A stretch of 55,709 bases of DNA, counting the filler, from Jimgerdemannia flammicorona (Eukaryota), in assembly GCA_003990765.1 (NCBI GenBank). It is 3 parts of 3 records of this genome, joined end to end, with 100 filler letters (N's around TTAATTAATTAA, not from the genome) between each part and the next. Parts side by side here need not be neighbours in the genome. Positions count along the whole stretch, not along the records: positions 18,605 to 37,107 come from RBNJ01002195.1; 2 more parts are not named here. The stretch is one strand, 5' to 3'. The stretch's first letter is position 1. The number at the start of each line of letters is the position of its first letter. This document shows positions 1 to 55,709 of this stretch, piece by piece. The notes below the pieces were generated by a model that worked only from the letters and a program-made list of their open reading frames with translations, did not search any database and had not been told where the DNA came from. The translations under genes and the position numbers were made by a program.

Positions 1-760
1 GCCTTTACTCATTCTCTCTTTCATTCTCTCACTCTTTCTCCCTCACTTTCCATTTCTCACAGCTCGTCTTCTACTCTGTCCCACACTGCCTACTCAAGGT
101 GCATTGTGCATATTCTCTAAGCTTTTTTTATTTTTGAGGGGCCTTTACTCTCACTCATTCGCTCATTTGCTCACTCTCTATTTCTTGCAGCTCATCTTCT
201 ACATGCCTCACTGCTTGAAATGGCTGTCTCCGCTTCTTACTCAAGGTGTGTCATGTACATTCACCATGTTTTTTTTTTTTTTTTTGGGGAGCCTTTACTT
301 ATTTCCCCCTTCTTTCTCTCACTCTCTTCTGCACACCTCACTGCTTGAAAGGCTGTCCCATGCTCCCTACTCAAGGTGCATGGCACATATTCTCTGTGCT
401 TTTTTTTATTTTTGAGGGGCCTTTACTCTCGCTCATTCTCTCACTCTCTATTTCTCGCAGCTCATCTTCTACATACCTCACCGCTTACTTGAGGTGCATT
501 GTATACATTTACCATGTTTTTTTTTTTTTTTTTGGGTGTCCTTTACTCATTTCTGCCATTATTCTCTCACCCTCCCTCACTCTTCATTTCTTGCAGCTCA
601 TCTTCTATGCTGTCCTATGCTCTCTACTCAAGGTGTGTTGAATATATTCTCTGTGCTTTTTTTATTTTTGAGGGGCCTTTACTCTTGCTCATTCTCTCAT
701 TCTCTCACTCTCTATTTCTTGCAACTCGGCTTCCACATGCCTTGCTGCCTGAAAAAGTCA
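1..760. repeat. Degenerate tandem repeat, ~120-150 bp subunits alternating in two types
   Basis: Recurrent gcctttactc / gcagctcatcttcta / tactcaaggtg motifs with subunit starts near 1, 141, 291, 419, 540 and 675, separated by T-runs. Confidence 0.8.
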
Positions 761-884
761 CACCCTTCTGACATACTCATTTTTGGTATGTTGTATTTAT
801 TCTTGATATCAGCTTCCCACAACAAAGATGCTCACTGCAAAGATACTCGCTTGTCTGTGTGGGTAATTTGAAGACTGTTTGGGG

Positions 885-1180
885 GGGTGTCCCCTGATCT
901 GCACCAAAAATGTCCTCTCTCTTTCCCAAGGAGGACCTCTTGCAGCCTGTCTTCCTTACCCAGAAGGCCAGGTGAGGCAGAAGGCCAATTGAGGGGGTGT
1001 CTCTAGATTTGTGCTGATGACATCCTTTCTCTTTGGAGGAGGACCTCTCCCAGCCAGCTTTCCATATCTTTGGAGGACCCTGTATCTCAAGAAGATTGGA
1101 GGAGATCAATCAGAGGAGTGTCCTCTGATTTATGACAGCTATGTCCTCTCTCCTTGGAGGAGGACCTCTTCCAGCTGGTC
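885..1180. repeat. Three diverged ~110-120 bp direct repeats
   Basis: gtgtc(c/t)ctgat...gaggacctct(t/c)(g/c)cagc recurs near 888-950, 997-1056 and 1118-1178. Confidence 0.55.
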
Positions 1181-1972
1181 TCCAGCATCTTTTTGTAGTG
1201 GGCAGGCAGGCTGGCTTGCTGCCAACATAGCCCTGTGCCAGCTGGGGACTCCTGGCAGTCAGCCTTGGCCATCTTGCTATGACTGGAGACCAAGATGTCC
1301 TCTTGCTTCGGCCGCAAACTGGGCTCCTGCATACTTGCATGTATTTTTATTCTGTACTACACCAGTTTCCTCTGGAATATTTTTGTGAAATGGAGGAAGA
1401 TTTTGTCCCTGTTGACTTTGACATGGACAAATTGCTAACTGTTTCGAGACAGGAGTTGGAGGCTGCCTTGTCAACACCAGCTATTCTTCCATCAAGTGGA
1501 GTTATCCCAGAACTTGATTTTGGAAAACCTTTGGAATGTGATATTTTGGAAAAAATTTTGGGCTCGCTAGCTTATGTGATTGATACAAAATAAGGAATTG
1601 ATGTACTTCAGGAGGCATTTAGAAGTCCTTATTGTGAGGGATTGACTGAATTGTAGCATTTTCGTTTTCCTGAGAGTCCTTCTTTGACAGGTTTGAAGAT
1701 ATATAATTGAATTTTTCAATATCTTCCTGCTATTTGGGTAAGTTGCTTAGAATTCTGAGTATTTTTTTTTTTTTTTTAAGAAAGAAATCTCGCCAAACTT
1801 AGATTACTAAAAAAATTATTTTGCTTTTTAGAAGACAAAGAAGGATTGATGCAAAGTACAATTGGTAGATTTTTTGGATCAGTAACAACAATATTGGGAA
1901 GATCAATAAAACCTCAAGGCCAAATTTTTCCAGACTCAATTCTGTATTCCAAGTCTTTATGATTTTGAAATA

Positions 1973-3060
1973 TTGAAAATTCTGAGGCTTGATCTTTTAG
2001 TGGGGCAGACAACAACACTTTATATGCAGAATTTGGAGGAAGTTGGATATCAATATTCTGTCAAGTCTTCAGAAAAAGGATGTCAAAATCGATTTCCAAC
2101 TGCGATATTTTTGGAGTCTTCCATCTTACCAGCTGGCATCCTAAATTCACATCACAATTATATTATTCTGGATGCTGATACAGAGGAAGTTGTTCTAGTA
2201 GTTTGGAGAGGAATGTTGAGAGATCAAGTAAGCCAAGTTTTGATGGATGTTTGTGAGGAGGCTTTCAAAGTTCAGAAAGTTAGATTGCATGGCAAAGCTC
2301 AAACAGGGACTGGATCTTATGTGTCAGCTGGCTACACTTTGACCTATGCTGGTGGAATGCATTGTCATATTATACCTCTCAACAATTTTAGACCACAAAT
2401 TGGACAAGATAAATGAGAGGAACATGAAATAGCTATTATAGAGATGGCTTCACTTCTCTTTAACACTTCTTGTCAGATGTGGCAGCAAATTCCCCTACTT
2501 CAATCAATTTTTGAACAATTCAATGCTCCTTATTGCCTATCTCCTGAAGAAATTTTGGCATCCTCGGCATCTTTGGCATCCTCAACTTTGGTGTCAGAAT
2601 TCTCAACTTTATCACCAGCATCTACTTCAGCTTTGAAATTACCTGGAATTGATAGAGGTCAGATGAATCAGAGTCAATCTAGGATATATTTTAGACTTGG
2701 TGGATTTCAGTTTGAGCAAAATATAGTGAAAGTCAGCAATATATTTTTTGGATAATATGTAAGTTCTCTTACTCACACTGATCAAGATGTGACACCTGTT
2801 TCACTCTGTGTTGTCAAATGTAAAGGACAATATACTTCAAATCTGGAGGCTTATTCTATAATCTGACTTATGATATTGGAGTTCCACTAGAGTCAAATAT
2901 GATGATGGTATTTCACTCAAATCAACTACATGGTTCAATAGTTATTGGAGATGAAGAAGTTCTAAATAGCTTATCAATAAGTGTTTGTCATAGAACTTTA
3001 AAAGCTGTGAGCTGTTATAATAAATTTTTTGGAAATTTGAGAGAGCAAAAAAATCTGTAG
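1973..3060 (+). pseudogene. 2OG-Fe(II) dioxygenase pseudogene, TET/JBP-like
   Basis: One frame runs 1973-~2840 through premature stops at 2414 and 2753 and reaches SSLT-HTDQD (HxD at 2774). After a frameshift it continues GGLFYNLTYDIGVPLESNMMMVFHSNQL-H-GS (distal His at 2929) to TAG at 3060. ORF 1279-1593 may be an upstream exon. Confidence 0.6.
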
Positions 3061-3254
3061 ATATTTTGAATATTTGGTTATTGTTTTTTATATTGCATCT
3101 TAGTTTTTGAATATTTGATGGAAGTTTTGCTTTTTTCTTAGAAGTTCCATGAATATGGAGAGTTTTTTTACTTCAAAGGAATTGCTCTTTTTGGTGAGCT
3201 CCTTAATTTGCACTGGCTGGCTCCTAATATAGTTTATCATATGAAGAATTCAGG

Positions 3255-3454
3255 TCAATCTGAATTCACCACATGATAAATTCGAATTGATCTGAATTCA
3301 TCACATGATAAATTCAAACTGGTTCAAATTCATCATGGGACGAATTTGAATTAATTCAAATTTATCATGGCATGAATTCGAACTAACTCAAACTAGTCAT
3401 GTGGTTGGCAAATTTGAATCAGGTTTGAATTTCCCTGGCTCAATCAGACCACTA
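3255..3454. repeat. ~33-bp subterminal-type tandem repeats ending at a putative DNA-transposon terminus
   Basis: Repeated tgaattca.cacatgataaattc units. The array ends ...cagaccacta at 3454 (minus strand TAGTGGTC, hAT-like), where Copia sequence begins. Confidence 0.5.
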
Positions 3455-3457
3455 AGC

Positions 3458-6400
3458 ACATGTGATGCTAATTAGGCTTAAGACTTGGATGATCATTAGT
3501 CTATGACTGGATATCTCTTTCATATTAGCAAAAATAACAAAGAGTCCATCATTTTATGGTAAATATGTAAGCAGCACCATTTTAGACCTTTCTCCTGTAC
3601 AATTCATGTTACACCAACTTCAAGTAACAGTTTTTTGATATAACTCAGAGTAAAGGTATTAGAAAAATGTCATCGAGCAAGAGTTCTGATGGGCGTGCTG
3701 GGTCGGGTGGACCTGGGGCTTTCAGCTGGCAGAATGTGGGGAGGGGTATGGCCTGGGGATGGAGGCCTTTGGAGGGTTGAAGGACAGCGAGGGCTCTGGA
3801 GATAGACTAGTGTCTGGTGGCAGTAGCAGAAGGCCTGGCCCCCCAAGCTTTGCAGATAAGGTGAAGGGGAGTGGGTGGCTGGATCTAGAGCTGGTGCTAC
3901 TGCTGGGAAGGGCAAGGCGAGCCTAGGGAGGGTGGGAGGTACTCAGGTGGGGGAGGCAAGCATAGGTGCTGGAGGTGCTGTGGCTGGGGGTAGGACTGCT
4001 GATGGTAGTGTGATGGAGAATCAGGAGAAAAAAAGAGATGTGATGGCTAATGGTGGAGTGGGGCAAGGGTTCCCGATGTGGAAGGGAGATCTGACCGATG
4101 GTGTAATGGGGCTGGCAGTGGTACCATTACTCAGGAAATTGATCTCAGAGTTTGTGGTGACACTGTGCTTCCGAGGCTTGGTGGTGATGGCAAGGATGAT
4201 CCTGTGGCTTATTTTGAAGCAGGTGACTGGGGCTGCCTTGGTGAAGTTTCTGAAGGGTCTAGAGGGAGTTTAGGTGGGCTTTGAGGAGGCGGGCCCACTG
4301 GAAGAGGCTCTGAAGACTGGAGTGGCAGTTGGGGAAGTGGTGGTCCCTATGGTATACTGTCTGAGGTGGGACCCCAGGGTGGTACAGCTACTGGTGAAGG
4401 GGGTGCCTATAGTGACAAAGGAGGAGACTAGGAGGAGAGTGGAGGAGGTGATGGCAGAGTATAGTGATGTGGTGGATGTTAGCTTCTAGGTGTGGGAGGG
4501 GACCTCCATCAGGACAGAAGATGTGGATGTTAGGATTAGACTGGCTGGAAGAGAGACCATGGAGAAGACATGTGACTGGCCCTTGGTGTTGATGTGGGGG
4601 GGCTTTTGTCTACAAGGTATTGAGGGTGAGAGGGAGTGAAGAGGAGGAAGAGAACCTGTTGGAGGCCCTGGAGGAGTTGAGTGGTACTGTTGAGAGGAGG
4701 GCGAGGGCCTGGAGATTGTTTGAGGAGTCAACGCATCTGGAGATTGTTGATGAAAAGCGGATTCGAACTGACAAGAAGCAGTGGGAGAGGGCTCAGGGGC
4801 ACAGAAGGCAGCAAGAGCTGCTAGTGAGCATGGAAGGAGGGGATAAGATGAAGGCTGGGGGCCCTGAGAAGTCTGGGGGAGTAGAGGCAAGTGTCTGGAC
4901 TAGCAAGGGAGGTGGTGATAGGGTGGAGGGCCTGGAAGGGGCTGCAAAGGCACCACTCAAGGACTCATTTGCTGATGGTACTTTCAAGGTCTGGGACCCA
5001 GTCATGGATGATACTCCCCCTCTTATCAGGCAGGGTCCAGCAGCGAGAGGTTGGGCAGCAGAGGATGAGCTGATGTGGGGTGCCCAGCAAGTGCACTTTG
5101 GGATTCCTGATGTGGTGAAGGGTGGACAGGTGGTGGCTGTTAGAGAGGATGAATTGGTGGATGTCCCTGAGGAGAGATGGGATGAGACAGCAAGTGTAGG
5201 GGCAGATACTATGATGTTGGATGCAGGGAGGCCAGGGACACCAGGAGGGAAGGAGGTGGGAAACCTGCTGTTGATGAGTAAGGTGATGGATAACCTTGTA
5301 GCTGAGGAGTTGGGGGAAGTGGACTTGAGAGTGATGAGTGAGGAGCATTGGGCAGGGATTATGCAGGGAGAGGGAGTGGTGGGGGCACTGAAGGCAGAGA
5401 TCCTGGCAATTTTCTTGGAGGAGGAGGGATATGAGATTGATAAGGAGAGGGAGGCAGAGCTTGCAGTTGTTGCTGGTGAGAGGGCTGCCTACTGTTGGGC
5501 TGAGTGGCATGGTTTGCACCTCTGGCAGGAGGCATGCCTGGAGTATCATGAGGACTTCTAGAAAAAGGAGATTGGGGTGATGGCTGAACTTCTGGAAGGG
5601 TTGGAGGCACGGGCAGCTGAGAAGAAGGTGCTGGCTGCTGAACATGACTTGGACTTAGTACAGGAGGAGTTGAATGCGGATTTGTAGAGGCTGCAACTGA
5701 TAATTCAACATTATTCCTAATGAACAGTACAACTAACATTTTCTCTCTGAATGTGAATGGATTGCAGGGCTCTGGGTGATGTAAGAACATTTTTACTTGG
5801 CTTAAGGGATTGGAGGCTGATCTCTTTTTACTGCAGGATGTATGGTGTGAGGATGAGACTGATCAAGTGGAGTAGACTAGAGAATGGGGAGGAGCTACTG
5901 CTTGGAATGGCAAAGTGGTGATTCTGGTAAGGAAGGGTAGAGGGGACTTGGGTAGAATTCAGAGCTGGGGTAACTGTTTGGTCTGGAGAGAATGGTATCG
6001 ACCTGGGTGGGAATCAGTGAGAGTTGGCTCCTGCTACTGCCCTGTAGTTAGGGGTGAGCAGATTGAGTGGATTAGAGATCTGTTAAAGGAGGGTGGCTTC
6101 TTAGAGAAAGGTGTCAACATTCTGGGAGGTGACTTTAATATGGTGTGGGATCCATGGCTGGATAGAACTGATGGAGGGAGGGGTGCAGGTAGAAGGAGTG
6201 GTGGACTAGATAAGTGGGAGGAGGTAGAGATCCTTAGCTCCTTAGGGGATATGGGCAGAACATGGTGGGGTGACAGGAGGGTCTATACACACTGGGTTAA
6301 TGGACTGGGTATGAGGATTGACTGGATTCTGATGGCCAAATATTGGGGTATTAATGTTTGGAGGACTTTGGCAGTAGACTGGTGCTCTTGGTCAGATTAC

Positions 6401-9400
6401 TGGGGACTATTGAGGCAGGGACAGTTTGGGGGGAGTGGAGATGGACCCAGACATTGGTACCTTAACTCCTCCCTGCTGGCTGAGCAGGGTTTGTGGGACC
6501 CATGGGTGGTGGATGTCCAAGTGAAGATCACCACCTGGATAAGTGAGGGTGCATCTGTGGGTGTCCGGTGGATGAGGCTGAAGGAGGCTGCTAGGGTTTA
6601 TTGGGGAGGAGCTGGTAGGGAGGCTGGGAGGCAGTGAAGGAAGAGAGTGAGGTATGCTTCCAATAGGCTGATGAGATTGCAGATGGATTGGGCCGAGTTG
6701 CTTTGATCTGAAGAGATGGAGGATTGGAGGTTGGAGCAGGTGAAATTGGAGATAATAGAGCTGCAACATGTATTGCAAGCTGAGGAGGAGATTCGTATGA
6801 AAGGTATGGCTGCCAGACTACAGTGGCAGGGGCTTGAGGAGGGAGAGTGGCCCACTAGATACCTGTCAAGGCTCCTCTAAGCTAGGAGGGTGCGACATTG
6901 ATGGGATGGAGTCTTGGATGCTGAGGGAGATATGGTGCATAGCACACAACAGATCTTGGGAGTACTGAAGGAAAGATGGAGGGCTCTGTAGAGTGAGAAG
7001 GAAGGGGGTGCTAATGAAGAGGCGATTGAGGACTCACTGGAGGAGTGGGGGCCACTGCAAGTAGAAGGACTGGGTGATTTGATCTTACCGGTCCAAGAGG
7101 AGGAAATCCAGAGAGTCCTTGCAGCAACTAAGCTGGGGACAGCACCAGATGAGGATGGATTACCTTGGGACTTCTGGAAAAATATGGCAAAGGTCCCTGG
7201 AGTTTTAGGAGAGATGGCTGCACTCTGTGACTATATTCTTCTGAATGACAAGTGGGTTGGAGAGCAGGACCTGGGGCTGGTGGCCTTATTGTACAAGGAT
7301 AAGGGGAGGAGGGAGGACTGGAAGAACTGGAGGCCAATCATGCTTCTGAATATGGACAGGAAGATAGTGACTAAGGTGATTGTTGCGAGGCTACAGAAGG
7401 TTGCCCAACAGGTGCTGGGGGAGGAGCAGAGGGGCTTTGTGGGAGGCAGGCTTATTAGGGAATGGACTGCCTGGGTGCACGGCATCATTGAAGGGGCCCG
7501 GGCTTGTGGACTAGATGGTAGACTGGTCTTTTTGGACCAGGAGAAGGCCTATGACCATGTTCAGCAGATCTGGCTAGACAAGGTGCTGGACAGAATTGGT
7601 GTTCCTCCATGGTTTCAGACTTTTTGTTGAATTTGTTAGAGGGCAGTAGGGCAGTGCTAATGTGTAATGGTCACTGGAGTTTGGCATTTCCCTTGGGAAG
7701 AGGAGTTCCTCAGAGAGACCTGCTGTCTCCTATCCTTTATGCCCTTTCATTGGAACCTTTGATGGATAGGATCCGTCAGAGGGTGGCAGGGCTCTCTATA
7801 TATGGTGTGGTGTAGAAGATGGGGGCCTTTGCGAATGATATGGTAGTTGGACTTGGATCAGTGGCAGATGTTGAGGCACTTAAGGAGACAGTGGAATGGT
7901 ATGAGGTGCACTCTGGGGGGAAACTCAACTGGCATAAGTGTGAGACAATAGTGTTAGGGAATGGGCTAGTGAGAGGGGGCATCATTGGAACAATTGTCCC
8001 TACAGAAGAGGTGGTGCAGTATTTGGGCATCTTTTTTTCTATATATGGATCTGTCTTACCTCAAATATGGTGGGAGAGGTGAGTGGCCATTTGGGGGAAG
8101 GCTCTTCGAGGTTGGGGGGGTCGCCACATCTCTCTGGTGGGGCAGGTGTCAATTCTGAATGTCTACTGGTTCCCCAAGCTATGGTATGTGGCCTATCACT
8201 TAGATTTCCCAGCTTGGGTGGTGAAGAAACTGACTAAACTGGCTAGGGATTAAATTTGGGCAGGGAGGAGGTCTCAGATTGGTTGGGATACTCTTGTAAC
8301 ACCAGTGGTTAGAGGAGGACTAGGCCTGGTGGATTCTCTAAGTGACTACACTGCCTGCAAGCCTGGTGGTTGAAAAGAGCTATGGAACTGCAGGGAGAAG
8401 GTTGGGTGCCACTGATGCAGAAGGTGTGGGAGATGAGGTTCTCTCCTTGGGGGTCCTCAGGAGATTTGCTCTCTCTGGTGGACCTGACTGGAAGTTGATG
8501 GCTATGGTATAAGGGCTTCTGGTGGGGGGTGGTGGATGGAGTACACCAGATAGGCCTGTGCTGATGAGGGAATGAGAGGGGAGGTGCTGTGGGGTCCAGC
8601 TATGTGGCAGTAGGACAGACTCCTTCTGGGGGGTGTTCTGCTTAATGAGTTTGATATTGGTGATAGGGTGGAGTGTCAGCAGGGATCTGGCCAGGATCTT
8701 TGGCCAAGTAGTTGGCAGGCAGTGGGGATTGGTGAGGAGTGGGACTGGGCAGGAGTCTGGTCATGGAGTGCTGAGGTGTGGAGGTGACTTCCTCCCAAGT
8801 TCTGGGTGGTATGGTGGTGGATGCTGAGGAGGAATATCATGCTAAATTTCTGTGCTGGGCATCTGGTGGATGGTGGCCAATTCGATTGTGAGGAGTGTTA
8901 TAATGTAGGGCAAGTTGGGGGATTTGTGCAAATACCAGAACATTGGCTAGGAGAGTGTGAAGTTCTTGGGGACTTTTGGATAGCAGTAGGGGACCGCCTG
9001 GGTGTGGTGAGGAGGCCAGATAGAGAGAGAGGTTGCTGGGAGGATTTGAAATCTCGTTTAGTGGGGGGTGTTGACAATGGTTGGCTCACTGTAGAGTGGG
9101 TTTTAGTGGTGTGGGTAGGGCTGGCTGGATATTGACTCTTTGTTTTTGAGGAGGGCTGACAGATAGGTGTCCAGGAGAAGTTGTTAAGGTGGGAGGGGTT
9201 GTTGGGTGATTTGCTGACTAGGTGGTGGATTGGTTGGGGTCTCCAGGGTGGGTGACGTCACCAACTGATGGAAGGGATCTGTAAACAGAGTGGTGGGCAA
9301 GTGCTGCTAGTGTCTGACAAAGTGGTCTTTCATCACAAGGGGATAGGGGGGGGAGGGGGTGGGGGTGGAGAGCCCCCTAGGAGGATCGAGTAGGGGTGGA

Positions 9401-10307
9401 CATTGTATATTTATAGGAGATTAGATGGTTGTATTAATAGTGGTAATAAAGGGAAGTCCAAGTGACTATAAAAAAAATAAAATAAAATAAAATAAATAAA
9501 TATATGTATAAGCAGAGTTCTGTGGTAACATCATCAATATAAGTAGAGTACCAGATATTGTTATTAGCAACAAAGGAAGCCATTTAGCTCTGTGAGCTTT
9601 AAAAGAACTCAAATTCACTCAGAAAAGCACTATACTATAACAGGATAATCAGTCTATAATTATACTTACCAAAAATCCAATACATTATAGCAGAATGAAA
9701 CATATCAATATACAGTATTATTTTATATACAAATATATGGAAAACGGTGCTATATACTTAGAATACATCCCCACAGAGTATATGATTGCATACTCATTGA
9801 CCAAAGCTCTTCCAAAGCCAAAGTTTAAGCAATATACTAAAGGAATGAGTCTTATAAGCTATATACCAGCATTTGGTTAATTATGTGACTTTTCAGGCTA
9901 TTAAAAGCCTTCCATACTACATATATGTTGGTTACATCTCTCATCTATGAGTGGATTATATATATATATTATATTCTTCACATTTTTCACCTATGAGTAG
10001 ATATTTCAGATGTATTATGGAATACTTTTCAACCCATGAAAATTCCTAGATAGTTGTAATTCTGGGTTATATATAGTTCTAGTTTTTGTATATATTATAT
10101 TACTTTTTATTCTAGTTTGCATTCCTTCCTTTTTGGGTATATGTTGTATTCTTTTTGGTTACATATCTTATTGAGTGAGAGTGTTGGAATAATAACTCAA
10201 TATGTCAGTATGTGATCTTATGTCATGTTATCAGATTTAAGTTATTTATCAGTAAAGTATAATATATATGACCTACACAACTTCAATAAAACACCTCTCT
10301 TTACAAT
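3458..10307 (+). mobile_element. Ty1/Copia 3' fragment (RNase H, PPT, 3' LTR) interrupted by a LINE
   Basis: 3458-3574 encodes DAN*A-DLDDH*SMTGYLF. The frame resumes at 9504 (KQSSV...EYQ...MKHINIQYYFI...LTKALPKPKF). PPT ttgagtgagag at 10171-10181, then an LTR at 10182-~10307 similar to the LTRs at 12430 and 17400. Confidence 0.8.
3575..9503 (+). mobile_element. Apparently full-length degenerate non-LTR retrotransposon (L1/Tx1-like)
   Basis: ORF1 remnants at ~3667-5560. ORF2 from ATG 5720 has APE motifs (IFSLNVNGL, LGGDFNMV, RIDWIL, WSD) and RT motifs (WRPIMLLNMDRKI, FLDQEKAYDHV, RGVPQRDLLSPILY, AFANDM), plus C-terminal CxxC...EH...C. (TAAAA)n tail at 9469-9500 and a degenerate TSD. Confidence 0.92.
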
Positions 10308-10319
10308 ACTTACAATAGA

Positions 10320-11900
10320 AATTTTATCAGAAATTTTAATAAAACTGCTTCACTAATCTGAATCCTGATTAAGAAAAAAGTATTATATAAATAGAAAGAA
10401 TTACAATAACTAGCCTTTAAAAAACTCAAGTACTATATGACTACAGTACTAGTCCTTATATAACTCAACTTGTAGAAGTCATTTATTTTATATATAAATA
10501 CTTCTAAAGATGACCTTAGTTTAGTCCTAGTTCAAGAAAAACCTAATCAGTAATATTATATAATAGCTTATATATTCTGAGCTACTAATAAGCAGTAAGT
10601 CAACTATGGCAACACCAAATTGAAATATCTTGTAGTCATATGAGCAGTTACTCTGTTTAAGTATTATCTTATTAGAAAAAAAATTAACTCTAATAACTTA
10701 TCATGCTGTCCTCAAATAGCTATTTAACTATCAGAAATCTATTGAAATTCTTATCTACTAGATTCTAATTCTATAAGATTACAAAATCATCATTATCTAT
10801 AAAGTAGAGAAAGCTCACAATAATATTGATATACTTTCTCATTAAACTCAATAAACTAAAAGAATAGTATTCTTCAGAACTATATTCTAAAGGAAGTTCC
10901 TATGATTATCAGAGAACAAGAAGACTATATCTGACAAGAACACTAAAAAGCTCACTAAGGCTAAGTGAACATAGAAGAGAAGCTGTGAACAATATATTAA
11001 CACTGATCCAATCTCAGAATATAAATCAGAGATATATTTAAAATATGTAACATCTGCCAGAAGTATTAAGAAAAGAAGAACTATCAGGTACTACTATAAC
11101 TAATTGTACTATCTGTCCATATTTTTTAAAGATAGAGAGTAGATATTATTAGACTCCTACTATTTATACTAAGAAGAAATAAATATATCTCAGTATTTGT
11201 AGAATATCTGACCAAATAGCTTAAAGCTTTCCCAATGGAAATTCCTGATATCTTGATCATTGCTGATCTCCTCTATAGCCTCATACTTAGATATAGATCA
11301 TCAGAAGAACTTATCTCTGACTATAGTATAGAATTTATTAATAAGTTAATTATAACTTATATAAATTCATAAAATCCACCTAAAAAGAACTACATTATAC
11401 TACTCTCAAATCAATAGAATGATAGAACAAATGAACCAAACCATCAAGAAAGAACTTGTCTAAGTCAATCCTATTAACTGAGACCTCTGCTAATCTGAGA
11501 TCCTATGGAAAATTCAGAATACTTCTACTATCTCTACTAAATAAAGACTATTTGAAATAGTATTTGCTAAGAAAGCCAGAACAGCTGACTATGAGAACCT
11601 CAAAGAACTTCTGGAAAAGTTAGAATAATTATAAAATTAAGCCCAAGCTCAGATAATCAAGATCTAAGAAAATTAGAGAAAGTATTATAACTAAAAGCAA
11701 AAGATCAAGTTCTTATTTGGAGAAGTATGATTAAAACTAATTTTGCTATCAAATTAGAGCCTAAATAAGAAGAGTCTTATCTATATACAATATCAAAGAA
11801 ATAGGTTCTATATAAGAAGTATAGGTAGACATACTCTGAGGACCCTAATCTATATAAATTATCTCAAAAAATATTTACTATCCATACTATGAATCAGTAG
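10320..11900 (+). mobile_element. Ty3/Gypsy pol remnant (RNase H and integrase)
   Basis: Degraded AFKKLK...KSFILYINTSKDDLSLVLVQE (RNase H) near 10410-10540 and YYSQINRMIEQMNQTIK (integrase YHPQTNGxVERxN) near 11400-11450. Many stops. Confidence 0.75.
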
Positions 11901-12429
11901 ATTGACCACTATCTCCAGATCCTTATCCTCAGCTTCTTCTAGACTATATCAGTTCTTTTACTTCAGTTCTATGAAACTAATAAAATCTGCCTCTAATAAA
12001 TCTAGATATTAAGAGAATCTCATCTTAGTAAAATATCTAATATAAATCTACTAGCTGTAGGCCTACTATAAAATTTATAAATAACTATAAGATCTTCTAG
12101 CTATAGAACAGACTTATATCTACAATACTACTGATCTATCTAGAAAGAATATTACTACAGCTGATAGCCTTTATATTATTTATAAATAAAATTTCATCAT
12201 ACTGATATAAGCCCAGTTATCTCTAAGTGATATATAAAGAATTAATATAGTCTTATTTTCTGAGAAAGAAGTAAAACATTTAAAATAGAGTAATCCAGAT
12301 ATAGGAGAAGATAGTAATATAGATATAGATGTAGAAAATACTTATGGTTATCAGAATAATGATTAAAGGACAGTCTGAAATAGCTATCCTTTAGTAGAAG
12401 CTGATGTAATGAGTAAATACTATAGTATA

Positions 12430-15400
12430 TATTGTAAAAGAGAAGCACTTTAGTGAAGTTATATAAGTTATATATTTCATATATTACTGATAAATAATAT
12501 AAATCTGATAGAATGACATAAGTTACATATTAATATATTGAGTTGCCATTTCAACACTCCTACTCAACAAGATATATAACCCAAAAATTATATATAAAAT
12601 CCTATATTTATAGAATTTTGTAGGTTGAAAAGTATTCTATAATACTTGAAATACCTATAAAAATCCACTCATAGATGAGAGATACAGTAAGAATGCAAGT
12701 TGTAGATGTGGATATTGCAAATGTGATAAGGGAGGCTTTTAAGAGCCTGAAAAAAAAAAAAAAAAATCATGATTAACTGCTAGACTAGCATATTGCTCAT
12801 AAGACTCATTCCTTATATGCATAGCTTAAACTTCAGCTTTGGAAAGGCTTTTGTAAGTGAATTGGCAATCATATATATCATGGGGGTATATATATTTCAA
12901 GTAGATAGTATTATTTACTATACATTTATGAATAAAATGATACTGTATATTGATATGTTTTATTCTACTATAATGTACCAGGTTCTTGGCAAGTGTAATT
13001 GTAGACTAGTTATCCTGGCATAGTGTAGTGCTCCATTTTTGAGCAAATCTAAGTTCTTTCAATAGTTTATAGAGCCAAATGACTTCCTTTATTACCAATG
13101 ACAATACTTGATACTCCACTAGTATTGATGATATTGCTATAGATGATTACTTATATGTTTGCTACAATATAACTCTTTTGTTATTTTTGCTAATGTGGAA
13201 GAGATATCCAGTCATAGATTGGTTGTCATTGAGATCACCTGCCTAATTGATATTATTTGGACCAGATAGCCAAATACTATTTTTGTTACTCTCACTATTA
13301 CTATTATCCAATGTAAGTATATAGTATACTATACTCTTAAGGTATCTAAATATTCTCTTAATGGCACTCAAATATAAATTATTATAGCAAGAGGAATACT
13401 GCACCACTTTATTTATAGTATATGATATATTGGGCCTTGTTTCTAGCATAAAATATATAAGAGAACTGACTGCTTGCTGATATAGTATATTTTTGATAGT
13501 GTTTTTAATTAGTATATTGTTGTCATCCTCAGAAATAGTGTCCAGCTTTCTTAACTTCATGAAAATCCATAGGAGTATAAATAGACTTATATTTATTTAT
13601 ATTGAACTATTTGAGTATTTTTTAAATATATATTACTTGTGAGAGATATATGATATACATATTTCTGTTATATATAATAGATATCCCCAAAAGAAAGAAT
13701 ATATCACCCATATCTGTCATCCTGAATTCTTGGTATAGGACTTCTTTAACTCCACTAAGTCTATTCTTACTGGCAATAATAATTATATTGTCAACCCAGA
13801 TACCAATGAAGACTATGCTGCCATCATCATAGTACTGGATATATATGCAATTATCTGCTTTACAGTGAGTGAATCTATCATCAAGGAGATATTTATCAAT
13901 CCTTTTATTTCATAGTTGTACTGCTTGTTTGATGCCATATATCCCTTATATAGTTTACATATAAGCTCCTTTTGCTCATTGTCATATAGTTCATATCCTT
14001 GTAGTTGATAGATATATAGTTTGGTATCTATATCACTATTTAGGAATACTGTCTTAATATCTATTTGATGGATTTCTAAATCATATAGCATGCCAATCAC
14101 AAAGATTATTCTAAGTAAAGTAAGCTTAAATATTAGTAAAAATATCTACACTATAATTCTTTAAATAATTCTTAGCAATAAAAAGAGCTTTATATCACTC
14201 TATACTTCTATTACTCTTATGCTTAATTTTATAGACCCACTTGGATCTAATTATTTGGTAATTTAGCAGAAGGGGTATGAGATCTCATGTATCATTCTTG
14301 ATAAGTGAATCATATTTCTCATCTATCACATGTTCTTATTTATTGCTTTTCAGAGATTATATGACTTTATCATATGTATTTGGCTCATCAGATATTACTA
14401 TATATATACATTTATATACTTCAGCATAGCTTACATAGTTTTGTTATTACTGCTACCTAGGGTTCACTAGCATACTTATCCCAATAACTTCCTAATTCAG
14501 AATGAGTTTCTCAGTAGATATTAGAATACTTTTGCTTATACTTTATAGAAAATCTCTCATTCTTGATCTCTGTTATTTTTGGTTTATACAACTCTGGCTC
14601 AGGCTTAGGTATATATAGTAATTGAAAATAATTTTGATTTACTACTTAAGAGGTAGATGATGGTTGTTATACTTGTGCTGGCTGAGATGTAGATATATTG
14701 ACTAATACATCTATATGAGATTCTTTATTTTCTTTTTCTCTGAATTATACATCATGCAAAATGATGATATGTTGCTTACATAGATCCCAGAGTCTGTATA
14801 TCTTACTGGTGCTAGAATACTTAAGAAATATGTGTTTCCTGACTTTTGGCTTGAATTTATGCTGATTGATATTACTCTTATTGAGGATATATGCATTGTA
14901 TCTAAATATGCATAGATGTGATATATTGGACTTAGATCCACTCCATAATTCTTCAGGGCTGAGATCATCATCTTCATACTTATTGTTGTTATTACTGGCT
15001 CCTTTGCTTAGTATTTAAGATATGTATCAATTACATATATATGTTTCTATATTGGTAGCTTTGGCCTAATAGGAGTATCTCAAGCCTACTGTATTAATCA
15101 TAATATAAGTCATTTCTATGACTATATGGTTAAATTGCTTGGCCACACCATTTTTCTGAGGTATATAGAGAGCTATTATTTGATATTGTATACTACATTT
15201 TTCAGGAATTACCTAAATATATCATTAATGTATTCATATCTGTTATCTGATCATATAGTGCATATTCTATGTTCTGTTTCATTCTTAGTAATCACTTTGA
15301 ATTTTTTGAATTTCTCTAGTACTTCACTCTTTACTAATATAAAGTATACATATGCTTTATATATATAATTATTGATGAATATAATGAAATACTTCTTCCC

Positions 15401-17526
15401 AGAATATGATGATGTATACATCAGCCTATATAGATCTATATATAAGGTTGAGGATCTCAAATATGCACTTTAACCATTCCTTAAATAGTTGGCAAGATAC
15501 TTTATTTTCTATACATATCTTGTAAAAGTCTTCCTTCAAGTATATATGTGATAGTAGTCCATTTACCAAGCTGTTTCAGATCATCCTTCTGAGGCTTGAT
15601 TTGCCAATATGTCCTAAGCATTGATACTATATGTTGGATGTATTAGATATAATTATTATATAAGAGGCTTTTATACCATTTGGTATCTTATTGATTGTAT
15701 AAAGATTGCCATATTTTGAGGCTATTATTAGCTCATTGTTATGTGAATTATACAAAATTGCACTCTTTATATATATGTATTTCTTTGTTACTGCAGAATA
15801 TTATTTTTCTGTTTGAAAAGAGGTTCTTGCTGATTTCTGGAGCATATAATATATCTAGAAAGGTGCCAGCAGGTTCTGTAATATTACTATAGAGATATAT
15901 CCTGATATTTCCCCTTTCTTGAGTATAGATGATATTGTTGTCTCCTAATTTGATAAGTATAGAGTATTCAAAAGCCTCATATATAGAGAACTATTCTCTA
16001 TATAGTATCATATATTGCATGGCTCCAGAATCTATTAACTAGACATTGTTATCATCAGCTAAATTTATAGCATATTCACTAGATATATAGCTAGAACTGC
16101 TCACTCTATTGACATTTTCACTACTGGCAGTATTGACATCATTGTCACTTTTTGTTAAGTAAAAAGTATTTTGCTATTAGCTAGAATTCATAGATGACAG
16201 ATTACTGGATTTGATAGATTTAGTGATGGAACTGCTTGTATATATATAGATCTCATACTACAGACCTAGTAATAAAATATAGTCATCTACATATATTGCT
16301 TGTGTGAAGAACATACCACTGCTTTCATCAGTTTCAGCAGTATTAGTATTGTCACATTTCTCTTTGCTATGATAACTCTTTTTACTGCCTCTATATTGCC
16401 AATACTGGCTTCCATACTTATTTTCACTACTCTCCTTATTATTCTCCCAATGATAACAGTTGTACTTTCTATATCTATATTTGCTACAGTATTTACAGTA
16501 ACTATCATATTTGGTAGATTAACTGGACAGATTATTATTACATTATTGAGCTTGGGTTTGGATTCATTGATCTTATTGTCCATATTTTTGACATTATTTG
16601 ACACTATGTCCATACAATCTATAGAATGCATTTTTGTCATTGTCAGTGGTACTATTACCTTGATGCATTTCCTCATTTATAAGACTCATTATGATATGGA
16701 TATAATCTATGAGTTTGTTACTTTCCCATATAGCCACTACTATAATATGATATATTTTGGAGAGACTTCTTATAAGAGCCAAGACCTTGTCTTTATCACT
16801 TATATATTATACTGATATACTTAGTGAATTCATCTGATTCACCAGATCATCAACATAACTGACATATTTATGGATGATCTCCTTTGGCTTCATTTATAGA
16901 TTAAATAGCTGAGATTTCAGATAGAATCAATTCAATATAGATATTTGTATATAATTATTATATAGAGTCTCCCATACCTTGTGAGTAGTTGCTGCATGTA
17001 TTATAAGCTTCATTTGGGAGTTAGATAGTGTGAATGTGATCTCACATAATACTTAACAGTTATTTATATCATTGTAATCTTGAATCAGTACTTGTGGTTT
17101 TATATACTCTGCCAAGCTATATTCATTAAGAATATTCATCATATGGAATGCTCAGATCATATTATTTCCTGTTAAAGGTTGGGATAGACTTCTTAGCTGT
17201 GTTTACACTTACAACTAGAACTGTATTTTACATATCTGTTGCAGTTGTTATTGTGGTTACACCTGTAGGAATACTTGTAATTGGCATATATATTTCCAAA
17301 CTTACATTACTAGGCTGTACATCAGATATTTCTAGTATAGTATATTTAAAAAGGTGTATTTATCTATTGCTGCTTAATACTAGCAAGACTCATAATCTTT
17401 ATTATAAAAGAGAGGTACTTTATTAAAGTTATACAGGTTATATATTTTATATATTACTGATAAATAATATAAATCTAATTGAATAGTATAAATTATATAT
17501 TGATATATTGAGTTGCCATCTTAACA
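12430..17526 (-). mobile_element. Complete but heavily mutated Ty1/Copia LTR retrotransposon
   Basis: ~127-bp LTRs at 12430-12556 and 17400-17526. 5-bp TSD GTATA at 12425-12429 and 17527-17531. PPT next to 12557 and degenerate GGTTATGAGCCC-type PBS next to 17399. Integrase then RT (HQIDIKTVFLN, YQQAVSSLIY...TRPNISY) then RNase H. Confidence 0.92.
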
Positions 17527-17545
17527 GTATAGCCTAATAATATAT

Positions 17546-18504
17546 TGTAACGTGCCGGCTCAATGGAGGCAAATTACAAGGTTGGGGGTTGATGTAGTTT
17601 GGCTTGAGCCCCCAGTTACTTTGTTAAAAGCAACAAAATGTTCTTGGTGTTTAGCAGTATAATAGTCAAGATCTGGATACTGTGCGAGCGGTTTCCTTTT
17701 TGGGACGGTTCTCTGGGTGTAGCGGCGATTTGTGTGTGAATGGACTTCCTTCTTGGGTCAACTGGGAATGGCACAATTTCTGTGTAGCGCGACGATCTCC
17801 TTGTGCGTGACGGTCTGGCAATTTAACGGTTCTCCTTCTTGGGTGGCGGGCGATCTTCGTGTAGCGCGGCGATCTTTGTGTAGCGCGACGGGTTTCCAAA
17901 AGTATGCGATTTCTGGCGGGTGACTCGATTTGGCTCACTGAGAATATATGGCGCGGATTCTTCCTAGGCTCACTGGGAATAACGGATGACTCGGAAGGCG
18001 CGAATCGGGCTCTTCTGGGAATGCGGATAACTTGGAAATGGCGGATGACGCGGATTCTTCCGAATCGGCGGACTTCTTGAGAACGGCGGCTTTAACTGGG
18101 AATACGGCGGATAACTCGGATAACTCGGGTGGCGCGGATTCTTCCTGAATCGGCTTCAACTGGGAATACTACTCGGATTCTTGGCAAGTTACGTCAGAGA
18201 CTGGCTTCGTTTGCGCGGGGTTACGTCGTAGACTGGCTCCACTGCGAAGTTACGTCAGAAAGACTGGCTTGTGGCAAGAAAGGCGGCGGAAATCTTCAGG
18301 CTTATCTGGCAAGCGAACCAATAACAATAATTCCAAAGGCGGCGAAGTTCTTCCTTGAACTTAGGCGGCAAACTCGAATTCTTCAGGCTTATCTGGCAAG
18401 CGTACCAAAAACGAACTCGTTCTTTGTATCGGAAAGTGGACCGGAGTGGAAAGGGGAAATAAGCTCACAATCTCCTAACAGTGGCTGTAGAGTTCCTCTC
18501 GAAG
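17546..18504. mobile_element. Probable LTR/terminal region of a younger LTR retrotransposon, cut by the gap
   Basis: Abrupt switch to CpG-rich sequence starting TGTAAC. Internal direct repeats (cttcaggcttatctggcaagcg at 18294 and 18381; gtgtagcgcgacg). No recognisable protein. Confidence 0.4.
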
Positions 18505-18604
18505 NNNNNNNNNNNNNNNNNNNNNNNNNNNNNNNNNNNNNNNNNNNNTTAATTAATTAANNNNNNNNNNNNNNNNNNNNNNNNNNNNNNNNNNNNNNNN
18601 NNNN
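18505..18604. other. Assembly gap linker
   Basis: N44-TTAATTAATTAA-N44. Confidence 0.98.
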
Positions 18605-19773
18605 TTCTCCGCTACCTTACTGGTCACAAGGTTTGGTAGGCGACCTTCCGAGTCTCCTTTCCCCTAATATTACCCCCTCTACCTCGGGTTGGTTTGCTGT
18701 GCCTGTAGGGGCATGGTGGGAGGAGGGCAATAGTGATGAGTTGCCCCTTTATCGGTGTCGGATCGGTGCTTCCTCCACTTTTTCGCGGATTCTGGTGCCT
18801 TCAGCTACATCTGGGGTATACCCATTTTGGTGCGGCACCTTCTTCCTTTTGCCGTCGCCAACAAGGAGTTGTCTCGGTGTGTCTCGGGCTACGTAGAGAG
18901 TTGGCCAACCTTGGGCATCAAGTGCTCAGTGTAGGTTACCTGCAGGTCCTCGGTGCCTGTGGTGGGGCCCTCTGTCTTTGGCGAGCTTCCCGGCGAGCGC
19001 AGTTCTGGCGTAGGTGACTGCTTTTCGGGTGATGTCGGGATGGAAGGGGAGATGGCCGTCACAGATAGGCGGAAGGGCGATTACGGTGAACCAGTAGGGT
19101 GCCAGGCTGGGGGCGGTCGTCAGGGCTGGGGCAGGTGCTGCTTCGGTGGGGCCTTTTGATTGGTGCGGCGCGGTTAGGTGGTAGGTGTCACTCTCGGCTT
19201 CTTTTGGCAGGTAGCGGGGTGAGGCCCCAGTCGTCAGGGGGGGTCAGGGGGCCCGAGGCTACCCATTTCAGGCGTCTTGGCTGCACTCAACTGGAACCGG
19301 GAGCTGACATGGCAACGTGATCGAGGCCCACAGGCTTGAGTAGTGGGGTATTGGGGGTTTCCTCCCACCTCACGTGTAAGTCCTTTACTCACCTCGACTG
19401 GGAGAACCAGGCCCTACCCACCATGTTGTGCTTTGATGCAGGTTTTTTCTTTGCCTGTCATTCTCTTTGGGGTGGCAGGGGCTATTCTATTTGGCTCGGG
19501 CGTGGCCTTGTACATACATTGGGTTCTCAGGTATGCGCTTTCGGTTGTTGGCATATGGTTGGGTTTCTCCTGGTGGTAGAGAGAGCATGGTGTACAGAAT
19601 GAGGTGCGGGCTTATCAGTCCTGCTGTGCCTGGCATGGTCGAGCTGCTGGACAATAGCTAGCCTAGGTTAATGGGGGGGCAGTGCTTGGTGGGTGGTGGG
19701 GGAGGGTTTTGGCCTATATAGTCTAGGTTCCCTTCCAATAAAAATCTGCGGGACATGAGTCCGTAAACAAAAA
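18605..19773 (+). mobile_element. ~1.2-kb non-autonomous poly(A) retroposon, copy 1 (CpG-rich; 5' end in gap)
   Basis: Aligns over its full length with 27168-28352 and, inverted, with 19868-21104. Ends AATAAA...gggacatgagtcc...A-tail. Confidence 0.85.
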
Positions 19774-19867
19774 GTAGAATGATGAAAACTATTGACCTCC
19801 TCAGTTTTATAAGCTAGACAGTTTGATAGATTTATCTTATACTTTTATTTAAATATATTATAAAGAT

Positions 19868-21104
19868 TTTTTTTTTTTTTGTTTAATAGACTCAGAGTCC
19901 TCTAGATTTTTATTAGAAGAGAATCTAGACTATATAGGCCAAAACCCTCCCCCACTACCCATCAAGCACTACCTCTCCATTAACCTAGACTAGCTAATGT
20001 TTAGTAGCTCAACTATATCAGATATAATAGGGCCTATGTTGGCCTGTACCTCATTCTATATATTATATTCTCTCTACCATCAGAGAGAACTCAGCTATAT
20101 GCCAATGACCAAAAGTGTATGCTTAAGACCCCAATATTTATACAAGGCTATACCCAAGCCAAATAGAATAGCCCCTACCATCTTAAAGAGAATGACAGGC
20201 AAAGAAAAAACTCTCATCAAAGTATATTATGGTGGGTAGGGCCTGATTCTTCCAGATGAGGTGAGTAGAGAACTTATACATAAGGTGGAAGGAGACCCCC
20301 AATACTCTACTACTCAAGCCTGTGGACCTCAATCATGTTACTATGTCAGCTCTTAGTTCCAGTTAAGTACAGCTAAGATATTTCTGTGGGACATGAGTCC
20401 ATTAAAACAAAAAAAAAAAACAGCTAAGATATCTGAAATGGGTAGCCTGGGCCCCCTGACCTCCCCAATGACTGGGGCCCAATCTGCCAAATTATCAAAA
20501 GAAGCCAAGAGTGATACCTACTACCAAACTACTCTATACCAATTAAAAGGCCTCACTGAAGCAGTACCTGCCCCAGCCCCAATAACTGTTCCCAGCCTGA
20601 TACCCTACTGGTTCACCATAATCACTTTTCCTTCTATCTGTGATGGCCATCTCCTCTCCCATCCTGACAATACCTGAAAAGCAGTTATCTATACTAGAAC
20701 TATACTCACTGGGAAGCTCACTAAAGCCAGAGGGCCCTACCACAGGCACTGAGGATCTGCAGATAATCTTACTAGGCACTTGATGCCTAAGATTGACTGA
20801 TTCTCTATATAACTCATAATGTATTGAGACAATACCTTATTGGTGATGGCAAAAGGAAGAAGATGCTGCACCAAAATAGATATATCCCAGATATAGCTGA
20901 AGATATCAGAATTTGCAAAAAAGTAGAAAAGACACTGATTCATAACTGATAAAGAGATAACTCATCACCATTGCCCTCCTCCCACTATATCTATGTAGAT
21001 ACAGCAAACCAACCTGAGGTAGAGGGGATAATAATAGGGAAAAGGGAACTCAGAAGATTGCCTACCAAACCTTATAACCAGTAAGGTAGCAGAGAAAGAA
21101 GCTG
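19868..21104 (-). mobile_element. ~1.2-kb retroposon, copy 2 (most mutated)
   Basis: Poly(T) at 19867-19880. 13-bp TSD atatt(a/g)taaagat at 19855-19867 and 21105-21117. Confidence 0.85.
20382..20419 (+). mobile_element. 38-bp 5'-truncated copy of the same retroposon nested in copy 2
   Basis: ttctgtgggacatgagtccattaaaac(A)n flanked by TSD acagctaagatat at 20369-20381 and 20420-20432. Confidence 0.85.
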
Positions 21105-21122
21105 ATATTGTAAAGATATATA

Positions 21123-21383
21123 TAATACTCTCAAATGAATTAAATCAATTTAAATCAAATCAAATTGGGGTTTTTTCAATTTGAATAAAGTTCAAATTTG
21201 AATCAAATTGAGGATCTGATTCAAATTCTATTTTTTAAAATATAATAACTTGATAAAAACATATCTAAATTTAACAAGCTAAAGTTGGTTAAATTTAGAC
21301 ATATTTTCATTAAAAAATAGAGTTTGAATTAAATCTCAAATTGAATTAAATTAAACCTTTGCTTTGATTTATTAAGAACACTA
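21123..21383. mobile_element. Fold-back MITE-like element
   Basis: Nested inverted repeats 21264-21275/21288-21299 and 21219-21238/21310-21329. Right end ...aacacta (TAGTGTT on the minus strand, hAT-like). Confidence 0.55.
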
Positions 21384-22129
21384 GATATATATAAAAAGGA
21401 GTTGGTATAATAAGCTACAAAATAAAGATCAGTGATATATATTTTATATAATATATATCAATAATTATTTCTATTAACAGATTTTTATTTGGCAAAGATC
21501 TATATCTGATCAAAGAAATACTTACTATCTTTGTAGTACTATTATAGTTAGGTAAATAATCCAGGAGTTAACATAATAATAGTTAGTTATTTAAGTCATA
21601 TTGCTACTCTTTTATCATCTCTACCTCATCTATACAACTATTCTACATTACCTTATTAGTGCCAAGTGCAAGCATAATCTTGGCCATGAGTTTATCTGGC
21701 AGATGACTCATTGTGTGGTTTGAGGCCCATCTATACCTGTATGTCTTTTTGTACTGATTATGGGTGGTCCTCTCTCAAGAGAGTGTATTATATATATATG
21801 AATAATTTTAAAATTGCTCTAATATTTAGCATTACAACCCCTATACATATTAATAAAAAAATGATTGACAATCAGAGTTTTCATAATTTTCGAGGGAGCA
21901 GGTATATAACTGGGACTTGGTTAGTGTGTTATTTTTTGCGTTTCTCATTTAGATGTAATATTGACTAGTGACAAAATTCATGCGGTGGTCGAGGTTGGTC
22001 CAATTTCAATTTATGGCGCCAATGACGATGACGTAAATGTATTAGCCAACAACAAAAAAAATATATAGCCACCAAACGCGTCAATGAACCGAAAACGTTT
22101 ACTATTCCTTTCCACTCCTACTCCCCCTT

Positions 22130-22440
22130 ATTTTTTACCAGGCTACGCGTCCCACTACCACTTGGTAGCGTGTGCGTGTACTCTGCCGTGCACCTAACCT
22201 CCTACGGCGTGGGAGGGACAGAGGCGGGGTGGGCAGAGCTATGGCTTGGAGGAGATACCAAGCTTGGTGCATAGCCTGGTTCGTCGGATGCACGGCATTC
22301 CCATTCGCCCCACGACAGGCAGCTGTCCCACTCCTGGGAAAGCAGTTTGCCTTAACCCCCAGCAGGGGGGGACAAGTCGTGGATCAGGTGGGTGGTAGGT
22401 ACTCCAGCCCCATGACCCCTATCGAAGGCTTGGGAGCTTG
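22130..22440 (-). ncRNA. Highly base-paired, pseudoknotted GC-rich RNA-like element (possibly a retroelement 5' UTR)
   Basis: Helices 22137-22148/22269-22280 and 22184-22192/22289-22297 cross each other. Additional hairpins at 22198-22216, 22244-22263 and 22310-22382. Strand is tentative. Confidence 0.4.
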
Positions 22441-22810
22441 ACCGGTTTGGGGATTCCCCTGTTTGTGTCGCCTCCGAATGAGGAGTGTTACCTTGCGGTC
22501 TTCGCCCTTCTTCCCCCATCGTTAGCTAGCAACGGTCGTTCGTAAGAACGATCTCGCACATTCTCAACCTTTTTCCGTCCTTACTTGTATTCTAGGCGGT
22601 CGGGTTTTGCCCTCCGTTACCACACTTGGTGTGGCTTTTGGCGGTTGCCGTCAGGCAGTCGTTGGTCTGTTCACATTACTTATCATTATTCACATCTGCA
22701 AACGTAGCCACCAGGACTGCCCGTCCATGCAAAAGCTAAGTACTCATATTATTGCTTCGCACTTACAATCGTTTGTTCGCAACAAATATATATTTGGCCG
22801 ATATGAAAAT

Positions 22811-22879
22811 GCCATATCGGTCTTGGCAACTCTAGAAGCCAACTGACGAGCCCCTTGAGTAAGGGCGAAACCGATTGGC
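22811..22879 (+). ncRNA. Type III hammerhead ribozyme
   Basis: Stem III atcgg/ccgat, GUC cleavage triplet (cut after 22822), stem I ttggc/gccaa, CUGACGA core at 22843-22849, stem II gccc/gggc and GAAA at 22867-22870. All core nucleotides are intact. Confidence 0.9.
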
Positions 22880-24918
22880 TACGAAATAATTACGTAAAAT
22901 ACGCGTGAAATGTTAACAGCCATGAGCCTTCATTCCCACGCTCGCGACATACACTCTGCTACTGCAAGGACCTACTGCAAGGACGAAAACCCCCACCCTC
23001 ACCGAGATTGTATGCCGAGGTCTCCCTTCTTTGAACGCACTCCACAGTACTCCGTACGGGTCGGGTCAGCCGTGGGTACCCGACGACATTCTGGCCTCCA
23101 CCAAGATTCGTACTGCCAAGTTTCTGGTCGTGGATCCGACATGGCTTCGTGAGCTAGGTGGATCTTCGTTAGTCCATTCGGTTGGGGTTTTCGTGTTAGA
23201 GTCTTCGTTAGCTTTCCAAGTTGAATCTTCTTCCGGGTAAGTAACCTAACCTAACCTCGATTTTCTGACTATTACAGATCAAATTCGGGTTAACGCTAAA
23301 CGAGATGCCACCCGACTCATGCGGGGCACTACTCAACAGCCACTCCATACATCCTGCTGCAAAACAGTCGCTTTTTGAGTACTCCTTAGAATCTTGTCTA
23401 TGTTAGTTATTTGGTGTCATTCGGAAAAAACAGTTCCCGAGATAGAGTTTCAACTACTTCCTATTCTAACAACGTCTCACTCCGCTTCTCGAAGATGGAT
23501 GACCCAGTGACAAACTATACACACCATCGAAGAAGAAATTAACCTCCACGGAACATTTATTGCTTTTCTCCTCACCAGGGCCAACCCTTGAAGACTTGCA
23601 ACAGTGCCAATTTTCAATTGTCCTCTACATTCGCGTCCGCCCTTACGCAACATTCCTGCATCCCCCGAGATTGTCATGTATTCCAATATTTGCCTGTCTT
23701 TTCAATGTTTTCGAGAACTACTATTAGTGTATGGATTTGTGAAAATATGGGGATCACGGAGCTACATGGTATAAATGACGTATAAATACCTTCACAAAGG
23801 GGATGTAAACCGTTTCTCATAATTGCTTTAGTCAATATTACAATTCATCCATCGTATTATTATCTATCATATCACATTTCCGGGTTGCTTGTGAAAGGTG
23901 TAGCGACTTTTTTGCTTACATTCGAATAATTATGGTTTTCCTGTGCGTACGGGGACTGCTACATGATTCGATCGCACTATTGATGAGGGTCGAGAGGGCG
24001 ACTGGGTTCAAGATACCACATTTGCTTGTGAACTGGATCTTTCCCTGAGACGGGGAATTACGAATTTGGCGGCTTTCCTTTTGGTGGCATTGGAGGGCAT
24101 GGGTCCTTGACATTTTGGAGACAGGAGCCGTATGCGTCAAATACCGTGGTGATGTGGTTTGTCAATGACGATTACTCAACCGGTCTGGCTTCAACCTTAT
24201 CCGCGCCATAAGAATTGTGGACAGAAGCTCTTCAATACGTCGAAATGGACTAAAATTCGCCAATGAAACAGAGCATGTTTTAATGACATGAGACAGTTGA
24301 TAAACGAAACTTTCAGGTAATATCTAGCGTTACGGCATATATAATATATATATACATTTTTCTACAAAATCCTTTCAAACCCGAATAGCCAATTTTCATT
24401 CTCCTTTCATTAAGAAAATTACGGAACAGAATCGAGGGCTATCATCAATGTAAACTTCGAAGGGGAGTACATCGTCGCTGCGTTCAATTCCCAAGCTGCC
24501 AAATGTTGTGCTTCCTGCTTTCACGTTCTGGCCACCGCAATCTGACGCTCTTACCCCAGACCCCGTTTACCGAGCTCCTCCCCGGTGTTCCACATACTTA
24601 GTACCCCAACTCATTCGTTACCCATCGTCGATCATCTATCCACATGAATGGTTCGAATAGCTTTCAGTGTTTCACGTCCGTATCCCTATCCGCCTCCGAG
24701 ACGGAGCCGACAATCTGCGGCATAACAGGGAAGAAGGATGATATAGATTAAAACAGAATTTTCAGGAAAGAGCAGATACGGTCATCGAGAAGGGGAAAGA
24801 AATAAGAATACTGGGTCCCGCACGAAGCTAAAATCCCCACGGTGTACCCTAACCACACACACTCCACGGCGCATCTACGGACACTCACCTCCCGACCCGC
24901 CACACAACTCGGCGATAC

Positions 24919-25036
24919 CTGCTTCGCCCTCCCAGTACGTGACGAGAGTGTTGTCGGTGTCAGGGACGTTGGGTGCCTCCATCAGGCCGATGGCGGTGCC
25001 GTTGCGGTAGCCGACCTCGTGAATTGTCTTGTACAT
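24919..25036 (-). CDS. Possible coding exon of an unidentified gene or gene fragment
   Basis: MYKTIHEVGYRNGTAIGLMEAPNVPDTDNTLVTYWEGEA with GC3-rich codons like the host genes, followed by GT donors. Other exons not resolved. Confidence 0.3.
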
Positions 25037-27167
25037 GCATGATTTAATGAGATAAGGGTATGGATAGGAATGTAATAAACATGAGGTCGTGTCCCGCTAT
25101 CTCACCCGACACACAGCAAAATCAATATATGCCACGCAGTACATACCACCTCCTCGCCCTTCCTCCTTCCACCCCTCCACCCCCCTCTCCCTCTCTCTCC
25201 CTTGCCGGTTCGATCACAAGGTTCCGGTTCTCATAAAATGTTTTCCCAAAACTGGATACCCATGTCGCTGGCACAATCCTTTCTCCTTCTCTCTTCCTGT
25301 CCAACTTCTACCCCGATTCCAGCGGATAATCATTGAACGGGAATTTGCAACGATGGGAGGTCGCCAAGGCGCCTGAGTACCGATCACGCCAGGGTGCAGG
25401 CTCGGGAAGGAAATGTGTTGCGGGGCAGACGTGTACGAGGACGCACTCAATCACAATCTGGCTGACCCGCCTCCGCCTCTCCCCCCCACCTAACGCGGTT
25501 CCTTGAGCGACGACTTGCCCCAGGGTGAAAGTCTACTACCGGAAAACGATTTACGGCTTAGCGAAGAATTATCGCTGAATAGCGGAGTCATTCCAAAAGG
25601 AATCTGGTAATGCAAGGGGTCATTCCCAGGGTAATGCAGGAGTAGGATATATAGGTGCTTAGCCAACTATATGTGAGAAGTGCAAGACGTGGGTAGCAAA
25701 GCGTAAAGAATGGTGGGGAAACGACGCCCCGAGCCTGTTGTCAACAAGTTATACGAAAAATATATACGTGCGAGTATATATACGCGTCAAGTGTAGTGAA
25801 ATTAGAGTCACTGTAGTGAACCTTGCTAATTTCCACACAACCTACCGTCAAAACAACGTCTGCGAGCTTGAAGAAATTACTTTCGCAAAAACCGTAAAAT
25901 GGGCTCTAGAACATATGTCCCAACAGAAGCGGAAAAAAAAAAAAAGGAAAAGAGGAATCAACCACTACATCTTGGCACCAGTCTATTTTTATAGCGCCGC
26001 CTACATACTACCAAGCCCACCCTTTGCGCTCAAAATGTATATGGAAGACGCCAATTTATCAATAGCGGTTGTGGGTTTCACGTATTTTGGGAGTGTTGGA
26101 AAATTTTTTGGGCGCCAACTTCACGCCTGGCTTCAAATTTAGTGCCGTATCTACGATTCAACCCGCCCTTTTCAAAGAAAAAATTTCTAATGTTTCTTAT
26201 AGACTATACTGGTAACAGCTATATATATATAATAAAAAAAGAAATAAATGATAATCATTAACTAATATTTCTAGAAGCTGTAACCTCCAACCAGTGGCAG
26301 ATAGATTATTGTCTGCAAACACATAGCATACACACAAACTAACCATAACATTGGAATGATGCAAGCCAATTTAGTCATTCAAACGATATCTGCCCTATCA
26401 GAACTGAGGAGTTTGGTTAATTGACCTCAATCCTTTTGTAATATAAACTGGTCTACAAGTCATATCCATATTACATAGCCCAATTATTTAGTTAGAAGAA
26501 ATTGTATATATAATTAATATCATTAATTACAATATAGAGGAGACTTTGAAATATTTAGAACCTATATGAATTCACAAAGAGCAAGGTATCCAAGGAATCT
26601 GTATAATAGGTTGCTTTTTCTCTACAACAAGATCAAATAGCTTCTTGGCAATAAGTAAAATGATCATTGCCATAAGAAATATATCTGATATAAGGGGGGA
26701 AATAATCAGTTCCTAAATGTAAACTGAGTATAAGGTCACATCAGAGTGTTAATATATAATCACATACCTCAGTAGCTGATATAGTATCTTACTATATATT
26801 TTTAAATACCTGAATATAGTCAGCTTTATATTTTGCAAAAATATATTTTTACCGATAGAGTATTCTTATAATATATAGAACAATGTGATTATAATTAAGA
26901 GATCCTAATATCTCAACTGCAAAAACTATTCTATAGTAAAATTAAAATAAATAATAGAGAGCAAACTAATAGTATATTGTATATATAACTTTCTACAACT
27001 TTAGAATACTTTATTACTACTATACAGACTATATTTCCATTAAGAATAATTCTAGATGGAGTATTATTATGTAATTAAAACATTGATGATATATTATATT
27101 AACTCATCATACTATATTACTAATTTTTTTTTTTTAATATATAATATTGCTCAAAGACTTAAAGTAA

Positions 27168-28352
27168 CACTCCTTTCTCTGCTACCTTACCAGTCACAGG
27201 GTTTGGTAGGTGACCTTCTGAGTCCCCTTTCCCCTAATATTACCCCCTCTACCTCAGATTGGTTTGCTGTGCCTGCAGGGACATGGTGAGAGGAGGGCAA
27301 TGATGATGAGTTGCCCCTTTATTGGTGTCAGATCAGTGCTTTCTCCACTTTTTCGCAGATTCTGGTGCCTTCAGCTGCATCTGGGGTGTGCCCATTTTGG
27401 TGCAGCGCCTTCTTCCTTTTGCCATCACCAACAAGGAGTTGTCTCAGTGTGTCTCAGGCTATGTAGGGAGTCAGCCGACCTTGGGTGTTAAGTGCTCAGT
27501 GTAGGTTACCTGCAGGTCCTCAGTGTCTGTGGTGGGGCCCTCTGGCTTTGGCAAGCTTCCTGGTGAGTGCAGTTCTGGCATAGATGACTGTTTTTTGGGT
27601 GATGTCAGATTGGGAGGGGAGATGGCCATCACAGATAGGAGGAAGGGCGATTACGGTGGACCAGTAGGGTGCCAGGCTGGGGGCAGTTGTTGGGGCTGGG
27701 GCAGGTGCTGCTTCAGTGGGGCCTTTTGATTGGTGCGGTACGGTTAGGTGGTAGGTATCACTCTTAGCTTCTTTTGGTAATTTGTGGGGTTGGGCCCTGG
27801 TCATCAGAGGGGGTCAGGGGGCCCGAGGCTACCCATTTCAGGCATCTTGGCTGTACTCAACTGGAACTGGGAGCTGATACAGCAATGTGATTAAGGCCTG
27901 CAGGCTTGAGTAGTAGGATATTGGGGGTTTCCTCCCACCTCATGTGTAAGTTCTCTACTTACCTCAACTGGGAGAACCAGGCCCTATCCACCATATTATG
28001 CTTTGATGAGGGTTTTTCTGTGCCTATCATTCTCTTTGGAGTGGTAGGGGCTCTCCTATTCGGCTTGGGTGTGGCCTTGTATATACGTTGGGTTCTCAGG
28101 TATACACTTTTGGTTGTTGGCATATGGCTGGGTTTCCCCTGGTGGTAGGGAGAGTATAGTACACAGAATGAGATGTGGGCTACTTTATCCTACTGTGCCC
28201 AGTATGGTTGAGCTGCGGGACAATAGCTAGCCTAGGTTAATGGGGGGACAGTGTTTGATGAGTGGTGGGGGAGGGTTTTGGCCTATATAGTCTAGGTTCC
28301 CTTCCAATAAAAATTCATGGGACATAGAGTCCATTAAACAAAAAAAAAAAAA
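27168..28352 (+). mobile_element. ~1.2-kb retroposon, copy 3 (full length)
   Basis: 15-bp TSD aaagacttaaagtaa at 27153-27167 and 28353-28367. Poly(A) tail, and the same 5' end as copy 2. Confidence 0.9.
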
Positions 28353-28639
28353 AAAGACTTAAAGTAAAATTTAAGTATAAATGTAATAAGTAAGTTGAAA
28401 GTATCTAAATATTCACAAGTTTAAGACAAATATATTATATAAATATATTATTTATATATAATATAATGACCAATATATTATCTACTTACAAATAAGACTA
28501 ATTAAAATAAAAATACAATATATATACTAGAAGAAATGTTATCTTATAATGGTTGATGAAACTGCTGACTACATATGGTAAAACTGCTGCCCTATCACAT
28601 ATTTATATATCTCTATTCTTTTATTTATTTTTAGCTTTA

Positions 28640-29780
28640 TTTTTTAGTAATATAATATTCTTTAGAATAGAATCTATCTTATATTAAAGTGGCTTATAGG
28701 GTTCAATATCTAATCAGAGAAATCAACAAAAACTTAATTGTATATCCTAATATATAGGAGTCTATACCAAATGGTGAACTCAGAATGTTAAATAATTATA
28801 TAAGATTACTTTAACATAATGTCTCTCTATTTTCTCTAACTATATTTCCTATAACAAACTATCTAACTCTCTGCTGTACCAATGTCAGGGCTTTATTACT
28901 TTTCAAAAAAAAACCCTTTGGCTCTCACCTAATGTTATATTTCTATTCTTACAGTTATTATCAATAATAAATATCTGTTAATTGCTCTCAATGAAAAAGA
29001 TTATAATGACTGATCAATTTATTTTATCTATCAAATATACTGAAAATTCTTGAAGTTATGCTTAACTATACAGAGTGCTATGATATTATAGAGTGGGTGT
29101 ACTATACCACTAATCAGATATATATTACCAAACAAATGAAGTATATAGAAAAATATTTGTTACTATAGAAGTCTGCACATATTACTATATGATAAACTAG
29201 AGTACTATATTTACTTATGAGGTAAACTATATAGTCTCATCAGTAGTCTCTATAATAGTATCACCTCTGTATTCATTATTTTATTTAGTACTACTAGACT
29301 TTCACCATTGTAATACTTCTTTTTCTCCTTTTTTGTAACATACTATCTTGTTATTAATTATATAACTCAATATATCTAGAGTATTTTCCAGAAGAATATT
29401 TTTAACTTAGTATCTTTTGGCCAGCTAAACAACAGTTTCAATATAGTCATAAGAGTGATTTCTATGTCTGCTGCAGCCAATCCTGCTGAGGATATTATTA
29501 TTCTTAGAATACAATTAGAGAATATTCCCATGTCTGCTACAGCCAATCCTGCTGAGGATATTATTATTCTTAGAATATGAGTAGAGAAGATTCCTATGTC
29601 TGCTGTGCCCGATCCTGCTGAGGATGTTATTATCCTTAGGACATAATTAGAGAAACTCAAATAGTTTCTATCCAATTGTGTGATTGATAGGAGATTGTTA
29701 GATTCAATAGTCAGAAGCAAAGTAGCCAAGAAATATAAACATGAAAAGGAGGCGGGGTCGAATGTAGAAAAAGGAGCCTA
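28640..29780 (+). pseudogene. Hypermutated third paralogue of the two-TM gene family, inverted relative to the intact copies
   Basis: Reads *GKLYSLISSLYNSITSVFIILFSTTRLSP against WGELFGLIGGLYGGVASVFIILFGTARLSPW. The last intron, last exon and 3' flank (to ~29950) are homologous. Contains a 66-bp triplication. Confidence 0.85.
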
Positions 29781-30044
29781 AATTACCGAAGCTCGATATA
29801 TAGAGCTCATGTACTCGCAAATAGCCATACTGAGGTTTATCTTTATTTTTTTTTATTAATTACTAGCTAGGGGTGAGATATATATTTGTGTAGGGATTTT
29901 TTGTATCATTTGACATGCACTTCGCAATCCACACCTGTGAGGGTGCTTCCTTATATATATATGTATAAATATAACTTCCTCTTATTTATCCAAATCACCT
30001 ACCCTTAGCCATGAATATTGCGCGAGCATGTGCAAACTTAAACA

Positions 30045-30400
30045 AAAAAAAAAAAAAAAAAAAAAAAAACCCTGAATAATGATGAAGGTTAAAGTATCTC
30101 TAATGTAAACCGGATTATTAGTATGCGAATGATGAATGAAGATAAAGCACAGAATGGTGATGAATAAGCGAATGGAAATAAATGACGACTTAGGGTAGAA
30201 CAACAATGAACAATAACTAAATACAGAATGCCGATGACAGGGACATAGCGCGGAACAGCGATGAACGACGACAAGCGCAGAATAGCGATGACGACGTTGA
30301 TGGATGGTGGATGATGGACGACAGGTATGAAACAATTAAGCGCATAATGACGATGAACGACGACTATGTATAGAAGATAAACCACTACAAAGCGATTTCA
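30045..30400. repeat. A-run followed by gatgaacga/gacga-rich low-complexity repeat
   Basis: Shares motifs (agaacaatgaac, gcgatgaacgac, gatggatg) with 34268-34500. Confidence 0.45.
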
Positions 30401-31609
30401 GCAGTTGTCAGCACAGGGAATTTCGTTGGTCAGTGTGAACCTACTTGGCAGTCTGTGAATTACTGCGGCAGTCTAATCTTGCTTTCATCTGCAGAAATCT
30501 CATTGGGAATGCCGCCGGAGTGGCTGACACGAGGTTCCACAGAAATTGATCACTAATTGAAGCGTTGTAGGACCTATCGTGCGTGGCTTCCTTGGATAAC
30601 TGGTCTCTTACGAATACAGCCGGATTTCGATATTTCAAGACTACCCTTTATTGCAATCGATAAGATCCACTAATTATACAGATTTCTAATATATAATATC
30701 TGGGCCATCCTGCGTAAGCCAGTTCCCCTTTTATTCCACATATTCCTCCTTGGTAGACTGTCCCATGTACATCTTAGTGTTTCTTGTTCGTTTATTTGTC
30801 TCGCCAGGCTTAGTTTGGTCGATCTCAAAACACGTGCTTCACACACTGTTTATACCTTGGGCGTGGGAATGATCATGAGTTCCCAACCACAGATATACTG
30901 TCTCTACGTTTCCAGCCGCGGCGACCCTAAAGAAGGACAAGTTTATCAAACAAATACGCCTGAGTTTGGTCTTTTAATTAAACTCTCTGACGTTCTTCAA
31001 AACGATATCCTTCGCCAATGCTTGACGCCGAACTTCGTGAAAAGGAAGCCTACCCGATCCGATGGTTGATCGTTCCGATTTGGATATGTCAATCCAAACC
31101 GTATTGCTAAACTAACAATATAATACTGATATAAAATCTGTAATATTGATTGATCATCTGAGCAAGGAGCTATCATGAAAAAATTCATTGATGTTGTGAA
31201 AATAGTTGTTGTTGGTAAAAATTGAAATTAACCACCATTTCCTTGAAGTCGATGGTTTAAAATTATGAAAAATTCCTCACACTGGTACCATCTGAAGGAT
31301 TGTTACATGACTACCAGTAGGAGTCACGACGCCGAGCGCTCTTATCTTAGGGTTTCTTCGATTTTGTTGGAGTTTGCTTACCCGCATACAACATTAATGG
31401 ATTTTGATAAGTTGATTTGAATAATTTAGAAGAAGTTATAATTATATTGAAGCACTCACGGGTGCGGACAGGGAGTGTGCATGTCTAATTAAACGTAAAT
31501 ATCCCACATACATAATTATATAGATCACCCCCAGGTAGTAATTAACAAAAAAAAACAGCTTATGTCTATTTCGCGAGTACATAGGTGATATACGTCGAGC
31601 TTCGGTAAT

Positions 31610-33069
31610 TTAGAACCCTTTTTCTACAATCGACCCTGTTTCCATATCATGTTCGTGTTTCTTGGCTACTTTGCCCTGGACTATCGAATCTAATAACCCT
31701 CTATCAATCACGTAATTGGATAGAAACCCTTCGAGTTTCTCCAAACGCGCTCTAAGGATAATAACATCCTCGGCAGGATCAGCCTCAGGAGATATTGGAA
31801 TTGGATCAGCAAGCGGAGTGCCGCTCTTAACAATGCTATTGGGCGGATTGAATCCATCGTTTAGCGGGCCAGAGAGTACCGATTTGAAAACATTCTTCTG
31901 GAAAATACCCCTACCCAGTAGCAAAGATGTATTGAGTTAGATAAGTGATGACAAGGTATTATATTACAATAATGGAGAAGAAAGAAAGTTACCATGGTGA
32001 AAGCCTAGCTGCACCAAATAAAATAATGAATGCAGAGGCGACACCACCGTAGAGACCGCCGATGAGACCAAATAATTCACCCCACGAGTGGATATAGTGC
32101 TCCCGGTTTACCATATAGTAATCTGTGCGGGCTGAAAACATGACAAAAGTTCTTGAATCGTTGAACTCCGACGGTCGGGTGATATATGTCTGAGCGTTGG
32201 TATAGTACGTGTGGCCTGTGACATCCACGTTCAATACGTAGTCAATCGTGATATCGAGTATCTCTCCAGGAAGTACGGCGTAACCGGGTAATGGATCGGT
32301 TTTTTTAGGATAATAAAGTTTGTCAGTTTCATATCGCGGATGTTGATTGTCAACTAATAATCTAAGGGTTGTATATGGTTGCATTGTGACGTTTGGTGGA
32401 GGCGAAAAGTCGATTGTGAAAACACTGAATCCGGTGCAATAGATTGGTAGAGGGTCGGGTAGTTCGTTGCATGTAGTATAATCCGAGAAAAAGAGGGGCG
32501 ACAGGAGATAATAATTGTAGCTCATCATTGATCCTTCCAGGTCTACGTTTCCATCCAGAACTTCTGCGCAATAGGGAGCTCTGGTTGAGTTTACTTTCTT
32601 GTCTCTGGTTACATGTTGGATCTCACAACCCACTTGGATGTAAGGCGGCTCCCATTTGGACAGATCTGGTGAATACCACGCACCAAGAGTCTCTGTCACA
32701 TTTGAGAAAATATTAGCTTCCATAGTTCCAGCGGATACAGCGTATCATTAACCCAAAACAGACTTACTAGGGAAAGGGAAATAGGGATAGTAATCTGTTG
32801 TATTGCGTCGGACCCGAGTTGATACAATGTAGATTTCCCCCCTGAAGGTACAAGGGTCAACTGCAATAATTAAATGCTGATGAAATCAGAGTTCCAAAAT
32901 TCATTTTCATGCGAGGATTTTCATACCTAGTCACATCTAAGATCAGAAACACCAAATAGACAAGAATGCCAACGAAACCGCAAATGACTGTAGCCCTCCG
33001 CAGGAGTACAAACCAGCGTGGTTCATAGCGTGTGGTTTTGCGAAAGAAAGAGAATACCTCAGAGAACAT
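31610..33069 (-). CDS. Two-TM membrane protein with large Cys-containing loop, paralogue A (405 aa)
   Basis: Exons 33069-32927, 32841-32768, 32692-31993 and 31910-31610 joined by GT-AG introns give an open frame. N-terminal TM, C-terminal TM, LSPWG motif and RLEKLEGFLSNYVID tail. Confidence 0.85.
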
Positions 33070-34267
33070 TATGAATAGTGATTAGGGGTATATGGAAGCA
33101 AAATCTACGTGCCAATGATCCGGATTTAAAGGTGTCGAAATAGCGTTGTAAAATAGTGTCCCACGCCCACGGGACCTTATCTCGTTTCACACGTTTCTCT
33201 TTTATCTTTTCATCCGCGTTCTCATCCTCCTCTTGGTCTTTTGCAGTCTACCCTACCATATCAGTGATCCGAGTATAAATTCCAGATGGAAGAGTAACAC
33301 AGTGTACAAAAAACGGAACGATTCCAGAAAGGATACGCGGAACGAAGAGCAAAGTCTAGGCCATATTTTCTGGTCTGTACGCGGCAAAACGAGGAATCTC
33401 AGCTACAAAACGAATTCCTTAAATCTGATTGACATATTTAATCTATCTAGACATATAATAAGGTCTTTACCTCAGTTATGCTGTAATAAGTATTACCAAA
33501 AAAAAAAAAAACGAAGCACGGAAATACGAGAATTCCCGTCTTTGAGATTCTGCTTTGTTTGATGGTATGCGAACGAATCAGAGATGTCTCGAAATTTGCT
33601 TGTCGTACAAGATGGTGTTTGCGTTACCTTCAGTCGGAGTGTAAGTTCACCACGTTTCTTTTTGAAACGTAGATCTCCTTTTTCATGCTGGTGACAGAAT
33701 ATAATTGGATATCTCGGGATCTTCGTTTGTTTAATAGATAATTGTGTGATCAGCGCATACGCAGCATGCACACAAAGCTGCCGACTAGGCATGACGAGAC
33801 TCCCTAGAAAGAGTTCTGAAGTCCTCTCGATCGGTGGCAGTAAACTCCTTTACAGCACCAGTGCTACCTCATGTTAACTGTGCTTTTGGGTTACTTAACA
33901 CACTTTTAAAAGACCTCGAAGTCACAGAATTGATCTTATAACAATATTTTAAAGAAGGCTGCAACTAAGGGAACGTGCCGAGGCAGTAGATGTCCCACGT
34001 GGATACAACATCGCCTATGCCTGATCTCAATGGCCATGTTAGTTTCCCGAAATGTGTTCGCTTAGGTCAGCAGGCAGGCCCAGCTTACAGGCTCAACTTT
34101 TTGTAAATCACACGGGGACAAATTCGAAGCCAAATTCTGGTGTAATTGGCTCATACAGTGAGATATTGGGTTCCTTGGCCTGGAGGATCTCTAAAATATC
34201 TATTTTGATACTATACGCATAATAGGGTCGCTCTATTAGCGTATAATACAAAGATAATTACTAGGGA

Positions 34268-34500
34268 TGAAAAAAAAAATCAATGATGACAGATGACAGA
34301 TGATAACAAATGACGAGAGTTGACAGACGACATGAAGGATGACGGATGATGGATGACGGACGACTAAACGCAGAACAATGAACGATGGCTAATTGCACAG
34401 AACGCGATGAACGATATGAATAAACCGAGAGCGGCGATGAACGACCACTAAACCCAACTGAGCGCTAACAGAATAACAACGATTATGCGCAGTCTAAGTG
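34268..34500. repeat. Second gatgac/gatgaacga low-complexity repeat
   Basis: Related to 30045-30400. Confidence 0.45.
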
Positions 34501-34656
34501 GATCAAAGCAGTCCCGAAATATTTTCCAAATGTCCGAAACATCTCTCTAAACCGACTACAGCGAAATTTTCCTTAAATTAACTCAAAGGAAGACCCGACC
34601 ACTGTAGAATTCCAAGTATTCACATTGAACTTCGGCATTGTAGGGTGTAGAGTGCG

Positions 34657-36207
34657 TTAACAGCAGGGTAGCGTTGTGGCAGTGGGAGAGGTTGGGAGGG
34701 ATAATTTCGTTTCAGCAGGATGTAGAATGTGGGCACTTCGGGAAGAAGGGAGTGAGTGGCGCATAAGTGGACCCGCCTCCATTTCGTGTTCATGTTTCTT
34801 GGCTACTTTGCCCTCGACTATAGAAAATATCAATCCGCCATCAATCACATAATTGGATAGAAATCTTTCGAGTTTCTCCAACCGTGTCCTAATGATAATA
34901 GCATTCTCGGCAGGATCAGCCGCAGCGGACATAAGAATCGGATCAGCAAGCGGAATGCCGCTCTTATGGTTGCTATTGGGTGGGTTAAAGCCGTCGTTTA
35001 GCGGGCCGGAGAGCATCGATTTGAAAACATACTTCTGGATAATACCCCTGCAACGAAGCAAAGATGTATCGAGTTAGATAGGTAATGACAAGGTAGTATA
35101 TTACAAAAATAGAGAAGAAAGAAGGATTACCATGGTGAAAGCCTAGCAGTACCAAATAAAATAATGAATACAGAGGCGACGCCACCATAGAGACCGCCGA
35201 TGAGACCAAATAATTCACCCCACGAGTGGATATAATGTTCCTGATTTACCATATAGGAATCGGTTCGAGCAGAAAATGAGACAAAAATTCTTGAATCGTT
35301 GAACTCCGACGGTCGGGTGATATATGTCTGAGTGTTGGTATAGTACGCGCGGCCTGCGACATCCACGTTAAATGCATATTCAATCGTGATATCGAGTATC
35401 TCTCCGGGACGAACGGCGTAATCGGTGCTTAGATTGGTTTGGTTAGGAAAATAAACCTCACCGGTTTTATATCGCGGGTTTTCATTGGCAACTGATAATT
35501 TAAGAATTGTATGTGGTTGCATTGTGACGTTTGGTGGGGGCGAAAAGTCGACTGTGAAAACACTGAATCCAGTGCAATAAAATGGTAAAGGGTCGGGTAG
35601 TTCGTTACAGGTAATATAGTCCGAAAAATAGAGGGACGGTAGGGTATAATAATTGTAGATTATTATTTGATCTTCCAGGTCCACATGTCCATCCAGAACT
35701 CCAGCGCAATGGGGAACTTTTGTTATGTTTACGTTCTTGTCCCTGGTTACATGTTGGATCTCACAACCCATTTCGATGTAAGGCGGTCTCCATTCGGACA
35801 GAGAATGCGAATACCACGCACCGAAACTCTCTGTCAAATTTGAGAAAATATTAGCGTCCATGAAGCCAGCGGATACAACGTATCATTAACCCAAAAAACG
35901 ACTTACTAGGGAAAGAGAAAAAGGGAAAGTAATCTGTTGTGTTGCGTTGGACCCGAGTTGAGACAATGTAGGTTTCTCCCCTAAAGGCACACATTTCAGC
36001 CACAATTATTAAATGCTGTTGAAATCGAAGTTCAAAATACATTTTCTTGCAACGAATTTCATACCTAGTCACATCTAAGATCAGAAACACCAAATAGACG
36101 AGAATGCCAACGAAACCACAAATGGCTGTAGACCTCCGCAGGAGTACAAACCAGCTTGGTTCGTAGCGTGTGGTTTTGCGAAAGAAAGAGAATACCTCAG
36201 AGAACAT
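34657..36207 (-). CDS. Two-TM membrane protein, paralogue B (435 aa)
   Basis: Exons 36207-36065, 35980-35907, 35830-35131 and 35047-34657. The first three exon lengths are identical to paralogue A (143, 74, 700 bp). Confidence 0.85.
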
Positions 36208-37107
36208 TACGAATAGTGATTAGGGGTATACAGAAATAAAATCTACGTGTTAATGACGCGGCTTTAATAGGAGATGCCCTCTGGAATGAGTTACGAGTCA
36301 AAACGACCTGCGAAGACGTGTCCCACGCCCACGAGGCCTCATCTCGTTCACACATTTCTCTTTTCTCTTTTCATCTGGCAGTCTGACCTATCGTATCTGT
36401 GGTCTGAGTATACATTCCAGATAGGAGAGTAACACAGAGTGTTCAAAAAACAGATCTGCACGACTTGTTTCAAAAGGTGATACAAGATGGTGTTTGAGGC
36501 AAAAGATGAGCCAATCATTGGATATCACGGGCCGCAGTGGGAAACGCCTATTTCGGGGGAGGCTTGCTCACCTAATCGGGAGGAACCGGCCAACAAGACA
36601 TGACCATTGGAAGCAGGAGTCATCAATAGGCACGTTCTCTTAGTGCAGCCTTCGTATATCCTAAAATGGTATAAGACCAATTTTGTGACTTTGAGATGGT
36701 CTTCAAAAGAAGCGCGGTCTACATAAGGCACGACCAATCGCGAGGACTTGGGAACTCTTCCTAAGGAGTCCCATCTTGCTTTTATCCCATAGTTGGTAGC
36801 TTTGGGCACAAAACGCCGCTGCATGCTGTATATGCACTGACCAAATATCTATACGAAGATCTCACATCTCTTGAACAAGATTTACTATTCTATTCCGTCG
36901 TCAGAATAAAAAGAGTGAGCGACATTCTAAAAACGTTTCAAAAAGGAACGTGGCGAACTTACAATCCGATTCCCACAAAATTGAATGTAACTCAAACGCC
37001 ATCTTGTATGACAAGCAAACTTGCCTTTTGAAAAGACACGTTTTGGTTCGCATACAATCAAAGCAGAATATCAAAGACCGGAATTCTCTCTCTTTTTTTT
37101 TTTTTTT

Positions 37108-37207
37108 NNNNNNNNNNNNNNNNNNNNNNNNNNNNNNNNNNNNNNNNNNNNTTAATTAATTAANNNNNNNNNNNNNNNNNNNNNNNNNNNNNNNNNNNNN
37201 NNNNNNN
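37108..37207. other. Assembly gap linker
   Basis: N44-TTAATTAATTAA-N44. Confidence 0.98.
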
Positions 37208-37943
37208 TCTGCTTTTTTCGATTCTATGACGTTTTGCAACTGATCAGTTTTTCCAACACTACCTAAATAATCTTTTACGGTCTCGCCTGTACATGCACTA
37301 TGTAAATTGCTTATGGAACAGTAACTTTGTCGGTGTGCAACACAATAGAACTAAATATATCTCTCTATATAATATTACAATGTTAGAAATTAATGATAGT
37401 ATTTTGAAATTCAAAGTCTCATTAAAAAGCACTTAGAAAGAAAAAGAACTATCAAAAATTATTAGTAAAGTAATACATAATTATATAAATATGAAACTAG
37501 TTTACATCAAGTCCACTATGGAACTGAAAAATTACAGCACCATCCGAAGCATTTTGAAACAAGAGCAAGGCGAGAAAGTCACCCATATGTTTTCAAAGTG
37601 TCCGACACCAAAGCTATTCAAGAATATTTGGATAAAGAGAGAATCACCTATGAAATTTACCAACAATTATATATTGATCCTAATAATTATAGAAGCATAA
37701 ATACCACTTATCAAGAAGATATATCTGTACGAAGTCAAGGCAAATCAAATTCTAAGAAGCGAGAATTACCAGAAACATCTTAAGAGCCTAGAAAAAAAAG
37801 AAAAACCTCTGAAGAGTAGAATATTATGGGTATCATATAGAGGTATTCCTATATGTATGTATTCTTTAATACACTCTGTGGAAGAAATTTTACAAAATCA
37901 GACAAACTGTGCATAATATATATATAAAATATATATATATGGT

Positions 37944-39686
37944 AGACAACATAATTATGAACGAATATGAAAAAGCTTTCCATTTCCTGGAAGTGGGATG
38001 TAGTTGCGGTTGCTCAACTAAGATGCCTAAAGAAGAATTTGCTGAATGGTGAGAAGACTTTCAAGTACTAACAAAATCCGAACAAGACATTTTCTTAATG
38101 GCCCAACTCAGATCCATGGATGGAGGAGTGACAAGTACTAGTCAGTGCCTTAAGAACAAGACTTGGGTCAATAAGAGAACTATCTACTGCTGAAATCATA
38201 GCACTTCGATTTGCCAAAAAACTTACCTCAATATGCTTGGCATTGGCCGCAATTATTTTGAAAACATTCGAAATCACTTGCTTAAGAATGGTCTTCTACC
38301 GCGGGTCCATGGTAATGTAAAAAGAATGCCACAGTGAAAAACCAGGATGGTTATCGATATTGATGTTGCTACTGCTGTCAAGAATTTTTTGCTAAATTAT
38401 GCCAAAGTTCACAGCTTACCTAGCCCAGTAAGAAATATTAATCGAGTCACTCTATCAATTATTTTTCTACTGGCAGAAATGAGCTACAGGTCTGTTCACT
38501 GGGATTTTTTAGCTGGTCTGGAGGATAATAGTAAATTGCATAATCTCAAGTATGATGCATTCCACAAATTATGGTGCTAGTTAACCCCATATATTCAAAT
38601 CATGAGTCCGAGGACCGATTTATACGATACTTGCTAGCATTTGTGAAATGACTTATAGTTCAAAACTCGTAAAGAGGAAGAGGCCCAAGATTTATTAAAG
38701 AAATATAAAGAACATTTAGCCAAAGCCAAGTTAGAATGAAATTATTATAACAAAAATACTAAGTTGGTGGAAGAACAAAGGAAACTTGTCAACCAAAGTC
38801 AATTTATACTAAAAGGCAAGGCATTGTATTGCAGTATTGAAGCCACCACTCATTATAGCTATAACTGAGCTCAAAATGTTCATGTGGCTCATTCAGATCA
38901 ACAGATCGGCAAAGTATATTATCTTAGTGCTCGCAAGGTACATTTGTTTGGTATCCAGGATGAAGCAGTATGAGAACAAATCAACTACGTACTGGATGAG
39001 AATGAGCTTCTCGGGAAAGGTCTGAATGGTATGCTTAGTCTGGTCTTTGATGGGATTAAGTAGTTGAATAAAGGCAAGAAGTATTTGAAAGTTACCTGCG
39101 ATAATGTGGGTGGACAAAACAAAAACAATACTACCCTTTGGTTTTACTTATATTTAATAGCAAGTGGTTATTATGAAAGTATTGAACTGAACTTCATGGT
39201 TCCCAGCCATACCAAATTCAAGTGTGATGGTAGCTTCGGATTAATCAAAAGGCTTTATCACAAAACAAAGTGGATTGTGTAGATCATGTCATTGATATAG
39301 TAAAAAGGTCTAGCATCACTGGACTAAGCAAAGCTCAATGTTATAATTATGATGAAGGTTTCTAATATTATGACATCATAAGTGACCTAGAAACTTATTT
39401 TAGGAAATTACTTAGCCTACAAAAGTTTCAGCACTTTCTTTTCACCAGTGCTAATTCTGGGATAATCAAAGCCCAAGAAGTTGCGAATGGTCCTTTCCAG
39501 GAATTCAAGTTGCTGAAGACTAGTAAATCCACAATTCCTCAAACTATAGAAAAAATCAAAGCTTTGTCATTTCCAGTGCTTAAGCCTCCTCTCATGGAAT
39601 TGAAATGACAGGAGTACCTTTATCACAATATTCGCCCCTTTGTCCAAGATGAATTTAAAGATATTACTTGTCCCAAGCCAGTATAA
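37944..39686 (+). pseudogene. DNA transposase pseudogene (Sola1-like / DUF7869-type)
   Basis: Motifs GCSCGC, RVHGN, SPRTDLYDTC, HYSYN*AQNV, RKVHLFGI, TCDNVGGQNKNN, FMVPSHTKFKCDGSFGLIK and terminal DITCPKP. Several premature stops. Confidence 0.75.
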
Positions 39687-39689
39687 CTT

Positions 39690-41376
39690 TTATTTTCTTT
39701 TTCTATTATTAATAAATTCTTTAATTAATAAATAAGTAACTATACTCATAATTATAATTAAAACTATTCCCATTATTCCTAATCCAATTCAAGGGAATTC
39801 ATTAAGAGATTGATTTGGTTCCTTGATTCAGTTAAGTTCTAAGTGAGCTAATTCAGCTCTTTTGTTGGCTAATTCTTGTTCTTGCTCTTTAGTTCAGTTA
39901 GGAGTTTTTTCTAATTGTTTAATAGTAATTCATACTTCAGCAATCTTATTTCTTCTTTTCATCTCTTTTTCTGAAACAAGTAAAGGAAGATGGATGCCTT
40001 TTTCTTTATGTTTTAAATAATCTTTATCTCCTTTTCAGATCACATAATAAGTTTCCAGATCTCTTATTTTTTCTGCCATTCGTTCATCTTCCATAGTTCC
40101 TAGAAATTGATTGTTTTTTTGAAGTCTGAATTGCCTTCATCATTTTTGCAACGTGAATCTAGGAAATAGTAATATCGAAAATTCAGAGGCAGGATAAGTT
40201 TGACTATAACTTGAAGGAATTTCTGCTTTCTTTCTTCATAATTGTGTGGCTTTTTCTTTAAGTTCACATTTGATGATAAAACTACTGGCAAATGATGCAG
40301 ATTTCATTTTTTGTATAAGTTCTTGACAGACTTCTCCAACTTGATCTCAAGTTTCTTGGTCCACAGCATTGATATCATTAGGTAAGTGATTTTTGGTAGA
40401 GATGGTTATATTTCCTATTTCAATGTGTAATTTGGCAACAATTTTACTCCTTTCTGTAATGATAGTATTATTGCTTGTTAATTGGAAAAGTTTTTTTTGC
40501 ATCCTCGGCTACTTCTGGTGGAAAATTTTTTCCTAACACGCTTTTGATTCCTACGCTTCCATAAGCTTCTTTATATTTGGGAACTATTTGCATATAAAAA
40601 TGGGGTGGATTTTGGGTGCCGATTGATAATATTAGTATGCTAACTCTGTAGCCTGCTGGATTATAAGAATTGTCAACTTTTCTAACTATATCCCTAAACA
40701 TGGGCAAAATGTCTGATCATTCCTCTCTAGTTATTTCCTCGAAGATGTCGGCATGGCATTTGATACACAATGCTACATGACCTTTGGAATTTTGTCTTAA
40801 AACTACCCCGGCAGTTATGCTAAGTCCTAACTCAGAAATTTGACTTTTAAGCATTCCTTTTTTATTTAGTTCCATTTTATCACATATGTGGCAAACTATT
40901 TCACTTCCTTTGGAACTTTTTGAACAAATAAAACTTGGAGTGTTATCTGGTTTTCAAGTAAAGTAATGGGCTATTTTGCCCTTCTCGATTTGCTTTTGAC
41001 AGTTATGACATTGTGAACATTTATGGCCTTGACTATCTTCATAAGTGGTGACATCTCAGTCCAACATAATTCGACATTGATTACAGCAGATGGTTATTCG
41101 ATCTCATCTACCACTGCCTTTTTGATTAAGAGTTCTATATCGAAAAGGTCAATCAAAATTTTCTTTATTTTTAGCCTTAGTTAAAGCTTCTTTAAAAATC
41201 TTTATTTTGTTTCTCTCTCAATCTTTATTAGTGTTTTCATCTAATTCTTGTTGTAGGAGTGTTTCCGCACATCCTCAACAACAAAATTCAATTCTTTCTT
41301 TTTCTTCTTTATCTCATCAATTGATAGTTAATCCTTCTTTATTGTTATTACAATTAAAACATTCTTTTTTAGTCAT
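39690..41376 (-). pseudogene. Mollicutes-type gene (genetic code 4): Zn-finger-like CxxC motifs, HIT-like domain(s), coiled coil and C-terminal TM anchor
   Basis: ~561 codons open with TGA=Trp: 18 in-frame TGA, no TGG, no internal TAA/TAG, one frameshift in an A8 run near 40495. Intronless and AT-rich. Confidence 0.8.
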
Positions 41377-42049
41377 AATACTTTTTTTATGAAAAAAAAA
41401 AAGCTTCAATAATTAAAGAAATTAAAGAAGTAGAGAGAGTGTGGGGAAGAATAATAAAAAATTTACGGACAAAGCGAAAGTAAAGAAAACATGATACCCG
41501 AGTGACGTCAGATGTTCACTTTGTCTGGTTTTGTTGCAGCACGCCCCATATATACGGACACATGACTGTGACAGTGGGACGAAAGCTTGTAGCACTATGA
41601 CTGAAATGAGCCAACACTCGGACCGACCCCGAGAGGCCGTGCGACGTTAGGAGGAGGAAGGTTAAGCTTGAGTCATAATGTGGGCGCTTCCATTTGCACT
41701 GGGCCATAACTTTGCACCGGGCTATAACTTTTCACAGCTCGCAACCAATAGCGTTTGTGGAGGTTTTCAGGACGGTGGCTGTTGGGCGCAACCTCGGAAT
41801 TGATGCAAGTTACAATATGTTATATATAGAAATGGGATAAAGGGAATCCCAAGTTTGGCATACATGATTTGTGTGTGTGCATGGTAACAGGAAAGTGGCG
41901 TGGCCTTTTTATAATTAATTACTTCTAGACAATCCAAAAGGCTGCATTGACAGTCGCACCGATGGGGCAAGTCCAAGCATAAAAAGTCACGACAAAAGTT
42001 GCGATGCCCTCTCTCTTCCAGCCACCACCACCTCGCTTGATATATAAAT

Positions 42050-42271
42050 ATGGACCCTCAATCCCAATCCCCCACCCAGGCGTACCCCACGATGCAGGCC
42101 ATGTCGACGGATCCAAGACCCGCCGCCGAGCCGAAGCAAGAGACGTCCAAAGCCGATCAATGCTGCAACGACCTGCCGAACGCGTGCTGCGAGGCTCTTC
42201 TGTTCGGCCTCGTCGCAAGTTTTTGCGAAAGTTGTTGCGAAAGTTGTTGCGATAACATTTGCAGTTGCTAG
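42050..42271 (+). CDS. Small cysteine-rich tail-anchored protein, CYSTM-like
   Basis: P/Q-rich N-terminus, then CCEALLFGLVASFCESCCESCCDNICSC. TATATAAA at 42041-42048 abuts the first ATG, so the real start may be 42092. Confidence 0.65.
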   Translation: MDPQSQSPTQAYPTMQAMSTDPRPAAEPKQETSKADQCCNDLPNACCEALLFGLVASFCESCCESCCDNICSC

Positions 42272-43504
42272 CGTTTTTTTTTTTTTTCTTCGTCACCGTG
42301 CGCCTGACCCTCACCGTCTGTGCACGGTGCCAGGCCGAACCACCGGGTCGCCGACGCCTTGCACGTTTTGACCGAGTGTCTTATTCATGTCATTTACACT
42401 CCCTTACATAAGTACACGGTCAAATCGACCTCCTCCTGTGTGGGATGTTGTCGGCCAAACATTGTACCATAGAACATGTATGCATTCCTCAGACTGTTTA
42501 AAATTAGCCTTTATTTATTTATATTGAGACGCATACTGTTCAGAGCAGGGAAACTCGGGTGTTTCGCTAATGGCATGGTTCCACTCGAAACAACTGTTAT
42601 CACAATGATACCTTTTTTTTTTTTTTTGTAAACATCGCTCTTTTGCTTTCGAGAGGGCCTCTTCCCAAATGTTGACACAGTGTTTGACAAGTCAAAGGCC
42701 CCTGATCATTCAGTAAATAAGCAAATAATGAAGTAGCCGTCATGGGTTAGCTGGTTGATACGCTAACCCCAGATAGAGAGAACTACTGACATTTGAAAAT
42801 AAGGAAAATGAAGGAGAAAGAGCTAAGACAAAACTTGATGTTGTACACTTTTTTTTGTGCATCCTAGATTATACGGAACCAGGGATTTGGGAGCCACTAA
42901 ATATGTAAATCGAAGGAGAATATTACCATGAAACTAGTTGGTAAGTTGTCTCGCTATAGACCGAGTAGTTGGTAAGGTGTCTCGCTATCCAAAGGAAATG
43001 CGAAGGCGTGTATTGTGATTAATATTATAGATGCCGGAATTTAACCAGAATATGAGGTAATAGAACAACGCAAGTTATGATGTGATGATGGAATTTCTGT
43101 TAGACCAGATGGGTATAGGTATGGGTATGTAATGGTAATGCTATGGGTGCCATGCGGATGTAATATATAAAAGGGGAAAAGAATGCACGCGACCTCTATC
43201 TGAAATTATGGGCGTCGATTCCCTATATCAGGAATCGGGGATAGGCTAGCTACCCAAGTGCCGAAGCTAGACACTCCAACGTCTCACTCTAAACGTGTTT
43301 CGTCGCCAGCCCACCAGCAAGTTGTTGAGTACAGTCCATATAAGCCCGCAATACAAAAATACAAAAATAAAATAATAAAATAAAATAAAATAAAATACCA
43401 CCAGCAAGGTCAAGTCTCCACGGTCGTCTCCACCTGGGAGACGCGTATAGTCCCGCCCATGGAAACCTGCCTCACCGATTCGGTGACATTTGTAATATTA
43501 GTTG

Positions 43505-45250
43505 TTAAAGGTTCACCAACGGGTGCGGCGGCACGGCGCAGAAGATGGCAGTGTTCAGGATGGCGAAGAGCGTGACGTAAAGATAGAGCGTGATGGCACG
43601 GCGATGGTGCTGCCGTATGATGGCTCCGTCGACAATCCGGTCGTAATGGAGAAAGCGGGTCTCGCTGGAAGAGAAGGAGGACACAAAAAAAAAAAAAAAA
43701 AAAAAGAAAAGGTTAATCGTACTCTCGAGTGTGTATGTATAAAGTCTCTGATAATTGACCGCCCATGCACGCTTATAAAAACCCCCCACCCTCGCTCGCA
43801 AGAGTTAAACAGACGACGATACACACCTGATCCCGAACGCCGTCAACAGGCATAAGAACTCCGTCACATTAGTGAACAATCCCAACCACCCAAACCATAT
43901 GGGCAGTAGGCCCCATAGCCTGGTCACCCTGGACCAATAGTTCAAGAAGATGAAGCAGAACTCGAGCGCGAACCCGCCTGTCAAGAATACCACGCCGAGG
44001 ACGAGCGCGACGAGGCACGAGGTACGGGTGAGATTGGTCGCCCCAGCGGCTTCGATAAAGCGCGGGTAGAAGTGAATGTTGAGGATGTCGTAGACGTATC
44101 CCTTGGAGGACTCAAAGATGATAGGGTCCGCGAGATGGTGAACCTCCAAGAGCTCGTACAAGGCAAGCCGGTGGTCCTCGGGCAAGTAAATTTGGCGCTC
44201 GGCTTCGTAAGGGGAGCAGTAGCGTTGATAGATGCGGTTGGCGTTTGCTTCAAGATCCTCGAGTGTAAGGGCGCCACCGGGCTTGTGTGAGATATCGGAC
44301 CCGGGGATGATGCGAGACGAATAGGAGAGCGCGTCCGGGTCACGGTGAATGAGGTTTGCCGTGCCTGATAGGCGGCGCTCGTAGACGAACTGTTCGTCCT
44401 CGAACATGAAGGCAGACGAGAGCTCGTCGAGTTCGTGTTCCTCGTGACCGGGGGACTGGGGCGGGCGCCACTGCTCGAACTGCTCGTCCTCGCTGGTGAC
44501 GCTGCAGCGATTCGCGTTGGGGTTAGCATCGGGGTCACTGGGTTTTGGGTTGGCAGTGCCGAATCCGGGGCCGAGGAGCTCGGACATGCGTTTTGAGATG
44601 CGCTGTTGTTTTGTGCGGGACTCCTTTTCCAGTTTGCGGCGCTGGCTGGCGGTGTAGGCGCGCCATAGTTTCTCATGCGTATCGACTTCGAACCAGAAGT
44701 TGAGGTTCTCCTCGGCCTTGTGAACGTTGCGGAGGTAGGCGAAGAAGTTGAACTGGCCAAGCGGCGGCCGGGTCTTGCGTTTCAGAACCTGGTCGAGGGT
44801 CGGGAGGCCATTGACGGAAAGGTTATGGTCCTTGATCCTGGCCCATGCGTCGACAGGGGCGATGGCAAAGGGGTCCTGGAAGCCGTCAACGGTGTAGTTG
44901 CTGTCAAGGCCGTTCGTGATGGGGGTGGAGTCACGGTTAATGCGGTTGTAGTATGGGTTGTTTGGGTTGTTGGAGGGGGGCAGTGAGTACATTGAGACAG
45001 TGCGGCTGTTGGCAGTGCGCTGCTGGAGAGGCGGGTTGTCGTCGTCGTATTGGTAGGGAGCAAACGGACTGTCGGGCATAAGCGATGCTTTCCTACTGTT
45101 TGCCTTCCGGATGCTGTTGTTTCGGAGACTGGGCAGATTGTCGAGGAAGTTGTCAAGAAGGGGGAAGGACAGGCGCTTCTGAGCGGTGGGCTCGGGGTAG
45201 GCCGGGAAGTTCTGCAGCTTCCTGCTATTCGGAATGTCTGTGGCGGCCAT
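43505..45250 (-). CDS. RAX1: RGS-domain bud-site selection/polarity protein Rax1 homologue (527 aa)
   Basis: Exons 45250-43827 and 43664-43505. LPTLDQVLKRKTRPP...FFAYLR...ENLNFWFEV RGS-like motif and three C-terminal TM helices. Confidence 0.85.
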
Positions 45251-45464
45251 TGTTTACCTCACATATGGCCAGGGATCAAAAGCAGAAAACATGTCTGACC
45301 TGCGGAGAGTGTGTTGTCTCGCCTGGCATCTGTCTGTGCGACAGAGCACAGAGTAAAAGTAAATGCTGTGCTCCGGTTGACAACCTTGCCCAATCCGTAC
45401 AACTCCCATCTGCATTTCATTCCTTTTCATCTAATTATTATTTCATCCATCGTGTTATCGTGTG

Positions 45465-45570
45465 CCTACCCACACAACCGAATCGGGGACACACAACCGA
45501 ATTGGACACGCACAACCGAATCGGACACACAGACAACCGAGTCCTACCCACACAACCGAATCGGATACAC
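45465..45570. repeat. cacaaccgaatcgg short tandem repeats upstream of RAX1
   Basis: About five copies of caaccga(a/g)t. Confidence 0.7.
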
Positions 45571-45667
45571 AGAAATCAAAAGATACGCCCACGCCTGCTT
45601 TAATACTAGCCGTTTAAGGTAGGTACGCGCTTATTTCTGATATACATCTTGCTGGGCAACAGGCTCA

Positions 45668-45811
45668 GCAAAAGGGGAAAAGGGGGAGAAGGAAGGGGGA
45701 AGGTGGAAAGGGCGAAGGGGGGAAGATGGAAAGGGCGAAGGGGGGAAGGTGGAAAGGGCGAAAGGGGGAAGGTGGAAAGGGCGAAAGGGGGAAGGGAAGG
45801 GGAAGGGGAAA
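45668..45811 (+). repeat. Polypurine ~21-bp tandem repeat
   Basis: ggggaag(g/a)tggaaagggcgaa repeated four times within an almost pure purine tract. Confidence 0.85.
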
Positions 45812-45985
45812 ACTTTCATTTCATGTTCATAAAAAAATTGGGTTGCCAAAGAACGGGCGGATGCTCGCGAAGTGCAATAAAGAACTGAATCAGAACTATC
45901 TATGCCAAGCCAAACCAACATCACCCATAACCTGAGAAAGCTATGCTATCATAAAACATGTCTTTCGCTTTCGTTGCTTTGCTGT

Positions 45986-46837
45986 TTAGTCCGTGACCTC
46001 AGCAGCAACAGGGGCGGAGGTGTCGACCTGCTTCTCATCCTCAAACACGTGCGGCTCCGAGAGTGCGATCTTGATGACCAGTTCACGTCCTTCGGTAACC
46101 ACATTCTTCATGCCATCGAGCACCTTTTGTTGCTCCTCCTCATCCACAAGATCAACAAAGCCAAAGCCCTTGGAACGACCGCTGATTGGCAGAAAGAAAA
46201 TGTGAGATTCGTCAGCTCGGTGTGCATCGATAAAGGGGCATGCATCGACAAAGGGGGACGAGACTACCGAGGTAACAACCCGATAAAATTAAACACCACA
46301 CCGCCATCACCACAACACATTGTATACTTTACCTCCTCCTCTTTACAACGTGGGCAGACTTCAGGTTGTATTCCTTGAACAGAGCCTTGAGGCCCTCATC
46401 GTCGGTAGCGAACGGCAGATTGGCGACAAACACGGTGGTCTTGGAGGGTTCGCCGGATTCACGGCCTTCACCCCTACCACCGGTGGACGAGCGACGGCGG
46501 GAGCCAGAGCGACCGCGACCACGGCGGCCACCGCGCCCTCGCCCTCGACGACCACGGCCGCGACGACCGCCACGGGGGGGAGCCTCGTCACCGCCTTCGC
46601 CGTTAGGAGTCTCACCATCGGCCTTCTCCTCAGAATCTTCAACCTGGGGGCCGCGACGGCGGTTGAAGCGACGAGGACTGGGGGTGACGGTTTGATCCTG
46701 CTGCTTTTTTTTCAGATTGCGAAAAGAACGGTAAAACTATCGGTGAGAAAGCTGGATTTGTTTTTTTTTTTTTTCTTTCGACAAGGCGCCCGTACGAAAT
46801 CGATGATACTTGTTCTGCAAGAGCTTAATCACGATTC

Positions 46838-46906
<69 letters not shown>

Positions 46907-47904
46907 GCTCTGCTTTTGTACACACCTCGTTTCCTAGAAAGCGAATGCGACAAAACGCAAAAGAAAGAAGAAAAAAAGAAAAAAAAGGGGGAGGGGGAAG
47001 GCGAAACGATCAGAAAACAAGCGCAGGATATCTCGACACTCACAGCGGTGCCTTCCTCGTTCTCCTGTGCATGCACTTCACCATCGACAATGGCAGCACC
47101 CCCCCTGCCACCACGGCCGCGGAGCCCACGCCCACGACCGCGGAACCCGCGCCCACGAAACCCGCCACGGCCGCCACGGAAAGCACCTGGAAAGAAACCC
47201 CCACGAAAGCTACCTCGAGCACCACGGTTACCACGACCACGGCGGCCACTGCGAGGGCCGCCCTCGCGGGCGGCAGACGGCTCCTTGGGCTTAGCGACTT
47301 CGACGTTGATCTCGCGTGCGCCGAGCTCCTTCTTGTCCAGCTCCTGGGTGGCCTTCTGGGCATCCTCTAACGTCTCAAAGGCGACGAAACCATAACCGAG
47401 GCTGCGGGTACCGCGGGTAATGATGTTGGCCTTGAGGCTGTGGAAGGTGAAGTTTGGGAGCGCGTTGAGTGTAGGAAGGGACGAAAAGGGGTGGGTTTGG
47501 GGGAGGGATTAGCGTAATGATGGATGGTTGACCAGATCTGAGCCGGAAACCGACAGTGAGACTGCGGCAGACTGCGTGATCTCGTGTGGCGACAAGAAGG
47601 ATATGATCTGACAGGTGCAAAAACACCCCGCTCTCCCCTCTGACAAGATGAGTTTCTGATCTGAAGATACGTACACTTTGCCAACAACGCTGAAGAACTT
47701 GGCAAGCTCGTCCTCGGTGGTCTGGAAGGACAGGTTACCGACGAAGACCTTGTGGCCAATATCTTCCTCGTCCTTGGGCTCACTGGTGATGTTGACTACC
47801 TCGGTGGTGGTGGGCTCTTTGGTGTTCCAGTTGTCGGCCGGGGGGGCGACGTCGTCGTTCCAGTTGCTCTTGGGGGCCTCTTCGTTGTTCCAGCCGTCAT
47901 TCAT
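45986..47904 (-). CDS. RRM-RGG-RRM RNA-binding protein (Sbp1-like architecture)
   Basis: Exons 47904-47675, 47437-47044, 46697-46333 and 46181-45986. RNP2/RNP1 motifs VFVGNL/LGYGFVAF and VFVANL/KGFGFVD with an RG/RGG-rich linker. Confidence 0.9.
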
Positions 47905-50900
47905 GATTTTGGAAGTCGAGTTTCTTTTTGGGACGGGGAGTGGGCTCCTCTTGTGTTCGGTGGACAGAGGGGGGACTTGAGCGGATGCGGGGAGCTTCGC
48001 TGTGTTTCGCTTAGGAACTGCGACGGGTGAGTGGATGAGCAGGGAGCTGGGGTTGCGTGCGTTGGGGGAGCAGCGCGGGGATGGGCGATGGATGGATGGG
48101 ATGAGGATGGATGAGTACGATAAATGTCAAAAGCTGCGCGACGGCACCCCGCTTTTGTGCCTCGCCCCTCGATCCCAATTGGTCCGACGCCCTGCGTGGC
48201 ATCGTGCCCCGCTTTCCAATTCCGAACCCTCGTGGCTGCGACACACAAATAATGCCTCAACCTCATTGGTTTACCAGCTTTGCCCCGACCCTGGTGCATG
48301 CCTCGCGGCGGCGCAGCATGCGAAAACGGAACGGCTTCGGACGGCCCAGCTGGTGTCTCCGATGCAGGATGTCGCGTGCGGAGTTGCCTGCCATTGTTCC
48401 AACCAGGAGGGGCGTTGACGGGTTTTTAGGTTTCGCCGTCGGGGAGCTTGCTTCCGGAGTCTCCATCAATCAAGTGACTTTCAAAGTGTGTCCTGCTCCC
48501 CATCCCATTCATCCCTTTCATCGCGGCGTAACCTTAAAACTTGATGTTTGCCCCAAAGGTATGACTTGCAAAACCGCAGTTTTTTTGTCTTAACAAGTTT
48601 TTTTTTTTTTTTTTTAAAAAAAAAAATGCAAGTCGATTCCAAGAGAAAAAGGAGTATGTAAGCACAACAAACAATAAATAAATGTTTCACCTGAACCATA
48701 CCTCGGAAAGCTTTCCGAAGAAAAAACCAGTTTGCTTGGCTGTCTTCTGGAAGCGTCCATATCTGGCAAGTTGTCTTCGGCAATCCTTTGTCAAACCTTT
48801 GTGCCAACCGATAGGGTTCCGCTATTAATGATGTCACTGGTAGTACTTGAATTGTTCGACGAAGACAAGGTATTCCCAAAAAGGTATTTCTTTTTACACC
48901 ACTGCAAACTATCGTCATAGTGTCCAAAGGCTCAAGCGAGGGATCCCAAGCACCTACACTTGCTGAGATGGAAATTTTGACCTACTTGCGGCGCGTCCAA
49001 GTGATGAACGGTCGATGGATAGGTGAAACTTTCTCCGATCAGCGTCCGTTTTCCCTTGCCACGATTAGATAATGGTTACAACCCTCATTGTTCATGACGG
49101 CCTCTATCGGAAAAACCAGAACGCACCATTGTTCGTCGCCCGCAAAATTGATGTCTGAGGTTATTACCTATTTAGTGATGAGACGGCGACCATTATATTT
49201 TGTCACGCGGCATTGTTCACCGGGCCCAAGAAGAGTATGGTATGCCATGACAATGACGATGATGATAATCGTTGCCTGATACTGGTAAGCGTTTTACTAA
49301 ATTGAGCACATCCTTTGTAATCTCGTTATGTAATAGCTATAGCCTTTGCTATCCAATAACAAAGCATCTGATACTTTGAATTGCACCCATTGTGAAAACT
49401 TCCTCAAGGCAATCCGTAGAGGAATACTGCTGTAAATTCTCTCTGTAATCTTTGGTTTGGAAGGATGAAATATATTTTTCCTTTATTTAACTAGAGAAAC
49501 AGGGACCGGTGGGATGTTATATTGCCTCCTTGGTTCTTTAGTTCATGTCGAATCGGTAGAAATTAATAAAGCAGCGTGTTTCAATCCTATGAAGACGTGC
49601 CACCTCTCATTTTCAAAATTTCTGACGTCAGAAAATTGTTTTCATCCATCCATCCCGCCTTCATCAACCACATCTTTTCAACTGTATTCATCTGTTCACC
49701 CCCATTATGGGAACCATTTAGTATGTTGTGTTTTTACAGTATAGTGTTGTTCCCTGCAAAACAAGGACCACTTCTACAATAATGAAGGCATTTACTTCCA
49801 TTTTATTATGTGCATTTTTTTTTTTTTAACCAATCACAGCGTCAGTGCTACGTTCGCTCCAGCCTATCGGTTTTGATATTGAGGAACTGTCCTTGAAGGA
49901 GATCGAAACGTGACAAACAGAAAATCGCTCTCTTTCAAACGCGTCATGAAAAAAGGGTAGGTTTTGTTTTGTTATTTGGCTAACAATTTTTTTTTTTTTT
50001 TATCAGTAACCAGTCAGTATTTGATATGCAGTTTTGGTCACGCGTGGTCTGCAAGCAAAGCCGACGCATCGTTGTTCTATACCTCAATGAAGGGAGACGT
50101 CGCCGATCCTCCATTTAATCGACGTAATGTACGATGTGCTGCTGCGACTGACAAACGGAGTTGTAAAGAAACTTATAAAGTACCCTTATATCTTTCGCCC
50201 AATCGACCGAGATTGAGACCAATACCGAGATTTGTGACCAAAAAAAAAAAAAAAAAAGGTGACAATGGATTGCTCAAAATTCTGAAGATCGAAAAATGTA
50301 TATTCAATAATCTACCGGGAGATTTGAGCTGGAGGACACTCTCCCGAACAAGTTGTGGCTTTGTTGGTTGAAATGAAATAGTCGACGGTTGTTCGACATT
50401 CACTTGTCTTCTGGGATAGGATATTGACGAACGATCGCGTCGAAATCACTATCGGAAATGGAATGACGGCGCTGCACGTCAAACAGGAAATTCAAGAGAA
50501 AAAGAGGAAATGACGGTTTGCTGATTGATACAGGTTGGTTGGCGAAGGATAGGACGGAGAAGAAGGGTGTGTGGACCTTATAGTTTTGTTGTACGATATT
50601 TGATAAGATCGAACCGAATTATCGTTTTGGATTTTTGATTTCATCAGGGCATGAAAAATGATCCCTAAAGGTTTATCACCCTGCTGCAGTTAAGCGCAAC
50701 CCAAAAGAACTCAAGACATCAAGCAAGTTGATTCACTTGATGAGCCTTTGCTATCTGGCACTCTAATTCAGGAAATTTTGATCCAGATTTCCATTTAATG
50801 TGACAAGAATTTAATCTGGCACAGACAGATGGGTTTAAAATTAACAAGCAATCCGTAATATTCTGTATAATTGTCCGTTGGTCAGCCCTAAACAAATTTG

Positions 50901-51224
50901 GCTGGTGTGGGAAACTTTAAGCTTTTCCAATCTATATGTTATTTTTAAGGTGTTGATTAGGGGTAAATCTAATCCATAAAATATATTTGTCATGGAGTAT
51001 CCCGCGAGCTCACCAACAACATTGAGGATGGAAGGGTCAACCACGAGACATGTCTCGGGCTAACCTGATGTGGTCGGGGCAATTCGTTGGTTGGTGAGCA
51101 ACGTCTCACAAGACAGCTGCATGTCTAACCCGCTCCATGCAACAAAAAAAATCTTCTTTCACTTCATTCAGGAAACAGACATATACCCTCTCCCGAAACT
51201 CACGCACACATCCACATATCGCCC

Positions 51225-52980
51225 ATGGCTAACTTTAACAAAATAGTGAGTCTTCCGCACTCCTCTCCTAAGCAGCAGGCCTCTATGCTTACCCCACTTG
51301 ACCCAATTAGGTCAGCCGTGTCAACGAAACACGATGGGCGAGGCTCTACATCGCCATGGCGTGCTTTCAAGTCTTCATCATTATCATAATCCAAGCATTC
51401 ATCGCTGTCAAGAACACGGAGGAGATTAACCCCATTTCCAACGCACCCTTTCCGACCGGAAATTTAAGCGAGGAGGACCGCATGCGTGCTTTAGATAGAT
51501 TCAAACGTATCAAGTGGGAGAATATTGCATTCATCGGGTTCCAGGGATGGTTTTTAGGAATGGCGTTTGATGCGGTAAGTTGTAGGATTGAGGTGGGAGA
51601 AATACATTTACTAACGTGGTGAGAAGCATTCTCACTCCGTTTCAATCTGGCCACATATACAATTTCTCCTCAACCAATCCAGACTGTCAGCCAAAACGCT
51701 GCTGAAATTGTTGCCCTCGCCGTTTTAAACATGATCTGCGCCATCTTTGGCGCGGTGGAAGTCGTCGATGGCTCGAAATGGACCGGCAAACTCTGGGGCT
51801 ACGGGATTGACATCACACCCTTGTCCATCGCCGAGAAAGCCGAGATCGCACTTACCGTTTGCATATTACTGTTTGCCGGCGCGTTTGCGTGGTTGTCATG
51901 GGAGATGTATCGGCAACTTGGGTGGAACATTTACAAGAAGTTGGGTGCGGACATCAGTCTCAGAGGTGAATATGCTATTTCATAACGGTTAGGTTCTGGT
52001 TTGGAGCTTTGCTTGGGGTTGGTGGGCCGATATAAGAGAGATATGTGCAACAGAACAAACGTTTGGATTTTTTTTTTTCTTTTTTTTTCCCCACGGTTTA
52101 GAATGCCCCATGCATCATTACTTAATTTCTCCATCTCTTTTCTCTTCCATTTCTTCGTACTTCCACAGTCATGTACCGCTGGATCCAATTTTTTGTTCTC
52201 ACCCTCAAGATCAACATCTTCACGCATTTCATTGTCTCGCTCTTCTACCTGATTCAGTGGGCCCTCAAGAACGACAACGGTTTTGATTGGGAAACGTTGG
52301 TTCAGATTGTCATCACTGTGTTGATCCCTCCGGCATTGTGGTTCGCGAGGGTTGTGGTGAGTAATAGCTTTCTTTCTTTCGAAAAAAGATATTATCGCTC
52401 ATGTTTTCCCCCTTATGCTGTGGGTAATTACTGAACTCGGCCACTGAAAAACTACCCCATCCTAAATTATAGGTCAGCAGGGAGAGCCACTCGCTCATGA
52501 TGCTCTTCATCGTATTCCAGCTTGTTATAATTATTCATTTCGGACTTATCTTCAGTGAGACGATGGAGCCAAGCAATAATTGGTATTTCTGGATATGTCT
52601 CGGTGAGTGGTTGTTATTTTCGGTCTTGATCTACACGCAGAGAAATTGAGATAGCGAAAAAATTGATGTTGGACAGGGATAAAAACGAGCGGCATGCTAA
52701 CTACTCTTGTTTGTACAGTCTGGCTCGGTATCTTCATGGCAATAATCACCAGCGTTGAAGGTTTTATGGTACGACGCAACTTTGGCAAAGGGTTAAAGCC
52801 TTTTGGTATGTATCTGTTTCCGTTGGGTATTTCGTTTCTCATTCCCCCTCCCCCGAAAATTAAGTTTACAAATGTGACTTATTTCTCATAGTGCAACGAG
52901 GGCAACGCAAACAGGATCAGGATCTTGAGTTGAACCAGAAGCAGAACGCCGGTTCTCCACCAGATTGGACCATCGACTAA
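51225..52980 (+). CDS. Multi-pass membrane protein, UPF0658-like, paralogue 1
   Basis: Seven exons (51225-51245, 51311-51574, 51683-51965, 52169-52356, 52473-52602, 52719-52805, 52892-52980). Motif MYRQLGWNIYKKLGAD...LKINIF...RNFGKGLKP. Confidence 0.8.
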
Positions 52981-53403
52981 TAGCAGTCGCAATAAATAGA
53001 ATAGAGAAGTCCCTCTTTGAGGGTTGAACTTAGTTTAGTTTCTGCATGGCGAGAGGAAAGGTGTCTCTTGCTCAATTTATATATATATATATATATAAAC
53101 ATAGTATCACCATTCTCGTCCTCCACCTTTCCCCTCACACAGCTGTTCTTAATATTCCTCGGCCCTCTCCCCTTTTTCTTGGTTTGCCCCATCATTACAC
53201 ATTACACTTGTAGATTATTGTTAATGAAATTCAGTTAGCATTGAAGGGGATGTGGCTGTGACTCTAAATTGGGCCGTGGCTCAGCGCGTGTAAACTTCAC
53301 TTGATTTCATGCTCCCAAGACGCTGAATAACGCACCATCCTTGGAAACAGATACCCTTCCATACTTTCCAATCACACAAATCACACACTGAAACTACCTA
53401 GAC

Positions 53404-55613
53404 ATGCCAAACGTTCAGAAATGGGTGTGTATCCGTTTGTTCTTCCACTCCGGCCATCACTGTGAGCCAGTTCCATTGCTGCGCCTCGCTGATACTTACT
53501 TCATTACCTTTCCAGATTACCCGTATAAATGACTCAAAATGGACTCGCATCTTTTTGGCCTGTGCCATATTACAAACCATTATCGTCCTCGGCCTTGAGG
53601 GCGCCATTCTCTTCGAGAACTTTCAAGCGATGCAGCCCTTGACAACCGCGAAGGCGTCACCAAGTTTCCCGGACAAAGAGGGGGTCAGCACAGCACTCGA
53701 TCGGCTGAATAGGATCAAGTGGGAGAATGTCGCTTTTATAGCATTCCAACTTTGGGCGTTGTGGTTGTCCTTTGACGGGGTATGCTATTTCTCCTTTGAT
53801 GATTGAGAGCCTGGCCGAGACATTATGAATGGGCCATATCGAGGTCCGCCACGGATGTTCGATCTTCCCCAGCACGATACTGCGCAGATTAACATTGTGG
53901 TCGCTCAACGAACTATCTTCACATCCATCACAGATCATCAACCAAAACACGGTCGAGATCATCGCAATTGCCGTCATCAATGGCCTCTGCGCCGTCGTGG
54001 GTGTCGTGCAAGCCGCCGATTCCGCGAAATGGATTAATTATATCACAGCATTAAAACTTGATATCTCAGATCTCACGACTGGCGAGAAGATTGAGATCGC
54101 GCAGACTACCTTCGTGTTTTTGTTTGCAGGGTTTTCGGCTTTTGTGTCGTGGAAGCTGTATCAGTCGTTTGGATGGAATATTTACAAGAAGATTGGCGCG
54201 GATCTGGACGTTCAAGGTATAATATCGCTAGTCTTTTTCCTTGCGGTTTGGGGATACAAATGATGAATCGCCAGGGGTTTTAGGAGTCGAATTCTTATTT
54301 GATCATGTACTGAGCTTCTCCAAAAACCCTCTTTGTTCCGTTCCGTTCATTTTGTATGTATCTCGTTCGGAATCACCGCCTCTCTAACATCAACTGGTCA
54401 CATATTGCCTATACAGTTATGTACAAGACCTTCCAGTATTTCGTCCTGATTCTCAAGATCAACATCTTCTTCCAGTTCCTGTCGTCCGGCTTCTATCTCA
54501 TCCAATGGGCCCTGAAAGAAGGGTTCAGATGGGAGACGGTGTACCTCTCTGTTGTCACTGCGCTGGTTTTACCTGCATTGATCCTTGGGAGGGCATCGGT
54601 GAGTTTAAGTGATGATTGACAAAGGGCGGCGACGAGTTTCAAGCGTGGGGGATTCTTTCCGCATACATGTCTACGTTAAGCAATGCCATTTTTTTATTTA
54701 TTTATTTTTATATCTCACTCCGATTTGTTTTTATAGGTCAGCACCGAAAGTCGCATGACCATGATCATCTTCATCAGTTTCCAGGGCCTTATCCTGACGC
54801 ACTTCGGGTTGATCCTCTCTCAGACCTTGTTGCCGAGAAATAACTGGTATTTCTGGATTTTTGTTGGTATGTATGAGCGGAAGGTTTTTGCATGTTCGCC
54901 CAGTTTCAGTTCGTGGTTAGTTGTCGGAAATCGCGGATATTTTTGCATGTACATGTTGATGCAGGTGTGATTTCATAATTTTGGGTCAGTTATTCTCTCG
55001 CTCTAATCTGACACATTTATTTTTCTTTTCGCACAGTGTGGTGCGGCATTATCCTGACTGTGGCAAGTAGACTGCAGCGTTTATACGTGAAAATTCCCCG
55101 TTACCGATAATCATATTATGCATGCAATTGTGTTGGTTTTGAAGTAACACGGAATTTCTCGACATTTGCATCATGCAAATGTAGGCCACCGCCGTCATCG
55201 CTTACTTGTGCATGCGCAAGTTTGGCACCGGGCTGAAACCCTACGGTAAGCATTTAATTAAATTCATATCGTGGACGTCATCGCAACTCGCATCCATTCC
55301 CCAACCCATCGTGGCGTAGTCTTTCAACACTCAAACACTCACCAAATTGCGTTTTTCAGTCCAACGTGGCTCTCGAAAATCGATGGTATCAGGAGCTTTC
55401 GGTCCGGATGGTAACGCCTTTGCGGACGGAGGCGTGAACGGCAAAGCCTGGGAAATCGACGATGTACAAAATAATGAAGAATTAGCGCGGTTTGACCTCG
55501 AGGGAGCTCCGAATGACAGGGAACGATTGCACAGCGTCGATTTGAGCGAGCGATATGCGCAACAGAATTCACCACTCGAGAGCCGGTTCGCGGAGAAGAT
55601 TCTGGTGGAATAA
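53404..55613 (+). CDS. Multi-pass membrane protein, UPF0658-like, paralogue 2
   Basis: Same exon plan as paralogue 1 plus one extra GC-AG intron. Motifs RIKWENVAF, LYQSFGWNIYKKIGAD, LKINIFF and KFGTGLKP. Confidence 0.8.
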
Positions 55614-55709
55614 ATTGAGGTGGCAGGTCAAATTGGATGCCGGGGTTTGTAGTCGTCAACGTTTTGAAAAAGTATAGCATGCACTGTAATGTAAAGTGTC
55701 TTTTTTTTT

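Follow-up and report, generated by a model that had tools for sequence, protein, structure and literature searches.

A type III hammerhead ribozyme motif in a probable non-coding repeat of the fungus Jimgerdemannia flammicorona

The genome of the fungus Jimgerdemannia flammicorona (GCA_003990765.1) contains a complete hammerhead ribozyme motif of type III, which raises the question of what kind of element carries it and what it does there. Among DNA-borne hammerheads, type III is the usual form in LTR retrozymes of plants, and type I that in tandem retrozymes of animals and in Penelope-like elements. The motif lies in a stretch of 55,709 nucleotides, filler included, which was analysed as a whole and is called the window here. 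The window joins three parts of three records of this genome, which need not be neighbours, and all positions count along it; the part with the hammerhead comes from RBNJ01002195.1. A first-pass annotation had described the motif as an intact, solitary type III hammerhead and had proposed that it is a relic of an uncharacterised fungal retrozyme, Penelope-like or viroid-like element, or a domesticated RNA-processing site.

The motif at 22811-22879 (+) is almost certainly a genuine type III hammerhead (Table 1). Its topology is that of type III, with helix III open (10 bp, one bulge) and helices I and II capped by loops. Sequence reading and the Rfam alignment agree that all consensus-fixed core positions are present, at 22843-49, 22867-70, 22821-22, 22850 and 22866; the core elements tested were C3, U4, G5, A6, N7, G8 and A9, then G12, A13 and A14, the A15.1-U16.1 pair, H17, and the G10.1-C11.1 pair. 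The Rfam model Hammerhead_3 (RF00008) matches 22815-22876 at full length (model positions 1-54 of 54) with 45.2 bits. The match has E = 9.2e-9 in a 501-nt search and E = 1e-6 over the whole window, the latter value covering both strands and already counting all 4227 Rfam families. The score is lower than the curated gathering score of 48.5, so the motif is unlisted at gathering. In the alignment, loop 1 carries 7 nt more than the model and loop 2 a single base more, and the outermost pair is mismatched; the core is free of mismatches. A type III descriptor of our own finds one locus in the window versus matches in 0 of 400 block-shuffled strand-windows. In the isolated 70-mer, the hammerhead fold has -23.0 kcal/mol versus -23.5 kcal/mol for the minimum free energy (MFE) structure, a gap of 0.5 kcal/mol. 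The complete fold, its helix III of about 10 bp and its type III topology, as first read from the letters, were thus all recovered. The alternative agccaa/ttggct pairing that had been pointed out also exists and is weaker, at -18.3 kcal/mol versus that of the hammerhead fold; a type I reading of this pairing was rejected, because the position needing U16.1 holds a G. A GAC-GAAAAC-like string near 22975-22990 was likewise considered as a second, degenerate hammerhead and rejected, as it has no CUGANGA box upstream and belongs to a 13-nt tandem duplication. Rfam found no other hammerhead on either strand of the window, and on the minus strand no ribozyme matched at E <= 10 in 22600-23100 or at E <= 1 window-wide.

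Table 1. Positions of the hammerhead, its parts and associated features in the window.
Feature	Position	Strand	Basis and details
Type III hammerhead, complete	22811..22879	+	RF00008 match, descriptor scan, fold energy
Helix III, 5' strand	22811..22821	+	Outer 4 bp 22811-14, bulged U 22815, inner 6 bp 22816-21 including U16.1; pairs in the evaluated structure
Predicted cleavage site, C17 (22822) / U1.1 (22823)	22822..22823	+	Inferred from Rfam alignment position and hammerhead chemistry
Helix I, 5 bp (22823-27 with 22838-42), with 10-nt loop 1 (22828-37)	22823..22842	+	Sequence, Rfam alignment, fold
Core CUGANGA box, here CUGACGA (N7 = C)	22843..22849	+	Sequence, Rfam alignment
Helix II, 4 bp (22850-53 with 22863-66, G10.1-C11.1), with 9-nt loop 2 (22854-62)	22850..22866	+	Sequence, Rfam alignment
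Core GAAA (22867-70) and helix III, 3' strand (22870-79)	22867..22879	+	Sequence, Rfam alignment, fold
Competing upstream hairpin, 9 bp (22796-22804 with 22814-22822)	22796..22822	+	Sequence; seen in flanked MFE folds
Ribozyme core segment common to contigs with unlike flanks	22836..22873	+	Fits of contigs of runs X2 and X3
Non-coding, multi-copy, diverged repeat around the ribozyme, approximate extent	22098..23822	.	Depth, joints, contig pieces; no Pfam domain in ORFs

Loops 1 and 2 are complementary to each other over 6 bp with one mismatch (-5.1 kcal/mol), a value equalled or bettered by 82 of 5000 loop shuffles. A loop-loop pseudoknot of this kind is described as a common tertiary contact in fast hammerheads (PMC3088659). 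The length of helix III argues for an action as a monomer in cis, a prediction made from this feature. Once flanks of 30, 60 and 100 nt per side are included, the hammerhead-constrained fold lies 4.5, 10.6 and 8.8 kcal/mol above the MFE, respectively, and the competing upstream hairpin of Table 1 ties up the 5' strand of helix III together with the cleavage site. Since the flanked hammerhead fold is less stable and this hairpin competes with it, the folding models suggest that cleavage may be poor in longer transcripts. The window copy is somewhat more likely than not to be able to self-cleave. Contigs of two public runs, X1 and X2, span the cleavage site 22822/22823, which is neutral as to cleavage.

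The ribozyme sits in a gene-free stretch. At the thresholds used, no Pfam family was found in 18.6-28.4 kb, either in 14 frames of at least 90 aa or in 95 frames of 45-89 aa, and none of these 14 + 95 ORFs contains a reverse transcriptase (RT) domain. The earlier statement that no RT ORF lies nearby therefore holds for this interval; degenerate LINE and Copia fragments, with RT remnants, are found 9-17 kb upstream of the ribozyme in window coordinates. One of them (5876-7627, +) is a degenerate LINE-like endonuclease with RVT_1, located in a block that is rich in GC and strongly skewed towards G, and the other (13246-14145, -) is a degenerate Copia-type RVT_2 in a block of 27-28% GC at 10-16 kb, the GC content of the window being a mosaic. 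Two sub-threshold Pfam hints occur in short frames, namely TIMELESS (E = 0.012, 23919-24161, -) and Vac_ImportDeg (E = 0.0073, 24878-25096, -), and these frames could be left over from a gene, split or decayed, that lay downstream of the repeat. The gene content marks the window as fungal: elsewhere, it encodes an RGS/Rax1-like protein, whose nearest Atlas clusters are mostly from Basidiomycota, with a third from Mucoromycota. A tandem duplication (31613-33130 / 34660-36270; 3.1-kb spacing, 83-91% identity) has in each copy an open 251-aa frame on the minus strand (31992-32744, 35130-35882), to which no Pfam family was assigned.

With respect to repeats around the ribozyme, no direct repeat was found within 21100-27170, no tandem array at the ribozyme locus, and no other copy of 21100-27170 within the window. 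The claim that no second copy lies nearby is borne out across the window by both Rfam and self-comparison. In tRNA-derived SINEs with a hammerhead, of the Schistosoma type, a tRNA-like pol III promoter lies upstream of the ribozyme; ARAGORN reported no tRNA-like gene in 18000-28500. The ribozyme is flanked in the window by copies of a non-coding sequence of about 1.2 kb with a 3' AATAAA and an A-rich tail, at 18605-~19775 (+), ~19900-21100 (-) and ~27148-28355 (+), with a mean column identity of 78%; by these features it resembles a poly(A) retroposon of the non-autonomous kind. It was considered whether the 1.1-kb direct repeats (18605 and 27175) are a pair of LTRs on either side of the ribozyme, and this was rejected, because the AATAAA, the A-rich tail and the inverted third copy mark them as separate retroposon insertions. 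In the inverted middle copy, C-to-T and G-to-A differences are numerous, and 51 nt are inserted. Four runs of 44 N, paired 12 nt apart (18505-18548 and 18561-18604; 37108-37151 and 37164-37207), are masked sequence or gap, and one of these pairs truncates the 5' end of the first 1.2-kb repeat.

Regarding the wider repeat context, contigs of public runs contain many relatives of the locus. Two small runs, X1 and X2, both labelled with one organism, each contain 30% of the words of the stretch, and four soil metagenomes contain 5-20% of them; contigs of X1-X4, where X3 is a soil run, were aligned to 21500-24500 at 80% likeness. None of the runs listed is on record as RNA; the kind of X1 and X2 (RNA or DNA) is a guess, and summed contig depth would represent copies if they are DNA, and expression or other core-sharing RNAs if they are RNA. 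The contigs of X1 and X2 that are identical or nearly identical to the window copy have a depth of 3.6-8.2, and the summed depth of the bins in 22106-23822 is about 130-1340 in X1 and 8-890 in X2, for runs of guessed kind. The bin that contains the ribozyme (22813-22913) ranks second by depth in X1 (1265) and first in X2 (892). Some bins further out, such as 21803-22004 and 24126-24327, have no cover. Among the aligned contigs (69 from X1 and 44 from X2), nine in each run are at least 99% alike and most others are 80-95% alike. Joints in the contigs indicate other copies that are without 22896-23063, 23234-23321 or 23375-23633, and the repeat around the ribozyme is a mosaic of segments whose ends are approximate, not to the base. 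Comparison of the window copy with the contigs gave no signal of RIP bias, because transitions occur symmetrically; in X1 there are 14 A>G, 17 T>C, 15 C>T and 11 G>A. These depths, from runs whose kind is guessed, indicate that the hammerhead is very probably repeat-borne, with a copy number of the repeat of perhaps about 100 if X1 and X2 are DNA. The description of the motif as solitary is therefore correct inside the window and fails for the genome, given that the run contigs show the stretch and the core many-fold. Neither a target-site duplication nor an autonomous partner of the repeat was found. No joint among the 14 listed runs backward, and TG...CA ends and a target duplication were not seen by eye. 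For the primer-binding site, polypurine tract and 4-bp target duplication that mark LTR retrozymes, looking over the candidate ends by eye likewise gave nothing clear, and at about 22098 and 23790-23810 the search for terminal inverted repeats or a target duplication gave only a 12-nt imperfect inverted match, about 0.1 of which would be expected by chance according to our estimate. An intron-like 40-nt string at 23238-23277 (GTAAGT ... CTGAC ... TACAG) encloses (TAACC)3.2 at 23242-23257 and falls inside the segment 23234-23321; the intron reading was set aside, as the string is without ORF context.

The contigs also delimit the most widely shared part of the repeat. In X2, three contigs match only from 22836 onward and six only up to 22873, and the most abundant contigs have only a 38-nt core in common with the window. 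In the soil run X3, one contig (record 21) matches only 22818-22875, and another covers 22725-22893 with 8 differences. Since the contigs of X2 and X3 fit the core and differ in the flanks, the ribozyme core is shared by several sequence contexts that are otherwise unlike. The consensus of the loose ends before 22836 keeps the GUC triplet and the 5-bp helix I, with one wobble. This consensus and that of the loose ends behind 22873 would pair into a 9-bp helix III, partly through other letters and with one pair changed on both sides. Such a compensatory helix III in the variant contigs is only suggestive, because the agreement of the two consensuses is just 0.71 and 0.57 and they come from different contigs.

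Metagenome contigs were scanned with a pattern of helix II and the core, giving at least 121 loci. At least 20 of them (L007, L008, L012, L013, L018, L027, L036, L039, L044, L052, L060, L062, L068, L069, L077, L088, L094, L110, L111 and L121) form one family with a type III hammerhead built like that of the window, comprising a 5-bp helix I, a 9-12-nt loop 1, the 4-bp helix II of the window and a similar loop 2. Loops 1 and 2 of the family are also complementary, through letters other than those of the window. In contrast to the window, helix III is shorter (3-6 bp), and the likeness ends at the ribozyme. None of the metagenome matches listed contains the flanks of the window; blastn gave two core matches only, of 36-37 nt, and nhmmer with the family profile matches the window only at 22836-22880 (E = 1.8e-4). 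Hammerhead_3 recognises 8 of the 20 loci at E <= 0.01, with one match each and 32-39 bits (below gathering), and none of the 20 has two pattern matches within about 3 kb. The six loci that were aligned show a dispersed unit, about 440 nt long, which carries the ribozyme at its very 3' terminus, with about 13 nt remaining to the unit end. The unit begins with a stretch resembling a tRNA B box. The family contigs look eukaryotic, with split gene fragments.

Covariation was evaluated in an alignment of 17 rows, consisting of the window and 16 of the 20 family loci; L027 and L062 (damaged 5' halves) and L077 and L110 (ribozymes identical to those of L044 and L069) were left out. In this alignment, 90% of the cells pair and 5 of 15 pairs change on both sides, a result matched by 0 of 500 shuffles, for rows that were picked by the pattern (helix II fixed) and are alike in the ribozyme only. 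Slid controls paired in 12-48%. All 15 tested stem pairs are standard in the window copy, which supplies both double changes of helix I and has in common with L111 the C-G variant of one helix III pair. Within the family, helix III covaries, with G-C, C-G and U.G at one pair. As judged from these aligned sequences, the covariation between window and family is one within a structural class, and the metagenome relatives may be convergent with the window ribozyme. Viral contigs gave one match, a GC-rich type I motif unrelated to that of the window. A further locus of the scan, L105 (~300-345), carries a type I hammerhead with helix III reduced to a single pair, which closes a palindromic 4-nt loop; this build is the dimer type described for Penelope-like elements, and the helix II and loop of this hammerhead closely resemble those of the window.

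On balance, and with somewhat better than even confidence, we regard the hammerhead as a conserved module of an uncharacterised non-coding dispersed fungal repeat family, of which the window holds one copy. A transcript of the plus strand would fold into a three-way junction with helices III, I and II of 10, 5 and 4 bp, in which loops 1 and 2 would pair with each other, and the RNA would cut itself between C22822 and U22823. The upstream product would end in a 2',3'-cyclic phosphate, and the downstream product would begin with a 5'-OH and retain nearly the whole ribozyme. A likely role would be the processing of the repeat's own RNA and its release from flanking or read-through transcripts; this role is proposed by analogy, because the ribozymes of retrozymes, Penelope-like elements and some LINEs have been assigned the same one. 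Transcription, cleavage, the processing role and mobility of the repeat are what we infer for this family. The multi-copy, diverged 1.7-kb relatives support the view that the motif stems from a repeated and probably mobile element that is uncharacterised, and this much of the original proposal stands; its candidates, namely retrozyme, Penelope-like and viroid-like element, each fail their own test in the window copy. Indeed, the definitions of LTR retrozyme, tandem retrozyme, Penelope-like element, viroid-like element and tRNA-SINE all fail at least one tested feature here. The features of a non-LTR (tandem) retrozyme are absent, there being no tandem array and the topology being type III, not type I.

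Among the alternatives, the motif could be a solo LTR or a fragment of a fungal LTR-type retrozyme, whose full-length relatives would carry two hammerheads in direct repeats and whose transcripts would be cut twice and circularised. This reading is unlikely, with a small chance that should be taken seriously. It accommodates the type III topology, which in DNA genomes is typical of plant LTR retrozymes, and a non-coding element that is multi-copy as read from runs of guessed kind. In addition, nine of hundreds of retrozyme loci in Nicotiana benthamiana are full-length (PMC9695139), and small non-autonomous LTR elements occur in fungi (PMC10886601). However, no second hammerhead and no direct repeat accompany the one in the window, and the absence of backward joints among the 14 listed, as well as of TG...CA ends and a target duplication by eye, speaks against LTRs. 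The related loci point in the same direction, in that 0 of 20 have paired pattern matches and the eight recognised by Hammerhead_3 are single-match, and no report of a fungal retrozyme was found among the papers searched. It is also improbable that the window copy is a decayed relic that no longer cleaves and has kept the motif by chance. The neighbourhood is a graveyard of degenerate elements, and competing folds win in longer context, as a relic would allow, but the core bases are all intact, the tested stem pairs are all standard and the loops are still complementary. Moreover, the ribozyme bin is among the deepest, and the core recurs in contigs with unlike flanks. With an intact core and a near-optimal isolated fold, the word relic in the first-pass annotation is not borne out.

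The remaining readings have far lower chances than the dispersed repeat family favoured here. A pseudo-LTR part of an endonuclease-deficient Penelope-like element of the Coprina type, with a hammerhead beside reverse-complement telomeric repeats, is highly improbable. Fungal members do carry monomer-stable hammerheads with a large helix III (PMC4209133), and Athena and Coprina join the motif with telomere-complement stretches (PMC8557442), to which the (TAACC)3.2 tract could be compared. This tract, however, is 16 nt long, lies 363 nt downstream and does not have the CCCTAA unit; the window has no CCCTAA or TTAGGG runs of three or more units and is not a chromosome end. The lack of an RT domain in 18.6-28.4 kb, together with the type III motif of the window as opposed to the type I motifs described for the fungal elements, also disagrees with such an element. 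Slighter still is the chance that the deep contigs represent RNA from a fungal replicon, viroid-like or ambivirus-like, with the same ribozyme, the genomic copy being an endogenised piece or the source of the ribozyme. X1 and X2 are guessed to be RNA, they contain just 30% of the words of the stretch with uneven cover, and the X2 contigs of top abundance share the 38-nt core alone; in addition, hammerheads of infectious circular RNAs are nearly all of type III (PMC13725137). Against such a replicon, the flanks of the window copy are likewise diverged and deep, soil runs that are guessed to be DNA contain the locus and a core-only variant, and the minus strand is without a ribozyme. The least probable reading is a chance look-alike or a single domesticated RNA-processing site of the host. 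A score under the Rfam cut-off and a single copy in the window would agree with it, whereas the window-wide E value, the 0 of 400 shuffles with a match, the multi-copy context and the lack of any gene around it do not. The multi-copy diverged relatives thus argue against the single domesticated site that had been suggested at first.

The locus can be compared with several known systems. Like plant LTR retrozymes (Cervera, Urbina and de la Pena 2016), it is a DNA-encoded type III hammerhead, stable as a monomer, in a non-coding, multi-copy and non-autonomous repeat; unlike them, it has a fungal host, one ribozyme, no LTR pair and no sequence likeness beyond the core. The fungal Penelope-like elements (PMC4209133) resemble it in their context of fungal retroelements, in the length of helix III and in the monomer activity to be expected. 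Their hammerheads are of type I, with helix I open, and lie in the pseudo-LTRs of RT-coding, telomere-associated elements, whereas the window motif is of type III and comes with neither RT nor telomere. Two further fungal cases were compared by description only. In Yarrowia lipolytica (PMC3088659), hammerhead motifs occur in interspersed repeats of fungal nuclear DNA, as in the window, and in Pleurotus ostreatus (PMC5040776), five Rfam Hammerhead_3 matches, and thus type III by Rfam, are listed in the annotation without comment. The HDV-like ribozymes at the 5' ends of non-LTR retrotransposons (PMC13725137) offer an analogy, in that they cut near their own 5' edge and the downstream RNA retains the ribozyme. 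They belong to another class, and the hammerhead product, in contrast, would lose the 12 nt upstream of the cut that are needed for helix III. Among the full texts searched, none describes a fungal retrozyme or a fungal genome with a characterised repeat that bears a type III hammerhead. The fungal reports found there are of three kinds, namely Penelope-like elements with type I motifs, one yeast in which motifs borne by repeats are mentioned, and one mushroom genome with Rfam type III matches that are left unexplained.

The present locus is therefore a new example of the known association between hammerheads and repeats, which is well documented in plants and animals, and not a new mechanism; for its host group, there are hardly any descriptions of such elements. 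The part of the non-coding repeat that is shared most widely is a well-formed type III motif, which may serve as an entry point to fungal retrozyme-like elements and perhaps to circular RNAs of genomic origin. One may speculate, as a doubtful proposition at this stage, that fungi own retrozyme-like elements, that is, non-coding DNA repeats with a type III hammerhead and a loop-loop pseudoknot, which would be transcribed, self-cleaved and perhaps circularised, and which would act as a reservoir or sink of fungal viroid-like hammerhead RNAs. If this were true, the deep contigs that have only the core in common with the window would be such RNAs or their many genomic variants.
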